Shown here: in pieces, positions 1 through 64,000 of the stretch
Layout: each line of letters begins with the position of its first letter
How positions within the stretch are numbered: the first letter of the stretch is position 1
NCBI GenBank assembly: GCA_000091205.1
Contig: AP006492.2
Length of the DNA stretch: 64,000 nucleotides
Origin: Cyanidioschyzon merolae
Lineage: Eukaryota
Strand: one strand, 5' to 3'
Made by a program: the position numbers and the translations under genes
The notes under the pieces: generated by a model
The model's input: the letters and a program-made list of their open reading frames with translations, nothing else
Told to the model about the DNA's origin: nothing
The model's database searches: none

Positions 1-2035
1 TCCATGGAGCATGGGGTGCTCCCGTGCACTGACAGTCGAGGCGAGCAGGCCTGCACTGGGAGCGTACCCCGAGTCGAGTTTCGGCAGGTTCTGGCGGCAG
101 GGGTGCTGGTCGCTCGCGGGGGCGCAGCGGACCTCAGTACCAAGGCGCTTGCCGGCCTGTATGAATATCAGCTTGCTTCTTCTCTGCAAACGCAAGGCGC
201 TCTATCGTGTACAGGGAGTATGGAACGATGTGAACGTTTCCAGAACGTGCATGTCGTACTCCAGCATGCGTACCGGATCGTTGCGTGCTCGCTAAGAGCG
301 TCGCCAGCATGTCAGTGAAGGGTAACGCGCCTCTGATGCAATGGTTCCTGCCACAAACCCCTAAACTAGGCCCATGGTAGAATCAAGGGGAAAGGGTCAA
401 CTTGTATTCCTGGGGTGCACATACCAGAGTTTTCGCCTCGCCCTACTGGTATCAATACGAGCCTAGACGGGCATTTCCTCCAACCGCTTCATTTTCGTCT
501 CTCTCATCTCCGGCGGTAGACATGCCGATCTCTCCGGTCACCCCAGACCGGTTGACAACAGTCACAGGGTGTTGATGGCAGCATTCAGGTCCCAGTTTCG
601 CAGCTTCTGGCGCTTTGCAACGCATTCCATGTACAGCCAGAGGTCGCTATTCATGCTGCGCTTGCCACTTCCATATTCCTTGTATACAGCCTCGGAACGC
701 GCTTCGCAGCGGGGCCAGTTGGTCGTAGTAACTTATCCCCAAACGTATACAGCAACAGCGTCTCTACGAGCACTCATGTGGAGCGTGAGCACTTGCTTCA
801 TCGCTCGTTGCATGCTCCTGACGGAGACAAAAACAGAAAACGTCGCGTCTCGATGCCCTGTCCCGTTTCCACACCCAGTATTGTACCGAGCGGGCACCGA
901 CGTCTTCTGGGCGATCCCTGTGGCGAGTACTGTGTTTCCTAGACTCGCCAGTACGCGCTATCCGATTCGATAGAGGATTGTTGGAAAAAGATGTTGTCTT
1001 CTGTCACCCGTGCACTGAGCGTAACGCATACGCGCGAGAGCACGTCAAGATCTTTCGATCCGTTTACGCCCCCGTCATGCAAAGCGATGACATACACTGC
1101 ACTGGAGGCGATCGTAGCGATGACTGAATTTCGAATCGAAGACGCATCCCAGAAAAACACAAGAGACTTGAGCCCCCTGCGGACGTATCGCTTGAGAGGT
1201 ATCACGCCGCTGTCGAAAGCGGTTTCGTGGCTCACATCTATAAGAGGACGCTTTGCAATCCGTACCGAACCGATTATTTCACGCGACACGCTCGGTGAAC
1301 TCACGGCATGAGCTTGTACAGCAGTCGGCACCGGGCGTCCCCAGGTATGTTTCCTTGTCAATGCAGCGACGCGTATTGCGGTGTCCACGAGTCTCCTTGG
1401 AAACGAGCGATCCGCAGCCTGAAGAATACGTCATGTGCGCTCGCTATACGTAATGAAAGGCGAAGCGTGGACGCTCGTACGTATGAAACGGATCATGAGA
1501 CCAGTTACTCTAAGAACCCTATTTCGAGGTCCCCGAGAATGATCCCTTGATTCCGGTGACCTTACGCGTTCCAGTTTCAAGGAGTCGAATGTATCACTTT
1601 GAGAAGGTCATCGAGAGTCCCAAGATTCCGTGTAAATCCCCAAGTCCCTGTTCCTGTCGTTTGGATTTCGAGACTGTTCATCGAAAGAATTCGGAAAAAA
1701 ACATGGCGAGGCAAGAACAGAGCAACCAGTTCAGGATTCGATTTTCATCTGACAGAGGCGAGCGCTAGGGCAACGATGGAGCTGGCTCTGTCGTCTGACT
1801 GACTCGACACAAGTCGCTGAAAGCGTTTCATTGGGTGCACATTCCGAGCGCTGGGAGAGCGCTTGGCCTCCGAAACCTCTTTGCGTGCTCTTCCGCTTGC
1901 AGTTTTCTGGGCGCTCAACGTCAAACGCGAAGCAAGTGACCAAGCACTAGCGTACCGACGTCGCCGGGGGTGGGGTTCTTCCTTCGGCTTGGCGAATAGA
2001 AGTTATGAAGTGAGCCAGGGTGTGTTCGGCTTTCC

Positions 2036-5000
2036 ATGCAACCACTTCATACTCCTGTGGAAGCGCCTGTGTTTCCTGGACTTGGAGACCCGATTCGACG
2101 CACGCGCTGGGTTTCCGTGCCGCTCACTGACCCGGATACCGACGCGCTGAACGGCGGATCGCGACCAGCTCCAACACCTGGGACGCACGGCACTCGCTTG
2201 GTTCTCGTCGGAACCCAGCATGGACAAGTACGCACGAGCGTGTATCCTTCGGGTTGCCTCTTTACCAGCTGGGTCGGATCTGTGGCTGGGGCGCTCTCCG
2301 ATGGCGTTCGAGACGTTGCCGCGATCCAAGGCGCTTCAACGGAGAGCCTCCTTGTCTCCGTATCCGCAAATGGAACCCTGATACGAACCACGCTGGGTCT
2401 ACCACTGCACACGTTGACGAGCTCGGACTGGACGCAGTCGCGACTCTGTCGACCAATGCCTCTACAGGGCCATGCGTTGCTCCTGGTAACCACTGACCTC
2501 GGACGCATGCACCTGTTGCAGGCCGAGAGAGGCACTGCGCTGCGCTCGTTCGTGGATCCACCGCATATTCGTCGAGCGCTCGCTGCAGACTGGCTCTACA
2601 ACCAAGCGATTGTTCTGGGATATGATGACGGATCTATTGCGCTGAAGGATCCATCCTCATTGCGCGTGCTCCACGAGGAGCCGCGGCACCCGGCAGGCAA
2701 CGCTGCGCGCTTTCCTGTCGTCGACCTGGTCGCGTTAAGCGAGCATGGTTTAGTGGCGGCAGTCTATGGGGTTGTCCCGCTCATTCGACTCTATGACATT
2801 CGAAAGGGTCTAGGGAACGGCGGTCGCGTCGGCAAAATATCACCCGCTATCGTCCAGGAGCTGGCTGTGCCGAGTTCGGACTCGGTCATTGCCCTGAAAT
2901 GGTTACCAGGGAAGCAGCGCCTGTGGACGCTGGGTGTTGGTGGTCATTGTGAACGTTTCAGCGTCGACGGGGCTGCAAGTGTCCTCTGTTATGAGGCTGG
3001 GTTGTGTTTGCCGGTCGGCAACGGTCTCTACTCCTGCTTCGATATCACCGCTGAAGGCGGTACGTTGGTGACTGGCGACCTCGGCGGTTGTGTCCAGTAT
3101 CTGCATCTCGAGGAAAGTGAGAAGCTGGAAGCATTGGCGAATGCCCAGTGTCCAGATCCAGCGCTCTCCGAGCCTGCTCTCATAGAGGCTCTCTGTTCGA
3201 GGGCGGCACGCAACGCGAGGCCGCGTCGAGACCTCACCGACTCGACACATACAGAACAGCGCTGCTGGCTTGCGGATACGCCCTGGCCTTTAGTCCAGCA
3301 GCAACGGGGCAATGCGACAAAACGGTTGAAATTCCGTTTCCCGCTGCTGGCCAGTCCGATAGCAATACGGAGCGCCCGCTTTGTGGGTCCAGTTGGCTAC
3401 CTGCCCGTAACTGGTTCAGCATCCGACCAGCTCTACCTGCAACCAGATGAAGGCTGGCAACAGACGAGTATCTCCACTGCGAGCATGCAACCAAAACTGG
3501 ACACACTCGAGGAACGTGTGCGTTTCAGACGCATCGATCTGGTGAAGGCGGAGAGTCTCGAAGGCTTCGATTATGCCCTGTACAATCGAACGCGTTTTTG
3601 TGGGCTTGAAAACAGCCTCCCGACGATGTACATGAATCCAATCTTGCAGATGTTCTTCTTCATTCGTCCGTTTCGTGAGGCGATGTTCGGACTGTGTCAT
3701 CGCTTTGCGTGCACTGGCGAGGAGTTGCCCACGAGTATAGCCGCGGAGCTCGGGTACCTCTATGACATGATGGAGCGCGGCGGCAGCCTTGCATGTGATA
3801 CGGTGCGTCTTATGTACGCTTTTCAACAGAGTCATCAGGCGGTAGCTCTGGGTCTCGTCGATCGTTTGAGTGGTGGTCCAACGCTGATGCAGTCTGGGAT
3901 CCCGCTGGAGCGCCTTGTTGATAAGTTTTGCCGCTTTCTGCTGGAGAACTTGTCGCGCGAGGAAATGCACGATGCGTATGGCGCTCCGCCAGATCAGCGG
4001 GTCATCGAGAGACTCTTCGCCTTTCGAACGAGGACCTGTATTCGTTCAGTTGCGAGCGGATTAGAAACGACGCGAGAAGATGTACAGTACGTGCTGTCGC
4101 TCTCGAGCGACAATGCAGAACCTGTGGAGGCGGCACACTTTCCATCGTTGGTGAACGCTGCGCTGCGGCAGACGCAGCCACCGATACGGGCGCTGCACCC
4201 GGCGAGCCAGAAAGTGGAACTTGTTGAGCAGCGTCGCGAGGTCCTCTCGCTGGCCCCCTATCTGCTGTGCAGCAGTGCGGGCATCACAGTTCGGTCGCTT
4301 CAACCTGAACTGGAGCTCGAGCTGCCGCTCGACGCTGCTTGCTACCGGTACCGTCTCATCGGCGAAGTCGTAGGCGTACGTCCAGCAAACGTTCCAGCAT
4401 CCACAAATCAACAAAAAGCGCCGGCTGCGACCTCAACAGTGGCATTTCTCAGAATCCAGGGACTGGAACCGCACCAGGCATCACTGAGTGCCCAGGAAGG
4501 GTCGTGGTACTGTTTTAATGATTTTACAATCACTGCGGTGCGCGATGCTGCACAAGTCGAGCGCTTCGATTCGTGTTTCATGCAGCCGCTCTTGCTGCTG
4601 TATCGTAGAGAGACCGGTGTTGCCGCAGTTGCGCTCGACGACAAGCCGCCCGTGTCGTTCGAAGCACGACTCTGGCCCGACTCGGAAACAGAGTGGGCGC
4701 GCGTATTTGCGCTGCGCCCTATGAGTACGACTCATAAGCGGCTGCTTCAAGCGGGCGACAGGAATGCGCTGCGAGCTCGGTTGTCTTTCGTGCCGCTGCA
4801 GCCGGGCGAGCGTCTGACACGCGGTACGCTCGTCGCGATCGACACTGAGTTTGTGCTCGTATCCCGGGAGAAGGCAGAAATATGCTGCAGCCGTCGATCG
4901 ACGGGACATACGCCGCGCTGGTGCCGCTGGAGCAGCCCGTCATTGGGCCAGGCACCAGAAGAGGAGGAGCCGCTCTTGCGACGGGTGATTCTGGAACCCT

Positions 5001-5578
5001 CTCGCAAACATGTGGCCCGAGTCACCGTGATTCGGGAAAATGGACAGGTGCTGCTGGATGACTACGTCATGCCCCCGCCCGGATGCACGATTGTGGACTA
5101 CCTGACCCGCTACAGTGGGATAACTGCACCGGATTTGCAGCCAAACCGCACCCGACATTATTTGACGCTGAGCAAGTATGTGTACGCCAAGTTGCATGCA
5201 TTGCAGCGCACCGGATGTGTGTTCGTGGGTCATGGTCTAAGAAGTGATTTTCGCCAGTTGAATTTCCTGCTTCGGTCCGAGCAATACCGTGACACGGCGC
5301 TGTTGTTTCGCTTGCCCGCAAACGAACGTACGCGTGGGCGGTCTCGACTGCTTTCATTGCGCTTTCTCGCTGGTTGTCTGTTGAAACGACGGGTCCAGAA
5401 CGGCTCCCAAGGTCACGATTCCGTTGAGGACGCGCGTGCGGCGCTCGACCTCTATCGTTTATATCTGGAACTCGAACAGCGACAGCTCCTCAAAACGACC
5501 GTTGAGCGGCTCTACGAGTACGGCAGCAGAAAGCACTGGCAACCAGACTTTGCGGATCCCTTTGAACTCGCACTATAG
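2036..5578 (+). CDS. PAN2: PAN2, the PAB-dependent poly(A)-specific ribonuclease subunit. WD40 N-terminal region, pseudo-UCH domain and C-terminal DEDD exonuclease domain in one uninterrupted 1180-aa ORF.
   Basis: The UCH-like block 'GLENSLPTMYMNPILQMFFFIRPFREAMF' lacks the catalytic Cys, as is known for PAN2. The DEDDh exonuclease motifs are 'LVAIDTEFVLV', 'VGHGLRSDFRQLNF' and 'HDSVEDARAALDLY'. The ~1180-aa size matches PAN2. Confidence 0.85.
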   Translation: MQPLHTPVEAPVFPGLGDPIRRTRWVSVPLTDPDTDALNGGSRPAPTPGTHGTRLVLVGTQHGQVRTSVYPSGCLFTSWVGSVAGALSDGVRDVAAIQGASTESLLVSVSANGTLIRTTLGLPLHTLTSSDWTQSRLCRPMPLQGHALLLVTTDLGRMHLLQAERGTALRSFVDPPHIRRALAADWLYNQAIVLGYDDGSIALKDPSSLRVLHEEPRHPAGNAARFPVVDLVALSEHGLVAAVYGVVPLIRLYDIRKGLGNGGRVGKISPAIVQELAVPSSDSVIALKWLPGKQRLWTLGVGGHCERFSVDGAASVLCYEAGLCLPVGNGLYSCFDITAEGGTLVTGDLGGCVQYLHLEESEKLEALANAQCPDPALSEPALIEALCSRAARNARPRRDLTDSTHTEQRCWLADTPWPLVQQQRGNATKRLKFRFPLLASPIAIRSARFVGPVGYLPVTGSASDQLYLQPDEGWQQTSISTASMQPKLDTLEERVRFRRIDLVKAESLEGFDYALYNRTRFCGLENSLPTMYMNPILQMFFFIRPFREAMFGLCHRFACTGEELPTSIAAELGYLYDMMERGGSLACDTVRLMYAFQQSHQAVALGLVDRLSGGPTLMQSGIPLERLVDKFCRFLLENLSREEMHDAYGAPPDQRVIERLFAFRTRTCIRSVASGLETTREDVQYVLSLSSDNAEPVEAAHFPSLVNAALRQTQPPIRALHPASQKVELVEQRREVLSLAPYLLCSSAGITVRSLQPELELELPLDAACYRYRLIGEVVGVRPANVPASTNQQKAPAATSTVAFLRIQGLEPHQASLSAQEGSWYCFNDFTITAVRDAAQVERFDSCFMQPLLLLYRRETGVAAVALDDKPPVSFEARLWPDSETEWARVFALRPMSTTHKRLLQAGDRNALRARLSFVPLQPGERLTRGTLVAIDTEFVLVSREKAEICCSRRSTGHTPRWCRWSSPSLGQAPEEEEPLLRRVILEPSRKHVARVTVIRENGQVLLDDYVMPPPGCTIVDYLTRYSGITAPDLQPNRTRHYLTLSKYVYAKLHALQRTGCVFVGHGLRSDFRQLNFLLRSEQYRDTALLFRLPANERTRGRSRLLSLRFLAGCLLKRRVQNGSQGHDSVEDARAALDLYRLYLELEQRQLLKTTVERLYEYGSRKHWQPDFADPFELAL

Positions 5579-6562
5579 CGCGTATGTACCAAGTCTGCGA
5601 GACTGGATCGCGACCCCAGGCTCGTATTGCTGGTCAATGACGGGTCACTCGTTGGAGTGCGGTGACGGATGTTGAGTCTGATGTGGAACGACAGCAGCTT
5701 GCAGCCAGTGATCGACCGAGTCGCCTGTTGGCGTAACGGCCTGATTCGCAAGCATCCTCGGGGCGAGCACTGCCCGACTCGGGGGCTGTTCCCGTCACCG
5801 CCACGCAAAGCATCCGAGAAGGAGCAGCGGTGGCACCATTCGATGCGCTGCTGGTCGATATCGCTTGTCTCGGACACGCGGGCAGCCTCGGCAACGCCAT
5901 AAAATCTTAAAGTCAAGGATCTTACGACTCTACGGAAAATACACGGGCGGTATTCTTGTTGCGAAGCGCGGCCGCTGTGCGCAAATCATGGCGCTTCTCC
6001 GGGGGCGGGTCGAGTCCCACACACTGGGCGCCACAAGTCTTGCTCCGGGATCATCCTGCCCGTTCCATGACGCTGGTGAACGCATCAAATCCATTGCGGG
6101 TCCGTAGCGTCAGTGTGACCTTGACACGTACTCGGATCGGGTTCCATCATGCTGCGTGCCTCTACAGTGGGGCACGTGCCTAGACCCCGACACAGGCGCA
6201 TCCATGGACCCGCGGGATTGAACCTGCTCTAGCGACTGTGTAAACCGGAGTTCTCCTGCGCTGTAACCCCATTCAGAGACCAGAACAGCAGCTGCTCAGC
6301 AGAGGCAAGGGTGTAGTCGAGGCCCGTGCTTTGTGCCTGCTTGCCTCGTACGCGTGTACACGTGTGTGTATGTGTAGGTGTTCGTGATGCGTCTCGGATA
6401 TCGTGGCGAGTCGCGCTGTATCCGTTCTCGTAGCGGTGTGAGCGCCACGGCGTCCTGTCGTCGACCACCAGACACGTCTAGCTGCTGCCAAAGTCAATGC
6501 AGTGGTCGCCAGATACCCTTTGCTCCAGTCGGTACCGTGCACGCATCCCGAGCGCCCGTATC

Positions 6563-7081
6563 CTAGGATCTTCTTCTGCGGCGTTGCACAGTTTTACTGG
6601 ATCGTCGTCGACGCAACTTAGATGCCTCAGCAATACGTTGCGCTCGCTGCTGCACAGCTCGAAAGCGCCGTTTGACGTACCCCCGTGCTCGCGGGTCCGC
6701 CAAGACCTCTTCAATGATGCGCGACTTGCGCGCCCGCCGTGGTAAACGCTCGCCTGTGTAGTACTCGTGTGGAGCTTCGATCACCGTTCCAAGCTGGAAC
6801 CTACGGGGATCAAGTTTCTCCTCGTGCCCCATTGACTTGTAAAAGCGTTTCGGATCCCAGTGCTTGCGCAGTTGCAGAAGTGCAACCTCTTTCGCGAGCA
6901 GCGCCTGGGTTTCAGGCGTCGGAACAGACTCCTCGTCCGGCTCGCCAGTAGCTTCGCTCCTGCCACCAGAGTACTTCTCGATGAGATCTTCTACCTCTCG
7001 ATCCGTCCCGCACGACAAATCGTCCTCATCGAGAAACGACCTCGTTGTCGGAAGCAAGCAGTCCGAAAGATTCGTAGTCAT
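6563..7081 (-). CDS. Fcf2 pre-rRNA processing domain protein (DNTTIP2/Fcf2 C-terminal domain).
   Basis: 'RKHWDPKRFYK...LPRRFQLGTVIEAPHEYYTGERLPRRARKSRIIEEVLADPRARGYVKRRF' matches the Fcf2 signature of KRHYKK, FQVGTV-E-P-EFYS-RL, RK and EELL-D. The N-terminal extent is uncertain. Confidence 0.7.
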   Translation of the reverse strand: MTTNLSDCLLPTTRSFLDEDDLSCGTDREVEDLIEKYSGGRSEATGEPDEESVPTPETQALLAKEVALLQLRKHWDPKRFYKSMGHEEKLDPRRFQLGTVIEAPHEYYTGERLPRRARKSRIIEEVLADPRARGYVKRRFRAVQQRAQRIAEASKLRRRRSSKTVQRRRRRS

Positions 7082-8758
7082 TTGCGAGCTTCAGTCAGCA
7101 CAGCAGCACAAGAAACGCAGCGTAGCGCGACGGGATCAACGGCTCGTGAGCGGCAGCGACGCGTCCTCGTGTGTCCATTGCCCGCGACAACTGGTGTGTG
7201 CGGGTGTTGGCGTCGACGCGCCCAAGGAGCGGGTACACGACACCTATGTGGAAAGTTGTTGAAAGCAGTCCTTTTGAGGTAATTGCGGACGCACCTGCTA
7301 CAGTTGGGGTCTCGTGCCAGTGTCAGGAACACACCAGCGTTTGGGAGATTCTTGTTTCTCCTTCCTATCTGGCTTTACAAAAACCGGTGTCTGGTACCTG
7401 TCGAGCCACGTAGTTCGCACTGGGAAGATGCTGCAGATGGGAACCTACAAGTCCCGATTCCGCCGCTTCTAGGTGTTGTCAACGCTTACCACGCACAAAT
7501 GCAAGCTACGGTCCACGCAGTGCTCGCCATCTCATCTTCTTTATCTACAGCTCTGGTGCGCCATTCGCAACGGTGACACTGACCTATAAGCAGGTGCTCC
7601 CATTCGTCCACCGAACCTCCTGCTCCTCCTCATCCGGATATCGTCTAGTCGTGTTTGAAGGCTTCCATGATGTTTCCGAATATGCCTCTAACGGGTGCAG
7701 AGGGCTTCCCGCGAGGCGCTCCTTCGATGGCGCCTATCGAGGATCCGCTCGGCGCCTATACCCTGTCCGATGCACCCGCAAGCGCTCGCTCTACCATTCG
7801 AAGGGGATTTGTGGAATGCGATATGGTCCTTGATGAAAGAATTATCGGAAGGAAAATCCAGACTGGAGAACACGAGTCGAGACGTTTGAACACGTCTAGG
7901 ATTCCATCGCTCAAAGCGCAGACGCACGCTCTACGGAAAGCGATCACTGTGCTGATGAGCGCTCGATTCCAAGACGCTTTCGATGCAAACAAAAAAGGCG
8001 AGGGCCTCTTACAGCTTGTTACGTGCTAGGCACCATGCCGCTGTCGGATGCAGATTCATCGACTGTCACAGAGGTGGATTTGTCTGTCGGACGGAAGTGA
8101 TGACTCGACGTGACGAATTCGGTGAACGCTCAGCATGAGCGTACGACCAGGTCGTCAAGAAGCGTCACCGAGTTTTCTCATGGTCGATCCAGCCGCGCGA
8201 ATTCCTGTGCCCTCGAATTACCTCGGAACAGAAAGATCGACACCTCGAAGAATGCATGATGTTAGCGTGTCACTCGCAACGACAGGACAAACATGGAGGC
8301 TCGGACGTATGACTGGATGATCCTATCGCATCATTTACGCGCGCGTGTTCGAGGTCGTCGTGAATCCTCGTAATCCCCATGACGTAAAGAATGCCAGGTG
8401 CAGTGCGTCGAAGCAGCGACTCCGAGAACACGTCTGAAAATCCTGTAACTGCCTTCGATTCCATAATCTTTCTCGCTGTACTTTGACTGTCGAGGCTGTA
8501 GATCGAGCAAAGTCCAGAAAAGGGATCAATAAGAACGAACACAGCACGTAACTCCATGTACTATGCTCAGCTAACGCGGATCTAGTGGGTAACACAAGTT
8601 CGATGCATCGATCCCGGATCTAGACTTGTTTGCAACTGCATGTACCGTCGACGCCATGAGCGTCGCGCATTGACACTGAGCAGCGCGTGGCGAACGCGAG
8701 GTCGCATCCCGAGATGCACCGCGATCACTCATGGGAATAAGCAAGGCGAATCGATAAT

Positions 8759-8800
8759 ATCGCTGCTGCTGCTGCCGCTGCTGCTGTTGCTGCCGCTGCT
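8759..8800. repeat. Imperfect (CTG/GCT)n trinucleotide repeat upstream of the NRAMP ORF. A (CAG)n(CGG)n run at ~8951-8998 encodes the polyQ/polyR in the NRAMP N-terminus.
   Basis: Direct reading gives 'gctgctgctgctgccgctgctgctgttgctgccgctgctgg' and 'cagcagcagcagcagcagcagcggcggcggcggcgg'. Confidence 0.8.
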
Positions 8801-8890
8801 GGTGCGACGTCGTGCTCCTCTTCCTCTGCTGCCGCTGCAGCTGGTAACCCCGAAGCCGACATACGACTCGGACGCATACGATAGGTCACT

Positions 8891-11047
8891 ATGGATACAA
8901 CCAGCACCGGTACGTGCGGTGCTCTGCCTGACGTGGAGGGCGCTGGTGCTCCAAGCCGTAGGCAGCAGCAGCAGCAGCAGCAGCGGCGGCGGCGGCGGTT
9001 GGCTGTGCTTTTTCGCCGTCTCTGGCGCTACGCGGGACCCGGCTGGCTCGTATGCGTGGCATACCTGGACCCGGGCAACTTGTTTTCTGATATATTATCT
9101 GGTTCTCAGTACGCTTACTCACAGCTGTGGGTAGTCTGGTGGTCGCAGTGGTTTGCACTCTTCGTGGGTTGGCTGTGCGCGCGCCTCGTGCTACGCAGCA
9201 GCCCGCTGGAGGACTTTGCGTCGGCCGAGCGCAAGCGCTACCGGAAACCCCCAGCAGCACGCTATTTTCTCTGGCTCTTTGCCGAGCTTGTGGTTATTAT
9301 TGCCGATATTCCGGAAGTGATTGGTTTCGCGTTTGGAATCCATATTTTGACGGGACTACCTGTCTGGGCGGGCGTGTTGCTGTCGTTCCTTGCGACCTCG
9401 TTGGTTCTTCTGCTGGAGCTTGGTGACTTTCGTTTGGTGGAGATGGTGGTAGCGTTGTGCGTATTCGCATTGGGTCTCGTGCTCCTCGTGTCCCTAGCGA
9501 AATCTGGACTAGATGGCAAAGCTTTCATGGTTGGCTGGTTGTTACCTCGATTCCAAGGAGGTCAGTCGGTCTACGATGCGTTAAGCATCATCGGAAGCGT
9601 TGTGATGCCGCACAATCTCTATCTGCAAACCGGGTCGCTGATCGCGCATCACACTGCGGCGTTCGTGGCGCTCGATATCATAGACAAGGTACATGTGAAC
9701 GAAACGGGCGGGGAATTAGATGCCCAGCTCGTCGACCCCTCGTTCACGAAAGATACCGACGACAACGGCGACGGCGACGCGGACTCCTCCGAACAGGATG
9801 TCGAGGCTGCGGCTGCGACGTCGGCAACGTTGTGGGAATCGGATATGGCGGACAAGTCCCGAGGCGCTGGTTCGGTACAAGACATCGCTGAGGATTCCGT
9901 ATCTGTTGTTGTGCATGCGGCGCACAATGCTCATGCGCACTGGTCTGTGGACGATGCGCAAACCCAGTACGCAGAGCCCGGACCTGATGCGGGAATCACG
10001 TGCAGCCGCTCTGACCTCGAGGACACGAACGCGTCTTCGGGAATAAATGCTTGCACTGGTGAGCGTGCAAGCGAAAGAGGCCTGAATGAACCTCTTTGTG
10101 ACGCATCTAATACCGAGCTGGACGAGATCCACAGCGCCGTGGTACCGCAGACTCAGCAACAACAAGTGGAAGAAGCGCGATGCATAGGGCCGCTCGGCGC
10201 TGATGGGTCCAGCGACATCACTGTCGAGCGAACGCCCGTGCATGTGCTTGGCAAAGGCGATTTTGAGACAAGTGTGAGGCGCTTAAGCGGCAAAACATTG
10301 GAGCAAGAGAATACAACTGAACGACAAGGTTTGGACGTTTCCAGTCAATATCAAGACGGGTTATGCGCACCGGCGCCACTGCCAGCTGTAGGCGCGGTGG
10401 TTCTCGAACTCGTGCTGCCAACATGCTTCGCATTTTTCGTGAATGCGTCGGCGATCGCCATAGCAGCGGAGCACGTGTTTTCGCAAGGATCCAGTACGAG
10501 CGACAGCCTAGGCCTGTACAACTTTTGCAACTTTCTACCCTTTGATGGTGCGTGTATCCTCTGGGGCATCATTCTGATTTTATCTGGAACAGCTTCTACG
10601 GTAACAGCCACGCTGACTGGTAGCTACGTCATGAGCGGTTTTCTCCATCTCCGTATTCCCATGCTCGTCCGAGCCGCCTTGGCACGAGGTCTTGCACTTA
10701 CGCCAGCGCTGATTATTGCCGCGACCTCGGGACCTGCAACGGTGAACGCCATCATCGGCGTCGTGAACGCCACTTTGAGCATTGCCCTGCCGATAGTGCT
10801 GGTGCCTTTACTACGCTGCTCCCATGAGCGGAGGAAATTGCACTGGTTCCCGCACGCGGCCGGTTGGCTCTTTACAGCGTTCATTTTTGGTCTGAACCTC
10901 TATGGGCTCTGTGCGCCTCAGGGTGGCATGTTTGGCCTCTACACTGGTTCGTCAGACAACTTTACATGGTCCGTTCAATCGAACATTCTGCAGGATCTTG
11001 TGGTCCTCTCGTATACAGCCATCGTCGTCTGGCTGGCGGTGTCGTAA
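8891..11047 (+). CDS. NRAMP-family divalent metal transporter with a ~220-aa acidic low-complexity insertion between TM6 and TM7.
   Basis: The TM1 signature is 'GPGWLVCVAYLDPGNLFSD' and the TM6 signature is 'GSVVMPHNLYLQTGSLIAHH'. Downstream TM7-TM9 regions align to NRAMP, for example 'GTASTVTATLTGSYVMSGFLHLRIP'. The insertion at ~9690-10370 is rich in D, E and S. Confidence 0.85.
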   Translation: MDTTSTGTCGALPDVEGAGAPSRRQQQQQQQRRRRRLAVLFRRLWRYAGPGWLVCVAYLDPGNLFSDILSGSQYAYSQLWVVWWSQWFALFVGWLCARLVLRSSPLEDFASAERKRYRKPPAARYFLWLFAELVVIIADIPEVIGFAFGIHILTGLPVWAGVLLSFLATSLVLLLELGDFRLVEMVVALCVFALGLVLLVSLAKSGLDGKAFMVGWLLPRFQGGQSVYDALSIIGSVVMPHNLYLQTGSLIAHHTAAFVALDIIDKVHVNETGGELDAQLVDPSFTKDTDDNGDGDADSSEQDVEAAAATSATLWESDMADKSRGAGSVQDIAEDSVSVVVHAAHNAHAHWSVDDAQTQYAEPGPDAGITCSRSDLEDTNASSGINACTGERASERGLNEPLCDASNTELDEIHSAVVPQTQQQQVEEARCIGPLGADGSSDITVERTPVHVLGKGDFETSVRRLSGKTLEQENTTERQGLDVSSQYQDGLCAPAPLPAVGAVVLELVLPTCFAFFVNASAIAIAAEHVFSQGSSTSDSLGLYNFCNFLPFDGACILWGIILILSGTASTVTATLTGSYVMSGFLHLRIPMLVRAALARGLALTPALIIAATSGPATVNAIIGVVNATLSIALPIVLVPLLRCSHERRKLHWFPHAAGWLFTAFIFGLNLYGLCAPQGGMFGLYTGSSDNFTWSVQSNILQDLVVLSYTAIVVWLAVS

Positions 11048-11880
11048 ACCAGACTTTCGAGCTGTGAACACGAGGGCCAATCGAGAACAGGTTGACTGGT
11101 GCGATTTTCCAGAGACGGGCACGCCAGACCGCTATGGACAGCTTATGCACTCATCCTGGTCATACGTGGACTCGTTCTGGGCTATGCTGAACCCAGCCGC
11201 AGTGTTTGCTGCATGTCGAGATCGCATGTTCGATGCTCGGCGAACCAAGTGCCAACATGGCCATCTGCTGGGAAACCGCCGGAACCCGTTCGAGCAAAGC
11301 GCATACCCGGTGCCCGAGTAAGAAGGACTCGAACATCGCTAGCCGATCAGGCGTCGTGCGGCATCGTTCCATGCACTCGTGATAAACCCGAGTATTCCGG
11401 CCGATTACTTTTCGGCCACGTTCAGGGTCCCAGTCTGTGCCATTGCATAAGCGTACGCGCGCCCATTGCAGACGCTACGCTGGTCTCCTGTGCGCTTCCG
11501 ATCGAGCTGCCACGCGACTGGAATCGAGTTGTTTCGTAACGAACCATGTAGAGCAGACGGGGATATCAAACCGTTGCGTTCCTGCGGTATCCTGTGAAGC
11601 AACGAGCAACAGCGTGGATAATGTACCGATGCTGTGCGTCCTCGCTCTTTTACAGGATTTGATGCATGCATCCATGTCCGTGCGTGTGCATGTGTATGCG
11701 TGCTGCGACACGCTCTCCTGATGCCCAGCCTGCACCTCAGTCGCTGCCATCCGATCTGAGCACGCAGCGGCTGTCGGGGACACGTATGTGCCTGCGGTAA
11801 CGCGAAATTGCTTGCAACGGCCGTCTAGCGCGCAGATTGATTCCGCAGTACGGTGTCGTGATGCGAGGGGCAAGCGCACA

Positions 11881-11881
11881 C

Positions 11882-11932
<51 letters not shown>
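11881..11932. repeat. (CTGT)13 tetranucleotide microsatellite.
   Basis: Direct reading shows ctgt repeated 13 times. Complementary GACA/AGTC-type runs are at 24734..24768. Confidence 0.95.
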
Positions 11933-11934
<2 letters not shown>

Positions 11935-12067
11935 GCATGCATACGGACGCTGATCACCACGAAACCGCTATCCCTATCCAGCAACAAATATTGGGACAAC
12001 ATCCACTCCGCGCTCGCTTACAATGCAGTGCCGCAACGATAAAACCGGGGAAAACGGGTGTGCACGC

Positions 12068-13351
12068 TCACGCTTTACTGCGGTAGCGTCGCACCTTCTC
12101 GAGGAGCTGTCTCGCCTCGGGGTTGCGTTCAAAGTGGTCGCGTACAGGTTGCAGAATAAGATTCAAGGCTCGTGCAAGCGCCGGTTTCAAGTCCGACGGA
12201 TGCAAAGCACCAGAAGCATAGTCACGGGCCAGGTCGTCAAAAGCAGCGTAATGGACGGAGCCACCGTGTTCGGGGCGTCGGTCTACCGAAAATCCCCCGA
12301 GCTTCGGCATAACCATGTACTGCAAATATTCGATGCACGGATTACCCTCTACCACGCCCGGAGGGCAAAATGCCTTTTTGATTTTGGTATTGACTTCGAT
12401 TTCAGTGTCTTCCATGAATATAGCCGAGTCCGGATCTGACTTGGACATCTTCTCCTGGCCCTGCTTCAGGCCAGGCATCATCCGATGGGAGAGAATAACT
12501 GGCTTGTGAGGGAGCTTGCGCATGTCGCAGTACTCTCGAGCAAGCACGTTGACTTTGCGCTGGTCCATACCGAGCTGGCAGATATCAGCGCGGAGAAAGA
12601 ATATATCCGCGCATTGCATGCAGGGATAGAGAATTTGCGCAGCGGAAAGTTCATCAGACTCATTGCGTCCCATAATCTGGCAGCATCGAATGATTCGCGC
12701 CAGTGAATTGCGGCGCGCAATATCCATCACCAGCGTCCAGTACTCCGTCGAGCGTTTGGCGATTTCCTCGGACGCCCAGAGGAACTCGACGCGCTCCATA
12801 TCCATGCCGCAAGCTCTCCAGACTTCGATAAAATAGCGACCTACAGTGCGAATCTTTTCCAGATCGCCGCCCAGCTTGTTGTTCAGCTGTGCGAAATAGT
12901 CGGCAATCCAGAACTTGAATACGCAGCCCGCTGCAGTCAGTTTATTCACATTGAGTGCTTTCTGTACGCCCTGCGCGATATGCATACGACCAGAAGGCTC
13001 GAAGCCGTCGTAACAAACCGGCGCTGATTGCTTCTGTGCCAAGAGACGCCACAGTTCCTCTTCTTGAAGGCACTCTTCGGCAACAGATCGACAGAGTGCA
13101 TGGCGCTCTTCCAGCGTTAGAGATCCGGTCCACCAGGATGGTCGAGGCAGTTCTCGGAGCTTGCTGATCGTCACGAGGTCGATGCAGCCGCTGGTGTCCT
13201 GGTCTTGGGCCGGCACGGCTAACGCTCCTTCCGTCACCGGCAGGGCTTCGTTTTCTCCCTTAGTCTGTTGTTCGATTTTGGCGTGATGTTCCTGTTCTTG
13301 AACCAAAGATTCTGGTGCACCCTCTCCCATGAGTGTCGTAAAGCGAAGCAC
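12068..13351 (-). CDS. Tyrosyl-tRNA synthetase, cytosolic/eukaryotic type.
   Basis: The class I HIGH region is 'CYDGFEPSGRMHIAQG' and 'KMSKS' is present at 'GQEKMSKSDPDSAIF'. Overall collinearity with eukaryotic TyrRS. Confidence 0.9.
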   Translation of the reverse strand: MLRFTTLMGEGAPESLVQEQEHHAKIEQQTKGENEALPVTEGALAVPAQDQDTSGCIDLVTISKLRELPRPSWWTGSLTLEERHALCRSVAEECLQEEELWRLLAQKQSAPVCYDGFEPSGRMHIAQGVQKALNVNKLTAAGCVFKFWIADYFAQLNNKLGGDLEKIRTVGRYFIEVWRACGMDMERVEFLWASEEIAKRSTEYWTLVMDIARRNSLARIIRCCQIMGRNESDELSAAQILYPCMQCADIFFLRADICQLGMDQRKVNVLAREYCDMRKLPHKPVILSHRMMPGLKQGQEKMSKSDPDSAIFMEDTEIEVNTKIKKAFCPPGVVEGNPCIEYLQYMVMPKLGGFSVDRRPEHGGSVHYAAFDDLARDYASGALHPSDLKPALARALNLILQPVRDHFERNPEARQLLEKVRRYRSKA

Positions 13352-14938
13352 GCGGAGCCTTCGCGCTCTGTTGCGGTTTCCGAGGCAGCGTATACTCGTA
13401 CTGGTGGCGTTTCGTCGACCGAGACCTCAGGCCGCAGCGCGTGCGCCGCGTAACGGAAGCCCGCATGGCGACCCGCACGCCGGACATCCATGGGGGTTTC
13501 TCCTACTCTACGCCGAAGCGCGCGCCGGCAGGCAGGCGCCAGCAGCATCAGCGCCGCGTGGCGGCGTGCGGATCGCGATCCCCCAGCCGAGCACGGGCCG
13601 TACCTCTGGGCAGCGCACTCGTCGGTGGCAAGGTACAGACTGGACTCTGACTCTCAAGGAAAGAGGCTTCGAGTAGGATAGCTTTTGCTGGTGTACGTGA
13701 AGTTGGTAGTATTCGGGAACTGTTTGGCTCATGGAACGCGCAAGCACAGTGATGAAAACGTCGGTTTGACAGCGAGCACTGATTTCTTGAGGGCAGCTCT
13801 ACACCCCCGCCAAGACGCAGTGGAACGCGAGCCCGAACGCGGACGTCCATCTTGATGTTTGGGACTCTACCCAGTGCCATCAGCACAGGGCTTTTCGGCA
13901 AGTCTGCTGCGACTGCTTTCTTTTCTTCTCTCCTAGTTCTCGCTTTATATTAGCCCGTACTTCCATGTCGCTCCAGCTCCGTAGGCAGGCATCAAGGGAT
14001 GTCGATGGCCGCGTTCGAATCCGGATTTTGCCGCCTCCAGCTGCAGTTCATGCTTTTCATGCCCAGACGGAGGTTGTGACATATATTTTCGCATGCCAAT
14101 TCCATCTTCCTTGGACACAGCATTGATGCGTCTTTCGTGGCGGTGACAGTTGAATGCGTGAAGCGGTGTGCATGTACAAGTCCACGACGCCTCCTCTGCA
14201 TCCTCCTCAGGGCGCTGTCCTGTGGTGCTTGACGGCTCGCTTGGTCGTTCAGCACATGCCCTTGACCGGCACAGAAGGTTTCGTTCGACGTACGCCTCCG
14301 TTCCCGTGTCGGGTGCGGTGCCCTGCGATCACGAGATTCGCCCTGGCGAATCGCGCAGCGAGTCCTCTGTCTGCTGGATTTGCGAGCGCACGATGCTCCA
14401 TTCGATAGGGGAATCGTGGAGCGCGATTGTACCCATCATGGTACAAATACTGGAAGGAAAAACCACGATGGTGATCAAGTCGAGAAATTTCAATTCATCT
14501 ACGCTCATTTCGTGCAAGGCAGCGACGCAGATAATACAAGAAGCGATCGTTGCGAAGAAGGAGGTCCGAGTCCAGTACGCTTTCGCATGGGGACAAACGA
14601 GGCTGGAGCTTACGGAAATAGATTCCTCGAGCGTTATCATGGTGCAGTCAAGTCACGTCTCGTCGATTGTCGCCAGGGCAGGAGGATCTGAATTTCGTAT
14701 CGAATCGATGAGTTTGGCTTGAGAATTGCATTGAACCTTCGGCATGTGCTCATGAACAAGTCCTCAAACGCTGACATCGAGCGCCTTTTCTCTTCAATCC
14801 AGCGGCGCAAATTGATGCACGACGACTTTGCTTCAAAGAGAAAGATCAATACTTGAAGAAAGCTAGCGTCGAAGATGCCGCGTGCAAAGAACGGCGATAC
14901 ATGGAGTCACACACGTGTGGATTCTATGATGATATTCG

Positions 14939-15124
14939 TTATTTTACGAGCCCTTGTTCGAAGTTGCTGCGAACCACCTTGATTCCCACGAAATGACGAA
15001 TTTCAGCGGGAAAGCGCGGATGGAGCAAATCGGGAACAACCTGCAGCTGTCCTACAACTGCGTATGAATCCCGAAGCCTCCATTGCTGCTCTTTGAATAT
15101 CCATACTTTCGGTTTGAAACACAA
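14939..15124 (-). CDS. C-terminal exon of a small unidentified gene, member 1 of a 3-copy paralog family. Upstream exons are apparently separated by short introns up to ~15300.
   Basis: '...LLHPRFPAEIRHFVGIKVVRSNFEQGLVK*' is paralogous to the minus-strand C-termini ending at ~60064 ('...RRVADGFLYVSGVEMILDGLVQFFEK*') and ~63845 ('...AAGIRYVTGVKMIRDALEQGLVN*'). A conserved ~60-nt 3' flank is shared. Confidence 0.3.
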   Translation of the reverse strand: MCFKPKVWIFKEQQWRLRDSYAVVGQLQVVPDLLHPRFPAEIRHFVGIKVVRSNFEQGLVK

Positions 15125-16469
15125 ATTCTGTAAAGGTTCGAAACCTGGGAACAGAACTACGAGTTCAACGTTCCGTTTTGATCTGCTATCGTGTAGGGGT
15201 GAACACCAGTGCCCCGGAGCGTCGTCCTGCCAATCATCGGGGGCAGTTGCTGCTGATCAGCGGCCAATCTTTATCCTTCCACTGGCACGATCACGACATA
15301 CACCATGAGGTTTAGGACCTGGAGGCCGACGGCTTTATTCCAAATGAGCCCATTCGTTGGCACTTGATCTATGATGTCTTGCACATCCAAGGCCCGTGAC
15401 TGATCTCCGATGCGTTGATTTCAATGGCCTCTGCAACCGGCAAGTATTAGCCAAGGTGGCTCGCTGTACTCGGCGCGATGAAGCCTAGAACGTCTGCACT
15501 AGCATGCCATTTTGTCTTCCCTTGTGTTATCTGCAGGGATTCAACAAATGGAATGTCTCCTGGATTGTGGAGAATGGTCACGGGAAGGCTTTATTCCTCC
15601 GGAATTTTTCGACCGAAACCTTCATGCACCAACACAACTGATACTCGGGACATACGACGCAATACGGCCTAATTGCAGGATCAGAGACTCGCAAAACATT
15701 TATGCCAGAATACCTGGGCGTATCGGCATGCCACCTCGGTACCCCGAACATCCACAACGCCGGTACCAGAACGGATGAAACCTACATCAGGAAACAACAC
15801 GGTACGATGGTCCATATCCAGCGCATCATGAAGCAAACTCTACGACCTTTATAACCTCACCCGAATGGTACGGAAAAGTAAATACTGATATAAAGAATTC
15901 TTGAGATATGGACGAAGGCAAATGACGAGCTGACGCGGAACCATACGAGATGGTATCGAGATCGAAGGAGAAGTCGTAACGAGCGCGAGAGACGCTTAAG
16001 ATCGACCAAGCGCATGGTGTTGTGGTCTCGTTCTCGGACACACGTGGCTAACACTCCAAGGAGCGCTGCAACGTGATACCGGCCTGTTTTGGATGACGTG
16101 CTTCTGCGTTTCTCTTGACAGAAATCTTGAGAGCACAGCACAATTCCTCCATAGATTCGAGAGCAGTGGTCGCTTTCGACGTCCTTTAAGTATGACCCGC
16201 ATTCTTCAAGTCTAATTATTTCCCAGTTAACACATGTGTACTGCAGTCTGTCGCATCGTTCGTGAGCTACGTCTGGTCTCTTTGAGCAAGTACGAAGCAT
16301 CCAAAGTCACTTGCGAAAAGCGTTGACGGGACTCGTTCATCGTTCCTCAGCCACAGGGATGAAATGAGAAGAAGCTGATCGGATGATGGAGACTGACGGC
16401 ATATCAATCTGCATGCACTATGTGCAACATAAACCCGGGTCGTGGACCGAGACTCCTTTTCAAAGTTTC

Positions 16470-17512
16470 AAGACAGACGAAGACGAAGACGCCGCGCTGA
16501 GCGTGTGGATCGCCCGATGAAGCACACGGCAGCCGTCGCAGTACGTTTCAATCCACAGGACAGATCCAACGATCTGAACGAAAAGCAGATGAAGCTGCAT
16601 ACGTTCTTCAGGGCTCCGTGCGAGCGCGAGTCGAGCACCTTGATCGCCAGCGCGCATGCGAACGACTGAAACAGCGGCATCGCGACCAATCTCGACGCTC
16701 TGAATACCGCATCGAGCAGCTAATCACGCTTTGATCGCTTCACGCTGACACTTCGTGTACGTCCAAATGGCTCATGTGGACGTCCTTCGGCAGGCCGACA
16801 CGGAACCGCGTCCGAGTCGCCGACGTTTTCGGCTTTATGGAGACCGGCAACGGACTTTCGCCAACCCGGTCCATGAGTTGGAAAAAGCAAATCACCGAAA
16901 AGCCGTATGCACTGGTGGTAGCCTACGGCAATGCGCGTTCTGTGACGCCTGAAGACAGCGCTCGTTTTCGCTCGACGAGCGCGTGCAACCAGTGCAGACA
17001 TTGATGCCGCACGATTCCCATCAACGAATTCCGGGCTTCGACGTACGCACACCATGAGCACGGGTGCACGCTAGATCTGCCTGAGACACAGAGCATGGAA
17101 CAGAGCCGAATACAATGGATGCTGTATTGTGAACTGAACAAGCGTCAAATGGCGCAGTACCTGGAAAAGGAGACGCATCCTACGATGTGATTCCGCGAAG
17201 AGATGATGCGCGCAACCACGAGATGCACCGAAAGCTGAACGCCTCAATCAAGATCCGGAAGCATCTCGTGGTTTCGGAGGATTCAGCGGTATTCTGTGGA
17301 GCGACACTTGTGAGCGCATCGTTTTGTATACAGTATATGCATTGTGTTGGCACGTCGAAGACTTGCAGGGAGAAAAATCAGCCGTCATCCGGGCTGGCAT
17401 TGGACGCTTGCCTGGAGCAGCGCGCATCTATAATGGGGTCCAGCAAGCAGGCAAGCATGAATCGCCATATATACATTGGGAATGGTCTCCCTGCGTCATT
17501 GGTGAACGATAA
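16470..17512. repeat. Interspersed repeat family A, copy 1 (~1.04 kb). About 97% identical to 32103..33142, direct orientation.
   Basis: The ORF pairs are duplicated exactly or nearly so, for example 16755..16952 and 32386..32583, 17187.. and 32818... Sharp similarity boundaries at 'agacgaagacgaagacgccgcgctgagcgtgtgg' on the left and '...ggtgaacgataa' on the right. No recognisable protein domain. Confidence 0.8.
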
Positions 17513-18219
17513 GACTTCTCCACTACTCCATTCTACTGAATATACCAAACACACACTGAAAGACATTCATGAAGCAGGCGATCTAGTGCCTCGTAGCGCT
17601 GTCCTCGTGGCCGTGGCGCGTGTTGTGGCGCCTGGAGACCTGCCAACGAGCAGCGATCGTGCATCCCATACCAGTACGTAATACGCATTCAGTTCGTTAC
17701 ATGCAGTCATGTTGCGAGGAGCATGTCGCGCTGTCCAGCAGCCGTGGAAACTCCTGTCTGATGCATGCATCTCTTCGCAGACAAGTCGTCTGAGAAATGT
17801 ACAAATGATGTTTGGCTGAGTTTAGCATGCGCAACGCTGATATTCTATAAACACAGACTATCGCTCCAAGTTCCCAGTACAAATTGCTGAGCCAGCATCT
17901 CGCTCCATTTCCGAGATCGGTCGCTAGTAAGCGTAACGCCTTGTCGGCGACGAGCGCTGTACCTCGCACAACACAGATCGAAATTGGAGCCGCTGGCACT
18001 CGGTACACCTCTGTTGCAGACCAGCATCAAGAATGCAGCGATCGTGTCTATCACTCGCGTATAGCACATGGCACCTGTGGGCGTCTACCATTCGGTTTTG
18101 AGGGACGGAGCGCCAAGGTTTCCCGGTCATTTGCTCGGTCTCCGTAGACACGACGACATATCACGTGATCGAAGGTAAACAGCACGCATCGATGATACGG
18201 TGCAGATACGAGAGCGCAT

Positions 18220-19170
18220 CTAGAGCTGTGCCTCCATATCCTTGGTTATACCTTTCATGGTAGGCTCTAGGACACGATCGATAAGTCCATACTCCCGCGC
18301 TTCTGCAGCCGTAAAATAGCGATCTCGCCGAAAATCCTCCTTGATCTTTTCCACCGGGTGTCCCGTAAATTCTGACAGATGATGAAGCCATTGGTCGCGT
18401 TGGCGCAGCACGTTCAGAACTTCAGTCTTAATATCCTCTGCACTGCCCTCGACATCATCCAGTAGACTCGGCTGCTGGAACAGAAACCTAGCGTTTGGTA
18501 GCGCAAATCGTTTCCCTTTTGTCCCGCCAGCGACAAGGAACGCACCCATACCCGCCGCCATACCCATGTTCAACGTTATGACATCGAACGGCAAGTTTTT
18601 CACGCAATCGTAAATCATCATCCCCGCAGTGTAAATACCGCCCGGTATCTGACAATAGAGCCGCACAGGTGACACCGAGTCTTCCTCCTTCATCTGCAAT
18701 AACAACGCGACGGTCTGATTAGCGACTTCCTCGTCTATTTCCTCACCGAGGAAAATTATTCGGTCTTTATTTAAGCGTTGCATGAGGTCAATGAAAACGT
18801 ACTCCTGCATGCCGGGACCGCGGTACGGCACCCGCGGCATTGTCCGACTCATCTGTACGAGCTGGCAGGCGTTACGCTGGCACCGCCGACGTCCCGAGCA
18901 CGTGTTCCCAGCGCGGTACACGCCTTGTCCACGAAGGTATACGAGCTTGTGGAGAAAGCCCTCGCCAGCCCGGGCACCGCGTGAACGGACGCCCCGTCCA
19001 GCACCAGAGTCTATACCGGCTACGCGACGGACCAGCGTACGTCGTGTTTGCGCTGCCCCAGGACTGGAGCTCGCCAGTGATGAAACGAACATATTCAACC
19101 AGTCAGAGCGATGTGTAAATCGTTCAACAGACGCTTGGCTAGTGGCGTAGCGCTTTGAGGACAACAACAC
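18220..19170 (-). CDS. ClpR-like protein, a catalytically inactive paralog of the ClpP protease subunit, with an N-terminal targeting-like extension.
   Basis: The ClpP fold is clear in 'RIIFLGEEIDEEVANQTVALLLQM...IPGGIYTAGMMIYD...MGMAAGMGAFLVAGG...RFALPNARFLFQQP...RDRYFTAAEAREYGLIDRVL'. The catalytic Ser in G-x-AAS-MG is Gly ('AAGMG') and the catalytic His in MIHQP is Gln ('FLFQQP'). The Asp of 'RDRF' is retained. Confidence 0.8.
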   Translation of the reverse strand: MLLSSKRYATSQASVERFTHRSDWLNMFVSSLASSSPGAAQTRRTLVRRVAGIDSGAGRGVRSRGARAGEGFLHKLVYLRGQGVYRAGNTCSGRRRCQRNACQLVQMSRTMPRVPYRGPGMQEYVFIDLMQRLNKDRIIFLGEEIDEEVANQTVALLLQMKEEDSVSPVRLYCQIPGGIYTAGMMIYDCVKNLPFDVITLNMGMAAGMGAFLVAGGTKGKRFALPNARFLFQQPSLLDDVEGSAEDIKTEVLNVLRQRDQWLHHLSEFTGHPVEKIKEDFRRDRYFTAAEAREYGLIDRVLEPTMKGITKDMEAQL

Positions 19171-19298
19171 GAAGATGCAGTGGTTACGTCATGCGCTGCG
19201 ATGAACGTGTCGGGTGCGTCGGCGCGGCAGGTGCACCAGTCTAGTGGCATTCGTTCACTGTTTCGCGAACAGCGACTCCAAGGCTTGTTACCGCATAG

Positions 19299-20021
19299 TT
19301 GACGTACCCTGGTGCGTATGGGGGCGGAATGCACGATCACCGACCTGGGCATACCGACTCGCTTGAGCGTGACGATAAGCTGTCTGCTGAGGACCTTTTA
19401 ACGTTTGCTGTAAAGGCCGTTTTCGAACGCTGGACTGCTTTGCGGCTCGCAATAGCTGGATGCTGGGCTGGTTCGGACACCACGGAGCGCGTTGACGACC
19501 TCATCGACGACGTGATCGAGCTTTGTCTGGGTCAGAGGCAGCGAGCGGATGGAAATATCTTGCCGTACTCGCAGAGGATACTGAGTTCTTGGCTAGAGGA
19601 CTTTTTCGTCGAGGACTGTTCTGCCGACGTTGAAGACGGCAGCATCGGGCAAGTCGCTGTTGTGATCGATGGCTTGCGGACGGAGATCTTGCGTGCAGCG
19701 CCGTGTCCTGTCGCAATGTGGCGCGAGGTGTGTCCTGAGCTCGCCAAACTCGCGGATCGGGTGCGATCAGAGCGAGCGCAAGGCCGGTCGCTGCTCGCTT
19801 CTACTGAAGAGTCGTCAACTTCCGAGGGAAGCCTCAGTGCGGAGCAGCGCGCAGAAGACAGCGTTGCTGACAATGCGATGGAAATACTGCCACGACCAAC
19901 AGCGGATAATCCCTCTGATGCCAATGAAGAGAATGACACTACTGAGCTACCTCTCGTAGATGAGGACGGCTTCCAGCTCGTTGTTTCGCGTCGACATCGG
20001 CGAGCATTTAAGTCAACGTAG
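19299..20021 (+). CDS. TSR2-like pre-rRNA processing protein.
   Basis: The N-terminal region 'FAVKAVFERWTALRLAIAGCWAG' is TSR2-domain-like. There is an acidic middle and a C-terminal 'DEDGFQLVVSRRHRR' resembling the TSR2 C-terminal D-DGW-V-RK motif. Confidence 0.55.
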   Translation: MTYPGAYGGGMHDHRPGHTDSLERDDKLSAEDLLTFAVKAVFERWTALRLAIAGCWAGSDTTERVDDLIDDVIELCLGQRQRADGNILPYSQRILSSWLEDFFVEDCSADVEDGSIGQVAVVIDGLRTEILRAAPCPVAMWREVCPELAKLADRVRSERAQGRSLLASTEESSTSEGSLSAEQRAEDSVADNAMEILPRPTADNPSDANEENDTTELPLVDEDGFQLVVSRRHRRAFKST

Positions 20022-20934
20022 CATAGCGGGCCTGCGACATGCACGATATTCTTGGATCCACTGGATGCACCCACTTGCCAGCCGGCAGGTAACTGGATGG
20101 AGTCTGCTGGTGGCAACTCGAAAGATAACTTCCCCTGCGAAGCTTACAGTGGTGTCGTGGTGTCGGCGACTTGCTCCAGCATGACGCTGTTTCGTACTTG
20201 GACCGACGATTCGCACGGATTCGTCTTCCATACAGGCATTGGTACTGATGCCTTTTCCTCGAACGAGTCGTATGCTCAGCTGATTGCGTTCATTTCAGTT
20301 GCTGTACCGAGATTCTCTGACAAAGCGCCTCGGATCCACGGCACAATCATTGATGTCATGCTCGCAATCCATCGGCGTTTCTTTTTGCGCGCGGCCTTGA
20401 GCTGCACCTCCGATTCCATGGAGTAAAACAGCGTAGAGCGCGTCTGTCCTACTTTTCAATATACGATCGGCTGTACTTACATGATCCTGGATGCCCGCAA
20501 AAGATGAAGCTCGGCTTCCGTACCATTCACTTCTCATTGGCCTCGAGTGCGGTGGCCACAGCTGTAAGATGTACGAGCTGGAACGGTAGCAGAAGCACTG
20601 GCAGCGCTCCTGACGAACATTTGTGTTCACGTTCTGCGATTTTATGTGTGCCCGATGGGAAATCCCTGTTGTGGTCGAAGCGGATCGACACCGCGTCAGC
20701 GGCAATGCCTCAAGTTCACGTCTCGTACAGAAGCATTGCTCCAAAATCTCCGTTTATGATGCGCAGGATTTTCTGATTCCGGAGCGCATGAGCAGCGCTG
20801 TCATGAAGAGCGATCGTGAATGATCACGCTGGGTGCCCCACGAGATGCCTGATGCATATTCTCGCACCGAAGTATTGCTCTATCATCGCCGTTCGCAACG
20901 CACACGACTAACTGAATGCGACGAGCGACGGACG

Positions 20935-22653
20935 CTACAGCGCAGTACGATACTCCACGCTCACCTTCGCCGCACCGAGAAGATGTCTGTGGATATTTTG
21001 GCGATGTCGCTCTCGCGAATACGCTTCTTTCAAGGCCTTTTTGACCGCTCTGCGCTCCCGTCGTTGCGCTTTGAGAAGCCGCTTCTCTTCGCGCGAATCG
21101 TTGGCACCGCCATGCCTCAGCACCCGTGAATTCCCTGCCACCATCTGTTCCTGATTGGGACTCTCAGCGGATATCCTTACACCAGACGGCAGTGGCGGGA
21201 AAGCATCTGCCGGTTGCCGCTGTTCAATGATTGCACCGTGCGCTGCGTTCGAGCCTAGATGCGGTACTGCCTTCTCAGACTCAGGCAAGTCGAGCTCGCG
21301 CGCTGTCTGACGACCCGCGCTGCTGCCGCGCACACACCGGATGAGCTGCGGTACATACCGGCCCGCAGCAGCTCTGGCGACGGATCCGGACTCTGCGGTG
21401 ATCCGATCTGCACTGCATACATCATCACTGGAGCTCCAATGATCGCTCCAGTCCGAGGCATCAGATTCCGTGCTGTAGCAGGCGTTGTTATCGTCGGATA
21501 GGCGCTCATGCGGTGGCGCTCTAGGCGCTATCGCGGTGCAGCGGGGCGCAACTTGATCAGGATGCGCGATGCGCGGTACGACCTGGCGAGCGTCAAGGCC
21601 CGCCGCGATTTCAGCTGGACCATGCAGTTCACGACATCCTTTCGCTGAACCAGACTGGATGCCTTCCGTCATGCCATTTGAAGGTTCGCAGTGGGCGGCG
21701 TCTCTGGAGCGAAGTTGCACACGCTGAAAATCCTTTGTAGGATCCACACGTAATCGTCGCAGATCCTCCTCAAAGTCGGCCAGCATCCGGTCGAAAACGT
21801 CTGGGGAATGCGGGTGCCGAGCGGTCGGCGACGCGGTGCATGCATCCGGTTCGCCTGGATCACCATGGTCTGCATACACAGTCTGTAGAAAGGAATCGAA
21901 TTGTTCATCCAAGAAGTCTCTAGGACGCCTCTGCACTGGGCGTTGCTTCTGGGTTGCGTCAACGTCTCGAAAGCGGACATCAACCGCGTTCTTCGAAAGA
22001 GAACATGTACCGACTAGTGCGTTTGCCTGAAGCACAAAGTCGTCGGTAAGCTCGTCAGCTGAGGCGACATCTGCAGCAGAGCATGCTGTTTCTTCGGACT
22101 CAGATCCCGCCTCGGAGGCTTCCTCGTCAGACGCCAGTAGATCCAGCACCCGATTCAGGTCCGACGCAAGTTCAGGGTCAGCGGGGTCTCGAGCGCCAGC
22201 GGAGCCGCAGGCGTCGCATGCTCGCGTGTTCAGGTCAGTGGCGATTATTGGCGCTGGGATAAATACTCCATCGCCACGCTCTCGAAAATGCTGTTCATAG
22301 TCGTATCCATCATCTGGAAAGGTGTCTTCCGGGATGAAAAGCGATTTTTCCTGCTGATAGGCGCGTTCTGCTTCAGCGAAAAACGCCTCTTCTGCTTCAC
22401 TCACCGGCCGGGCGTAAATGGTATGCGTCTCAAGCTGCTGCATCCGCTCACTTGGAAGAACTGCCTCTTCTGTATGGGGATCCAATCGAGGTGCTTGGAG
22501 TACGAGCACCCGGCGGTGAACGTCGCTGCTCGTGACTTCGGAGGTCTCGCCATTGCGCTCCGACAGTGACTCGTGGAGCAGGATGTACGTACGGCAGCTT
22601 CGTCGTCTCTGTCGTGACCGAGGCATCGTACCGTTGGACGCTCGCTGCTGCAC
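20935..22653 (-). CDS. LTV1-like ribosome biogenesis factor.
   Basis: The N-terminus 'MPRSRQRRRSCRTYILLHESLSERN' resembles LTV1 'MPKKKFIDKK..TFHLVHRSQRDP'. 'PDDGYDYEQHFRERGDGVFIPAP' is an LTV1-like block. There are acidic stretches and a basic C-terminus 'KRLLKAQRRERRAVKKALKE'. The true start is probably the second Met. Confidence 0.5.
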   Translation of the reverse strand: MQQRASNGTMPRSRQRRRSCRTYILLHESLSERNGETSEVTSSDVHRRVLVLQAPRLDPHTEEAVLPSERMQQLETHTIYARPVSEAEEAFFAEAERAYQQEKSLFIPEDTFPDDGYDYEQHFRERGDGVFIPAPIIATDLNTRACDACGSAGARDPADPELASDLNRVLDLLASDEEASEAGSESEETACSAADVASADELTDDFVLQANALVGTCSLSKNAVDVRFRDVDATQKQRPVQRRPRDFLDEQFDSFLQTVYADHGDPGEPDACTASPTARHPHSPDVFDRMLADFEEDLRRLRVDPTKDFQRVQLRSRDAAHCEPSNGMTEGIQSGSAKGCRELHGPAEIAAGLDARQVVPRIAHPDQVAPRCTAIAPRAPPHERLSDDNNACYSTESDASDWSDHWSSSDDVCSADRITAESGSVARAAAGRYVPQLIRCVRGSSAGRQTARELDLPESEKAVPHLGSNAAHGAIIEQRQPADAFPPLPSGVRISAESPNQEQMVAGNSRVLRHGGANDSREEKRLLKAQRRERRAVKKALKEAYSRERHRQNIHRHLLGAAKVSVEYRTAL

Positions 22654-23431
22654 GCAATTTGTCTTGCGCTGTCTTTTAAGCGTGCAGCGACCAAGCCGCA
22701 GGAGTGGAGGCGGTTATTTTCGAGTGCAGACGACACCGGCCTCGGCCTTGCAACTCGCAAGCCAGAACGAGTCCCTGTGTATGCGCTACGAAGCGAGAAC
22801 CTTTTCACGGACTTTGACAATTGCAGAGCCTAATGCAGCGCTCGAGCAGAATCGACGCGCTTGGCCTAGGGGTCCGACGAGCCGTTCGCAGCACGAACGG
22901 TTGTTGCAAGACTATGCGCCACCAAGCGTAGTTCACTGTCACGGTTTCGCAACACACGAGTCTGGAAGCCCAGTCGCTTTACCTGGCAATGCCCTTGCAC
23001 TCCTCACGTTAACTGATGAGTAAGGGTTCCGGCAGATCTAGAGCAAGTCACTCGAAGAATTGACGCAGCTGCTCTGTGACGCGCACGATCGACAACGAGG
23101 TTTGTGGTGTAAGCTGGCGTCGTCGCCAAGAAGCTCACTCGCTTGTACCCGTTGTTCTAGACAATAAACCGCAGTTAAGGAAGATCTAGATCAAGACACT
23201 CGAAGATTTGCTGCAACTTCTCTGGGACGTGCACCACAGTCCGACAGACTTGCACTGCATCCTGGTAACGATACGGAGCGCTGCCGCTCTTTGGTATCCC
23301 GCGTCGCGGCGTCGACGACGGCGGCGGCGGTATCCCCCCAGCGCTGCGGCATCCCAGCAGCTGCGGCTGAAGCTGAGCCTTTATCCTGAACACCTGCGAA
23401 GCAGGTATCCATTGCACAGGCGAGCTGCGCG

Positions 23432-24265
23432 ATGGTTTACTGGGATACCCGAAATTGCAATGAAAACATCCAAGTTCAGGCGGGCAGCGTGGAGAACACG
23501 TCGTGGGCGAGCGGGTACCGTGTTCGACTCCGCTGCGGCTTTCTACCGATGATCCCGACGCTGGGGCCGTCACGAGAGCGACACTCCGTGTTGCACACAA
23601 GAGAGCAGCACTCCAAGCTTGTTCGTCGACCAGACGCTAGAAAAGTGAGACTTGTCTGCTCCAGAGAAACGAGGACGGTGTCCGTGCGACTTCCGAGGCC
23701 CCCGCTGAACACCACAGAGCTGACGCTCGTTGCTCGTGGTAGCAAACGAAAGACGCCAGAGAAGGACAGGAAGCTAGAGCAAAAACCTGAACAAAGTACA
23801 AGTCCTATGCTGAACTTGAATGGATTCAAGCTGCCTGGAACGCCGATTTCATCCTTTTGGTTTCTCGGGGGCGTCGTGGTTTTGTCTCTGGGTATTCTCC
23901 GTCGACTACTGGGAAGCAAGGAGGTTGCTCACATCCCCGCTGGATCGGTGAGGTACCGCGCGTCGAACGACGCTGAATTGCACGTATACCGATGTGGCAA
24001 GTGCGGGTACACGCTCTACCCAGCAAGAGGGCGTGAACTCAAATTCTTTCCGCGAACGTTCAAGTGCCCGCAGTGCTCTGCGCCCAAATCCGAGTTCTGG
24101 GACCTGAATGATCCCAATGATCCACGGAATCAGGAAACGGAGTCCGATGAAACTGATCAAGCGTCATTGGAACAAACGCAGTCCGAAGATGCACCAGACA
24201 CGCCCCAGGACACGGGCGGGAGCACTCCTCCGATTGACTCGTCCCCGGGGGAAAACAAGCCTTAG
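23432..24265 (+). CDS. Membrane-anchored rubredoxin-like protein with a basic, transit-peptide-like N-terminus.
   Basis: The hydrophobic helix 'ISSFWFLGGVVVLSLGIL' is followed by the rubredoxin knuckles 'YRCGKCGYTLYP' (C-x2-C-G-Y) and 'FKCPQCSAPKSEF' (C-P-x-C-S-x2-K-x2-F), then an acidic tail. Confidence 0.5.
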   Translation: MVYWDTRNCNENIQVQAGSVENTSWASGYRVRLRCGFLPMIPTLGPSRERHSVLHTREQHSKLVRRPDARKVRLVCSRETRTVSVRLPRPPLNTTELTLVARGSKRKTPEKDRKLEQKPEQSTSPMLNLNGFKLPGTPISSFWFLGGVVVLSLGILRRLLGSKEVAHIPAGSVRYRASNDAELHVYRCGKCGYTLYPARGRELKFFPRTFKCPQCSAPKSEFWDLNDPNDPRNQETESDETDQASLEQTQSEDAPDTPQDTGGSTPPIDSSPGENKP

Positions 24266-25492
24266 CGTTGTTGCGTGATGCTGCACTTGTGTGCACGGAG
24301 GATCGCATTCTCTGTTGAAATTGGAGCCATGTTTTTTGCTCGATCTTTCTTGCCCTGGTGTGTGGGAAACAGATCCAAAATCATAGACGAGTGCTCTAGA
24401 GCATGTGTGCAATCGATAACGGATCCGCTGCGAAAAGTACAGCGCTCTCGGAAAACATCAGTCGCTGTGGCGGCGTCACGGGGAGCGCTCTGGCGCAGAG
24501 CGAGCGTAGCCTTCCGGTCCTCGTGCGAGAAATTTAGGTTATTAACCCATATCAACTTGAAAACGACGATCCGCGTGCACGACGCAGCTGGCGAAATGAA
24601 CGGGCACGAGCAGCTGGCCTACTTGCGTGGCTCAGCAGGGCAGTACCTGCCGAGCCGTCGCCGGGAACGGCTGATGGCCTCTACGGGATTGCTGGAGTCG
24701 AAAAACGCATATTCCCGAAGCCGCCAGCCAGCTAGTCAGTCAGACAGACAGACAGACAGTCAGTCAGTAGTTGCATGCCTTGCTCAGGACTAGAGAGAAA
24801 GGGCTTCGTTGCCACGGGAATACAAAGATCTGGCTGTGCTCCTCTTGATCGCAGCCGAGCCTGAGACATCCTGCGACGCAACCGATGATGGCGCTTGAGC
24901 CTATTGCGCTGTTCATTCACTGCGGACAAACCTCTGGGTCTGTGCCTTGCAGGCGCCCCGGCGATGAAAACGAACTGCTGGACTTGTGGGTGCGTTCAGT
25001 GCGCGGGCCTGCACGGTGTCATCTCGACCAGTGTTCGCAAACACGCGTTCTTCGGCTCAATCGCAGGATAGAGCGCGCGAATGCGACCACATCTGTTTAT
25101 CAAGGTCGCATTTGATCAATGATCTGCTTGCGGGTAACGACTTGAGGACAGGGGTGCACTCTATCAGGATCTGGTCGAAAGCGAAAGCCTTTCGTAGGAG
25201 ATGTGTATCCAAGCGTCTGCGAAAATGGAATGACGGTCGACGCATGCTGCGATCTGGAGCTTCGGTTCATGTGAAGCGCGCTCAGTATCAGCTGAACGCC
25301 CGTAGATAGCGTCGCCCGCAGAATCCAACAGAAAGCACCACTGTCGTTGAATTGAAAACGCGGCTCACATTGGTGAATGCACGAGCATCATCTGTGGTCC
25401 ACGAAGCATCGGAGTAACGAAGCCCGATTCTCGAGCGAATCCTTTGCAACGCATTAGGGATTTTGCGTCGTCCTCTAAGCACTTGGACGCAT

Positions 25493-26158
25493 CTACTGCT
25501 GTAGTCTTGGTCTGGACACTGCGTCGTCGTCGTCATCGTCGTCCGCCGGGGCGGCGTATTCCCGCTGAGGCAGGACACCGCGGGCCTCCAGCTCGTATCG
25601 CGGTGGCAGGTGCGGAAAGGGGATAACGTCCAGAACGAATGGTTCTTCTAGAGAAACCAGGGCACATCGATATCGTAACAACTGATCAATGAATACATCC
25701 AAATACGAGTTGTGATACGAGTTGTCTTTTTGGCGAACCTTGATAGGCCGGTAGTCCCTGTAAAGCGGGTCAAGGAGCTGGTAAACCTGCTCGGCTCGCG
25801 ATTCTTTCCAACGAATCCAAGTCGCCACAATTGCCCGCCAATATACATTCTTGGAACAATCAAGGTGCGCAGCAACCTCTTCACGCGAAGGGCTGCAACA
25901 ATCATAGGCCAGTAGAACGCAAAGAAACGGTGAGGGCGGCAGTGCGGCACAGTCCCCGACGTATGTAACGTGTTCCTCTGTAACCTCTTCAAGCTGCTTT
26001 AGACTCGCCTTGAAGCAGTAAGTTCTGTAGAACGTACAATGTCGAGTTTGCTCGCGGAGACGAGCCCAGGTGCTCCGACTCCCCAGCGGCGATTTCCAGT
26101 CTACATCGCCTGTGAGCGGTGTGCTCTCCAGTGCTCGCATCCGCGACACCTTCTCCAA
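25493..26158 (-). CDS. Hypothetical protein with no recognised domain and an acidic C-terminus.
   Basis: A 221-aa ORF in a gene-dense region. No motif recognised. Confidence 0.25.
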   Translation of the reverse strand: MEKVSRMRALESTPLTGDVDWKSPLGSRSTWARLREQTRHCTFYRTYCFKASLKQLEEVTEEHVTYVGDCAALPPSPFLCVLLAYDCCSPSREEVAAHLDCSKNVYWRAIVATWIRWKESRAEQVYQLLDPLYRDYRPIKVRQKDNSYHNSYLDVFIDQLLRYRCALVSLEEPFVLDVIPFPHLPPRYELEARGVLPQREYAAPADDDDDDDAVSRPRLQQ

Positions 26159-26336
26159 GGCAGCCCACTTCCCTGCCTGCTTTGCAGGTTACAGTCCAGT
26201 TTCAAGTGTGTGAAGCACGTTCACCGCAACGCGTCACTATTTGGATAACGTGGGTACTCCAATCGATGAGCAACAGTTCCCCGCAGCTGCAGCAAAAGCA
26301 GCAGAAGCCTAATCATAAAGGCACCTGAATGTTCCG

Positions 26337-27434
26337 ATGCGCCTCCGTGCCCTGGGGTGGCGCTATGCCTATGACGCACTTGTGCGGTATTTCGCGTGCG
26401 TTTGTTTCGGAAAACGCTCTATCACCGGTCGTCTGTGGCTAGACAGTGAGCACCAACGGAGGCGTGCCGCACTAGAGAGCATGAGTCAGCAACGGGCTCT
26501 TGGTTTACAGCCACAGGCGATTGCCGCAGCCCTTCCGGAGAACGTCTGGGACCCGTTACGACACGAGGATGCCGATCCGTTCTGGCGAGAAATTGAACCG
26601 TTTTTCAGCCCGATAACGGTGGAGTCCCTCAGTTACATGCGGGAAAGTGATACGATGAATGACGGACCGGACACGGACTTGCTCGTTCCAACGGCAGACG
26701 CGGAAAACGTTGTCCCCAACGGCGAGCCTGGGGAAAGTGCTCCGGAGACGCGCCAACCGGAACGACGACGCCGACGCCCGGAAGCGACCAGTTCCGGGGG
26801 CTCTGCCGTGGACCACTCGGAGAAATGGACTGTGGAGAGACTCCTCCGGGCACGCTTGAACTCTTATCCGTTTTTCCAGCGAGTGGCTGCTGCCTTTGTT
26901 GAGTTGCCGAGCACTGGGGATGCACCTGCCTCTGCGATGCGAAACAAGGGCTCGGGTCCCGAAGATCTCTTTTGGAGCGGACCCGCAGATTCCCAGCTCT
27001 TGGATGAATACCACCGTATTCTAGAAATTCGTGTCACCAATGAACTACAAAGCATTGGTCTCATTGACGACACCGACGCCGACGAGCTTCAAAGCGAAAT
27101 GCGCCTGTTGCAGTGGCAGCTGCGGAATGCAAAAGCCCGCAATCGCTCGATACGGAGCTGGTCCTACAGTGACTGGAACCGCGTCCTGAAAGCGCAGGGC
27201 AAGGCACGTGAGCTCGAGCAAGGGAATCAGAACCTCCAGATCCTCTATCTGGAACGAGCGATTCGAAAATGTCGCAGAAACCGGCGGATGCGACAGCGCT
27301 TCGAGCGCGTGCTCAAACTGCTTTTCCCGAGTCACCGCATCGGTAACTTGAACTTGCAACGGCGCACGGAACCGGCTGCTGGAGCGCATACTGAACAGAA
27401 GACGCTGCCAGCTGGTGCCGAAAACTCTCCCTGA
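26337..27434 (+). CDS. Hypothetical protein with no recognised domain.
   Basis: A 365-aa ORF. No motif recognised. Confidence 0.25.
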   Translation: MRLRALGWRYAYDALVRYFACVCFGKRSITGRLWLDSEHQRRRAALESMSQQRALGLQPQAIAAALPENVWDPLRHEDADPFWREIEPFFSPITVESLSYMRESDTMNDGPDTDLLVPTADAENVVPNGEPGESAPETRQPERRRRRPEATSSGGSAVDHSEKWTVERLLRARLNSYPFFQRVAAAFVELPSTGDAPASAMRNKGSGPEDLFWSGPADSQLLDEYHRILEIRVTNELQSIGLIDDTDADELQSEMRLLQWQLRNAKARNRSIRSWSYSDWNRVLKAQGKARELEQGNQNLQILYLERAIRKCRRNRRMRQRFERVLKLLFPSHRIGNLNLQRRTEPAAGAHTEQKTLPAGAENSP

Positions 27435-27971
27435 GCGCCTTCCTCGTCTCGACGCCGACACCGAAACTTTCCCTCCGTCACTCCTCGTGATCACGATGGA
27501 ACGATCTGAGGCTTCGGACTGGGCAGTGCGAACCGTGCGCCTGAACGCGCCTTGGTTCTAGTGAGCGTGGCATGCGAATCCATGACCGCATGAAGGAGCG
27601 ATCGGGTAGATGGGTGCGTTTCCAGAACGCGAACTCGCGTTATGCCAAGGCCACAAGCGATCCCGTTGCCACTGTGCCTTCGAGGTATCACGCGTACCGT
27701 GCCTGAGGCGGCTGGCGACATGTGGAGCGTGCGCCCTGGGGCGATGCCCACAAGCGCTGTGACGAAGCCGTTCAAGGTGCAGTTGTGGGCGATCGCGAGA
27801 GGCACTCGCCTTTCCGAGGGTGTTTTTTAACGAGGCACGAACTCTGAAGGGGTGCTTAGGAGGTGATTCTTGGAATGTAGAGAATGTGGTGCGGATGGTG
27901 GCTGCTTCCCCCAGATGGCGGAAACAATCACGCAGTTGGGAATCCCCGGTTCGATGCGAGGATCCTGCACA

Positions 27972-29375
27972 ACAACCGGTGTCAGCGTAGAATCGAATGC
28001 TGAACTGCTGGCTCTGTCCGCGCCTCGCGATTATTTTCCGAAATATTTGAAGGTGTACAGCCTCTGCATTGGAAATGCAGCAATCAGGGCCCATGGATGC
28101 TGACGTGGATTAGGATTCGCGGTCATCGTTTCACATCGGCTTCTTCAACACTTTGCTGCTGGAATTCGATACGTGGTACCGGAATCAAGATGATTATCGA
28201 TATGGTCCAACAAGGGCGTCCCTGGAATCAACGATCCCGTTACTTAATGGATACGCGCAAGCCTGTACGCTTCTCCTCAACGTATGAGTACCATGCTCGA
28301 ATAAAGTATGCTTCAGGTTTTCGATTTCTCTCTCTGTGCGTGTGTGTGTGTGTGTGTCAAGGCAACTCGTGAGCGCACCTATTCCGTCCATTGGATTGCC
28401 GACGGGAAAGCGCCGCGACGTCGTCCCTGCACGACTCGCTTACGAGCGCACGCCCGAAACTCACTACATGCTTCACGTCAATAACCGATTCCATTCGCAA
28501 GACAAATCATGCTTTCGTTCAAACCAACGATGAAACGTCATCCGATGCCAGCACCATCCCTCTTGCGGGATACGCTCCGCGACGCTCCCGACTCTTCTGC
28601 GTGCCCGGCAACGAGTTTCGCGCTCAAAGGGGCGTCATCGCCGCGGCCCCTTCCAGTGGAGCATGCGTCGCAACTTTACACGAAGGAGGCGTACACGGAC
28701 CGGAATTTACCAAGTGGTTCCCCCAGCCTGCATATCCCTCCCGGTACTTGTCTGTTCATGGAGAGCACCGGGCCCCAAAAAGCATCCACCGAGCTGGACA
28801 GCGTGCGCTTGCGTACACAGCGGACAGCGAACTCGACGAGGTGATCGCCCAGAGCAAGCGCGTCCTCTTCGAACACGGCACCGGGCATGGAATCGGAGGC
28901 GGACCCTTAGGGAAGCCCACCTATAGCCCTCCATCGCATGTGCGGGGCGATGTGTCAGGCCTTGAGGCGCGGTACTCCAGCGCTCTTAGGCGCAAATGCA
29001 GTGTGTCGATGCGAAAACGTGGCCACAGCCAGTTGTCACCGATGCGAATGACGCTCTGTGGCGGTGTACAAACATAGATGAGCGCTGGAAGCGAAGCGTG
29101 GACTGCATCCACCGCCTGTGCATGACATGCGTGGACAACAGCCAGATGCATCGAACTCGAGACTTGAACGCTTATAGGAACGTCCGCCGATCTCCGGCAA
29201 CCGAGGTTGACGGACCGGAGAGGCCGGTGTATCTAAAGCCGGCGCCTAGAGAGAAAGACGGCGAAAAAGCAGTCCCAACGCCAGTCGCGAACAGCTGGCG
29301 TTGATGACCCTGGGATGACACTCCTCCGTAGCTTTAGAGTACGCGCCCGTATTCGTGGACTTGTTTCATACTGCT
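27972..29375. repeat. Interspersed repeat family B, copy 1 (~1.4 kb), carrying an intact 228-aa ORF (28391..29077) and a (GT)n microsatellite at ~28336-28358.
   Basis: About 98% identical to 40007..41477. The 228-aa ORF 'MDCRRESAATSSLHD...' is present in both copies with only 2 aa differences. Boundaries at 'acaaccggtgtcagcgtagaatcg' on the left and '...cgtattcgtggacttgtttcatactgct' on the right. Confidence 0.8.
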
Positions 29376-29709
29376 ATTGCACCAGTGCACAAACACTTTG
29401 CTGCGTATGCTATGGTGCGATTTCAAGCGCGGTGACGCGCATCCGCGTTACATCGACAATACATGGTACTCGCGTCTTTTCGACATGCTTAGTATCCACG
29501 CAAATGAGGATAGGTCGCTGCGAGCCTCACACAAAGAGACGCGGTGACCAGAGACGATATCCGCGGATAGCCGCATCCGGCAAGCCGACAAGCGTCGCGT
29601 CACCAGAGCCAGTTCGCATCAACTACCTAGTTGCATCGCAGCGCGCACTGTCTTGGAGAAAATGCGGATCCATCTTTTATGTCCCAGTTTAGAATATCCC
29701 TGTGTCATC

Positions 29710-30528
29710 TTAGGTGAAAAACGTGAATGCAAGTACCGCTACGATTGCAACCGCGCCACCCAGAGCCCACAGCAACCAGGTCTGGCGAAAAGGCTCATCC
29801 ACAGCGTCGGTGAGTGTCCGCTCGAGCTCTGGATCGTTTAAGTCGCTGCTGCTATTTTTAGGCACGGAACGGCTGGTCCAGGTCACCGGATCAAGCACTT
29901 CGCGTTCTCCGTACTTCTCTCGAGCCTCCACTGCCCGCCGTTGTGCTATTTCATAGGCGTCAGTTTTCTTCTGCTCAACCGTTTGTTCGTCCTCAACGAC
30001 GAGGGTAACAAAGTCTCCAGATCGAACTTTTATCGACTTGAGCACGCGATCAAGCCCGACGCCGCGCACGCTCCAAATCTCGTCGCCAAAAGTCGCACTG
30101 ACTGCGGTCACTATCTGACCGGGCCTCAGTACCCCTGTCTTCGCCGCGTTGCCCCCAGGCTGAACGGCCGCTATGTACACCATACCGTCGTCACGCTCCG
30201 CAAGTGTTAGACCCAAAGGTTTTTGGACAACCGCGTAGATGTCATTTTCTGAGAGTTCACGTTTGGCACGGTCCTCCGGGTCCAGGTACACATTATAGCC
30301 GAAGTCGTTCGCGTAGACGAAGAGCGCTCGAGCCGTGCGTTGACAGCGCGCGAACTTTCGACCCTGTCGTCGTATCCGCAGGGTGCTACGCGGCGTTTCA
30401 GAGGCAGCCGTACCACACTTTGGGAATACGCCCGCTGGTACGAACATTTTGGCGGCCTCAGAAGCGTTCACCAGCAAGTGTTCAACAAACACCAGATAGC
30501 GAATTAAAGCAGAACTTTGCGTTCGCAT
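29710..30528 (-). CDS. PDZ-domain protein with a C-terminal transmembrane anchor.
   Basis: The PDZ-like block is 'LGLTLAERDDGMVYIAAVQPGGNAAKTGVLRPGQIVTAVSATFGDEIWSVRGVGLDRVLKSIKVRSGDFVTLVV'. The C-terminal hydrophobic helix is 'WLLWALGGAVAIVAVLAFTFF'. Confidence 0.45.
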   Translation of the reverse strand: MRTQSSALIRYLVFVEHLLVNASEAAKMFVPAGVFPKCGTAASETPRSTLRIRRQGRKFARCQRTARALFVYANDFGYNVYLDPEDRAKRELSENDIYAVVQKPLGLTLAERDDGMVYIAAVQPGGNAAKTGVLRPGQIVTAVSATFGDEIWSVRGVGLDRVLKSIKVRSGDFVTLVVEDEQTVEQKKTDAYEIAQRRAVEAREKYGEREVLDPVTWTSRSVPKNSSSDLNDPELERTLTDAVDEPFRQTWLLWALGGAVAIVAVLAFTFFT

Positions 30529-32102
30529 CCAAAATCGGCCGATGCACGTCTGCCGTCAGCGGTGCATCCAGACAGCTGTGCAGTGCATCGAGTGTTGTCG
30601 TACGCATTGCCCGTCCGTCTCCCTATTATCGGCAGGTGCAGGGGCATGAGATACCGAGGTAAATACTGAACGAGTGTTCCGGATAGATGAACCTCAGGTC
30701 ATATGAGCGAACTGTATAAGGATACCGCCAGACTCGCCGGACGTGCAGACCCAGCAGGGGCAAGCGCCTCACCATGATTCCTCTCGTTGCACGTCGTCAG
30801 TCGCGTTCGGTCTCTGTGCGGCGAGCGCACCAGTGTTCTAGGCGTCGTCACGGGTACGGACAGCAGGCTCGGCACCTCGAGGATCGTGTGAACGAATCCG
30901 TTTCTTCGAAGGGCAGTATGGATGGTAGAGGCCGCTGGAGCTTGGCGGTATCGTGCAGAACGATAGATGCCTCCCGTAGATGCAGATCACTAGTGCACAG
31001 TTGGGGATCTCTGCTCAGTGTAAACGCTTCGTAGATACGAGAAGAGTAAAAGCTATATGAATGACTGTAGCCTTGTCAATCCATTCCAATGCATACATTC
31101 ATCACGAGATACTACCAAAGACGCCACAAACTGTGAATTCTGCGTACGCTTGATACATATGCCCATGCAGAGACATGCATGGACCATGACACAGGCATGC
31201 TTCAGTGCGAGACGCTCTCGCGCTGATCATCACGCACATGCTTTCGCACTGGAATGAGAATGCTTACCAAAGGAGCGACGGGTTCTCCTCTCGCTCAATG
31301 AGAATTTATTCGGAGGGCATGGTGAATCTGTGTAAGTGTACTCGAAGAATGACAAAACGCTTTTCGTAAGCAAGAAACAAGCGCGAATGACCATGTCATT
31401 TTCCTGATGCTAATGGATACTTGTGCTCGCCTACAGATCCCAAAACGGACAGGGTCGAAAAACACTTCATCCGGCGTCGGAGCACCCGTCATGGATTCCA
31501 GTTCCTACCTGGCTATGTCCTCTTTTTAGACTACGTCGCTTTCCATCACTTAATGGCTGTTAAAGAATACGCAGAGAAGATCGCCATTGAGCCGCTCTTC
31601 GTGCCACCAGGTTCTCTCCTGTTCAATCGAATCGTTGTTGTCTTTTCTGTTGCCTAATGCAGTTTTTACGCTCGCAAATTCATACGTATGTCGTTCGCGT
31701 CCGTTGAACCATTCTTCGATGAGTCGCCCTCTACCCTAGCCTTCACACCTCGTCCCGCAAATGTTCATATGAGTTCTCCAGATACAGGGCTACGAGCTAT
31801 CCGCGATTCTCTGTAATCCGTCGAGCAAACATTCGTTCGACGATACACATGATGCTCGCGACAGAGGACGCAACACTCCCTGGCCGTAGGATCAGAGATT
31901 CGAACACGTGCTTTCCAGAAAGTGTTGACGCGATGCCGCATCGCGTAGGCAGTTGAAAGAATGCTCGAGTCCAGGTTCTAGACAATATGAAACACACCTC
32001 AGTAACCAAAACGATACCGGAGTTGATCTCGAGCACTTCATGAAGCGCACCCCGTGGGCGTTGGGTCCCATCGCACAGGCCTAGGAAAACGGGGACGGAC
32101 GA

Positions 32103-33142
32103 GAGACACGAAGACGAAGACGCCGCGCTGAGCGTGTGGATCCCCCGATGAAGCACACGGTAGCCGTCGCAGTACGTTTCAATCCACAGGTCAGATCCAA
32201 CGACCTGAACGAAAAGCAGATGAAGCTGCATACGTTCTTCAGGGCTCCGTACGAGCGCGAGTCGGGCAGCTTGATCGCCAGCGCGCATGCGAACGACTGA
32301 AACAGCGGCATCACGGCCAATCTCGACGCTCTGAATACCGCATCGAGCAGCTAATCACGCTTTGATCGCTTCACGCTGACACTTCGTGTACGTCCAAATG
32401 GCTCATGTGGACGTCCTTCGGCAGGCCGACACGGAACCGCGTCCGAGTCGCCGAAGTTTTCGGCTTTATGGAGACCCGCAACGGACTTTCGCCAACCCGG
32501 TCCATGAGTTGGAAAAAGCAAATCACCGAAAAGCCGTATGCACTGGTGGTAGCCTACGGCAATGCGCGTTCTGTGACGCCTGAAGACAGCGCTCGTTTCC
32601 GCTCGACGAGCGCGTGCAACCAGTGCAGACATTGATGCCGCACGATTCCCATCAACGAATTCCGGGCTTCGACGTACGCACATCATGAGCACGGGTGCAC
32701 GCTAGATCTGCCTGAGACACAGAGCATGGAACAGAGCCGAATACAATGGATGCTGTATTGTGAACTGAACAAGCGTCAAATGGCGCAGTACCTGGAAAAG
32801 GAGACGCATCCTACGATGTGATTCCGCGAAGAGATGATGCGCGCAACCACGAGATGCACCGAAAGCTGAACGCCTCAATCAAGATCCGGAAGCATCTCGT
32901 GGTTTCGGAGGATTCAGCGGTATTCTGTGGAGCGACACTTGTGAGCGCATCGTTTTGTATACAGTATATGCATTGTGTTGGCACGTCGAAGACTTGCAGG
33001 GAGAAAAATCAGCCGTCATCCGGGCTGGCATTGGACGCTTGCCTGGAGCAGCGCGCTTCTATAATGGGGTCCAGCAAGCAGGCAAGCATGAATCGCCATA
33101 TATACATTGGGAATGGTCTCCCTGCGTCATTGGTGAACGATA
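32103..33142. repeat. Interspersed repeat family A, copy 2. It lies ~280 bp to the left of Fanzor-like element copy 1.
   Basis: See copy 1 at 16470..17512. About 97% identity over ~1.04 kb. Confidence 0.8.
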
Positions 33143-33432
33143 ATCGTGTCACGCTATACGCTTTCGCGGAATATCTCGTGGTGCACACCCTGCTTCGCCA
33201 ACAGCTGGCTCCATCTCGCTGCTGACTCGTGCGACCTTCGCGCCACCCCAATGCGATCTCCAGCTGCACAAACACATACACATACACACACTGGAACACC
33301 CGTTCCACACAGGTGTGCTGTCCGCAGACGCCGGCTGTCCGACTGCTACCGATGTGCTCGTATTCACCACCGTTCGTGCGATCTGCAGCGGACGGGGCGC
33401 TATATCATCGGGCATCGTCGATGAAATGTAGT

Positions 33433-33454
33433 GGCGGGCGGAAAACCGCCCGCC
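33433..33454 (-). ncRNA. Candidate omega-RNA scaffold 3' hairpin of Fanzor-like copy 1.
   Basis: The plus strand reads 'ggcgggcgg aaaa ccgcccgcc', a perfect 9-bp GC stem with a 4-nt loop. It abuts the nuclease stop codon at 33455-33457 and sits ~9 nt inside the element boundary. This matches the TnpB/Fanzor arrangement in which the omega-RNA overlaps the 3' end of the ORF and ends at the element edge. Confidence 0.35.
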
Positions 33455-35052
33455 CTACACGAAATGTCTCCCACTGACGTGCAGACGCCTCCCAGTCTTT
33501 TTGGACCGGCCGCCTACTAAGGGTTTCAACTTTTTCTCATATAATTCCACCTTGAGAGGTTCTTCCGCGAAATTCTCTCTGGTCAACTCTGGAGGTCTTC
33601 TTTCTATCACCGCGCACCTCCTTATATTGATAGCGGCGTTAAAGTCTTGGTTCACAAACTTCATACGTTTCTTGCTATTGATTGTACTTCCGGATGCACC
33701 TAGTCCAGAAACTTTCGCTTTCCTTCCCATGTGCTCTTCTGTTAGCGCTCCGTACTTTTGTATATCTTCAGGGCTCCTCTGGCACTTTTTCATCCCCATC
33801 CTCTGAAGTGTACATCCCAACTCATCGTGTATAGGCGATTTCCGGAACTCATCGATCGGTATCGTAACGAAACGCCTGCGCACTCCTTGTATGTTCTTGT
33901 TGACGGCGCTGGTTGACACGCTTTCTGGGTCATCCAGTGCCCTGATCCATACGCTACTAAAAGCCTCTTACTCTTATCTTCCTTTCAGGCGCTCAACTGA
34001 TTGAAGAAATCCGCGGTCGCCCGCTGCTTCCCACAGTATAGATTAACGCGCAGACGAGCCCACCGGGGCTTGGCGTACTCTTTCCACGGCGCTTCCCAGT
34101 CAGCAACACGGACTTTCGTGAATTTCAGAAAAGTTCGAAAGTCCGCTCCTCGGCTCGTCACCTCGCTCATAGCTTCCAGGTGCTCGTTCGCTCCTGCATT
34201 CCATGTCTCAACTTTCTTCCTTGCATTCTTTATGCCCGATTCTCGACAGTATCTTGCTCTCGAGAGCTTGAAAAGACGCATGTCTTTCTGACGCAAGTCA
34301 CCGTCACTGCCATCTTCTGCACGCTTCGGTGCTGCGACGGCTATATTCATCGTGTTTCCGGGGTCCACGCCGACGACAAAGTCACTCTCATGCACCTCCT
34401 GCGTCGCAGGATCCGCCTCTTTCTTTTCTTCGTGCTTCGTCAGGGGCGAAGCCGAAGGCACGATAGGACGATCCGCCTTCAACCGCCGACAGTGTGCACA
34501 CATGGACACTCCATCGGTTTCGATCGTGCCCGTGAATACCCTCTGCTTGCTCACTTTGCGACGTTTGAAATAGAAGATATTCTTCCAGTACGTCTCCCGG
34601 CTTTCACCGGTGAACTCCGTCTTCCTTCCATCGAACTGCGGACAGGTCTCCTCCATGACGCCGTAGAGGACTCTGGAGTCGATAATCACATAGTGCGACT
34701 TGATGCTGCACAGCGGAGCGACGTAGAAGCGCTTACCCAGAAGCGCGGCCTTCTGTCGCTCCGGCTCTTCATTTGCTTTCTGACTCGGCTCCATCTCCGC
34801 CTTGCGCTCGAGTTTTCGGTTCAGGAATCCGAAATAGCGCACAATGGGGCGATAACATCTTTCTTCATCTCTTTTCATATCTGGTACCTTTTCCGCTCGA
34901 TTCGCCAGCGCCAAGACTGCACGGTGCTCTTGAATAGCCGCACGGATTACAGAAGCTTCACTCAGGCACCGGCGTGACGTCTTCATGTCGACAAATTCGA
35001 TCTCCTGTACGTTCTGGCGATCGTTCGTGATGCCGTCGATGATGGCCCACAT
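33455..35052 (-). CDS. TnpB-like, Fanzor-type RuvC nuclease, copy 1. It is split into ORFs 35052..33985 and 33919..33455 in different frames. Either a 41-nt GT-AG intron (33957..33997) joins them or it is a frameshifted pseudogene.
   Basis: The N-terminal ORF of 355 aa contains RuvC-I 'VGVDPGNT'. The C-terminal ORF contains a candidate RuvC-II Glu in 'VTIPIDEF' and RuvC-III '[10 protein letters not shown]'. Splicing 'gttgag...ttttag' out of the minus strand joins '...ADFFN' to '[22 protein letters not shown]...' in frame. Confidence 0.6.
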
Positions 35053-35914
35053 CGCGCGGCGAGAGAGGCCGGGGGGTCCAGCGCAAACATGGCGCGTATC
35101 ATGAAGCGTTCGAGGTTCACGATCATATCGTTCTTCAGGTGCGTGAGGTGCTTGACTGCCCCGCTGGTGTAAACACGCAAGTCACCCCTGTATCGAGTAA
35201 CGTTGAAGCGGTATTCAGCATCATTTTTCATGCCGGGCATCCACTCGCTCATTTCGCCGCGACGTTTCCCCTATAGCAAGCATGAGGTGACGAGTAAAGG
35301 TCTTGTAGAAGGCACGTTCCGAAACCTCAGCTGTTTCCAAGTGCGTCACGTCGCGATACATCTCCCTCGTCATATGCATCGGTCCTCAAGAAGCCTTGCA
35401 AACACTCCCGGAGTTCGACTCGGCACGGTTTCTGATGGCATCTCGCAACTTTTCCCCGTGCGGAGCAGTAGTATGCTTAAGAAGACAGGCTCTCACCACC
35501 ATCTCGTCGTATCGCCGTCTTTCTTGCAGCCTTTATTGTCGGACCTCCCGCTTTTGCTCCTTCGTCCTCTCCTGTTCTTCTGAACTCGGCACCGTTTTTT
35601 GTTTTTTCTCTGCCGGCTGTCGACGCTGTGCCCCCTGGATCCTCCATTTCCTTTTCCATGACTTTCCTTTTTTACATGTTTGGAAATGAGACTTCTTTGA
35701 ACGCTTCTGCTACAAACCGCGAAAAATCACTTGAAAACAGTTACTTGAGGGTTAGTACACAACTGAGGTGAAGGACTGTACTCTGCTACGACTACAACGC
35801 AAATACGACCTGTACGGTAGAGTAACAAGAAAACGATTAGGAAAGATCGCGTTTCCCTTCAACGGCGAGATGCGCGTCGTATCTGCTGGCTACCAGGCAT
35901 GGAGGTGGGCGTAT

Positions 35915-36590
35915 CGAGCGCATTATTTAGAACAAAGAACAGAGACTAACAACTTACTAGCAACGATATAACGATTTCTATCCCCATCTACGATGAACAT
36001 TAAAAGGGGAAAACTTTCCGTATCTTCGGAAGTTTAACTTATGGGTGGAGGGTCCCGCAAGCCGGACTAGTCGTCAAGGCTAGTGCTTCGTGCTCTCCCT
36101 CGTGGAAGGCGCCATGATGAGAGCTGCACAGGTCGTCCAAAACGCAGTTTTTTCTGGGACTCGGAGAATGTATGCTGCGTCTGGGCACCGCCCCAGGTAG
36201 TAGTGGGCTTCTAGTATATCGCTTCGCGCTCTCGCAGGCAGAAGGCCTGCCTGCCCAGTTTCCAGGCTCCCGGAATGATAATCAGCCCTGAATCCGGGTC
36301 AAATGTACCATTCTTCGAGACGACGCCTTCACTGGTATGGCAAATCCGTTCTGTCGCTGTGCAGCATGCGCTCCAGCGGTTTAGGCGCTACGACGTGTGC
36401 TCAGTGTAGACACTCGGCGCACGATAGAGCATATGAAACGACCAGTATATCCGCGAGTAAGCTTGAGAAATGGAACTTGAAGATAGGTGCAGCATGATGG
36501 ACGCTTTCGCGAATGCCATCATCCATCCACTCCGAAATCTCGGATTTGTGGTCAATGTACACGCGTACCATCGATAAAAAATCAGCGGCA
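35915..36590. repeat. Diverged repeat family C, copy 1, about 70-75% identical to 59005..59680.
   Basis: Shared blocks include 'ctagcaac.agata...ctacgat.aac.tt.aaaggggaaa..tt' and 'gcgcacgat.gaacgtacagaacgaccagta.atccg.gag...ggaacttgaag...gatggacgctttc.cgaatg'. The minus-strand ORFs 36401..36697 and 59414..59668 share 'FKFH..LL.D.LVV.Y..SCA'. Confidence 0.55.
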
Positions 36591-37289
36591 TCCTCCGCTG
36601 GACACCGGCGGGAGCTGCCACGTGGCAGCACAAACGTGCGATTGCAAAGCATCCGTGTACCCGTGTCGCCGTCCGCGGCAGCGCCTCGGAGCAGCAATCA
36701 CCGCCACGAGCACACGGCGGTGGCTGCACGTGTGCGTGCGCTTCTATAACGCCCGATAGAGCATTCGAATTCGGCGTTCTACCGTAGTGCGCAGCACCGA
36801 GCGCTAGACACGTTACGGAGCTTTCTTCACTTTTGTTTCATCATGGTTTGGGACTATAAGCTGCTCGACTCTGTATCCGTCAGTCCACTTGACTGCATCT
36901 ACCAGTTTTTCTGCCTTCCCTGTGCGTGGGGTGAGTTGTACGCGGTCGACCAAGGAGAGCGCTGTCTTCAGCCGCAGTGCCTCATAGGCACCCTCATCGC
37001 CTTCGTGCCGGTTTTAAACTGCTTTTGCTTTGCAAACCGGCGCGCTGAGCAGATGGAACGTATGGGAATGTACGTTGACTATCTTGAGGTATGCGCTGTT
37101 ATTTGTGGTTTTCCCAGCGCTTGCTGCTTTGTGCACCAGGAGCGACTGCAGTACAATGGAACAGGTGCAGAGCCGAAGCTCATTCTCATGGAGTAATTTC
37201 GGTTGACGACATATGACAGGATTTCTGGTCTGTATCTCCACGATCTAGGTAACTGAAGTTTATATCTGCTCTGCAGGATCTACTTGAAC

Positions 37290-38957
37290 TCAGCGACCTG
37301 GCCTTGGTGGTGGAGTCGTACTTTGGAACCTGAGGGCGCGATAATTCTCTATCTCAGCCAGAGGTCGAAAAGGCTTAGCTAGGAAGCGATCATGATCGCG
37401 TTTCTTATGAGGGAACGTAAATAAGTTTTCTGCCATCAGCGCGGCAAGCGTTACCAGCAGTCCAGCTACAAAAATTGCCAGAAAAACCAAGATCCAGAAA
37501 CGATTGTGGCGCGCGGTACCAGCGATAAGCGGTACAACCTCCTTTCCCAGCGCGATGATGAGCTCCAGCATAATCAGAACAATGATAATGACCTCCAGCC
37601 GGCTGCTATGCCTGAACTGGAGCTCGCTACTCAACAGGTTCAACAGTTCCCGGACAACGTCAACACGTTTGTTCAACATCTCAACTCGTTGCGGTAGTTC
37701 TAAATAGCGCTCAACGAGACGATACAGAGAATCGTATTCGGGATGGTTCCAGATAATGTCAGGCGGATCCAGAACATCCGCAAAGAGGTACAGAATGTGC
37801 CTGTCCATCACCAGACTCCCCAGCGTCATGGCGATATCCCGGCGACTCCGCGAGACAATTGCACCTGTGGCCGCCAGCTCCGCAGCCAGATCACGCGTCG
37901 CCTCGACGCTTCGCTGAACACTCTCTTCAAAGCTGGACAGCTTGATAGATTGTGCCATGCCATGCGATGCAGCAAGCTTCGCTAGAACTGAAGCATCCGG
38001 CATCATCAGAATGTCTGAGACGAAACGCGGTTGATCCCCGCTTATTTCGTATGCAAAGTCATCAGACTCGGGTTCGTCAAGGCCGTCGCGTTCACAAAAT
38101 GATCGAATGATGGTCAGTAGATGGCGCTCCTCTTCGGGATCGAGATGCCACATGACCACAACACCGTAGCGAAAGATGAAGACATCGCCGGGCTCTTCAG
38201 CGGCGTCGTCTTCACTGACCATAGCTGCCCGCCGGGGTCGAGCGTGAATCACCAACGAGTCGTCGACCAAACCAGCCTGATTATTGGACCAGACTCTCAT
38301 TCGTCGAAGAGCTCGCACCATGTCATACTCCTTGGCGGTGCAGTACGTTGTAATGCGATATCGCCTGGCGTGATCGGTGCCCTCGATATCCCTCTGTAGT
38401 CTGGCGGTGCGTGCACGGGCGCGCACTTTTCGGCGGAGCGTTGCGGCTGCAACCTCTGGGGGCGCCGCTGCAGCTGCTGCTAACAGCTCGGCCTCCTCGG
38501 CGTTCGCCTCAAAATCGTCACCTTCTTCGGGGTCGATCGCGGTCGACGAAGACTCGGTCGGGGGATTCGACCCCGTGATCTGCAGCTCGCGGCCTTTGTT
38601 CCCCAGCAATTCGCTGTTTTCACAGGAACGTAAAATCGTCGTGTTGCCTTTTTCAAAGCTGAACGGCTTGCGTCGTACTTCGGGGAGCCAGCGGCTGCTC
38701 TGCGTTCCGCTGATACGGCCGCCTGCCAGCACGTGCCTAACGTGCTCTGTTCTCAGCCTTGCTTGCTTTCTTGGAAGCGCGGGCGGAGACAGCAGCACGT
38801 GCCTCAGTTGCAAGGATTCACTGCGCAATATCCGTAACTGGGCGCCCGCACGAAACCGGTACCCCGCAAGGTCCGCGGTGTGCTGCGTACTGCAGCACCA
38901 CGCACCGCCGGCAAAAGCCAACCGTCCACCAAAGCCGGTCTTTTGCAATTCTCGCAT
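37290..38957 (-). CDS. RMD1/Sif2-family (DUF155) protein.
   Basis: The signature DUF155 block is 'GDVFIFRYGVVVMWHLDPEEERHLL...DDFAYEISGDQPRFVSDILMMPD...IAMTLGSLVMDRHILYLF'. A C-terminal TM helix is present. The N-terminus is basic and presequence-like. Confidence 0.6.
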   Translation of the reverse strand: MRELQKTGFGGRLAFAGGAWCCSTQHTADLAGYRFRAGAQLRILRSESLQLRHVLLSPPALPRKQARLRTEHVRHVLAGGRISGTQSSRWLPEVRRKPFSFEKGNTTILRSCENSELLGNKGRELQITGSNPPTESSSTAIDPEEGDDFEANAEEAELLAAAAAAPPEVAAATLRRKVRARARTARLQRDIEGTDHARRYRITTYCTAKEYDMVRALRRMRVWSNNQAGLVDDSLVIHARPRRAAMVSEDDAAEEPGDVFIFRYGVVVMWHLDPEEERHLLTIIRSFCERDGLDEPESDDFAYEISGDQPRFVSDILMMPDASVLAKLAASHGMAQSIKLSSFEESVQRSVEATRDLAAELAATGAIVSRSRRDIAMTLGSLVMDRHILYLFADVLDPPDIIWNHPEYDSLYRLVERYLELPQRVEMLNKRVDVVRELLNLLSSELQFRHSSRLEVIIIVLIMLELIIALGKEVVPLIAGTARHNRFWILVFLAIFVAGLLVTLAALMAENLFTFPHKKRDHDRFLAKPFRPLAEIENYRALRFQSTTPPPRPGR

Positions 38958-40006
38958 ATTTCAAATAGGATTGCTTCTTTTACGGTCTGTTATAGTCCAG
39001 ACATGAGGAATCGCGACGGAGTGCCTCGACAGCTCGTGACGGGTACACGCTGCCTCCAACAAGGCGAATGCCTTCGTTCTGGTGCCCCGGCCACTGGGCG
39101 ATGGTGGCGTTTGCGTGAGGGCTATCGTCTGCGGCCGTGGCACCGAGTCCGCCGCTTTTGGTAAAGCGCCTGACTCTATGAGTGTCACTTTTGCTCGTCT
39201 CAGTGCGAAGCTGGGACCCCAAAGCAATCGGACTGCAATCGTTAACGACTTTGTTCTGCTTTAGACCGGGGAGCGTCGCTTTACTGTACGCACCGGCATC
39301 CGAGAGAGCCCAGCGGACGCTGGGCGGCTACGTGGTCCACCGAGCCAGGTGCACCCGAAACCAGCAGAACGTGTTTCGCAACCTGACAAACACGCCGCAC
39401 TGCGCCCCCAGCTTTGTTCTGGGAGCAGTTTGCACGCCGTGGTTACGAAGCCCTCTAACGCTGGTGTCGAGCTAGGTGTGGCGTCGGTCACATCGCTTGC
39501 ACTGCCTCACCGTTCCAGTAGAGCGTGCTCCTTCGAGAAGTCTGCCAGCGGAGCGTACCCTCGAACACGCTTTGGAGTGATACGGCTGTGTTTGCCGCTG
39601 CCGCTGCGCTCATGACTCCGAATTATCTGTGCGCACGGCATGGAAAAGATGCAGATGACTGAGTGTCAGTAGGACGCGTAAATGTGTGTTGTGGCTTTTG
39701 GAACTGGGAGGAGTAGTGCGCACTGCTGAACGCTTCCCCGGATGGGGGCAGCAGTCGCGCAAGCATGTCTCCCTGATTAGTGCAAAGGATGCAGCAGTTC
39801 TTGGGAAAGTTGCGTACATCGCAAACACAAATGTAAGCGCAAGTTGCGTCGCCGTTGATGAGTGCAACCGCATCGGGCGCTGACCCGTCTCCTACTGACG
39901 TCGGCGAGGTTCCCGTTGGAGTTATAGATGGCCAGTGCGCAGTTCCCATGCTGGATTTGGCCTGCGAAATCCATGGGAATAACGACAAGCGCTTTACAAC
40001 CGGTGT

Positions 40007-41477
40007 CAGCGTAGAATCGAATGCTGAACTGCTGGCTCTGTCCGCGCCTCGCGATTATTTTCCGAAATATTTGAAGGTGTACAGCCTCTGCATTGGACAT
40101 GCAGCAATCAGGGCCCATGGATGCTGACGTGGATTAGGATTCGCGGTCATCGTTTCACAGCGGCTCCTTCAACACTTTGCTGCTGGAATTCGATACGCGG
40201 TACCGGAATCAAGATGATTACCGATATGGTCCAACAAGGGCGTCCCTGGAATCAACGATCCCGTTACTTAATGGATACGCGGTACCGGAATCAAGATGAT
40301 TATCGATATGGTCCAACAAGGGCGTCCCTGAAAGCATCGATCCCGTTACTTAATGGATACGCACAAGCCTGTACGCTTCTCCTCAACGTATGAGTACCAT
40401 GCTCGAATAAAGTATGCTTCAGGTTTTCGATTTCTCTCTCTGTGCGTGTGTGTGTGTGTCAAGGCAACTCGTGAGCGCACCTATTCCGTCCATTGGATTG
40501 CCGACGGGAAAGCGCCGCGACGTCGTCCCTGCACGACTTGCTTACGAGCGCCCGCCCGAAACTCACTACATGCTTCACGTCAATAACCGATTCCATTCGC
40601 AAGACAAATCATGCTTTCGTTCAAACCAACGATGAAACGTCATCCGATGCCAGCACCATCCCTCTTGCGGGATACGCTCCGCGACGCTCCCGACTCTTCT
40701 GCGTGCCCGGCAACGAGTTTCGCGCTCAAAGGGGCGTCATCGCCGCGGCCCCTTCCAGTGGAGCATGCGTCGCAACTTTACACGAAGGAGGCGTACACGG
40801 ACCGGAATTTACCAAGTGGTTCCCCCAGCCTGCATATCCCTCCCGGTACTTGTCTGTTCATGGAGAGCACCGGGCCCCAAAAAGCATCCACCGAGCTGGA
40901 CAGCGTGCGCTTGCGTACACAGCGGACAGCGAACTCGACGAGGTGATCGCCCAGAGCAAGCGCGTCCTCTTCGAACACGGCACCGGGCATGGAATCGGAG
41001 GCGGACCCTTAGGGAAGCCTACCTATAGCGCTCCATCGCATGTGCGGGGCGATGTGTCAGGCCTTGAGGCGCGGTACTCCAGCGCTCTTAGGCGCAAATG
41101 CAGTGTGTCGATGCGAAAACGTGGCCACAGCCAGTTGTCACCGATGCGAATGACGCTCTGTGGCGGTGTACAAACATAGATGAGCGCTGGAAGCGAAGCG
41201 TGGACTGCATCCACCGCCTGCGCATGACATGCGTGGACAACAGCCAGATGCATCGAACTCGAGACTTGAACGCTTATAGGAACGTCCGCCGATCTCCGGC
41301 AACCGAGGTCGACGGACCGGAGAGGCCGGTGTATCTAAAGCCGGCGCCTAGAGAGAAAGACGGCGAAAAAGCAGTCCCAACGCCAGTCGCGAACAGCTGG
41401 CGTTGATGACCCTGGGATGACACTCCTCCGTAGCTTTAGAGTACGCGCTCGTATTCGTGGACTTGTTTCATACTGCT
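40007..41477. repeat. Interspersed repeat family B, copy 2. It has an internal ~70-bp tandem duplication at ~40201-40340 and a shorter (GT)n than copy 1.
   Basis: 'cggtaccggaatcaagatgatta(c/t)cgatatggtccaacaagggcgtccctg..' occurs twice in tandem here but once in copy 1. The 228-aa ORF 40493..41179 is intact. Confidence 0.8.
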
Positions 41478-42181
41478 CGGGCATGGATAAAGAGCGCCTA
41501 GCGATCTCATCGACTTCATCGATCCTGAATCAAAACGAAATGCACACGTTCGGCTGCTTCGATCAGCGAGAACGCGTCGTCGCATCACATGGTCGGGACA
41601 TCGCTGCGGCAAAGACCTGCACACGAAAGCGGAACGCCCCAAAGACATCTTCAGAAGCGAATGTCTGTTTTTACGCAGTATGCAACGATCACATGGCGTA
41701 GTGCCAAGCTCCTGGACTTCGTTTCGTACGTGATGAGCGCGTACACCCCAGGAAATCCCGTTTTAACCGCTTGTTTATCTGAACCTATGACCCAGAGTTA
41801 GAGCGAGCAACATGACTGTGCGTGAAAGACTGCAAAAATTTCCCAGATAAAGTACCAGGTTCATGATTGGATTCATTGCCCGCGGGATGATGACACACCC
41901 AGATTTGCCCGAGATCCAATCTCATAGAAAGCGCACTCGCGAGGAACAGGCTCCAGCTACCACCGCCGCAGCACCGCAACATCCAGCACATGACCAGCGC
42001 AAGCGTGTCGCTCGCACAGAGCGTTCGAGCTCGGTTTCACATCCCGAGCTGGCCTACTCGCAAATATGACGCAAGCCGTTCGTCGTGATGTCGTCGGGTG
42101 CTCGAGTCCCTGGGCATCGTGAGTGCTCCAGCATCGTCCAGTATGAATGGCTCGGTCAGCGTGGTCATCGGCGACGAAGCG

Positions 42182-43048
42182 CTAGCGCTCCGCTCGACAT
42201 CCGAGAGATGCACGAGTCGGGGCACCGGTCAGCGGATTCTCTCCGTCGAGCGTCGGGTTTCGGCATAGCCGTCTCAAGCCGTACTCGCCAATATAGACAT
42301 CTGTAAAGTCAACATCACGCACATTCGTACCATCGCTGAACATTGAATCTGAAAGAACCGCATTCCTAAAAACGCTTCCACTGAGATCAGCATTCTCAAA
42401 GTTGACACGGTCAACGACTGCGTCCTCGAAATCGCATCTGCGGCATTTGAAGCCCGGTGCGTATGCCTTGCTCAGCTGCGTGGACCGGAAACGCGCCTCA
42501 TCCGCGGTTGCGCCTTCGAGCAGAACCCCACTCAGATCATATCCACTAAAGTCTCTACCGCGTAAATCGCAAAACCTCCCGTCTAGGAACTTATCGCGTG
42601 CAGCATTCGCTTGGCCAATCGTCGACGACGTCAAGTTGCACCGGTTCGGGTCCGTCATATCGACCGGTGGTAGCTTGAAAGCTGGCGAAGGCGCGGCAAA
42701 CAGTCCCATTGGATCCACGAAACAAAACAGCAGCGGGACCATATACAAACCGACTGCTAAGCTTTGTGTCAGATTCGATAGGCGTTGCCCGGGCGTGCCC
42801 CAGCTGGCTCGAGGTGCAACCGGTGACCCAAGCCGCAGACGACCTTCTCGGCACTGGTGTCGAACGCGTAGACGTTTCGCGTCGGACCCCGCAAAGGCAC
42901 GCTCCCAAAGAAACCGCCCCGTGTTGGATATTGCTGATCGCGTACCTAGTTGCACGCCTGTGCCGATAAAAGCCACCGTCACATAGCGCTGACGCGGAGC
43001 AGGCGCCACGACACCCAAGTCATCCAGTGCTGGTGCAAACTTTGTCAT
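42182..43048 (-). CDS. Pentapeptide-repeat protein of the thylakoid-lumen type, with a hydrophobic signal/lumen-targeting segment.
   Basis: Tandem A(D/N)LxG-type pentapeptides occur in 'CDLRGRDFSGYDLSGVLLEGATADEARFRSTQLSKAYAPGFKCRRCDFEDAVVDRVNFENADLSGSVFRNAVLSDSMFSDGTNVRDVDFTDVYI'. An upstream hydrophobic stretch is 'LAVGLYMVPLLFCFV'. Confidence 0.55.
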   Translation of the reverse strand: MTKFAPALDDLGVVAPAPRQRYVTVAFIGTGVQLGTRSAISNTGRFLWERAFAGSDAKRLRVRHQCREGRLRLGSPVAPRASWGTPGQRLSNLTQSLAVGLYMVPLLFCFVDPMGLFAAPSPAFKLPPVDMTDPNRCNLTSSTIGQANAARDKFLDGRFCDLRGRDFSGYDLSGVLLEGATADEARFRSTQLSKAYAPGFKCRRCDFEDAVVDRVNFENADLSGSVFRNAVLSDSMFSDGTNVRDVDFTDVYIGEYGLRRLCRNPTLDGENPLTGAPTRASLGCRAER

Positions 43049-43476
43049 CGTTTCCCAAAAGACTCTCTAGCGTACTTGAAACCTGACCTTGCAGGTTTCT
43101 TCCTAGTGTGTCGAGCCGAGTCTTGACCCGCGAACACGCTCGACAAGAGCACGCCCTTCCGAACGACAAGCGATCGCGCAGGCACGTACCATAAATCCCT
43201 TGCTGAACGGTACGCATCGCACGCCCGGCACGTCACCACGGGCGTATCTGGTGATGTGGTACGCGCTGGGTGTCGAGCATCGCGTCACACTTGAAACGCT
43301 TTCAATCTGTACATAGAAGCCATTTTATATACAGAGCGGACGACGCTGTGCACGCCGAGTCACCGGTGGCCGCCCTCTGACGCGCACGCTGTGCACGAGA
43401 CGCCAGTCGGCTGCGTGCGCGCGTCGCTCACCAGCAGAACGGGTGGTATCGCGCGGCACGCAGAGGCGCGTGTTTC

Positions 43477-44934
43477 GTGCACGCTTTGAGTAATGCGTTG
43501 GCGTTTCTCTGCGGGCACCTGTGGAACGACACGTGTTCGCTCATGTTCTGTTTTCCCAGCTTATCGAGACCGCATATTGGCACGAATTTTGCGGATTTTG
43601 ATGCTTCCAAGGTAACGCTCGCACACAGAAGACGCTCACATGGAGCTTCATCACGCACCGTCTATGCAGTTGCCGAGCGGCCGCTAGACAAAAAGCAGCG
43701 ACGCCGCGAGATTATGCAGAGCGAGAAGTTTAATCGTCGAGGTTTCGCCTCTACGAAAGAAGAAGCACAAGGATTGATGGTTGGAGAGTTCTCATCGGAA
43801 CTCTTGAAGGCGCTACGTGAAAGTGCGTACACCCTGGAACGGGACGGCTTGACGGTGCTCCTGGCCAAAGCGTATGGCTTTTGCTGGGGAGTCGAACGCG
43901 CGGTCGCGCTAGCGTTTGAGGCGCGTCGTCAGTTCGCCGACAAGCGGATCTGGATCACGAATGAGATCATCCACAATCCCAAGGTTAATACGAGACTCAA
44001 GGAGATGGGTATTTTCTTCGTTCCAGAACATGTGGATGAACGGGGCATGCGGCATAAGGATCTGAGCGGCATCGAGCCGTCGGACGTTGTGATTTTGCCG
44101 GCTTTCGGAGCGACGCTCGACGAAATGACGTATCTGGATCGGTTGGGATGCCAGATCGTGGACACAACCTGCCCTTGGGTGAGCAAGGTTTGGAATGCGC
44201 TCGATAAGCATCAGAGGGCGCGCTGCACCTCTATCATCCATGGGAAATGGAATCATGAGGAGACCATAGCAACTGCTTCATTCGCGGAAACGTATCTGAT
44301 TGTCAAGGACCTTGAGGAGGCGGAATACGTTTGCAACTACATTCTTCACGGTGGCGATAAGGAAGCATTCCTGAACAGGTTTCAAAATGCGATGAGCGCC
44401 GGTTTCGATCCCGAACGAGACCTGAATGCAGTTGGCATTGCCAACCAAACCACGATGATGAAGAACGAGACCGCTGCTATCGGGAAGCTCTTTGAGAAAA
44501 CCATGATGCGCAAGTTCGGTCCAACCGAGCTCTCGAAGCACTTTGTGGCGTTCAATACCATCTGCGATGCCACGCAGGAACGCCAAGATGCGATGCTAGA
44601 GCTGGTTGAGCAGGACCTCGACCTCATTCTTGTCGTCGGCGGTTTCAATAGCTCGAACACGAGTCACTTGGTCGAGATCGCCCATCAGCGCGGTATTCCT
44701 GTCTACCACGTGGACACCGCCGAGCGCATTGGACCCGGGAATCGCATTGAGTATCGCGATGTGCATGGACAAATCCAGCGCGCTGAGTACTGGTTGCCCA
44801 AGACCGGCAAGCACGGTGGCCACGTGCGCCTCGGTGTGACATCGGGTGCATCGACCCCCGATCGTTATGTCGAGGAATGTCTTGATCGCATCTTCCTCAT
44901 CCACGCCCTCGCAAAGTCAGAGGTAGCCGTCTAA
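43477..44934 (+). CDS. ispH: 4-hydroxy-3-methylbut-2-enyl diphosphate reductase (IspH/LytB), the plastid MEP pathway enzyme, with an N-terminal targeting extension.
   Basis: '[18 protein letters not shown]', '[11 protein letters not shown]', '[12 protein letters not shown]', 'GIANQTTM' and '[17 protein letters not shown]' are the conserved LytB blocks including the Cys ligands. There is a plant/apicomplexan-like N-terminal extension. Confidence 0.9.
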
Positions 44935-45754
44935 ACTCACAACGCGGATGATGCTTTCATCTGTTCTGGTTCACGAAGTCGTCCTCCCGTTGGCGACCGC
45001 ATGCATCCTCGAGTCATGGAATGATCGATTGGTACAGGATGTGCGGCAAGTCCAGTGGCGAGCGCATGACCCGTGCATCTGTGGTGTTGCGGGCACCCAG
45101 GAAACCGTGCAGTGCATGCGAACGTGTACCCATTGCAAGCACGTTCACGCGTCTTCATCACGATTCATGACATGTTATCAGCTGCAGTGAGATATCCTTT
45201 CTATCTCTCTCTCTCTCGCACTCTCACGCACGCTAGCATGTTTGCGGTAGCTTGCGGTGCCTGCATCGACGCATCGAATCAGAGCGGTGTGGTGTGTCTC
45301 TGCCCAAATTCCCCGTTTCCACCGCAGCGCTCAGAAAGAACACTTCGTATCGAGTCGAGCCTTGCGGCCGTTGCGCGCAACTGCGGAACCTCGTCGTTCA
45401 TCGGACCGCCTAGATCGGTTTCCGCAGCACGGCACCAGCTGAGCACCGGCTGAAACCTGCTCACACCTTCATTATCTTTCCGTGTGAATAGGAACGCATG
45501 GAATCCGTCTCTGCCCGCTGCTCTGGATGAATACGGCGACGCGACAGTTCGACGCATTTAACCAGGTATCACGGAGTGCGCGATGATTCTTGACACCTAC
45601 CAGAGCTTCCATCATTCCGTACCTGGCCTTCATGCTCCACCAATAACCATCACCCATAGTTCGTCTCGGGGATTCGGGTCCGCTCATACGATTCATGCAC
45701 GCGATAGTTGTCGGCATTGAGCGACACTGGGACGGGCGATGATGCTCAAGCAAT

Positions 45755-46948
45755 TTGGACGGAGGCTGGGCGCAGCGCTTGCAGGATCGAAACCTGTACC
45801 GCATTCTTCCAGGTGTTGCACGCTGTTCCAAAGTCGGGGCTGACGACTTGCTTCCGAACACTCATGCCCACAGTTTTCGAAGTGCGATGACCGGGAAGCC
45901 TCCGCGAAAGCGGAATCCACAATCTGAAGTGCGAGCGTTGTCTATAGCAGCAACGGCAACAGCAGCAGCAGGAGCTGCGGATGCGGGAAAGAACGCAGCG
46001 TCAAGCGTCAGTGCCGCTGACTTGCCGCCTTCCTGCAGACTCTACGAGGCAATCACAGGGATTGGAGGCGGAGCGCTAACTCCGGTCGGAACACGTGGTG
46101 AAGGCGCCGGTGGTGCACCGTCGTCGTCGTCGTCGTTGTCGCCGCTGTTCCTTCAGCCGTACCTCTTCGCACGACCGAGTCCGTGTCTCGAGCACGAGTT
46201 CGAGCGCATCGGGGCCGAGGCTCCACGCTGGTTGGCGGCACCACCTGTGGTGGACGATGAGCTGGAATGGGATATCCTCGGCGATCTCTTTCGGCCGCTG
46301 TATATCGACACGGAAGAGACACAACAATGGGAAACTGTTTTGAATCAAGCTGGCACGACGCGGTGCCTACCGGGTGCGCCCCAGGCTACCTGCGCTTCAA
46401 CGATCTGTCAACATTATCTGAAAGCGCTTTCTCAGGAGATGTCTCGGGCAACGACGGAATACGCGACACTGGATGGCGGCGATGATGCGCAGACGCGTCT
46501 ATCGCCGACGGACACATTGCATCTACGTCGCAATGCTTTTGCGACGCTGGTATACGCATCCCCGATCGTCTTCGAGCCAATGGATTATGTTGTGCTCCTG
46601 GAATGGGTTATGCAGGGGGTTTCGGAGACCGGCGCGACCCCGAATGCGTCCATCCCTGAATCGGTCGAGTTGGGACTTGTCACTCTTGAAATCGCCGTGC
46701 CCTGCATCCTTTATCGTTGGCTTCGGAGGCAGCCGTGCGTCTCGACCGCCGCGAGGGTCAGCTGTCGAGAGCGACTCCTACCGGATGGACTGGTAGAGCT
46801 CGCTCGCGTTGCATGCCGCTGTGCCCAGATCCGCGAACGTTTCCTGTTTCCAGACTGGGTCGCGTGGCTTCGTGAGCATCTGAGGCTCGCGCCCAGGGCC
46901 GGACTCGCTGGGCGCTGGCTCGAATTCGAGTTGATGCGCATGTACTGA
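45755..46948 (+). CDS. Hypothetical protein of 397 aa with no recognised domain.
   Basis: A long ORF in the intergenic space between ispH and chlP. The composition is Ala/Gly-rich and low-complexity. Confidence 0.2.
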   Translation: MDGGWAQRLQDRNLYRILPGVARCSKVGADDLLPNTHAHSFRSAMTGKPPRKRNPQSEVRALSIAATATAAAGAADAGKNAASSVSAADLPPSCRLYEAITGIGGGALTPVGTRGEGAGGAPSSSSSLSPLFLQPYLFARPSPCLEHEFERIGAEAPRWLAAPPVVDDELEWDILGDLFRPLYIDTEETQQWETVLNQAGTTRCLPGAPQATCASTICQHYLKALSQEMSRATTEYATLDGGDDAQTRLSPTDTLHLRRNAFATLVYASPIVFEPMDYVVLLEWVMQGVSETGATPNASIPESVELGLVTLEIAVPCILYRWLRRQPCVSTAARVSCRERLLPDGLVELARVACRCAQIRERFLFPDWVAWLREHLRLAPRAGLAGRWLEFELMRMY

Positions 46949-47196
46949 ACATGAGTGGAATGTTGAGCAAGCATAAACGCTTTAAAGCCGTTGAAGACAC
47001 CGTTCATAGTGCGATGATATTCTGGTTACACTCGTCCGCGGTTCCATACAGTTCTCCGTGTAGGGGTCATTCGCTCGATGCTCAGCAGTTGGTGATGCGG
47101 TAGAGCCTCTTTGGTAAAAAGCAAGCGCCAGATGCGCCCGCGCTCAACCGCAAACCAACAGCACTTTCACTTCCCGTGTTCTGACATGGGAAGCGC

Positions 47197-48639
47197 CTAC
47201 GGGGCTAGAGCATGGCCACGCATCAGGGATCCTATCGTGCGGAAGAGCAACTTGACGTCCTCAACTGGGCTCGTGCGCGTAACCTTCTTGTAAAGATACG
47301 AATCAAAGGTCACCTGTTGGACGTAGTCATCGCCGCAGAGTTCACAAAACGCCTCCCGAGCGGCATTGTTCGTGTAGAACACTTTCTGCAGGATATCAAG
47401 CACTGTATACGTTGGTCCATACTGGCGATCGTACGGCCGGAGGTAGCCATTGCGCAGGTCCTGCTCCGTGGGTATGCGGCTTCCGTTCAAGCTCGCGCGT
47501 ACGATCGCTTCGCCACACATGCGTCCGCTCTTCGCAGCGAAGTAGATACCCTCGCCGGAGCACTTGGTTACGTAGCCGGCCGCGTCACCGACGAGGGCAA
47601 CCCGGCCGACCACGCGACGCGGCCGCGGATGCTCCGGGATCGGATGCGCCTCTACTTTGATCACTTTGCCACCAGCGATCTTCGGTGCTGCTCGCTGGCG
47701 AATGCCTTCCTTGTAGCGTTTGATGTTGGGCTTGTCGATTACCGTTCCGGTCCCGACACCAACGTGGTCGTACTTTGGAAAAACCCAGGCATAAAAATCT
47801 GGTGACACATCATCTCCGACATACATTTCCGCGAGATCTTCATAGAACGCCATCTTGTCGTCGGGAATTTTGATTCGCTCCTGGAAAGCAATCGCATAGC
47901 TGTAGTCGCCAGCGTCGATTGCCTTGGCGACCCGAGAGTTGGCACCGTCTGCCCCGACGACCATGTCGACTTCGAGAGAGCTTGTGGTGGCCCTGCCCCC
48001 GTCGATCTTATCGTAGTCTGCGTACTTGATTCGGTACTTGCCGCGGGGATCGCGCGGATCCGGAAGCTCTACCTCCTGAACGAGCCCGTGCACACGAATC
48101 GCTCCAAGTTCATAAGCGCGCTCTCGCAGATAGCTATCCAGAATCTCGCGACGTGTCATACCGATGTACTCATGAGGTTTGAGCGTTCGACCAACCGGAA
48201 TCTCACGTCCCGAGGGCGAAACCATGAGCATGCGCCGAACCTTCCGGTCAATGATGTCGGGCGGTAAGCCAAACTCATCCACCATACACAGCGGGATAGC
48301 ACCCCCGCAGGGCTTACAGTTATCCATCTTTCGCTCTATGAGAAAAGTCTCAATCTCTGGGCACCTGGCGAGCGCCTCCGCCGCGCACGCCCCGGCGGGT
48401 CCACCACCTACAACAGCAACACGAAACTTTGCTTGAAGGAAGGGTACGCGGCGGATGCATGGGCGGTGAACACGACGGGGAGCAAGCGGGCGCGCGCTTG
48501 AAGCGCCCCAGAACTGGGCGGGCGCGCTCACAAAAGTGACAGACGGTTTCGAGGTTGCCATTTTACGCTTCTTCAAACGGAGCAGATGACTTGCGATGCG
48601 CAGAAACTTCTTGACTTGACCGTCAATTGGGCGTCGCAC
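47197..48639 (-). CDS. chlP: Geranylgeranyl diphosphate reductase (ChlP) of chlorophyll and tocopherol synthesis, with a transit-peptide-like N-terminus.
   Basis: 'FRVAVVGGGPAGACAAEALARCPEIETFLIERKMDNCKPCGGAIPLCMVDEFGLP' contains the FAD-binding GxGxxG and the NCKPCGGAIP motif characteristic of ChlP. The ORF is collinear to the C-terminus. Confidence 0.9.
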   Translation of the reverse strand: MRRPIDGQVKKFLRIASHLLRLKKRKMATSKPSVTFVSAPAQFWGASSARPLAPRRVHRPCIRRVPFLQAKFRVAVVGGGPAGACAAEALARCPEIETFLIERKMDNCKPCGGAIPLCMVDEFGLPPDIIDRKVRRMLMVSPSGREIPVGRTLKPHEYIGMTRREILDSYLRERAYELGAIRVHGLVQEVELPDPRDPRGKYRIKYADYDKIDGGRATTSSLEVDMVVGADGANSRVAKAIDAGDYSYAIAFQERIKIPDDKMAFYEDLAEMYVGDDVSPDFYAWVFPKYDHVGVGTGTVIDKPNIKRYKEGIRQRAAPKIAGGKVIKVEAHPIPEHPRPRRVVGRVALVGDAAGYVTKCSGEGIYFAAKSGRMCGEAIVRASLNGSRIPTEQDLRNGYLRPYDRQYGPTYTVLDILQKVFYTNNAAREAFCELCGDDYVQQVTFDSYLYKKVTRTSPVEDVKLLFRTIGSLMRGHALAP

Positions 48640-48693
48640 ACGCTGGGCTCAAGGCCTGGCTGTTTGTGATCAAGTTCCTGCGGCCCAAGACAC

Positions 48694-48715
48694 CGCACAC
48701 ACACACACACACACC
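48694..48715. repeat. (CA)n dinucleotide microsatellite. Others are (CT)n at ~45204-45217, (GCA)n at ~61801-61820, (TG)n at ~28336-28358 and ~40444-40459, and AGTC/AGAC runs at 24734-24768.
   Basis: Direct reading. Confidence 0.9.
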
Positions 48716-49234
48716 TCAACAGAGCAGCACGCGTGTAGCAGCAACGACGCGTTCGTGCAGTCCGTAAATCCGATGCTTTCACGATCCGCTGGAATGCGGC
48801 GTGGTGCAGCGCGCTCGCGGGATCGCACCCCGAGATCCTTTCAGCTCGACGCCGGTGCGTCGGGCTATCTTCCATAATTGGACAAAACCTTCCTAAAAGA
48901 TCAGGGATCCCCAACGGTGCGCGGTGAAGCACCGATCATACCACGCCCTATCTCCAAGGTCCATGGTCCATAATTCTTCTCGGATACATTGGTCACTTTG
49001 TACGTTCTATCGTGTGCCGCGTATCTGCATTCCTGCATCGGTGATCGCGCCTATAGCGCCGTTACGGTCATAGCAGAGAGACAGGACGACGTTGGCGTAC
49101 CCCAGAGGACGTCGGCTCGAGATGGTAAACTGATACCCAGGCGCAGATGCCTCTCAGCCTTTTTTGACCGTCAGACTGCCATCAATTTCAGTTTATTCAG
49201 GCACGCTTCGAGACTGTGAGGCTGCACGAAGCAA

Positions 49235-49490
49235 GAGGATCGCGCTAGCCCCGAGGGTCTCGTCTCCAGCACCGCACATCATTTGATATTGATAGCGGCG
49301 TTGAAGACTCGGTTCACGAACTCCATGCATGTATTGCCTCTGGTGGTGCTCGCCAATGGAAGGAGTCCTCAAACTAGTGCCCTCAGTGCCATTTGCTGCT
49401 CTGTCAGCTCTCCGTGCTTTTCTATCGTCGAAATGCTCCGCTGCATTCTCCCCATCCCGATCTTTGAATGGTACATCCCAGCTCATCCCT
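49235..49490 (-). pseudogene. Degenerate relic of the Fanzor/TnpB-like nuclease 3' region, the third copy, about 75% nucleotide identity.
   Basis: The minus strand encodes '...LASTTRGNTCMEFVNRVFNAAINIK*' against intact '...[29 protein letters not shown]'. The RuvC-III Asp is replaced by Val and a premature stop follows. Plus-strand 49275.. 'atattgatagcggcgttgaagactcggttcacgaact' aligns to 33625.. 'atattgatagcggcgttaaagtcttggttcacaaact'. Confidence 0.6.
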
Positions 49491-51307
49491 CAGACTTTTT
49501 TGAAAATGAACGCAATTCTTCATGCCATTAGGTGAGGATCTTCCCTAATGGAGAAGGATTCGTTCAAGGAAGATGTAATGTGCCACAGTGTGTCACTGTG
49601 TGCTGGGCGATTCAGCGATTCGGCCAGTGGAGCGGTCGATAATTTCCATGATAGAAAACACTTCTTCAGTGGGGTACAACAACGGAACGTACTACGGAAT
49701 GAAAAGCAGCTCTACCCAGATAGAATCGGCAAATGCTCGATCCCTGGGGAATATTGAAATACCATGTTGTTCAATAGAAGGACGTCTCAATACGTTAGGG
49801 AAACCCTTCAATAATTCGATAAAGTGGTTGGTGCTGTTGTATGCGCCTTTATTACGAGCGATAGCGAGGCCATCAAATGAATGCCCTGCAGCTAGAATAG
49901 ATGATGATGTCCTCGTCTTCTTCGATTTCGATCGTACATACATTGGGCCTCCTTTCCGAGAATACCAATATATGCTCCCACCGTTTCATCCGAAGCAAGC
50001 CTCATCGACTGAGGAAACAAACCAAAGTGCCTGTGCTTCATACCGATCGCGACGTCCCAGGAAAGCTGTGGTAGCGATTTCCGTAGACGATGGCCGTGCG
50101 TGAAACTGGATTTTTTGCCTGTTTCCAAGCTTTTACAGGACCAGATGAACAAGATGTCGAGCAACTGAGACGCCTGTGGCAAATGATACCGACAATTTCT
50201 CTTTCCATACGGTGATCAACGGGTCGCATTCTTCCATTGTCCATAAGCAGTCTTCGAGAATATCGGTTGTTTGCCGCAGAGTGCATATGCTTCTTTGTTT
50301 CAGTGTTCCTCAACCATCGGAGTACTTTGGTATAACTGACTTGAAGGAGAAACACAGTACTCGTTGCACTGTTCAATAAAGAATATATCCCACCGGCAAT
50401 TCGTCTACGATCTATACGGTACATTGCATCGTGATGTCGATCTCCTGCTACACACCCCAGCAGGTCTCCAGCAAATTGGGTTGGAAGACTAGACGAAGTG
50501 TACGCGGTGCTTTCATTGAGATTTTGCATGTTGCATCTGCGAGACAGGTATTCACTGGAGAGCGCAGTGCAACGAAACCTTGGGTTTCGCCGAAACTCCA
50601 GCGAAGACCGGGTACCATGTTTCGAGAGGACGCCTGGGAGTCCTGTGGTCGCGTGAGCAGGAACAGCTCGCCGGTCTGCTGTTGCTTTCGCAAACGTTTG
50701 GAAAACGGAATCGCGGGTGATCGGAAAGCCATGATTTTGGGCGAAGCAGGTTTTACGAGTTCAGTGCGTCCAGTAATCCAGCCACGGCGGTTGTGAGGAC
50801 CTGCCGCAACCCGCTCTGTTGTGGCAGCTATGACATAGACTTGGTGCCCACACTGTTCAGCAGCGTCTGGTGCATGATCCTGGCCAAAGCTCGCACGTGT
50901 CAGCGTTTCCGCCGAGGGCCATAGACGCTCGTGTCGCCAGCGTTTTCAGAGACAGTGTTCCGAGCGTTCGCGTGGCCTTACCTCGCAACCGAAAGGAAGC
51001 GTTTGTCTCCTAGAGTTCGGAATGCTGTTGTCTAAGGTGCGGCGTTTCAGAGTCAGAACACGGACGCGACGCCGCGGATGTTTCGCTGTCCACTCGGCCG
51101 GCTAGGGCGTTCGACGACGGCTCGGTTGCACGCTTGTTCTGAAGCTCTCTGTTTTTCAGCTGCGAGCTTCTTGGAGTTAGGTATCGCCTGCGAGAAGTGG
51201 TGCTTGCCTGAGGGTTCTTGGATCAGATAGATCGGGGGACGCATGCCGGTGCACTCGATGCAGACGGTGGTATTGAGGCGTTGAGCGCGAGAACGCCCAT
51301 TTTCCCT

Positions 51308-52408
51308 TTAAAGAAGAGATGCTAACGTCGCTCCCATTTGCTGTTCCGAGCAGCTCGTGATCACCGTTTTCGAAAAAATGGAATCGAAGCTTGCAGGAGT
51401 GTCCTCAACATCGCTTGCGGATGCGGGCGGCAACAGGGAATCCGACGTAGAATGCGCTCCTGTGCCTCGTGAGACGGGAGCGGGTTCATCCCGCTCGATT
51501 TGAAGGGGCTCGTCGTACAGTACCGCTTGGATAGCCTTGATGAGCGGTAGCTCTGGCTCCGGATGCGTCTGGCAGAGCATCTCGATATCACGTAGTTTTT
51601 CAAAATAGTAGGTTCGTTCTCTCTCGAGATTATCGATGGCAAGCTGCATTTCAGTAATTTTCTGAATCAGCTTGGACTCCTGTTCCCGCGCCAGGCCGTC
51701 TGCAGCATTAACGGCCGGCGGCTCCGTCTTGGTGCCTGGCGATGCAGTGCGCGGCTGAGCCGGGCTCGAGCAAGTCGTGGATTCCTGTGCGGGCGTGCCG
51801 CCACGGGGATGCGTCGTAGCGGAAGCCGCTCGATAGGCCTCCTCCCGCTGCGCCCGAATGTTGCTGTTAACCGCACCCGTGCATCGAAGCGTTCGCGCAG
51901 CGGGCGCATGAAGGCCAGCGGCAGTTTTTGGGCCCGATACAGGACGTCGCTTCATCGCAGCACCTACGGTTTCCCTGCTGACACCGGGCTTTTGTTCGTT
52001 GTACTTGCGGACAGCGGCTTCGCGTCGCTCCACGGCGTTGTAAGGCTGGCCGGCGTAGAAGCGATCGAACACTGCTTTGACCCACTGGAGAAACTCCAGG
52101 TTATCCTGCGCTCTTGCCTTAATGAGTCGCTCGACTTCGATGTGTTTTTCGATACCAACTTTATCCAAAACCGCTTGAAGCACCTTATAGTTCTGTACGT
52201 ACTCGTACTCATGCCGAGCGCTAAAGTTCACTTTATGCAGCGGTACCTTCCCGGGGAAGAGAGCGTCAAAAACCTGACAGTGCGCTGCACCATCTGCGAC
52301 TTGTTCAACTTTCGTGTAACTCAGTTTGAGAAAGTCGTTCAGCCACGATAAGAGTTCCCCCCGAGAAACAAAAAAAGCCCCAGACATGATGCCCACTGCC
52401 TCTGCCAT
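51308..52408 (-). CDS. EB1: EB1-family microtubule plus-end binding protein with CH domain and EB1 C-terminal coiled-coil.
   Basis: 'LSWLNDFLKLSYTKVEQVADGAAHCQVFDALFPGKVPLHKVNFSARHEYEYVQNYKVLQ' is the CH domain. 'DNLERERTYYFEKLRDIEMLCQ' is the EB1 homology domain. Confidence 0.85.
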   Translation of the reverse strand: MAEAVGIMSGAFFVSRGELLSWLNDFLKLSYTKVEQVADGAAHCQVFDALFPGKVPLHKVNFSARHEYEYVQNYKVLQAVLDKVGIEKHIEVERLIKARAQDNLEFLQWVKAVFDRFYAGQPYNAVERREAAVRKYNEQKPGVSRETVGAAMKRRPVSGPKTAAGLHAPAARTLRCTGAVNSNIRAQREEAYRAASATTHPRGGTPAQESTTCSSPAQPRTASPGTKTEPPAVNAADGLAREQESKLIQKITEMQLAIDNLERERTYYFEKLRDIEMLCQTHPEPELPLIKAIQAVLYDEPLQIERDEPAPVSRGTGAHSTSDSLLPPASASDVEDTPASFDSIFSKTVITSCSEQQMGATLASLL

Positions 52409-52778
52409 GTTCGTTCAGTCGCTTGAAAAGCCGAAACCTCACGTTGATCTTGCCAAACAATCAGATGCGCTTCCGCTGGGACTGACAGAGATTTGACGCA
52501 ACTGCACCGCAATGACGCTACGAGAGCACCAGCGACAGCAGCAACAGTGTTCCACAACGATACGATTATATAGCGTAATCCGCTATGTTTGCGTGATGAT
52601 TGCGTCCTGGTAGCGGGCGCTTCTAGCGATAGCGTTGCGCGAATCCAGTTTGAAAATTAAGATCCAAGATGCCGCGCCAGCTCGATAACTTCATTCCCGT
52701 GCGCGATCGATGATGCGATGGTAACGGCTGGTTAAACCGGTCGTCAGTGCACCTTGGTACTAACTCTGGGGACGAGTC

Positions 52779-54137
52779 TTGTCCAGAACTGCGATGCCAC
52801 GTCGGTGTCGCCACACAACTGCGAAGGACAGGCGGGCAGGTGAGAAATGCTGCTGTCGGTGTGGTGCGCTCTGTGAACCTGGGAGCGCGGCAGAAACGGT
52901 ATCCGTTCGGGACGCACCGTGGCAGCATGTCGACGCCAGCGCGGCTGCTGTGTGGACGAGCGCAGTGTACGACGCTGTGTCGCGCCGGTTTCACGACGAC
53001 GACGACAGCGACAACGAACTATCGAGCCCCCTGCTGGCGCTCATGCAACTCGGCTCGGACATGGACTCGGACTTTGAGGCCGACGGTCTACCCAGCGGAG
53101 CGTGGGCGCTCACGCCGCTCGACTTGGACGCGGACTCGGACTCGGACTCGGACTCGCTGCAAGAAAAGACGCGCTCAACTCACACGGGTGAGTCTCGCAC
53201 TGTAACGGCGGAGCGTGGAGCACCTTTGGATAAGAGTGGTCGCTCAGAAACCAGCCCAAGCGAGTCATTGTCTGAGGACTGGCACCGGAAGGAGTTTGAC
53301 ACTGAAAATCTGCAGAGTCTCGCGGAAACAAGCTGGTATCGTAAAACTGGCAACGGCTTACACGCGAAACTGAGCTGGTTGGAGCGGGAGGCGGAATTCA
53401 ACCAGTTGCTGATCGGTCACGGACGCCGAAAGCGGCGGCAAAGACGGAAAAGTGCAGTCAAAGAGAAACGTTTCCTAGAAACAAAAATGAAGCTGGAGGC
53501 CACCATGGATGAGGCGATCCGTACGATGATGCGTTTCTGTGAGGATACCGGACCAAATGCGGTGGACTACGTAGACATGCCAGCCATATGTAGCACGGGC
53601 CGCGAATTCCTTCACCGGCTGGCGCAGGCTTGCCGAACGCGCGTCGTATCGAAGCCTAATGCACATGTAGTAGCGGTCGCTCGAACGCGCAATACTCGAT
53701 GGTGCGGGCTTGAAGAGGCGCAACGGCTGGCCTCGGAATGTTCCGAGAAGGCGCTGCTCAAGCAAAGCGGCCTCTATAGGACACGTCGTGAAACGCGTAC
53801 GAACGACGCCTCGCGGTCGAACGCTTCGGCGACGTCGGCAAAGCGCTCCCCTGAGGACACGGAGAAGCAACAGAAACAGTTCACCAAGGGTACGGTTCAC
53901 ACCGAGCGGGGACGTGCCCAGCTGCAGCAGACCGCGCTTGCCGTTCAGCCAGTTGCAGCCGAGAATCGCGGCCACGAATTGATGCGGCGGCTCGGGTGGC
54001 AACCTGGGCAGGCACTTGGTGCACAAACCGGTGGCGAGCGAGCACTTTTGGAACCGCTCAAAGCGACGTTGCGGCCACCTCGCCGGGGTCTTGGCGCTGC
54101 ACACGCAACTGCGTCTAGTGGAACACCTCCGAAATAG
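52779..54137 (+). CDS. G-patch domain protein with an acidic region that includes a (GGACTC)4-encoded DSDSDS run at 53137..53160.
   Basis: The C-terminal 'GHELMRRLGWQPGQALGAQTGGERALLEPLKATLRPPRRGLGA' matches the G-patch consensus G.. L..MGW..G.GLG....G...P......R.GLG. Confidence 0.45.
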   Translation: MSRTAMPRRCRHTTAKDRRAGEKCCCRCGALCEPGSAAETVSVRDAPWQHVDASAAAVWTSAVYDAVSRRFHDDDDSDNELSSPLLALMQLGSDMDSDFEADGLPSGAWALTPLDLDADSDSDSDSLQEKTRSTHTGESRTVTAERGAPLDKSGRSETSPSESLSEDWHRKEFDTENLQSLAETSWYRKTGNGLHAKLSWLEREAEFNQLLIGHGRRKRRQRRKSAVKEKRFLETKMKLEATMDEAIRTMMRFCEDTGPNAVDYVDMPAICSTGREFLHRLAQACRTRVVSKPNAHVVAVARTRNTRWCGLEEAQRLASECSEKALLKQSGLYRTRRETRTNDASRSNASATSAKRSPEDTEKQQKQFTKGTVHTERGRAQLQQTALAVQPVAAENRGHELMRRLGWQPGQALGAQTGGERALLEPLKATLRPPRRGLGAAHATASSGTPPK

Positions 54138-54223
54138 CAGGAGCAGGCTGACGAACCATGTGAAACGAACGCGCAAAGCGTTCAGCTTTGGAAGAATGCG
54201 GAGTGATGCATCCGTGTCTGCTG

Positions 54224-55962
54224 TCACCGCCTCGTCTGGAGATGGAGGATGCACTTTAGTATCGAGAATGATGCCGTGCACGCGACCTCGGGTGACACTC
54301 GCGAACGCCGTTCAAAAGTCGAAAGCAGTCGCCAGCGGTTTACAGTAGTGGCGGCGAACGCGCCCAAGACAAAACTTCTCCAACTGACGTGCAGACGCCT
54401 CCCAGCCTTTTTGGACCGGCCGCCTACTAAGGGTTTCAACTTTTTCTCATATAATTCCACCTTGAGAGGTTCTTCCGCGAAATTCTCTCTGGTCAACTCT
54501 GGAGGTCTTCTTTCTATCACCGCGCACCTCCTTACATTGATAGCGGCGTTAAAGTCTTGGTTCACAAACTTCATACGTTTCTTGCTATTGATTGTACTTC
54601 CGGATGCACCTAGTCCAGAAACTTTCGCTTTCCTTCCCATGTGCTCTTCTGTTAGCGCTCCGTACTTTTGTATATCTTCAGGGCTCCTCGGGCACTTTTC
54701 CATCTCCACCCTCTGAAGTGTACATCCCAACTCATCGTGTATAGGCGATTTCCGGAACTCATCGATCGGTATCGTAACGAAACGCCTGCGCACTCCTTGT
54801 ATGTTCTTGTTGACGGCGCTGGTTGACACGCTTTCTGGGTCATCCAGTGCCCTGATCCATACGCTACTAAAAGCCTCTTACTCTTATCTTCCTTTCAGGC
54901 GCTCAACTGATTGAAGAAATCCGCGGTCGCCCGCTGCTTCCCACAGTATAGATTAACGCGCAGACGAGCCCACCGGGGCTTGGCGTACTCTTTCCACGGC
55001 GCTTCCCAGTCAGCAACACGGACTTTCGTGAATTTCAGAAAAGTTCGAAAGTCCGCTCCTCGGCTCGTCACCTCGCTCATAGCTTCCAGGTGCTCGTTCG
55101 CTCCTGCATTCCATGTCTCAACTTTCTTCCTTGCATTCATTATGCCCGATTCTCGACAGTATCTTGCTCTCGAGAGCTTGAAAAGACGCATGTCTTTCTG
55201 ACGCAAGTCACCGTCACTGCCATCTTCTGCACGCTTCGGTGCTGCGACGGCTATATTCATCGTGTTTCCGGGGTCCACGCCAACGACAAAGTCACTCTCA
55301 TGCACGTTCTGTGTGGCAGGATCCGCCTCCTTCTCATCTTCATGCTTCGTCACGGGCGAAGCCGAAGGCACGATAGGACGATCCGCCTTCAACCGCCGAC
55401 AGTGTGCACACATGGACACTCCATCGGTTTCGATCGTGCCCGTGAATACCCTCTGCTTGCTCACTTTGCGACGTTTGAAATAGAAGATATTCTTCCAGTA
55501 CGTCTCCCGGCTTTCACCGGTGAACTCCGTCTTCCTTCCATCGAACTGCGGACAGGTCTCCTCCATGACGCCGTAGAGGACTCTGGAGTCGATAATCACA
55601 TAGTGCGACTTGATGCTGCACAGCGGAGCGACGTAGAAGCGCTTACCCAGAAGCGCGGCCTTCTGTCGCTCCGGCTCTTCATTTGCTTTCTGACTCGGCT
55701 CCATCTCCGCCTTGCGCTCGAGTTTTCGGTTCAGGAATCCGAAATAGCGCACAATGGGGCGATAACATCTTTCTTCATCTCTTTTCATATCTGGTACCTT
55801 TTCCGCTCGATTCGCCAGCGCCAAGACTGCACGGTGCTCTTGAATAGCCGCGCGGATTACAGAAGCTTCATTCAGGCACCGGCGTGACGTCTTCTTGTCG
55901 ACAAATTCGATCTCCTGTACGTTCTGGCGATCGTTCGTGATGCCGTCGATGATGGCCCACAT
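54224..55962 (-). CDS. TnpB-like, Fanzor-type RuvC nuclease, copy 2, with the same split-ORF structure and the same putative 41-nt intron at 54867..54907. The copy-1 stop codon is lost, so the ORF reads 50 codons through the element terminus into the flank.
   Basis: The ORFs 55962..54895 and 54829..54224 differ from copy 1 by a few residues: K for M at 23, N for S at 31, 'LTKHEEKK' becomes 'VTKHEDEK', E to N, K to M, and 'QRMGMKKCQ' becomes 'QRVEMEKCP'. '[14 protein letters not shown]' is retained. Confidence 0.6.
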
Positions 55963-56788
55963 CGCGCGGCGAGAGAGGCCGGGGGGTCCAGCGCAAACAT
56001 GGCGCGTATCATGAAGCGTTCGAGGTTCACGATCATATCGTTCTTCAGGTGCGTGAGGTGCTTGACTGCCCCGCTGGTGTAAACACGCAAGTCACCCCTG
56101 TATCGAGTAACGTTGAAGCGGTATGCAGCATCATTTTTCATGCCGGGCATCCACTCGCTCATTTCGCCGCGACGTTTCCCCTATAGCAAGCATGAGGTGA
56201 CGAGTAAAGGTCTTGTAGAAGGCACGTTCCGAAACCTCAGCTGTTTCCAAGTGCGTCACGTCGCGATACATCTCCCTCGTCATATGCATCGGTCCTCAAG
56301 AAGCCTTGCAAACACTCCCGGAGTTCGACTCGGCACGGTTTCTGATGGCATCTCGCAACTTTTCCCCGTGCGGAGCAGTAGTATGCTTAAGAAGACAGGC
56401 TCTCACCACCATCTCGTCGTATCGCCGTCTTTCTTGCAGCCTTTATTGTCGGACCTCCCGCTTTTGCTCCTTCGTCCTCTCCTGTTCTTCTGAACTCGGC
56501 ACCGTTTTTTGTTTTTTCTCTGCCGGCTGTCGACGCTGTGCCCCCAGGATCCTCCATTTCCTTTTCCATGACTTTCCTTTTTTACATATTTGGAAATGAG
56601 ACTTCTTTGACCGCTTCTGCTACAAACCGCGAAAAATCACTTGAAAACAGTTACTTGAGGGTTAGTACACAACTGAGGTGAAGGACTGTACTCTGCTACG
56701 ACTGCAACGCAAATACGACCTGTACGGTAGAGCAACAAGAAAACGATTAGGAAAGATCGCGTTTCCCTTCAACGGCGAGATGCGCGTC
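54343..56788 (-). mobile_element. Fanzor/TnpB-like element, copy 2 (~2.45 kb), 98-99% identical to copy 1 and in the same orientation 20.9 kb away.
   Basis: Collinear with 33425..35878 at a constant offset of 20910 nt across the gene. Indels occur only in the 3'-terminal ~40 nt. The flanking DNA is unrelated. Confidence 0.65.
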
Positions 56789-56946
56789 CCGTCTCATGCC
56801 CGCCAGGTATCCCGGGTGCGCCTAGAGTGCGCGCCGCGTGCGCCACCGCAAGCGTTACAAATCGAAACACGCGCCGCAGCGCCAACGAACGCGCCATGCT
56901 TCATGCTTAGCGTTTTCGGGGGCTCACGTACTAGACGCCGCACAGT

Positions 56947-58236
56947 GTGATACCCGAGGCGCTCCGCTGCTGGTGGCGACTGTTTTTGGACAATAAACCG
57001 CACCGGGTCATGGATGCTGAACCGCAGCTCACCGCTGGGTCAGCAGAAACAGCATCAGCCTGCACTGCGTGCAACTCGTATGAAGCACAAATAAGAGAGA
57101 AGCGGCTTCGGAATCAGCGCCTTCTCGAGTCGCTCGGGATCGCGCAAAGTCGCGCTGTACTCCTCGGCAAGGCTGCGGGGAAGCGCAGCGAATCACTGAC
57201 CATTGGTGAGGACGCTGATCGCCCACAGAAACGAGGGCGGCGCGCTCGAAGCATCGCCGCCAACGCTGTGGCGCTACAGCTTTCCGTTCAGACGCGCAGT
57301 CTGCGCAGACGCTGCTCGCAAACGGAAACGAACGCCGCGGTGGATCCACTCACAACAGTCTCAGTGAATGCTTCGTCCGAGCGCGATGCCGATTCGAATC
57401 TGCTTCATGGTTTCCTCTCCATGCGGGCAAGCGAGAAATCGCCTCCATCTCTAGGAAGGTATGCATTTTGGGAGCCAATATATGACCCTAGAAATGATGA
57501 CGCGAGCTCCATAGCGGAAACCGAAAACCACTCCGCTGTGAAGGATCACTCGGGTCGACTGTTCGTTTTATCGAAGAAGCGAGTCGTCTCTGTGCGGCCC
57601 AATGAAGCTGGCAAGACGGCGCCGAAACAGACTCCTGCCGATCTGCGTGCTGAAAAGCGCCGCGCGTTCGAAAGTCGCTTCTGCGCGGATCTACCCCGCG
57701 AGCCGGCACCGTACGCCCTGCGTCGACTGCTGAACCATCATAGCATTGCTGCCTTCTGTTGCGGTACCGTCGCCGTGCCGTTCACACTTCGCTCCATTGG
57801 TGTTACCGTTCGGAGCTTAGGTCAGCTCGTGATTCGTCCGGATGATCCATTGGTGGAGCGAAAGTGGTTCTCGTCGCGCCTGGCTATGTACGCACATCCG
57901 TTTCCAACAGGTTATCATGCGACGAAAACGCACTGGAACCGGCTCTGGCATATGCACATCGAATCCGACCCGAATGGAGGCGGTCCCTTTTTCATCGTCA
58001 AAAGTGATGACGGTCGCGAGACCTACCGACGCCATACGCCATCGCATGCCTGGATGGACGCATGCCTCCATAGTCATGCGCCTGGGACGCGAATCAGCGG
58101 ACCCTTGTTTTTCGGATTCAGTGACCCGTGGCTGCAAACCGTAATCCAAACTCAATTAGTAGCTGATGCAGAGAAATCCGGGATGTTTCGGGATTCATCG
58201 ACCGCTTCTGAATGCATACTCGGCATGAAACGCTGA
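56947..58236 (+). CDS. FYR-domain (FYRN plus FYRC) protein.
   Basis: The FYRN-like block is 'RSLGQLVIRPDDPLVERKWFSSRLAMYAHPFPTGYHATKTHWNRLW'. The FYRC-like block is 'GPFFIVKSDDGRETYRRHTPSHAWMDACLH...GPLFFGFSDPWLQTVIQ'. Confidence 0.5.
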   Translation: MIPEALRCWWRLFLDNKPHRVMDAEPQLTAGSAETASACTACNSYEAQIREKRLRNQRLLESLGIAQSRAVLLGKAAGKRSESLTIGEDADRPQKRGRRARSIAANAVALQLSVQTRSLRRRCSQTETNAAVDPLTTVSVNASSERDADSNLLHGFLSMRASEKSPPSLGRYAFWEPIYDPRNDDASSIAETENHSAVKDHSGRLFVLSKKRVVSVRPNEAGKTAPKQTPADLRAEKRRAFESRFCADLPREPAPYALRRLLNHHSIAAFCCGTVAVPFTLRSIGVTVRSLGQLVIRPDDPLVERKWFSSRLAMYAHPFPTGYHATKTHWNRLWHMHIESDPNGGGPFFIVKSDDGRETYRRHTPSHAWMDACLHSHAPGTRISGPLFFGFSDPWLQTVIQTQLVADAEKSGMFRDSSTASECILGMKR

Positions 58237-59004
58237 TGATCAATACCGAGAACCTGGGCATTGCTTCTGCACCCGATTCAGAATACTATAGATCGGATCG
58301 ATGTATCTGGCTCGGGTGTGCACGCTAAAGGTTGGGACTCGTCCTAATGCCATGGACACAAGGCGTTGCGAACTCTTTCTGCGACATCGAGCTCTTGCTC
58401 TACGCTCTCTCCGGCTCTAAAAAACGCCAGTTGCTGCTCCTTATCCAGCTCCGTTGTCACCTATCGGTGCGTGTTGATAGCAACGCCCAAGTCCCGAACT
58501 CGCTGTGTACGAATGTTGTCGATGCATTTGATGTAGAGTCGGCAGTTACGATCTACATGACACTGACTATTTTTCGTCTTTTTTTTTGTATACAGCCCTG
58601 ATGCGCCTTTCGCAGCGGTGACACTCGTTTGTGATCAAGAGTTCCCGAACGTCCACTGTATTTCGTCCTTCGTGCACCGAATTGTGGCACCTAAAAGCTC
58701 GCTGTGTCGCTCGATACATGCACTTCACGGGTACGGAAGGGTTTAGTCAACGTCCTCCTCCGTTTCCACGCCTGGTGACACGCCCTGGGATCCAGGGCTT
58801 CTGCTAGGCGATCCCCTTTGGCAAGTACGCTGCCCACTGCAAGTGCAAGCACATGATGCTCTGCTCGATTGATGATTTTTGGGACTTGGCGTTGTCCACG
58901 ATCAAAAAGGTACCGGGCCCAGAATCCAAGCCGGAGAACAATTCGAGAAACCTCGGTCCATCCGCGCTCCTCTCGAACAAAGCGCTTACACACGCTCCAT
59001 CGTA

Positions 59005-59680
59005 ATCTATCGAAAGAACAGAAATCAAAAACTGATTAGCAACAAGATAAGAAATGCTTTCCACCTCTACGATAACCGTTGAAAGGGGAAAGATTTCTGT
59101 AGTTTCGAAAGTTTGGCTTCTAGGCGCAAGGTCATGCGAGCCGGACGAGTCTGCGGGGCTAGCGTTTCATGCTTCCCCCAGCGGCACTCGCTGAGGCGAC
59201 ATCAGATCAGCACATCCGCAACGCCGTTCATTCTGGCATCACAAGTCGTTGGAATGCGTCTGGGCGTCGCCCTGGTCGCAGTGGCTTCCTAGCATTCCGC
59301 TTAGTGTCGCCACAGGCAGTAAGTCGATCTGCGGAGCTTGCAAGCCCCCATAATGATTATGTTACTCGGACCCCGTGTCGAATGAACCACGTCTCGAGTC
59401 GACGCCCTCAGTGTCATGGCAAAGCCGTTCTGTCTCCGTGCTGCATCCGCACGATCAGTATTGAGGCGCTCCTACGGGTGCTCATGGCAAGTTTGGCGCA
59501 CGATGGAACGTACAGAACGACCAGTACATCCGAGAGCAGGTCATGGAACTTGAAGGTGCTGTTCAGCGTGATGGACGCTTTCCCGAATGTCAATTTCCAT
59601 CCCGCAATCTGGGATCCATGGTATATGTACTGAACCTGTAAAACCAAAAAGACTGGAATCAGTCGCAACGATGACTCAAA
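59005..59680. repeat. Diverged repeat family C, copy 2.
   Basis: See 35915..36590. Confidence 0.55.
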
Positions 59681-60279
59681 CCCGATTCCATGATCTTTCT
59701 ACATGCGAACAGAAGAAATGGGAGCCGCTGGAGACGTATCTCATAAACGGTACCATGGTACTGTCGAATCAAGTTCCTTCAACCACCAAAACCAGAGGAG
59801 GATTTATCTTTCGAGCTGACTCAGTTATTTCAAATAACCACTTTGGTAAAGTTTCTGCGTGAGCTCAAGAAGAGGCCATCAAAGGACGACATCCGATTTC
59901 TTTCCTCGTCTATCCAGGATCGCGTATGGCTTCGCCCACCAGTTGCCTTGAAACAAAAAGGTCGACAAATGAATGAATCCGACATTTGAGCACACTACAC
60001 ATATGGTAAGGAGAAGAACGGAGGCTTGCACGTATGCATTGGATAATATCATTGATTATTTTTCGAAAAACTGTACGAGTCCATCGAGAATCATCTCAAC
60101 TCCACTGACGTAAAGAAATCCATCGGCGACTCGTCGAAGCAGGCACTCTCCGAAATCACAACCGAGAATCCGAAACCCAGGGATGCAATCGAAATCCCGG
60201 ATCGCTGCAACACGCATCTCCATGCTGTACATCTTGCGAACAACTTAGAATGAATTGAACGATTATACCAGAGCAGCCG

Positions 60280-60915
60280 TTGTGTCCATTTTCTTTTGAT
60301 GTGGGAGATCGCGCAGCGGGCGTTGTCTGTTGTCCAACCAGCGGCTACGAAGCGACGTTTGCGGCTTACGTCTATTGTATCGCTCTGTTCACGACCTCTG
60401 TTTTCCTGGTTGCTCAAATGAGGCCACTTCGGTTTATGACACGTGTGGCCGTGGGTTTAACTGGCGCGCTGGCGCTGGGAGCGGCTGCATCCGTCCTCCA
60501 AGATCCACTTTATCCAACAAGAGTGCTCTACACGCACACAACGAGTTTATCGGGACCGCGCTCGACAGCGGCGCTCATTGGCCGCCTGTATGCAACGTGG
60601 TTGCTGACGTCTGGAAGTGTGCGCATCGTTGCGGCAGTTCGTTACGGCTCCGTGGCGTGTCGTCTGCTAGCTGCACTCACGTACGTCATCGCACTCGCGC
60701 ACTTCTACACGGAGGTGTTCTGGTTCGGTACATTATCGCTGCACCCGGCCGGTCGTTTACCGATCATCGTTGCTAGCTGTTGCCTTGGACTGCTGTTTTT
60801 GGACGCGGTGTCGACAGTGATCCTCCAGATGCGCGGTGGCAAGCACCACCCTGAGAAGAGCGGGCCCGGGCGCGGCACCGCAAGATCCCAAAGGCCAAGA
60901 CGTCTTGATGACTAG
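60280..60915 (+). CDS. Hypothetical multi-pass membrane protein of 211 aa.
   Basis: It has 5 or 6 hydrophobic helices such as 'AAYVYCIALFTTSVFLVAQ', 'VAVGLTGALALGAAASVL' and 'LLAALTYVIALAHFY'. Minus-strand members of the small paralog family flank it at ~60064 and ~63845. Confidence 0.3.
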   Translation: MCPFSFDVGDRAAGVVCCPTSGYEATFAAYVYCIALFTTSVFLVAQMRPLRFMTRVAVGLTGALALGAAASVLQDPLYPTRVLYTHTTSLSGPRSTAALIGRLYATWLLTSGSVRIVAAVRYGSVACRLLAALTYVIALAHFYTEVFWFGTLSLHPAGRLPIIVASCCLGLLFLDAVSTVILQMRGGKHHPEKSGPGRGTARSQRPRRLDD

Positions 60916-62012
60916 GACGCGTCTACAGAGAGAGCTCCTTTTTAAGGTTGAGGATGTTGCTCGAGCGGGTATATCTTCGATGAAGCGTGCTTTGTCAGCA
61001 GATAAGCACGAAAGAAAGCGGAGATGTGCAGGGCATGGATAAGTTCGCGCGACTACGGCCAGAGGTATATCCGCGAGCAGGGCACCCGAGTGCGCCCAGA
61101 ACGCATAGAGTTGCACGGCTAGACCGACACGAGGAAGCGCAGGAAAACGCGGAATGTGCACGGGTCATCGAGCCAACCTCAATGCGCAAGAGTGATGCGT
61201 GTTGTTCTTCAACGAGATACTTGAGTGAACGCAACTTGTCTCAACGCGGACTCCAAGCTGTCCTCTGGATACCGAAGAGTCATCCGCCGAAGACTTGCGA
61301 GGCGTGTCGAGCGGACGTCCACAGACATTTGTTTTTTTGTCTGACGTTGGACACGTATGCATTACGTTGATCGAGGAGTGTGCATGCCTCGCATAGCGCG
61401 CTGTCGTCATCAACCGCCAAGGTCTTGTACTCTTTGAATGCGGTTGAAGCAATGCTACACTGAGCGTGTGCTTCTATCGCGCTAGCGACACCATAGCATA
61501 GAACCTTACTATGACTAGCAGGTCTTCCATTTGTGCAGCTCCCGGGAGCAGACACGTTTTCCAACGGACGGAATTCCATTTGCTTCACGGGAAGAAACGA
61601 GAGCCTAGCTTTCCCAAGCATCGCTTCCCAGCCGAGGCGATTGTACCATTTGCTGGATTGAGATCCAGCCATTCTGTATGTTGACGCGCTTTCATTTCAA
61701 CATCCTGACATGTGGTAACATGTTCAGACAATCTCATTGCATGAATTTCGAATAAAGCAACCTGTACAACTTTTGTACCTGTCTGTCAGAGACCTGACTT
61801 GCAGCAGCAGCAGCAGCAGCGACCTCCTTATTGTCAATGCTGAACTTGTCTGCAACGTACCGCAAAGTTTCGTTCGACATTTCAGCAATGCGCTCCAAGA
61901 CTCGTTCGCAGAATAGGCACGGGCCAGTTCAGTCGTTTTCAGACTGCTCCAGTGGCGCTCTAGAACCGAGCAGTGTCCCAGGACGGGTCGGTGAGAGGTT
62001 CCGTTTCCCACG

Positions 62013-62459
62013 CTAACTACCTTCCGTTGTACACGCGGCCTGCTCAGACGCTGTTTCCGATGGGTTTACAGCTGCGTCCGCTAAGAGGTTCGGAATGCCG
62101 TCGGCAATTACATAAAACTCTCCGTGTTCGCAGTGCAACTGGCCGCCTACGACGTGCGTCTCGAGCAACAGTCGCTGAAGAGCATCCAAAAGCGGCAAAC
62201 GGTCTCCGCTTTCGACCGCTTTTTCCAGCGCCGGCAGCTCCGAGGGGCTTGGAGCTGCTTCCGGCAGTGCATCCACACAGTCAGATTCTACAGAGACCGC
62301 TGCTGCTCGTAGCAGCGACCAGTCGAGTCGTGGGATCATGCGCAGCAGAAACCTGGGTTGGTACTCCACTGGGATTATGTCTACAGCGGAAACGTTACGG
62401 ATCGCCAATGGTTTCTTGTGTACGGGACAGATCAACAAGTTATGGGTCAGGAGACGCAT
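62013..62459 (-). CDS. TRM112: Trm112 methyltransferase activator subunit.
   Basis: 'MRLLTHNLLICPVHKKP' matches the Trm112 N-terminus MKLLTHNLL. A C-terminal 'LHCEHGEFYVIADGIPNLL' matches L.CP..G..FPI..GIPNML. Confidence 0.8.
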   Translation of the reverse strand: MRLLTHNLLICPVHKKPLAIRNVSAVDIIPVEYQPRFLLRMIPRLDWSLLRAAAVSVESDCVDALPEAAPSPSELPALEKAVESGDRLPLLDALQRLLLETHVVGGQLHCEHGEFYVIADGIPNLLADAAVNPSETASEQAACTTEGS

Positions 62460-63235
62460 TGATCTCTTAAAAGAAAACGAGTTTCGTGCAAGCGGCCTCT
62501 GAAGCTGCGACTCGTTCGTTTTGTAAAGTTCGCTGCGGTCGTCCGGGCCGAAAACGCCGAGCGACTGTACGAATGTCTTTACGATGAACGCGTTATGTGC
62601 TAAGTTCGTGCTTTTGCTGACAGCGACCGCGCAACCGGGGGTTTGCAGTCAGATAAAACGTGCTTTTATCATTAAAAAGCATTTACTTGCCAGTGGGCGC
62701 TATGCGGTCCTTAAGCGCCGAAGGCAGCGATATCAGAATATCATAGAACCGGTCTATACAGCCACCATAAGCATGTACACTCTGAAGTTTGCATCGTTTT
62801 CAGTGGCCACCAACGCCCGGGCCTTGGCGAGCTTTTTCCGCGACTGGTTCCTGTTCCTCTAGCTGATTTCCGGCTAGAAATACGCAGGTCTCTCCTTGTT
62901 ATCCCGCCCAGTTGTAGGCAATCGAAGGATGCTGAAGGCAGTGCTCCCGTCCATATCTCGTTGCTTCTCGGTGTTGTCAATACATCTAACAGAGAGACAG
63001 TGGTTGCGATCTGGGCATCGCTTGTCATCTCCATGTTCGATGAACGCTGCCTCGAGGCGCACTTGCAGCGGTGACAGTTGACTGTGGTCAGATGCTCCCG
63101 TATGCTCAGCAGGCCTCCTCGTGGTCAGCAGATCGCCGCCCTGTGGCGCATGAGGGCTAGCACCAGCGCCCGGTACTTGCCATTGACGGGTGCAGGAGGC
63201 TTTGTATTTGCTGGCCTCCGCCGCTTCCGTGCCCG

Positions 63236-63751
63236 ATGCAGTGCCCTAGCATCACGTGCTTCTTCAGGGCAATCCATTTGACAAGTACTGTGACTTGTTT
63301 TACAAGCAAGCGCACGCACTTTCATTCGATAAATGATTTTTGGGGCGCCAGCTTACCCGCGATGCAGCGAGCACCGAAACGAAAATCCAGATTTCAAACC
63401 GAGTCCAGCGATTCCGATCCCTCTACGCTCCCTTTGTGGAAAGCGGTGACGCGAGCTCCAAAAAAAGATGTTGCTGCGATGATGGAAATTCGAGCCCAAG
63501 ACGATTTCCTGCTAGAGCTGCGTCGGAAGCCTCTGGACGCACGTTCCGCGAGAGATGTGGTGCTGCAGTCGAATGCAGTTGCATCCATGACTGCAAAGCG
63601 AGGAAGATTTGTCACGACAAGATCGGTGAATCTTCGGCATGAGCTTATGCGGAAGTTGTCAAGCGACGACGCTGAGCTTTTTGTTGTCAATCCAGCGGCT
63701 CGACATGCTGTGCCCAAGAGTTGCCTTGAACCAGACGGATTGAATACTTGA
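63236..63751 (+). CDS. Hypothetical protein of 171 aa with no recognised domain.
   Basis: ORF only. Confidence 0.2.
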   Translation: MQCPSITCFFRAIHLTSTVTCFTSKRTHFHSINDFWGASLPAMQRAPKRKSRFQTESSDSDPSTLPLWKAVTRAPKKDVAAMMEIRAQDDFLLELRRKPLDARSARDVVLQSNAVASMTAKRGRFVTTRSVNLRHELMRKLSSDDAELFVVNPAARHAVPKSCLEPDGLNT

Positions 63752-64000
63752 AGAATGCATAGTTTTAGCACACTACGCATAAGAAAACGATAATCTAGGA
63801 GGTTTCTACTTTTGCATCGGATAATGCAATGGGTTAATTTACGAGCCCTTGCTCGAGTGCGTCGCGAATCATCTTGACACCGGTGACGTAACGAATGCCA
63901 GCGGCAGACAGTCGAGGGCGCCACTCCGAAAACACGACCGAGAACCCTAAATCGACTAGTGAACCCCTGCATCCTTTTTGCTGCGTTTGGAATGTCGAGC

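Follow-up and report, generated by a model that had tools for sequence, protein, structure and literature searches.

Organization of the locus

The DNA analyzed here is a 64,000-nt stretch (hereafter, the window) of chromosome 10 of Cyanidioschyzon merolae 10D. Five of the eight flanking ORFs that were looked up are exact C. merolae 10D proteins (BAM80265-BAM80282) from a chromosome record of 839,707 bp, which places the two copies described below in the nuclear genome and bears out an initial annotation that had pictured the host as an intron-poor, plastid-bearing protist. The same annotation had described two near-identical copies of an element in the same orientation and with unrelated flanks, and this description holds: the window contains a direct repeat of 2,428 nt whose two units, 21 kb apart and each with its gene on the minus strand, are 98.7% identical (32 mismatches and no indels), and the genes beside one unit differ from those beside the other. 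The mismatches are clustered (in copy A coordinates, at 34372-34443, 33780-33799, and 33456-33472), and mismatch-free runs within the unit extend over 420 to 500 nt. Three repeat pairs in the window are each ~98.5% identical, with offsets of 15.6, 12.1, and 20.9 kb; the two other pairs are unrelated or only distantly related to the one studied here, and the neighboring pair represents a second Fanzor-like pseudogene.

The repeat had been taken for a discrete element of ~2.45 kb with left edges at 33425 and 54343. Both of these positions fall within a diverged, family-homologous tail, and homology to a known transposon family (see below) runs on beyond both edges of the repeat in both copies. 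Thus, the repeat, here termed the block, is an internal segment of two longer and structurally different copies, A and B (Table 1).

Table 1. Features of copies A and B and related sequences in the window
Feature	Position	Strand	Basis and remarks
Copy A, near full-length CMe-1A	33437-36563	-	blastn: consensus 12-3125, 82.9% over 3,133 nt
Copy B, 5'-truncated CMe-1A	54306-56824	-	blastn: consensus 657-3169, 83.6% over 2,524 nt
Homogenized block, copy A	33451-35878	-	Consensus ~692-3114; 98.7% to 54361-56788
Homogenized block, copy B	54361-56788	-	Counterpart of the copy A block, on the same evidence
5' module of copy A	35934-36563	-	Consensus 12-636, 81% to consensus; TE-N2_CMe-like; no homology to copy B
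Solo 5' module, TE-N2_CMe-like	59013-59629	-	Consensus 16-636, 79%; 2.2 kb upstream of copy B
Third CMe-1A remnant, fragmentary	49256-49486	-	Consensus 2737-2971, RuvC-III region, with stops
Fanzor1 pseudogene, copy A	33455-35659	-	ATG at 35659, TAG at 33455-33457; alignment with consensus ORF, tblastn with intact P0003
Fanzor1 pseudogene, copy B	54365-56569	-	Lesions at 56518, 56445, 56298, 56132, ~55986, 54897, and 54787
RuvC-I motif	34351-34380 (B: 55261-55290)	-	D aligns with D484 of alignment A3 and with DPGR/DPNK of PpFz and SpuFz
RuvC-II motif, VTIPIDEF	33845-33868 (B: 54755-54778)	-	E aligns with E656 of A3 and with DEFRTS/DEYKTS of solved Fanzor1 proteins
RuvC-III motif	33626-33655 (B: 54536-54565)	-	D aligns with D725 of A3 and with NRD of solved Fanzor1 proteins
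GC hairpin, copy A	33433-33455	-	GGGCGGGCGG-TTTT-CCGCCCGCC directly after the stop codon; expanded first family 3' hairpin
Conserved noncoding family 3' end, copy B	54302-54365	-	Alignments of family ends

Copies A and B belong to the CMe-1A family

By their sequence, both stretches are decayed copies of CMe-1A, a Fanzor1 transposon known from the C. merolae genome. As described by Bao and Jurka (2013, Mobile DNA 4:12), this family comprises ~150 copies that are ~80% identical to a consensus of 3,169 bp, which lacks terminal inverted repeats (TIRs) and encodes a 734-aa Fanzor1 protein; CMe-1 is counted as a founding member of Fanzor1, intact copies were noted, and the 5' module of CMe-1A is 95% identical to a separate repeat, TE-N2_CMe. 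We took the consensus from Additional file 2 of that paper and compared it by blastn, accepting as members those sequences with at least ~80% nucleotide identity to it over most of its length, as is the case for both A and B. Both the presence of this family in C. merolae and its Fanzor1 nature have been known since 2013, and what had been proposed as a new member is ~83% identical to the consensus published in that year from the same genome.

The two copies differ at both ends. Homology of copy A to 80 family copies from metagenomes runs from 36563 down to 33428, and an alignment of 53 copies shows it to be truncated after GCCACTAC, so that it stops ~44 nt short of the family 3' end; its 5' junction is crossed by independent contigs (L005-L008). 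Copy B lacks the 5' 656-nt module and retains the complete family 3' end, with homology reaching up to 56844 and a 3' terminus at 54302-54306; independent metagenome contigs (L095, L096, and L099) cross both of its junctions at 99.1%. Copy A carries the ~635-bp 5' module shared with TE-N2_CMe, neither copy has TIRs, and the solo module upstream of copy B is 68.5% identical to that of copy A (35934-36560).

A search of metagenomes from hot springs with eight close relatives as queries recovered 292 stretches related to the family. The 5' flanks of full-length copies are T-rich (..ATTTTTT up to the junction), which is only a hint toward a TAM; no target site duplication could be resolved at the ends of 22 distinct family copies, where the flanks are T-rich only. 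Across the family, the 3' end is fixed and the 5' modules are alternative.

Relationship of the encoded protein to Fanzor1

Searches of the PDB with a profile of 24 family proteins recovered the Fanzor1 proteins PpFz1 (9cf0; E = 3.2e-20), SpuFz1 (8gkh; E = 1.3e-15), and GtFz1 (9cer; E = 2.9e-7) and no other matches. The repaired window protein on its own yielded nothing significant against the PDB (SpuFz1, E = 0.85). Pfam searches with this protein and seven relatives recovered neither OrfB_IS605 nor OrfB_Zn_ribbon at threshold, the best match being Cas12f1-like_TNB at an E value of 0.23. We further used an AF2 model (pLDDT 76.8) of P0003, an intact relative that is 55% identical to the window protein. 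The model matched the SpuFz, PpFz, and GtFz structures with E values of 6e-16 to 4e-13 and TM scores of about 0.5 to 0.73 (for SpuFz 9ceu/8gkh, 6e-16 to 9e-15 and 0.59 to 0.73), with Cas12 and TnpB far behind. The Fanzor1 fold (REC/WED/RuvC) is thus found in the relative rather than in the ORFs of the window. Of the comparisons that the initial annotation had suggested, that with the SpuFz1 structure was positive, those with the OrfB models were negative, and that with ISDra2 TnpB (8h1j) gave a distant match only (Foldseek E = 0.06). Accordingly, its assignment of a Fanzor/TnpB-like protein can be narrowed to Fanzor1 on the basis of the profile and the predicted fold of a relative.

The three RuvC motifs that had been picked out as bearing the D/E/D triad are the right ones. 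The same peptides occur in both copies (VDPG, IDEF, and QDFNAA), and the corresponding residues (D484, E656, and D725) are invariant in the 24-sequence alignment A3 and align with those of solved Fanzor1 proteins. By the position rule given for the Fanzor glutamate in a review (PMC13565253), the RuvC-II Glu is at the Fanzor-type position, adjoining the former zinc finger site. The zinc finger itself (CxxC...CxxC; TNB domain), a common feature of Fanzor1 that was not used to define the family, is absent: the CMe-1 consensus has DEFRTSYTHHELGC...RGLLALVSTT as against CPKC/CPRC and C..C in PpFz and SpuFz. The whole algal clade, which corresponds to Pfam PF26935, lacks these cysteines; that entry is an uninformative DUF8286, and a literature search found no paper naming it. 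As had been noted from the sequence, the element contains no transposase gene, and we saw no second gene or other protein domain in it.

Both genes are broken by the same lesions

We scored the reading frames of both copies against the published 734-aa intronless consensus ORF and intact relatives. Neither window copy has an uninterrupted ORF. In copy A, there are four frameshifts (+1 at 35608, +1 at 35222, +2 at about 35072-35076, and -1 at 33877) and three premature stops (TAA at 35535, TGA at 35388, and TGA at 33987), in addition to an in-frame 3-nt deletion at 33679. Copy B shares all seven lesions and has also lost the normal stop codon. Two of the seven separate RuvC-I from RuvC-II and RuvC-III. 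As they read, the two copies cannot make a full-length Fanzor1 protein. The pair had been described as intact and apparently still mobile, with a spliced product of ~530 aa; the shared disabling lesions, which split the RuvC domain, and the lack of introns speak against each part of this description. The breaks are lesions rather than introns because relatives read straight through these positions. Introns that would span the breaks near 33985 and 33877 were specifically rejected: the consensus and intact relatives keep homologous residues there, so that the first break is a nonsense mutation and the second the loss of 1 nt. Sequencing errors were likewise rejected, since the lesions are common to A, B, and independent metagenome assemblies; the sole polymorphic one is a 2-nt homopolymer insertion at 35071-72 that is absent in contigs L099 and L092. 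Long ORFs are kept in only ~8 of 81 related loci, and intact family ORFs are found in contigs L001/L013, L014, L023, L033, L040, and L047.

The 3' end and a candidate guide RNA

The noncoding 3' end of copy B contains a hairpin (GGGCGCG..CCGCC), the motif ACTACTGTA, and a terminal hairpin (GCTTTCGAC-TTT-TGAACGGCG) and closes with ..GGCG TTCG; judged by other Fanzor1 elements, it is a candidate for the end of an omega/fRNA scaffold. Its fold has a z-score of +0.6, and that of the 125-nt 3' region of copy A has a z-score of -4.0. In the family 3' hairpins, which were drawn by hand, pairing is possible in ~80% of cells, and covariation is not significant, being no better than in shuffles. A search for a conserved omega-RNA structure with RNAalifold on 31 3' ends gave -4.4 kcal/mol and next to no covariation. 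Neither Rfam nor tRNA scans yielded any hit in the window.

Origin of the near-identity of A and B

A three-way alignment of A, B, and the consensus revealed a mosaic. Over consensus positions 700-3085, A and B are 98.9% identical to each other, and each is 83.5% identical to the consensus. On the 5' side (657-699), the A-B identity falls to 66%. It is again 66% on the 3' side (3086-3125), where B is 92.5% and A is 73% identical to the consensus. Throughout, the segments outside the block stay in register with the family alignment. This mosaic of identities, together with the different 5' and 3' ends of A and B, is the signature of gene conversion and not of fresh transposition. We consider it likely that A and B are old, decayed CMe-1A insertions whose interior was recently homogenized by ectopic gene conversion. 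They would be separate insertions, A with a full 5' end and a truncated 3' end and B with a truncated 5' end and a complete 3' end; the ~2.4-kb common interior of one would recently have been overwritten by the other through ectopic (nonallelic) conversion, leaving ~35 to 45 nt of the original, diverged homology at each block edge. We infer conversion from the mosaic pattern only, since the wild contigs of locus B (L093-L101) all already carry the homogenized block; no unconverted or empty allele of either locus was present among the contigs found through the flanking genes, and donor and recipient are not distinguishable from the data. SNPs were discarded as proof of concerted evolution because sites common to A and B of strain 10D but absent from wild B fit ancestral states equally well.

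The initial annotation had favored recent transposition of a 2.45-kb unit, that is, two discrete insertions of a solo, nonautonomous Fanzor element mobilized in trans. The 98.7% identity, the common orientation, and the unrelated flanking genes are what such insertions would produce, and past mobility of the family is clear from its ~150 copies and the 292 metagenome stretches. A third variant of the block, differing by ~1 to 2%, is present in a hot spring metagenome (contig L092, protein P0001) and also speaks for mobility, though it is probably the B-locus allele seen in L099; further young copies of the block may exist elsewhere in the genome and would favor mobilization in trans. Against this stand the block edges, which are internal to family sequence that is diverged between A and B yet in register with the consensus, and the different ends of the two copies. 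Moreover, with the block 16.5% off the consensus and carrying seven lesions, it is an already dead copy that would have moved, and at least one conversion event would still be required for the mosaic of copy A. We regard this scenario as improbable. An origin of A and B in one larger segmental duplication, which the annotation had itself named as a possible refutation, or in an assembly artifact that placed one repeat twice, is scarcely credible. The similar ~98.5% identity of all three repeat pairs would be compatible with it, and metagenome assemblers do misjoin across repeats (contigs L002-L004 are chimeric), but the offsets of the three pairs differ, as do the genes flanking A and B, 32 differences between A and B are fixed, and independent contigs span B with both flanks or cross the 5' junction of A.

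If ectopic conversion homogenized the two copies, a nuclease might have driven it: one locus would have been cut by an intact, RNA-guided Fanzor1 encoded in a further CMe-1A copy, and the second locus would have served as the template for repair. TnpB/OMEGA nucleases provide a precedent, as according to a review (PMC13565253) they promote the restoration of their elements through break-induced gene conversion. A small number of family ORFs do survive intact, intact copies were already noted by Bao and Jurka, and the conversion tract spans nearly all of the homology shared by A and B. However, nothing observed points to a cut, a matching guide, or an active enzyme, and no nuclease has to be invoked for ordinary ectopic conversion of two 2.5-kb repeats separated by 21 kb. 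The two other repeat pairs in the window are also ~98.5% identical, which points to a general recombination process. We therefore hold homing of this kind to be very unlikely, and there is equally little reason to believe that the homogenization of A and B, and perhaps also that of the second Fanzor-like pseudogene pair, is the footprint of Fanzor-induced double-strand breaks rather than of spontaneous ectopic recombination. Were that so, a surviving intact Fanzor1 of C. merolae, a haploid alga in which homologous recombination is efficient, would still act as an RNA-guided homing nuclease on members of its own family.

Implications

On the preferred reading of old copies homogenized by conversion, the near-identity of two repeats does not by itself testify to recent transposition; compared with a family consensus along their length, they show instead the concerted evolution of old copies. 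Being pseudogenes, A and B do not qualify as candidates for a new programmable nuclease. An intact family member would encode, in its only gene, a Fanzor1 protein whose RuvC D...E...D triad would cut DNA, guided by RNA from the 3' end of the element; such RNA-guided nuclease activity is suggested by homology of the family to SpuFz1, PpFz1, and GtFz1. The consensus or the intact metagenome relatives (e.g., the ORFs in L001/L013 and L014) are thus better starting points for tests of a red algal Fanzor1. Points that may interest the specialist are the loss of the zinc finger cysteines in the DUF8286 clade, the combination of different 5' modules with one fixed 3' end, and the T-rich flank of full-length copies.

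Comparison with known systems

At the family level, we found nothing that distinguishes A and B from CMe-1A: they agree with it in the single-ORF layout, the lack of TIRs, the ~635-bp 5' module of copy A, and a divergence matching the ~80% identity reported. The differences are that both copies are degraded and that their homogenization is a local detail absent from the published description. In comparison to the experimentally characterized Fanzor1 nucleases SpuFz1 (8gkh, 9ceu), PpFz1 (9cf0), and GtFz1 (9cer), the D/E/D residues are aligned and the Glu lies in the Fanzor-typical DEF(R/K)TS motif, whereas identity in the structural alignment is 12 to 15%, the algal clade lacks CxxC...CxxC, and the window copies are pseudogenes. 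The prokaryotic TnpB proteins of IS200/IS605 and IS607 are comparable in the distantly similar fold of the RuvC core, in the single-gene element, and in a conserved 3' end that can form hairpins. The C. merolae elements differ from them in having neither the Pfam OrfB domains nor TnpA, in encoding a protein of about double the length that carries a helical extension at its N terminus, and in residing in a eukaryotic host.

CMe-1A copies in the window and their reading frames

Bao and Jurka (2013; PMC3627910) described one Fanzor1 family in Cyanidioschyzon merolae, CMe-1A, with ~150 copies, each ~80% identical to a 3169-bp consensus, and with no TIRs and a single-exon 734-aa ORF, some copies being intact; over its 5' 635 bp it matches a separate repeat, TE-N2_CMe, at 95% identity. 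The consensus sequence was taken from Additional file 2 of that paper and aligned to the window (see the table below). Since it aligns both to the near full-length copy A, whose 3' end is cut off, and to the 5'-truncated copy B, the CMe-1A identification is direct. Judged by this alignment, both copies belong to a transposon family that was published for this genome in 2013, and both have decayed to pseudogenes; the family at these loci is already known, and the initial annotation's proposal of a new member falls. No TIRs were found in the element, and its other ORFs gave no domain match. The proposed host, an intron-poor plastid-bearing alga, is indeed the red alga C. merolae 10D: G+C in the window is 51-58%, its long ORFs contain no introns (they include PAN2-like, Nramp, class I aminoacyl-tRNA synthetase, RMND1, IspH/LytB, geranylgeranyl reductase, EB1, and G-patch proteins), and of eight looked up, seven were in the protein collection, five as exact matches to C. 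merolae 10D proteins BAM80265-BAM80282.

Lesions were called from a three-way alignment of copy A, copy B, and the consensus ORF (consensus 906-3110); tblastn with an intact relative, P0003, gave the same picture in both copies, and the relatives and the consensus keep homologous residues, with no break, through every lesion position. The gene had been described as intact and spliced. Both copies carry the same frameshifts and premature stops, and the supposed splice junctions are really a nonsense codon (LSA-stop-KED versus LSALKED) and a 1-nt deletion (KECA/RRF), read through in the relatives and the consensus. Because the TGA at codon 557 and the -1 frameshift fall between RuvC-I and RuvC-II, no active nuclease is possible, and both copies are, as read from their frames, dead. 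Long reading frames are kept in only ~8 of 81 related loci, most family members elsewhere being likewise decayed. Wild alleles in two metagenome contigs (L099 and L092) lack the 2-nt homopolymer insertion at 35071-35072 and have a 421-aa ORF (P0001) that still stops at the shared TGA; the insertion is either a polymorphic lesion or an assembly difference in a C-run.

Features of the CMe-1A copies and other repeats in the window (lesion coordinates are those of copy A)
Feature	Position	Strand	Detail
Copy A	36563-33437	-	consensus 12-3125, 82.9%
Copy B	56824-54306	-	consensus 657-3169, 83.6%
Solo 5' module	59629-59013	-	consensus 16-636, 79%
CMe-1A fragment	49486-49256	-	consensus 2737-2971, 78%
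Small inverted CMe-1A piece	48947-49126		consensus 84-262, 71%
Frameshift +1	35608	-	both copies
Premature stop TAA, codon 42	35535	-	both copies
Premature stop TGA, codon 91	35388	-	both copies
Frameshift +1	35222	-	both copies
Frameshift +2	~35072-35076	-	both copies
Premature stop TGA, codon 557	33987	-	both copies
Frameshift -1	33877	-	both copies
In-frame 3-nt deletion	33679	-	both copies
RuvC-I peptide	34351-34380	-	both copies
RuvC-II peptide VTIPIDEF	33845-33868	-	both copies
RuvC-III peptide	33626-33655	-	both copies
Block (A / B)	33451-35878 / 54361-56788	-	2428 nt, 98.7%
Second repeat pair	16471-17512 / 32102-33143	+	98.5%
Third repeat pair	27972-29375 / 39996-41477		98-98.7%
89-bp tandem duplication in third pair	40192-40362		
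(CTGT)n microsatellite	11869-11936		
Imperfect (CAGA/CAGT)n tract	24720-24779		strand opposite to (CTGT)n
Weakly similar segments	8119-8444, 59934-60175, 63623-63951		68-69%

Mosaic identity of the two copies

Self-comparison of the window recovered the near-identical interior of the two copies (the block) as a direct repeat with 32 substitutions and no indels, which cannot have arisen by chance; the reported repeat pair is real. Its near-identity breaks off at 33451 and 35878 in edge alignments. Family homology, judged from 80 metagenome family loci and the consensus, reaches past both block edges in both copies, so that the element had been mis-delimited. Just 5' of the block (consensus 657-699), A and B are 66% identical to each other and 77% and 73%, respectively, to the consensus; inside it (700-3085), 98.9% to each other and 83.5% each to the consensus; and 3' of it (3086-3125), 66% to each other and 73% and 92.5% to the consensus. 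Upstream, the TE-N2-like module continues in A and B ends; downstream, B reaches the family terminus (..GAACGGCG at 54306) and A halts after GCCACTAC (33428-33437). The block mismatches cluster at 34372-34443, 33780-33799, and 33456-33472, with mismatch-free runs of 420-500 nt between them.

Recent transposition of the block as a discrete unit to an unrelated site, as initially proposed, is the wrong reading of the repeat pair: a fresh insertion would leave no diverged in-register homology at the edges, and the block lies inside longer diverged family homology in copies whose ends differ. Nor is the pair part of a single segmental duplication, since the two further repeat pairs in the window, ~98.5% identical, have offsets of 15.6 and 12.1 kb versus 20.9 kb for A and B. 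As both copies are ~70-80% identical to all other family loci, independent decay would be expected to leave A and B equally distant from each other. The mosaic is the pattern expected of ectopic gene conversion, from which we infer that A and B were recently homogenised: a single sequence, already dead and 16.5% off the consensus, now lies within two insertions that differ in structure, with diverged in-register family homology left over at each block edge. The three repeat pairs of the window are about equally identical, a hint that the homogenising process is a general one.

Locus B and its junctions are present in wild populations (contigs L095, L096, and L099, at 99.1%), and independent contigs L005-L008 confirm the 5' junction of A. 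All independent contigs of these loci already carry the homogenised block; thus, no unconverted allele was found among them. Metagenome contigs L002, L003, and L004 jump between window repeat pairs, L002 joining the upstream flank of A to the downstream flank of B via the block. Most likely they were misassembled as chimeras across 98-99% identical repeats and are not structural variants.

Element ends, 3' tail, and other repeats

The family core is shared from consensus ~645 with a fixed 3' end, and at least three alternative 5' modules lie upstream (TE-N2-like, a "type I" spanning 420 nt or more, and a "type II" that is rich in A; L015, L064, L081, L071, L046, and others; window 56789-56844). 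Full-length CMe-1A and TE-N2-type ends are preceded by a T-rich flank (..ATTTTTT/CGATGAC..; L039, L052, L056, L081, and others; window ~36564-36576), and the 3' flank after ..GAAAGGCG starts with TT in 22 of 22 distinct 3' ends, mostly TT(T/C)G. These flanks could reflect a preference for an AT-rich TAM or target; at the ends of family copies, no TSD was resolvable.

The consensus ORF ends in GTC TAG, directly followed by a conserved ~85-nt tail with two hairpins (GGGCGSG..CSGCC and a terminal one that ends in GGCG) and the motif ACTACTGTA. Analogy with other Fanzor1 elements (PMC13565253) makes the tail and the end of the ORF a candidate coding region for the omega/fRNA scaffold. The analyses did not support this: RNAalifold found almost no conserved structure in family 3' ends, hand-drawn tail helices paired in 81% of cells, no better than shuffled controls, fold z-scores of the 3' regions were mixed, and Rfam gave no match.

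The second repeat pair is another, much more divergent Fanzor1-like pseudogene with stops and frameshifts; it covers the stretch from RuvC-I to RuvC-II and shares 34-41% aa identity with residues 484-688 of P0003 (tblastn E = 6e-20). Its downstream copy lies 285 nt from the truncated 3' end of copy A, in convergent orientation. Bao and Jurka (PMC3627910) list a single Fanzor family for C. merolae. The third pair, which contains a tandem duplication, has a 228-aa ORF with no Pfam match. The (CTGT)n and (CAGA/CAGT)n tracts account for the repeat finder's long "inverted repeats," and the three weakly similar segments may be another old dispersed repeat.

Relationship to known Fanzor proteins

A conceptually repaired translation of the broken coding region had no Pfam match, and its sole PDB match, SpuFz1, was colinear but non-significant (E = 0.85). 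In a large protein collection we recovered 98 relatives, one of them from the green alga Tetrabaena and nearly all from hot-spring metagenomes. They include several full-length proteins (580-750 aa) that share 55-62% identity with the window protein, and Pfam gave only the uninformative PF26935 (DUF8286). A profile of 24 relatives matched only three groups of sequences in the PDB, all Fanzor1: PpFz1 (Parasitella; E = 3.2e-20), SpuFz1 (Spizellomyces; E = 1.3e-15), and GtFz1 (Guillardia; E = 2.9e-7). The AlphaFold model of P0003 (mean pLDDT 76.8, pTM 0.73) matched the same structures in Foldseek (E = 6e-16 to 4e-13, TM up to 0.73), versus E = 0.015 or worse for Cas12 variants, Fanzor2, and ISDra2 TnpB. 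D484, E656, and D725 (P0003 numbering), invariant in the 24-protein alignment (A3), correspond to the three catalytic motifs first picked out and align with DPGR/DPNK, DEFRTS/DEYKTS, and NRD of solved Fanzor1 proteins. On the profile matches, the predicted fold, and these motifs, the family is Fanzor1, upholding the original Fanzor assignment. Each window copy has a single acidic repeat unit (34365-34441; 55275-55351 in B), of which P0003 has 4-5 (residues 376-471); the region is predicted to be disordered (pLDDT <50), and the densest A/B mismatch cluster sits there.

The algal clade that lacks the zinc-finger cysteines (A3; P0003 residues 656-725; window 33626-33868) corresponds to Pfam DUF8286 and includes Tetrabaena socialis TSOC_011071. 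As in other Fanzors, the RuvC-II Glu of the CMe-1A family is at the Fanzor-typical site, a few residues ahead of the zinc-finger site (PMC13565253); unlike in SpuFz1 and PpFz1, the canonical CxxC...CxxC cysteines are missing across the whole algal Fanzor1 clade.

Follow-up and report, generated by a model that had tools for sequence, protein, structure and literature searches.

A perfect G/C hairpin adjoins the stop codon of one of two near-identical Fanzor gene copies (copy 1 and copy 2) in a stretch of 64,000 nucleotides of the Cyanidioschyzon merolae genome, hereafter the window. The question raised by this locus is whether the hairpin closes an omega-RNA scaffold at the edge of the element, with guides transcribed from the adjacent flanks, as the original prediction had proposed, or whether it belongs to another part of the 3' end. 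It was addressed using protein profiles of the family, an alignment of the 3' tails of 82 family copies, and folding, simulation and covariation analyses.

Fanzor1 Identity and Family Membership

The gene had been taken for a Fanzor, and profile searches bore this out. A profile of 17 family members matched PpFz1 (PDB 9cf0, E = 8e-19), SpuFz1 (8gkh, E = 1.7e-14) and GtFz1 (9cer, E = 0.025); a single-sequence search of the PDB gave no match and the profile search alone succeeded. Local Pfam and NCBIfam libraries gave no matches to the window ORFs or to intact homologues, an exact look-up of both window ORFs matched no record, and the precomputed Pfam annotation of the proteins of this family in the databases was PF26935 (DUF8286). 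By this sequence similarity, which is significant for characterised Fanzor1 nucleases, the gene is assigned to Fanzor1. The RuvC D...E...D motifs (DPG, DEFRTS, NRD) are present, reading VDADPGN and VDEFRTS in the family and VGVDPGN and IDEFRKS in the window copies, where, in addition, the R next to the last aspartate is replaced by Q. Between RuvC-II and RuvC-III, where the C4 zinc finger motif of Bao and Jurka was searched for, no CxxC pairs were found; the family sequence in this region includes RGLLALVSTT, and an HHCC variant of the finger is conceivable from the sequence.

The window copies are members of CMe-1A from C. merolae 10D and are matched by its published description (Bao and Jurka, 2013, Mobile DNA 4:12; PMC3627910), which gives a Fanzor1 family of about 150 copies, about 80% identical to the consensus and about 3 kb long, lacking terminal inverted repeats and having a separate 5' part of 635 bp. 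The host is confirmed by four proteins encoded in the window, each of which is identical to a C. merolae 10D entry. The two agree in host, in Fanzor1 protein, in belonging to an old multi-copy family with a unit of about 3 kb, in a separate 5' module of about 0.6–0.7 kb, and in lacking terminal inverted repeats and clear target duplications; a 3' tail, stem-loops and an RNA do not figure in the published description. In order, the unit has a 5' module (about 710 nt), a core of 2.4 kb and then the tail, and the copy-1 5' module probably represents the TE-N2_CMe-like 5' portion of CMe-1A. The CMe-1 features of the window, the tail region excepted, are as follows.

33451..35878, minus strand: copy-1 block, 98.7% identical to copy 2 in pairwise comparison, no indel
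33455..35659, minus strand: Fanzor1 (CMe-1A) pseudogene of copy 1, from its lesions and the match of the family profile to PDB Fanzor1 proteins
35879..36590, minus strand: copy-1 5' module, about 710 nt, 68–70% identical to a subset of family members
49234..49487, minus strand: older C-terminal fragment of a CMe-1 Fanzor, the third in the window, in which no tail is recognisable and the tail HMM has no match
54361..56788, minus strand: copy-2 block, Fanzor1 pseudogene with frameshifts and an in-frame TGA as in copy 1 (by comparison)

Copies 1 and 2 are pseudogenes with lesions common to both. Those of copy 1 are two extra C at 35071–35076 (+2 frameshift), an in-frame TGA at 33985–33987, a 1-nt deletion near 33878, and additional breaks toward the N-terminus. 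Since the longest frame reaching the conserved stop in the 82 copies sampled has 551 codons, present-day activity is unlikely. The window element is an ordinary decayed transposon of an already described family.

The Hairpin at the Copy-1 Stop Codon

The hairpin is present in the sequence as originally described, with the plus strand reading ggcgggcgg aaaa ccgcccgcc at 33433–33454 (9-bp stem, 4-nt loop) next to the minus-strand TAG.

33433..33454, minus strand: stem-loop 1 of copy 1, perfect 9-bp G/C stem with a UUUU loop (sequence, simulation, RNA and DNA folding)
33455..33457, minus strand: TAG stop of copy 1, at the conserved stop position of the family
33428..33458, minus strand: extended copy-1 stem, 13 bp (RNA folding)

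No other perfect stem of 9 bp or more with a loop of 3–8 nt exists in the window. In Markov simulations 1.57 hairpins of this kind are expected per 64 kb when composition is left free, which puts stem length alone within chance, but only 0.02 when the stem is all G/C. In the extended stem the bases GUAG, stop codon included, are added to the 9 bp and pair with CUAC over one bulged A; as RNA this structure folds at -25.9 kcal/mol (z = -6.25), a stability that none of 200 shuffles attained. Folded as DNA the hairpin reaches -16.4 kcal/mol (z = -7.3), and since folding of the plus strand is equally good the strands cannot be told apart in this way. An intrinsic (rho-independent) terminator was rejected, as neither strand has a T-run after the stem and the host is a eukaryote.

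At the same position a homologous stem-loop occurs in about 70 other CMe-1 family copies. It measures 3–6 bp in 71 distinct copies and takes the 9-bp form in copy 1 only, which makes copy 1 an outlier with an unusually long stem-loop 1. The hairpin is no assembly artefact, since an environmental contig carries it together with its flank, identical over 221 aligned bases. Its perfection may have arisen by symmetrical 4-nt duplications (GGCG.GGCG / CGCC.CGCC) or by quasi-palindrome correction.

A Conserved 3' Tail Beyond the Stop Codon

The stop position of the family holds TAG in 42 of 82 copies and TAA in 10. Past it, a conserved non-coding tail extends for 61–67 nt and is followed by unrelated flank. 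The tail comprises a short stem-loop 1 (GGCG...CGCC, usually 5–6 bp), which can take in the UAG paired with CUA, a linker ACTACTGTACACCG and a longer stem-loop 2. The latter occurs in two re-registered forms, CGTCGTTCG-ACTTT-CGAACGGCG and AACGTTTTTC-TTTT-GAAAGGCGTT; these subfamily forms are separated by an insertion of 3 nt and some 5 substitutions, and both fold. Per-column identity falls from 0.72 in the tail to 0.29 from about +63 nt past the stop, the alignable part being followed by about 12–16 less conserved, G/T-rich bases, and the right end of CMe-1 can be located to within about 15 nt. All 87 tail matches in the sampled family loci adjoin a Fanzor C-terminus, and no ‘ghost’ tails lacking the gene were found among these loci. 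In three of the loci the element is joined to RMND1 and to a G-patch gene, an arrangement that may be a tandem duplication, a circle or a mis-assembly.

54301..54364, minus strand: complete 64-nt tail of copy 2, with a degenerate stem-loop 1, linker ACTACTGTAAACCG and stem-loop 2 (nhmmer, alignments)
54365..54367, minus strand: TTG of copy 2 at the family stop-codon position (alignment)
33364..33376, minus strand: possible copy-1 remnant of the last bases of the tail, CGAACGGTGGTGA; weak, seen by eye and missed by nhmmer

Because conservation continues to this extent and includes a second stem-loop, the hairpin is the 5'-proximal stem-loop of the tail: it opens a longer conserved CMe-1A sequence and does not mark the element edge at which it had been placed. 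A model in which the hairpin forms the 3' terminal scaffold of the omega-RNA, ending at a boundary near 33425 with the flanks tacatttcatcg (copy 1) and cactactgtaaaccg (copy 2) as guides, is for this reason hardly credible. The confirmed Fanzor identity is in its favour, as is the end of the mutual similarity of the window copies, predicted at about 33425 and observed at about 33428, where their final common bases, CCACTAC, end. Against it, the copy-2 ‘guide’ cactactgtaaaccgctggcgactg is itself conserved tail, present in nearly all 82 copies and followed by the second conserved stem-loop (tail HMM match in nhmmer at 54372–54302, HMM positions 1–68, E = 1e-17). The family boundary lies about 35–40 nt farther on, and copy 1 simply lacks that part. 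Copy 1 matches the tail HMM at positions 3–40 only (E = 0.53) and has no recognisable tail beyond CCACTAC; as stem-loop 2 is missing, the start of its presumed guide tacatttcatcg is not a scaffold–guide junction. The region downstream of copy 1 has no relatives among the sampled family loci. A transposon splitting the copy-1 tail was considered and dropped, the tail-like matches at 31355–31371 and 16309–16325 being weak and unconvincing.

Probable Gene Conversion Between the Window Copies

The end of the element had also been thought to evolve faster than the rest. Copies 1 and 2 do differ at this end: 6 of the 32 differences in the block fall within 33456–33472, indels are present in the hairpin region, and the TTG at the stop position indicates that copy 2 has lost its stop. 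The copy-2 hairpin, ggcggcgaacgcgcc at 54350–54364, is partly degenerate, as stated originally, and folds weakly (-6.0 kcal/mol, z = 0.3). Outside the 98.7% block, however, identity drops sharply to about 60–77% at both ends, 5' as well as 3', while homology goes on, which points to a gene-conversion tract and not to a fast-evolving terminus. A third near-identical copy has its break near the same 5' point. The block 33451..35878 is therefore probably a gene-conversion tract within an older, more diverged copy; ectopic gene conversion would have homogenised the inner 2.4 kb of copies 1 and 2, leaving the older divergence at the termini. In the family as a whole the tail has a per-column identity of 0.72, close to the 0.74 of third codon positions. 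Faster evolution of the terminus is thus not borne out; nor does conservation of the tail exceed that of third codon positions, and no extra constraint is visible.

Folding and Covariation of the Tail

Consensus-like tails fold into stem-loop 1, linker and stem-loop 2 (z = -3.5 to -4.5). Stem-loop 2 by itself reaches z values down to -5.6, with a mean across copies of -1.3, and the stems are weak in many copies, copy 2 included. In-register pairing was found in 80–83% of cells, vs. 36–60% when the partner was slid. Consensus folding of subfamilies supported stem-loop 2 and did not cleanly support stem-loop 1, and RNAalifold recovered the two stem-loops neither from mixed nor from single-subfamily alignments. 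An Rfam scan of 32800–36800 gave no match. Compensatory covariation had been named in advance as a test of the original prediction. In the family alignments it did not exceed shuffled controls in stem-loop 1 or in stem-loop 2, which counts in part against that prediction, and covariation of the stop codon with CTA was confined to one locus (TAA with TTA). Pairing of the flank with the linker of its own copy (-11.1 kcal/mol) was like that of flanks from other copies (-10.9 kcal/mol), with uniform ranks; as a class the flanks pair with the linker better than random sequence does, because they are G/T-rich.

The missing covariation, the third-codon-like evolution of the tail, the uniqueness of the 9-bp form among 82 copies and the dead gene would all be expected if the stem-loop had no function of its own, with GGCG...CGCC kept by descent and the copy-1 palindrome a neutral accident (e.g., slippage or quasi-palindrome correction) in a dead element. 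We regard this as quite improbable, since the position is that of the conserved stem-loop 1 of every solved Fanzor1 omega-RNA (PMC11423790), the four subfamily variants all keep 4–6 bp or more in stem-loop 1 despite differing inner sequences, the two insertions of copy 1 compensate each other, and an identical sequence occurs in an environmental population.

RNA Scaffold or DNA End Signal

In the Fanzor1 complexes whose structures are solved, stem-loop 1 comprises 7 bp and forms the conserved protein contact (PMC11423790), and in Fanzor1 omega-RNA a guide of 14–15 nt follows the scaffold (PMC10432273). The CMe-1 tail shares its layout with the solved Fanzor1 omega-RNA scaffolds, so that the flagged hairpin corresponds to their stem-loop 1 and not to a 3' terminal scaffold. 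The omega-RNA model of the original prediction is retained in part: a conserved non-coding segment with a Fanzor1-like layout does follow the stop codon (PMC10432273, PMC11423790), whereas the terminal position of the hairpin is given up. By analogy with these complexes we consider it probable that the hairpin is stem-loop 1 of the CMe-1A Fanzor1 tail and that this tail was the omega-RNA scaffold of a once-active element. The tail would then most likely have specified the scaffold while the element was active, and the guide would start only past stem-loop 2. The more specific proposal, that the tail of CMe-1 is truly a compact omega-RNA scaffold of the Fanzor1 kind, about 61–67 nt long, with a stem-loop 1 that starts inside the stop codon, is put forward tentatively and with somewhat less than even confidence.

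The tail, above all the subterminal stem-loop 2 but also the flagged stem-loop, might instead act as DNA, marking the right end for a transposase of the rolling-circle or single-strand type, like those of Helitron, IS91 and IS200/IS605 elements, and not, or not only, as an RNA scaffold. CMe-1A lacks terminal inverted repeats (PMC3627910), and our own comparison of the core 5' start with the tail in 21 loci gave z values of about 0. The 3' ends of the family are constant, while the 5' parts consist of at least four modules with nested truncations, a pattern described by Bao and Jurka for Helitron2-borne Fanzor1 families. Two head-to-tail copies occur at each of eight loci, module A starts with a T-run, stem-loop 2 lies within about 5–17 nt of the end of conservation, and the hairpin is equally stable as DNA and as RNA. 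All of these favour a DNA signal. We nevertheless consider a DNA role of this kind rather unlikely as an account of the tail: an unsystematic look at the sampled family loci revealed neither RepHel nor a Y1 transposase, asymmetric terminal inverted repeats were not detected, and the family 3' ends do not read CTRR. It is moreover compatible with an RNA role, as the right-end hairpin of IS200/IS605 elements lies inside the omega-RNA region, and the tail, if an RNA scaffold as preferred here, may have doubled as the right-end signal of the transposon.

Implications

The literature search found no paper linking C. merolae or red algae to a defined Fanzor guide RNA; if the tail serves as an omega-RNA scaffold, C. 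merolae would become the first red alga for which such an RNA is defined. In that case some 150 relics of an RNA-guided nuclease that was once active would survive in this thermo-acidophilic alga, and the nuclease might be resurrected from the consensus as a heat- and acid-adapted protein with a very short guide RNA. A small editor, perhaps thermostable, could come from the family consensus. Copy 1, with its stem-loop 1 expanded symmetrically, would show how such stems change through paired duplications. For genome scans in general, the locus cautions that a transposon end cannot be located from two near-identical copies, that termini may look fast-evolving through gene conversion, and that a striking perfect hairpin may be an isolated variant of something that is modest in the family at large.

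Comparison With Known Systems

The closest counterparts of the tail are the omega-RNAs of SpuFz1 and PpFz1 (Saito et al., 2023, Nature; Xu et al., 2024, Cell), which likewise have a non-coding scaffold 3' of the stop codon with a stem-loop 1 of about 6–7 bp, a linker, a stem-loop 2 and then variable sequence, and whose protein structures are matched by the CMe-1 family profile. The likeness observed is one of layout, and the scaffolds are also similar in size (61–67 nt in CMe-1, 75 nt in the published RNAs). CMe-1 differs in lacking flanking inverted repeats, in zinc-finger cysteines that appear not to be conserved, and in that all sampled copies are decayed.

With the TnpB elements of IS200/IS605 the family would share a guide RNA scaffold at the right end, a flank-derived guide, and a subterminal hairpin able to serve both transposase and RNA. 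In those elements the 3' end of tnpB and the omega-RNA overlap; the conserved part of CMe-1, by contrast, starts at the stop codon. CMe-1 also lacks TnpA and has a eukaryotic host.

The Helitron2-borne Fanzor1 families CRe-1, CRe-2 and CRe-3 of Chlamydomonas (Bao and Jurka, 2013) resemble CMe-1 in their constant 3' ends with a terminal hairpin, in their heterogeneous or truncated 5' ends and in the lack of terminal inverted repeats of the ordinary kind; they differ from it in their asymmetric terminal inverted repeats, RepHel partner and variable target duplications, none of which was detected in the CMe-1 loci. Among the features of the Helitron2 type, CMe-1 lacks a detectable inverted repeat and has the hairpin near the 3' end and the T-run at the start of module A.

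Hairpin at the 3' End of Copy 1

The hairpin at the 3' end of copy 1, one of two near-identical Fanzor1 copies in the window, is real and non-random. It represents an unusual variant, specific to this copy, of a modest conserved stem-loop in an already described Fanzor1 transposon family. The features concerned were:

33433-33454, gene on the minus strand: hairpin, ggcgggcgg aaaa ccgcccgcc in the plus-strand reading
33455-33457, minus strand: stop codon TAG of copy 1 (cta on the plus strand), directly adjoining the hairpin

The original prediction of a hairpin at the minus-strand TAG, with the similarity of the two copies ending nearby, was confirmed; indels separate the copies in the hairpin region and the last common bases, CCACTAC, end at 33428. 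On the gene strand the fold of copy 1 runs through the stop codon, GUAG, continued by the nine G/C pairs, pairing with CUAC across one bulged A, and this extended hairpin folds as RNA at -25.9 kcal/mol (z = -6.25), the DNA fold being as outstanding. The whole window was scanned for perfect stems of at least 9 bp with a loop of 3-8 nt and held exactly one, the copy 1 hairpin; first-order Markov simulations gave 1.57 expected per window for any composition, so that stem length by itself is not beyond chance, and 0.02 for an all-G/C stem. The environmental contig L084 carries the copy 1 end, including hairpin and flank, and is identical over 221 aligned bases. A terminator was excluded, as a T-run is absent and the host is a eukaryote.

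Family Assignment, Decay, and Mosaic Structure of the Copies

The minus-strand ORFs adjoining the hairpin carry the motifs VGVDPGN and IDEFRKS plus one 10-residue motif, and 88 related proteins were found in the protein collection. A family profile built from 17 relatives was compared with solved Fanzor1 proteins and matched those of Parasitella (E = 8e-19), Spizellomyces (E = 1.7e-14), and Guillardia (E = 0.025). This C. merolae family has already been named CMe-1A (Bao and Jurka, 2013; PMC3627910), with about 150 copies, each ~80% identical to the consensus, a length of ~3 kb, a 5' 635 bp common to TE-N2_CMe, no terminal inverted repeats, and target duplications left undetermined. The CMe-1 clade (proteins P0002-P0014 and P0081; window 33700-33860), a green-algal relative (Tetrabaena) included, has none of the CxxC pairs that mark the canonical TnpB/Fanzor zinc finger and carries TSYTHHELGC...C at this place; beside the last catalytic aspartate both window copies have NQD, not NRD. 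The neighboring genes in the window are intron-less, with plastid-related enzymes among them. The proteins of four ordinary window genes are identical to C. merolae 10D entries in GenBank.

Copy 1 and copy 2 are dead pseudogenes with the same lesions, here in copy 1 coordinates:

35071-35076, minus strand: two extra C
33985-33987, minus strand: in-frame TGA where relatives have Leu
near 33878, minus strand: 1-nt deletion
N-terminal part of the gene: further breaks

No uninterrupted frame of more than 551 codons ending at the conserved stop was found in 82 family copies (metagenome loci L002-L081 and the window). Nonsense mutations common to several copies (TAA after RENF.G; TGA after FFNQLSA) imply that the founders of whole subfamilies were already broken.

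Three unrelated dispersed repeat pairs were identified in the window, all 98.5-98.7% identical and offset by 12.1, 15.6, and 20.9 kb, respectively:

27972-29375 and 39996-41477: dispersed repeat
16471-17512 and 32102-33143, plus strand: repeat, 98.5% identical
33451-35878 and 54361-56788, minus strand: copy 1 and copy 2 blocks, 98.7% identical, 32 differences, no indel

Their equal identity suggests one duplication episode or ongoing homogenization in this chromosome region. The differences between the copies are clustered (e.g., 11 in 34372-34443, and six of the 32 in 33456-33472), and the block also stops abruptly at its 5' end, 35878. Past this point homology to the family core persists in both copies for ~50-75 nt, at only ~60-77% identity; copy 1 then runs on into a ~710-nt module common to L004, L026, L059, L018, and L039/L040, which copy 2 lacks. 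L001, a third near-identical copy, breaks near the same 5' point. Such a mosaic is in keeping with ectopic gene conversion between insertions that were old and already diverged, which also explains the shared lesions. The ~0.7-kb 5' module, probably TE-N2_CMe, recurs at 59013-59630 and 48947-49120 (66-69% identity to 35879-36590), there not joined to a Fanzor core.

The repeat at 16471-17512 and 32102-33143 holds a frameshifted piece of a Fanzor-like protein that is much more distant (34-41% identity to residues 484-688 of the family protein P0003; tblastn E = 6e-20), and may represent a second family of Fanzors in C. merolae. The 32102-33143 copy is convergent with copy 1 and stops 284 nt short of the hairpin; the interval between these two elements contains a short CA/CATA microsatellite (acaaacacatacacatacacacac, 33262-33292).

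Three metagenome assemblies (L082/L085, Ga0080006_1103189; L086, Ga0078972_1009181; L087, ERZ27247235 k141_358377) join the upstream flank of copy 1 (RMND1) through one element to the downstream flank of copy 2 (G-patch, EB1 ... LytB), corresponding to window 33451-56788, with one of the three additionally switching at the 27972-29375/39996-41477 repeat. In a fourth contig, L084, the arrangement is that of 10D. In L009 the element mixes copy-1-like and copy-2-like variants with private ones. These observations reflect either a path through collapsed repeats or a genuine structural variant, tandem or circular, of the 20.9-kb unit.

Conserved 3' Tail of the Family

A C-terminal alignment of 200 residues served to fetch 79 loci from metagenomes, to which L002 was added, and 82 3' ends were aligned; many loci are one genomic site in different samples, and independent copies number nearer 50. 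The conserved stop position holds TAG in 42 and TAA in 10 of the 82 copies and is followed by a non-coding tail of two stem-loops and a linker, with the consensus GGCG(G/C)G..(loop)..CGCC ACTACTGTACACCG(Y)(Y)GG (CGA) CGTCGTTCGACTTTCGAACGGCGTT(T)G(G), the last part reading (C)AACGTTTTTCTTTTGAAAGGCGTTTGT in a second subfamily form. Mean per-column identity is 0.84, 0.85, and 0.74 at codon positions 1, 2, and 3, 0.72 in the tail, and 0.29 in the flank from ~63 nt after the stop.

All 87 matches of a tail profile HMM in the fetched loci adjoin a Fanzor C-terminus. Copy 2 is matched end to end (54372-54302, E = 1e-17), and what had been taken as its flank and guide is therefore conserved element sequence; ~33425, where the edge had been placed, is not the end of the element. 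The supposed faster divergence of this terminus fits neither the mosaic nor the family-wide conservation, in which the tail is close to third codon positions. In copy 1 only HMM positions 3-40 were matched (E = 0.53) and the profile recognized no second half of the tail; CGAACGGTGGTGA (13 nt, 33364-33376) is only suggestive of a remnant. A tail-like relic on the minus strand at 36745-36816 (GTCTAG CGCTCGGTGCTGCGC ACTAC GGTAGAACGCCG A TTCGAATGCTCTATCGGGCGTT), between the RMND1 gene and the 5' module of copy 1, is by itself not significant (nhmmer E = 3.1) and may be what is left of an older copy that stood head-to-tail with copy 1.

Stem-loop 1 has 3 bp in six, 4 bp in 12, 5 bp in 27, and 6 bp in 25 of 71 distinct copies; no other copy has the 9 bp of copy 1 (13 when GUAG/CUAC is counted). 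Compared with its nearest relatives (GGCGCGG-TTTT-CCCGCC; L002, L057, L008, and L051), copy 1 has gained GG in the 5' arm and GCC in the 3' arm, or equivalently GGCG and CGCC are each doubled, and these additions are mutually compensating changes.

Folded singly, consensus-like tails form stem-loop 1, an unpaired linker, and stem-loop 2 (e.g., -26.3 kcal/mol, z = -3.5; -32.2 kcal/mol, z = -4.5), while the fold of the copy 2 tail is unremarkable (z = +0.8). An explicit two-stem structure pairs 80-83% of cells, versus 36-60% with the 3' partner slid. The compensatory covariation that the original prediction had proposed to look for across further copies was not found: double changes and covariation score did not exceed column shuffles, and RNAalifold did not return the two stems, in either the mixed or the one-subfamily alignment. 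This agrees with a purely neutral palindrome, a reading which explains less well why a stem is kept at the stem-loop 1 position in all subfamily variants. Copies of dead transposons mutate neutrally once inserted, and the missing covariation is thus weak evidence against function in former master copies. The two predicted forms of stem-loop 2, ~five substitutions and a 3-nt insertion apart and both 9-12-bp hairpins in shifted register, are the only lineage-level evidence for structure.

Past the tail the composition is A-poor and G/T-rich for 12-16 nt more (~60 loci, e.g., L068 4663-4680), and TTYCAGGGGTGC just beyond it is common to some subfamilies, so that the exact right end of the element is uncertain by ~15 nt. 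This flank pairs with the C/A-rich linker at -11.3 kcal/mol, compared with -8.8 kcal/mol for random sequence (p = 3e-7); either stem-loop 2 extends into it or the element prefers such target sites.

The tail may plausibly act as a DNA-level right-end signal, which is compatible with an RNA role: the family lacks inverted repeats, its 3' ends are constant while its 5' parts occur in several modules with nested truncations, and head-to-tail pairs occur at eight loci, although neither a RepHel or Y1 transposase nor asymmetric inverted repeats were seen in the fetched loci. At these eight loci (L013/L021, L027, L030, L035, L048, L066, L006) two CMe-1 copies lie in one orientation 3.1-3.9 kb apart, and in L027, L066, L077, and L035 the 5' module of the next copy begins ~40 nt past the first tail, behind a common TCGATGTACGGGTT. 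Such arrays are unexpected under random insertion.

Comparison with Fanzor Omega-RNAs

The literature search found no paper or supplement tying Cyanidioschyzon to an omega-RNA. The general idea that the hairpin lies in omega-RNA territory is reasonable; the boundary, guides, and fast divergence attached to it were wrong. In a published Fanzor1 omega-RNA the scaffold is followed by a variable guide of 14-15 nt (PMC10432273). In three Fanzor1 complexes of solved structure, stem-loop 1 is seven base pairs long and is the conserved contact to the protein, and SpuFz1 and PpFz1 have one more stem-loop ahead of the guide, in a little constrained region (PMC11423790). By analogy, a guide in the CMe-1 family would begin only after stem-loop 2; that of copy 2 would lie below ~54300 (GAGTGTCACCC...), and copy 1, its second tail half unrecognizable, lacks a scaffold-guide junction of that sort. 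The CMe-1 tail and the Fanzor1 omega-RNA scaffold are alike in order and size, and on that reading the copy 1 hairpin would be the counterpart of stem-loop 1, on the 5' side of the scaffold.

Follow-up and report, generated by a model that had tools for sequence, protein, structure and literature searches.

The window considered here, a stretch of 64,000 nucleotides from Cyanidioschyzon merolae (contig AP006492.2), carries an ancient repeat unit of approximately 1.38 kb on its minus strand (49113..50490; both limits are approximate). The unit is intergenic, with the 3ʹ end of an EB1-like gene on one side and the start of a geranylgeranyl reductase-like gene on the other. It is composed of a leader that is common to the Fanzor1 family CMe-1A, the remnant of a transposase gene, and a remnant of the 3ʹ end of a Fanzor1 gene, which makes up the 3ʹ quarter of the unit. 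The EB1-like gene (51308-52408) encodes a 366-amino-acid product that is identical to BAM80282.1 from C. merolae 10D. A fragment of the CMe-1A 5ʹ module, which presumably corresponds to the repeat TE-N2_CMe, resides on the plus strand at 48926..49127 (nhmmer match to positions 128-330 of a 5ʹ-module profile, E 1.8e-30), abutting the 3ʹ end of the repeat unit as a separate fragment in the opposite orientation. Contigs that are near-identical to the window (99.4-99.7%) are also present in metagenomes.

CMe-1A is the Fanzor1 family of C. merolae that was described in 2013 by Bao & Jurka (PMC3627910). It comprises about 150 copies, each approximately 80% identical to a consensus of about 3 kb; inverted repeats are lacking, the classification is given as unknown, and the 5ʹ 635 bp correspond to another repeat, TE-N2_CMe (PMC3627910). 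This copy number and divergence agree with the original prediction that a Fanzor family has long been resident in the genome. Because such a decayed family is already known from C. merolae 10D, dead Fanzor debris is to be expected in the window.

Two copies of CMe-1A in the window serve as references. Copy 1 (33414..36637, minus strand) is full length at about 3.2 kb, including the 5ʹ module, and has a disrupted Fanzor open reading frame (ORF). Copy 2 (54313..56841, minus strand) is without the 5ʹ module and shares the ORF lesions of copy 1. Between the two copies, blastn identity is 98.7% and the Kimura two-parameter (K2P) distance is 0.011. Compared with continuous family ORFs of 558-593 amino acids (P0131, P0133 and P0143), they share a TGA codon that gives SA*KED where the family has SALKED, a change of frame between the SALKED and KECARRF segments, which are in frame with each other in the family, and further frame-breaking indels. 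These copies had been taken as young and intact, which their common nonsense codon and frame-breaking indels contradict. Judged from the shared lesions, both are pseudogenes that were copied after the damage had occurred, and near-identical, seemingly ‘intact’ Fanzor copies of this kind call for caution in annotation.

The fragment studied here is also not the sole relic in the window. The family DNA profile and tblastn searches with family proteins reveal older Fanzor fragments at 16559-17151 and 32157-32782, and upstream of the latter, on the same strand, lies a transposase-like relic (31268-31652; tblastn E 1e-5 for 31493-31651). This second pair, transposase-like sequence followed by Fanzor sequence, is weak and has the order and strand arrangement of the repeat unit.

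Comparisons were made within a sample consisting of these 64 kb of the C. merolae genome and approximately 85 metagenome loci. A scan of metagenome contigs yielded 79 loci, in which full-length elements measure about 3.18 kb against copy 1. At the protein level, 120 clusters are related to the C-terminal ORF of copy 1, all of them metagenomic, and 199 to the central ORF. A scan of the Fanzor ORFs and the full-length family proteins against a local copy of Pfam matched no family; precomputed database annotation gives PF26935 for many of the family proteins. The family consensus used below was rebuilt from 73 metagenome copies and is not the CMe-1A consensus of Repbase, and the family DNA profile was built from 26 family members.

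The Fanzor1-derived fragment itself (49139..49486, minus strand) is a pseudogene that represents the last 115 or so codons of a Fanzor1 gene. It begins shortly past the RuvC-II Glu, takes in the degenerate zinc-finger region and the RuvC-III block, and ends close to the stop codon. When the window is compared with itself by blastn, 49256-49487 matches copy 1 at 33594-33826 (69.9% identity, 236 bp, E 4.2e-18), and the same fragment is 68.6% identical to copy 2. An nhmmer search of 48-52 kb with copy 1 as the query aligns 49130-49488 with 33468-33827, interrupted by a single 1-nt indel (E 9.7e-34; the next match has an E-value of 2.7). The family DNA profile matches 49486-49139 at profile positions 2195-2546 (nhmmer, E 3.1e-51), and 118 family proteins are 39-60% identical to the fragment in tblastn.

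The similarity to the 3ʹ part of the nuclease gene is thus far above chance by three methods (blastn, nhmmer and the DNA profile), and chance as the source of the match was rejected on these E-values. The original prediction that 49235-49490 is an old, dead and Fanzor-derived sequence is supported, and both peptides quoted for it are correct on retranslation. Its measurements require revision, however, as the proposed identity of about 75% is instead about 70% in the core and 64% across all 347 aligned bases. The stretch of about 255 bp is homologous as proposed, but it continues for a further 100 bp or so at the low-coordinate side, to approximately 49139 and possibly to approximately 49113.

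The active site of Fanzor1 and TnpB proteins is formed by a RuvC-I Asp, a RuvC-II Glu and a RuvC-III Asp, within the pattern D-X-[TS][TS]-X-X-zinc finger-X-RD (PMC3627910). RuvC-I and RuvC-II sequence is absent from the fragment, whose homology begins after the RuvC-II Glu at profile position 2195, and the fragment is unable to encode a nuclease. Both lesions that had been reported are present. The codon for the catalytic RuvC-III Asp of the ‘RD’ motif, GAC in the family, is GTC (Val) at 49306..49308 (minus strand), a single A-to-T change through which the motif reads RV. By sequence and alignment, an in-frame TGA takes the place of the family AGA (Arg) codon directly after NAAINIK, at 49279..49281 on the same strand. 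The original prediction counted this one stop, but two further in-frame stops and a 1-nt deletion are also there, such that three stops and a frameshift fall within about 120 codons of the Fanzor fragment.

Both of these changes are private to the window copy. In related copies of the repeat unit at other loci, the Asp is kept (L026/L038 and L084, with RDFNAAINI in L026 and L084), and the codon that has become TGA in the window is CGA in L026 and AGA in L084. The Asp-to-Val change and the TGA are incidental mutations among the many random substitutions of one dead copy. Within the unit, the fragment has always been without the other two catalytic residues, and so the substitution and the stop are uninformative about nuclease inactivation as an event; a mutated Asp carries no message where the rest of the enzyme is missing and the change is confined to a single dead copy.

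The fragment had been regarded as a decayed third copy of the 2.4-kb element found at 33.4-35.9 kb. Its sequence speaks against this assignment: its identity is 68.0% with the family consensus and 63.7% with copy 1, whereas the 73 sampled family members are 84-93% identical to the consensus. Of the positions at which copy 1 deviates from the consensus, the fragment has the consensus state at 27 and the copy-1 state at 12; it is not descended from the copy-1 type. In addition, the Fanzor fragments of the window, L026 and L054 have derived characters in common that are absent from the CMe-1A consensus, including a 3-nt deletion and the sequence QQMALRA where CMe-1A reads EQMERRA, which sets them apart as a separate clade. 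Differences between the fragment and the consensus amount to 27/29/40% at codon positions 1/2/3, compared with 8/8/17% for ORF-bearing members, a pattern that fits a modest constrained coding divergence followed by a larger neutral share. With profile positions 2195-2546 as the only part present, an unrelated flanking 1 kb, and the characters of a separate clade, the fragment is related to CMe-1A and is not a strict member of that family.

The sequence adjoining the fragment had been proposed, at 49.5-51.0 kb, to be the rest of the decayed element. The region does have a lower G+C content, as was pointed out (0.49 and 0.52 at 49-51 kb versus approximately 0.56), and 49.5-50.49 kb does belong to the same unit as the fragment, but this part is not Fanzor sequence and 50.49-51.0 kb lies outside the unit. 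No remainder of the Fanzor gene was found in 49.5-51.3 kb by nhmmer at maximum sensitivity with either copy 1 or the 26-member profile, nor did tblastn with seven long and 120 C-terminal family proteins give a Fanzor match there. A profile of the adjacent region likewise has no similarity to full elements, and a 191-amino-acid ORF from the corresponding region of L084 matches the Fanzor alignment with a probability of 0.2% (hhalign).

Instead, 49497-50520 is homologous to sequences at L026/L038 and L054 (E 1e-119 to 1e-129), where a Fanzor 3ʹ fragment also lies co-linearly beside it. Both of these loci are co-linear with the unit in the window at 66-67% identity. A third locus, L084/L085, adjoins an FBPase gene and was reached via P0249, a protein found with the sister-fragment search; it aligns with window positions 50491-49116 in a single nhmmer match (L084 2050-3423, E 4.9e-191). 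A fourth, L088/L089, adjoins a UBD-domain gene and carries the whole unit (unit profile positions 9-1375). Relatives of the ORF in the 1-kb part of the window unit led to this locus and to L087, which is the same sequence as L054. There are consequently five independent copies of the unit, in the window and at four loci in unassigned metagenome contigs, and these are 64-71% mutually identical over approximately 1.37 kb. Averaged over pairs of copies, identity lies mostly at 0.6-0.8 within the unit, dropping to about 0.35 past its ends at 50490 and approximately 49115. Orthology of the sister loci was considered and rejected, as their neighbouring genes are different and show no flanking-gene similarity to the window. 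A final protein search for further relic-type Fanzor ORFs returned three clusters only.

The larger part of the unit (49500..50490, minus strand), directly upstream of the Fanzor fragment and in the same orientation, has the features of a transposase gene of the IS630/Tc1/mariner type (DDE_3). Translation of the minus strand gives a helix-turn-helix region followed by VDEACFG, YWYSRKG, AYNSTNHF and FIP*YVPLLYPTEEVFS, and this series of motifs is the one known from transposases of the IS630/Tc1/mariner group. The gene is interrupted by at least four in-frame stops and two or more frameshifts. A majority consensus of four copies, which was stitched across frames by eye, matches DDE_3 (PF13358) with an E-value of 1.4e-16 and 61 bits over profile positions 4-137 of 146, where the curated cut-off is 28.6 bits. 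The same consensus gives weak helix-turn-helix matches (HTH_Tnp_Tc3_2, E 1.4e-3; HTH_33, E 4e-3).

Sequences that involve less reconstruction also match DDE_3, including a natural single-frame stretch of L054 (E 1.9e-5), the 191-amino-acid ORF of L084 (E 6.5e-3) and the stitched translation of the window copy alone (E 1.9e-5). Moreover, a natural 83-amino-acid ORF at 49695-49943 has 20 relatives among 1.84 billion proteins, two of which (P0252 and P0253) exceed the DDE_3 cut-off at 32.6 and 33.1 bits. Comparison of the reconstructed transposase with PDB sequences gave irrelevant weak matches only. By the evidence of these profile and motif matches, the 1 kb beside the Fanzor fragment is a decayed DDE_3 transposase gene. 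The consensus suggests a Tc1-like spacing of 34 residues between the second Asp and the Glu (DD34E-like), and the position of this Asp is now occupied by N, H, I or G in the four copies.

When the five copies of the unit are compared, their differences are equal across the three codon positions, both in the transposase part and in the Fanzor part, and identity is roughly even along the unit. Equal codon positions and uniform decay are what neutral decay after insertion predicts, and coding constraint on the Fanzor piece within the unit was rejected on the same equality. Pairwise K2P distances among the copies are 0.37-0.49, compared with the 0.011 that separates copies 1 and 2; under a uniform clock, the spread of the unit would be some 30-40 times older than the split between these two copies. 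The window copy is dead and without coding capacity, and it probably has no present function and persists as neutral debris.

Although all copies share the unit’s transposase part, they retain different pieces of the Fanzor gene. In one variant, represented by the window and L084, Fanzor homology is confined to family-profile positions 2195-2546, and the junction is at 2195 in both copies. In the other, represented by L026, L054 and L088, Fanzor homology covers positions 247 to 353-454 and then resumes at 2297/2298 to continue to approximately 2546. The 247-454 piece corresponds to the start of the Fanzor ORF (E 5e-15), with MDMEVEDP in L088 where copy 1 has MEKEMEDP. The first 90 bp or so of the unit are in turn homologous to the CMe-1A leader just upstream of the Fanzor start. 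Leader (profile positions approximately 153-242) and Fanzor start (247 onward) are contiguous in CMe-1A, whereas in the unit a transposase gene of about 1 kb lies between them. The unit consensus differs from the CMe-1A consensus by 29/25/40% at codon positions 1/2/3 (p 0.04), a skew that may be taken as a trace of an earlier coding history.

These two variants, with their different Fanzor pieces, point to separate internal deletions of one ancestral element that carried both a transposase and a Fanzor gene. It is thus quite probable that the fragment in the window is the Fanzor 3ʹ end of a dead copy, about 1.38 kb long, of an ancient DNA transposon of composite structure from the Cyanidioschyzon lineage. 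The ancestor is predicted to have comprised, all in one orientation, the leader, a DDE_3 transposase gene of the IS630/Tc1/mariner type and a full Fanzor1 gene, and this Fanzor1 gene would have been related to, but distinct from, the CMe-1A of today. Internal deletions within the Fanzor gene (247-2194 in one case and 455-2296 in the other) would have produced at least the two derivatives seen here, both of which would then have spread to new sites, each to more than one, before all copies decayed neutrally. We infer a complete ancestor because there are two deletion variants and a weak second relic pair; no complete composite with a transposase and a full Fanzor gene is among the copies recovered from the 64-kb window and the approximately 85 metagenome loci. 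Deletion, as opposed to insertion, is likewise the probable origin of the junctions, and transposition the probable means by which the unit was dispersed.

The ends of the unit bear on how it moved. Local alignment of the first with the reverse-complemented last 150-200 nt, for the consensus and three copies, revealed only chance matches of 7-9 nt and no terminal inverted repeats. At the 5ʹ end, TA or a one-step variant precedes most of these strongly decayed copies, and several begin with TA followed by (C/T)AGTCTTTCAAC; the 3ʹ flanks have nothing consistent. The 5ʹ end of the unit lies inside CMe-1A sequence and bears no similarity to the CMe-1A 5ʹ end, and its 3ʹ end falls about 100 bp inside that of CMe-1A. 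A resemblance of the unit 5ʹ end to a TTGAAAGGC motif near the CMe-1A 3ʹ end, noticed by eye, was too weak to be retained. With a transposase of the appropriate type present and the cis features (inverted repeats) missing or decayed, assignment to IS630/Tc1/mariner is best treated as a lead rather than a result.

An independent Tc1/IS630-like transposon could alternatively have inserted into the leader of a Fanzor element, with the chimera or pieces of it being copied later, in which case the transposase was never native to the Fanzor element. As an insertion would, the transposase gene does separate the leader from the Fanzor start at exactly the point where the two adjoin in CMe-1A, and the TA and (C/T)AGTCTTTCAAC at the start of the unit are reminiscent of a Tc1-type end. 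However, neither beyond the transposase gene nor at the 3ʹ end of the unit does this 5ʹ end recur in inverted form. The homology that links the five copies runs past the transposase, through the Fanzor pieces, to a common 3ʹ end, and therefore the composite itself moved. Mariner/Tc1 elements that carry a transposase together with Fanzor1 are, furthermore, known elsewhere (PMC3627910, PMC10530073). On balance, such a nested insertion appears unlikely.

A simpler possibility is that the fragment is a 5ʹ-truncated and decayed CMe-1A copy, like those at 33.4-36.6 and 54.3-56.8 kb, the rest of which has decayed past recognition in 49.5-51.0 kb. Homology to the 3ʹ part of copies 1 and 2, the age and the many decayed copies of CMe-1A (PMC3627910), and the presence of other family 3ʹ-end fragments in related contigs would all be in keeping with this explanation. 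Yet the adjoining 1 kb is conserved about as well as the Fanzor part in the five copies (64-71% overall), has no similarity to CMe-1A at the level of DNA, protein or profile, and encodes a DDE_3 transposase, a match that argues against its being a diverged Fanzor N-terminal region. The identical profile position of the junction in the window and in L084, the derived characters common to the fragment and its sister fragments, and the diagnostic sites that favour the consensus over copy 1 (27 versus 12) are also contrary to truncation. These comparisons already contradict the truncated-copy explanation, and we regard it as very improbable.

Least probable of all, with hardly any likelihood in our estimation, is retention of the fragment for a function, either as a stand-alone guide-RNA locus (omega/fRNA-like) for which other copies would supply the Fanzor protein in trans, or as a regulatory element located some 500 bp 5ʹ of the geranylgeranyl reductase-like gene. 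The part retained is the 3ʹ end, and in TnpB/Fanzor systems the sequence that encodes the guide RNA lies in this part of the gene and extends past it (PMC10530073). Conservation within the fragment is highest in the NAAINI block and in the last 30 nt or so (CGGTCAAAAAAGGCTGAGAGGCATCTGC), and its predicted RNA fold has a z-score of -2.3. This score is weak, however, given that 4 of 200 shuffled sequences fold as well; Rfam has no match for the fragment, and RNAalifold predicts essentially no consensus structure for 73 family 3ʹ ends (-0.03 to -1.8 kcal/mol). The unit also lacks the conserved non-coding tail of about 90 nt that follows the CMe-1A stop codon, a kind of region that Fanzor guide RNAs are reported to reach into (PMC10530073), decay in the five copies is roughly uniform with equal codon positions, and both Fanzor copies in the window are themselves pseudogenes.

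If the fragment is the end of a dead composite transposon, as we favour, a further step can be proposed, albeit tentatively and with somewhat less than even confidence. CMe-1A would itself descend from an IS630/Tc1/mariner-type composite, such that CMe-1A (Fanzor without a transposase) and the unit (transposase with Fanzor deleted) are reciprocal deletion derivatives, the Fanzor-deleted ones of which still reached several new sites. If true, this would constitute natural evidence that the Fanzor nuclease is dispensable for transposition of its host element. As first written, the finding is an ordinary one, a genomic fossil, and a decayed Fanzor1 family has been known from C. merolae since 2013 (PMC3627910). 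The new points are that Fanzor sequence of C. merolae is connected with a DDE_3 transposase and that there are Fanzor-deleted derivatives which appear to have spread. This connection offers a concrete lead, open to testing, as to which superfamily the unclassified CMe-1A elements belong to, and a hint at their origin.

The repeat unit parallels several known systems to differing extents. Relative to the TnpB/Fanzor RuvC nucleases (D...E...zinc finger...RD), the fragment keeps the region after the RuvC-II Glu through the RD-x-NAAxNI block, but it is without RuvC-I and RuvC-II, has Val for the RuvC-III Asp, and is broken in frame. The unit resides in the same genome as CMe-1A, its fragment is homologous to the last 350 bp or so of the CMe-1A Fanzor ORF, and its leader of about 90 bp and, in the second variant, its Fanzor start match as well; both are old, heavily decayed and without recognisable inverted repeats. 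Unlike CMe-1A, however, the unit contains a DDE_3 transposase gene, to which the fragment is joined, and it lacks a TE-N2_CMe-like 5ʹ module, the Fanzor body and the 3ʹ tail of about 90 nt.

Internal-deletion derivatives of cut-and-paste DNA transposons provide another parallel, since their variants likewise share both ends and differ in the internal segment that is missing. Classical derivatives of this kind have lost the transposase and kept the inverted repeats, whereas the unit keeps its transposase gene and has lost the passenger Fanzor. In other taxa, Mariner/Tc1 elements have been described that contain a Fanzor1 gene as well as the transposase (PMC3627910; Jiang et al. 2023, PMC10530073), for example PGv-1 and PUl-1 (PMC3627910). 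Such elements possess inverted repeats and TA duplications, and their Fanzor gene is complete, whereas in the unit neither repeats nor duplications are detectable, Fanzor is reduced to its ends, and all copies seen are dead. Nevertheless, the architecture is alike in that a transposase of the IS630/Tc1/mariner group and Fanzor1 are united in one element, whose deletion derivatives keep one gene or the other.

The two copies of CMe-1A, the Fanzor1 element family of C. merolae described by Bao and Jurka, both lie on the minus strand as pseudogenes (copy 1, 33414-36637; copy 2, 54313-56841) and are 98.7% identical to each other. They carry identical lesions: a TGA codon near 33985 (SA*KED) stands at a position occupied by Leu in the family, one nucleotide is missing near 33877, and insertions of +1/+2 occur near 35222 and 35076. 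Because these lesions are the same in both copies, copying must have come after inactivation. Both copies also encode QD instead of RD immediately before FNAAINI. In the last ~60 nt, copy 2 matches the family consensus and copy 1 diverges from it. The 3ʹ end of copy 1 forms a hairpin directly after the stop codon (33432-33454), with a perfect 9-bp stem and a 4-nt loop (GGCGGGCGG AAAA CCGCCCGCC), and a weaker hairpin occupies the same place in the consensus (GGGCGCG TTTC TCGCC).

A ~670-bp 5ʹ module is present in copy 1 and missing from copy 2, and is probably the repeat TE-N2_CMe of Bao and Jurka. A solo copy and fragments of this module were located by nhmmer at 59007-59629 (minus strand, E 3e-148), 30804-31033 (minus, E 2e-14), 45558-45722 (plus, E 2e-6) and 48926-49127 (plus, E 2e-30).

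Older Fanzor-derived relics were found on the plus strand at 16559-17151 and 32157-32782 using both tblastn (31-46% identity to CMe-1A family proteins) and nhmmer (E 5e-12 and 2e-9, respectively). The part retained in each extends from RuvC-I to the region preceding the zinc finger, and each relic falls within one member of a 1042-bp repeat pair (16471-17512 and 32102-33143), the two members being 98.5% identical. Upstream of the 32157-32782 relic and on the same strand, 31268-31652 holds a second DDE_3-like transposase remnant in an advanced state of decay, detected by nhmmer (E 1.7e-3) and, at 31493-31651, by tblastn (E 1e-5). The gene order matches that of the dead transposase-Fanzor unit at 49.1-50.5 kb.

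Additional repeat pairs at 28168-29375/40274-41477 and 27972-28257/39996-40281 exhibit identities of 98.3-98.7%, a divergence approximately equal to that of Fanzor copies 1 and 2 and of the 16.5/32.1-kb pair. This similarity suggests either a single period of duplication or several families that were active simultaneously. Another old repeat family is represented at 8119-8444, 59934-60175 and 63623-63951, which are mutually ~68-69% identical (blastn E 1e-18 to 2e-23). TG/CA dinucleotide microsatellites, which yield CVCVCV or THTHTH runs when translated, occur at about 48690-48740 and 33230-33300; one of them lies upstream of a geranylgeranyl reductase-like gene and separates this gene from transposon debris.

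CMe-1A copy forms were also recorded in related metagenome contigs (loci L058, L055, L074, L071, L068, L051, L032/L037 and L063/L073). Fragments of ~480-530 bp from the 3ʹ end, with nearly identical start positions, are one frequent form, and head-to-head inverted partial duplications are a second. In many metagenome copies the Lys/Glu-rich stretch of the ORF is expanded by ~300 bp, and this expansion contains a repeated 75-bp segment.

The CMe-1A family proteins considered were P0131, P0133 and P0143 from metagenomes, together with the copy 1 ORFs. Full-length CMe-1A family proteins matched no family in a local copy of Pfam, although PF26935 is assigned to many family proteins in the precomputed annotation of the protein database. 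The zinc-finger region of CMe-1A includes only two Cys and two His residues, whereas the published motif carries a C4 finger.
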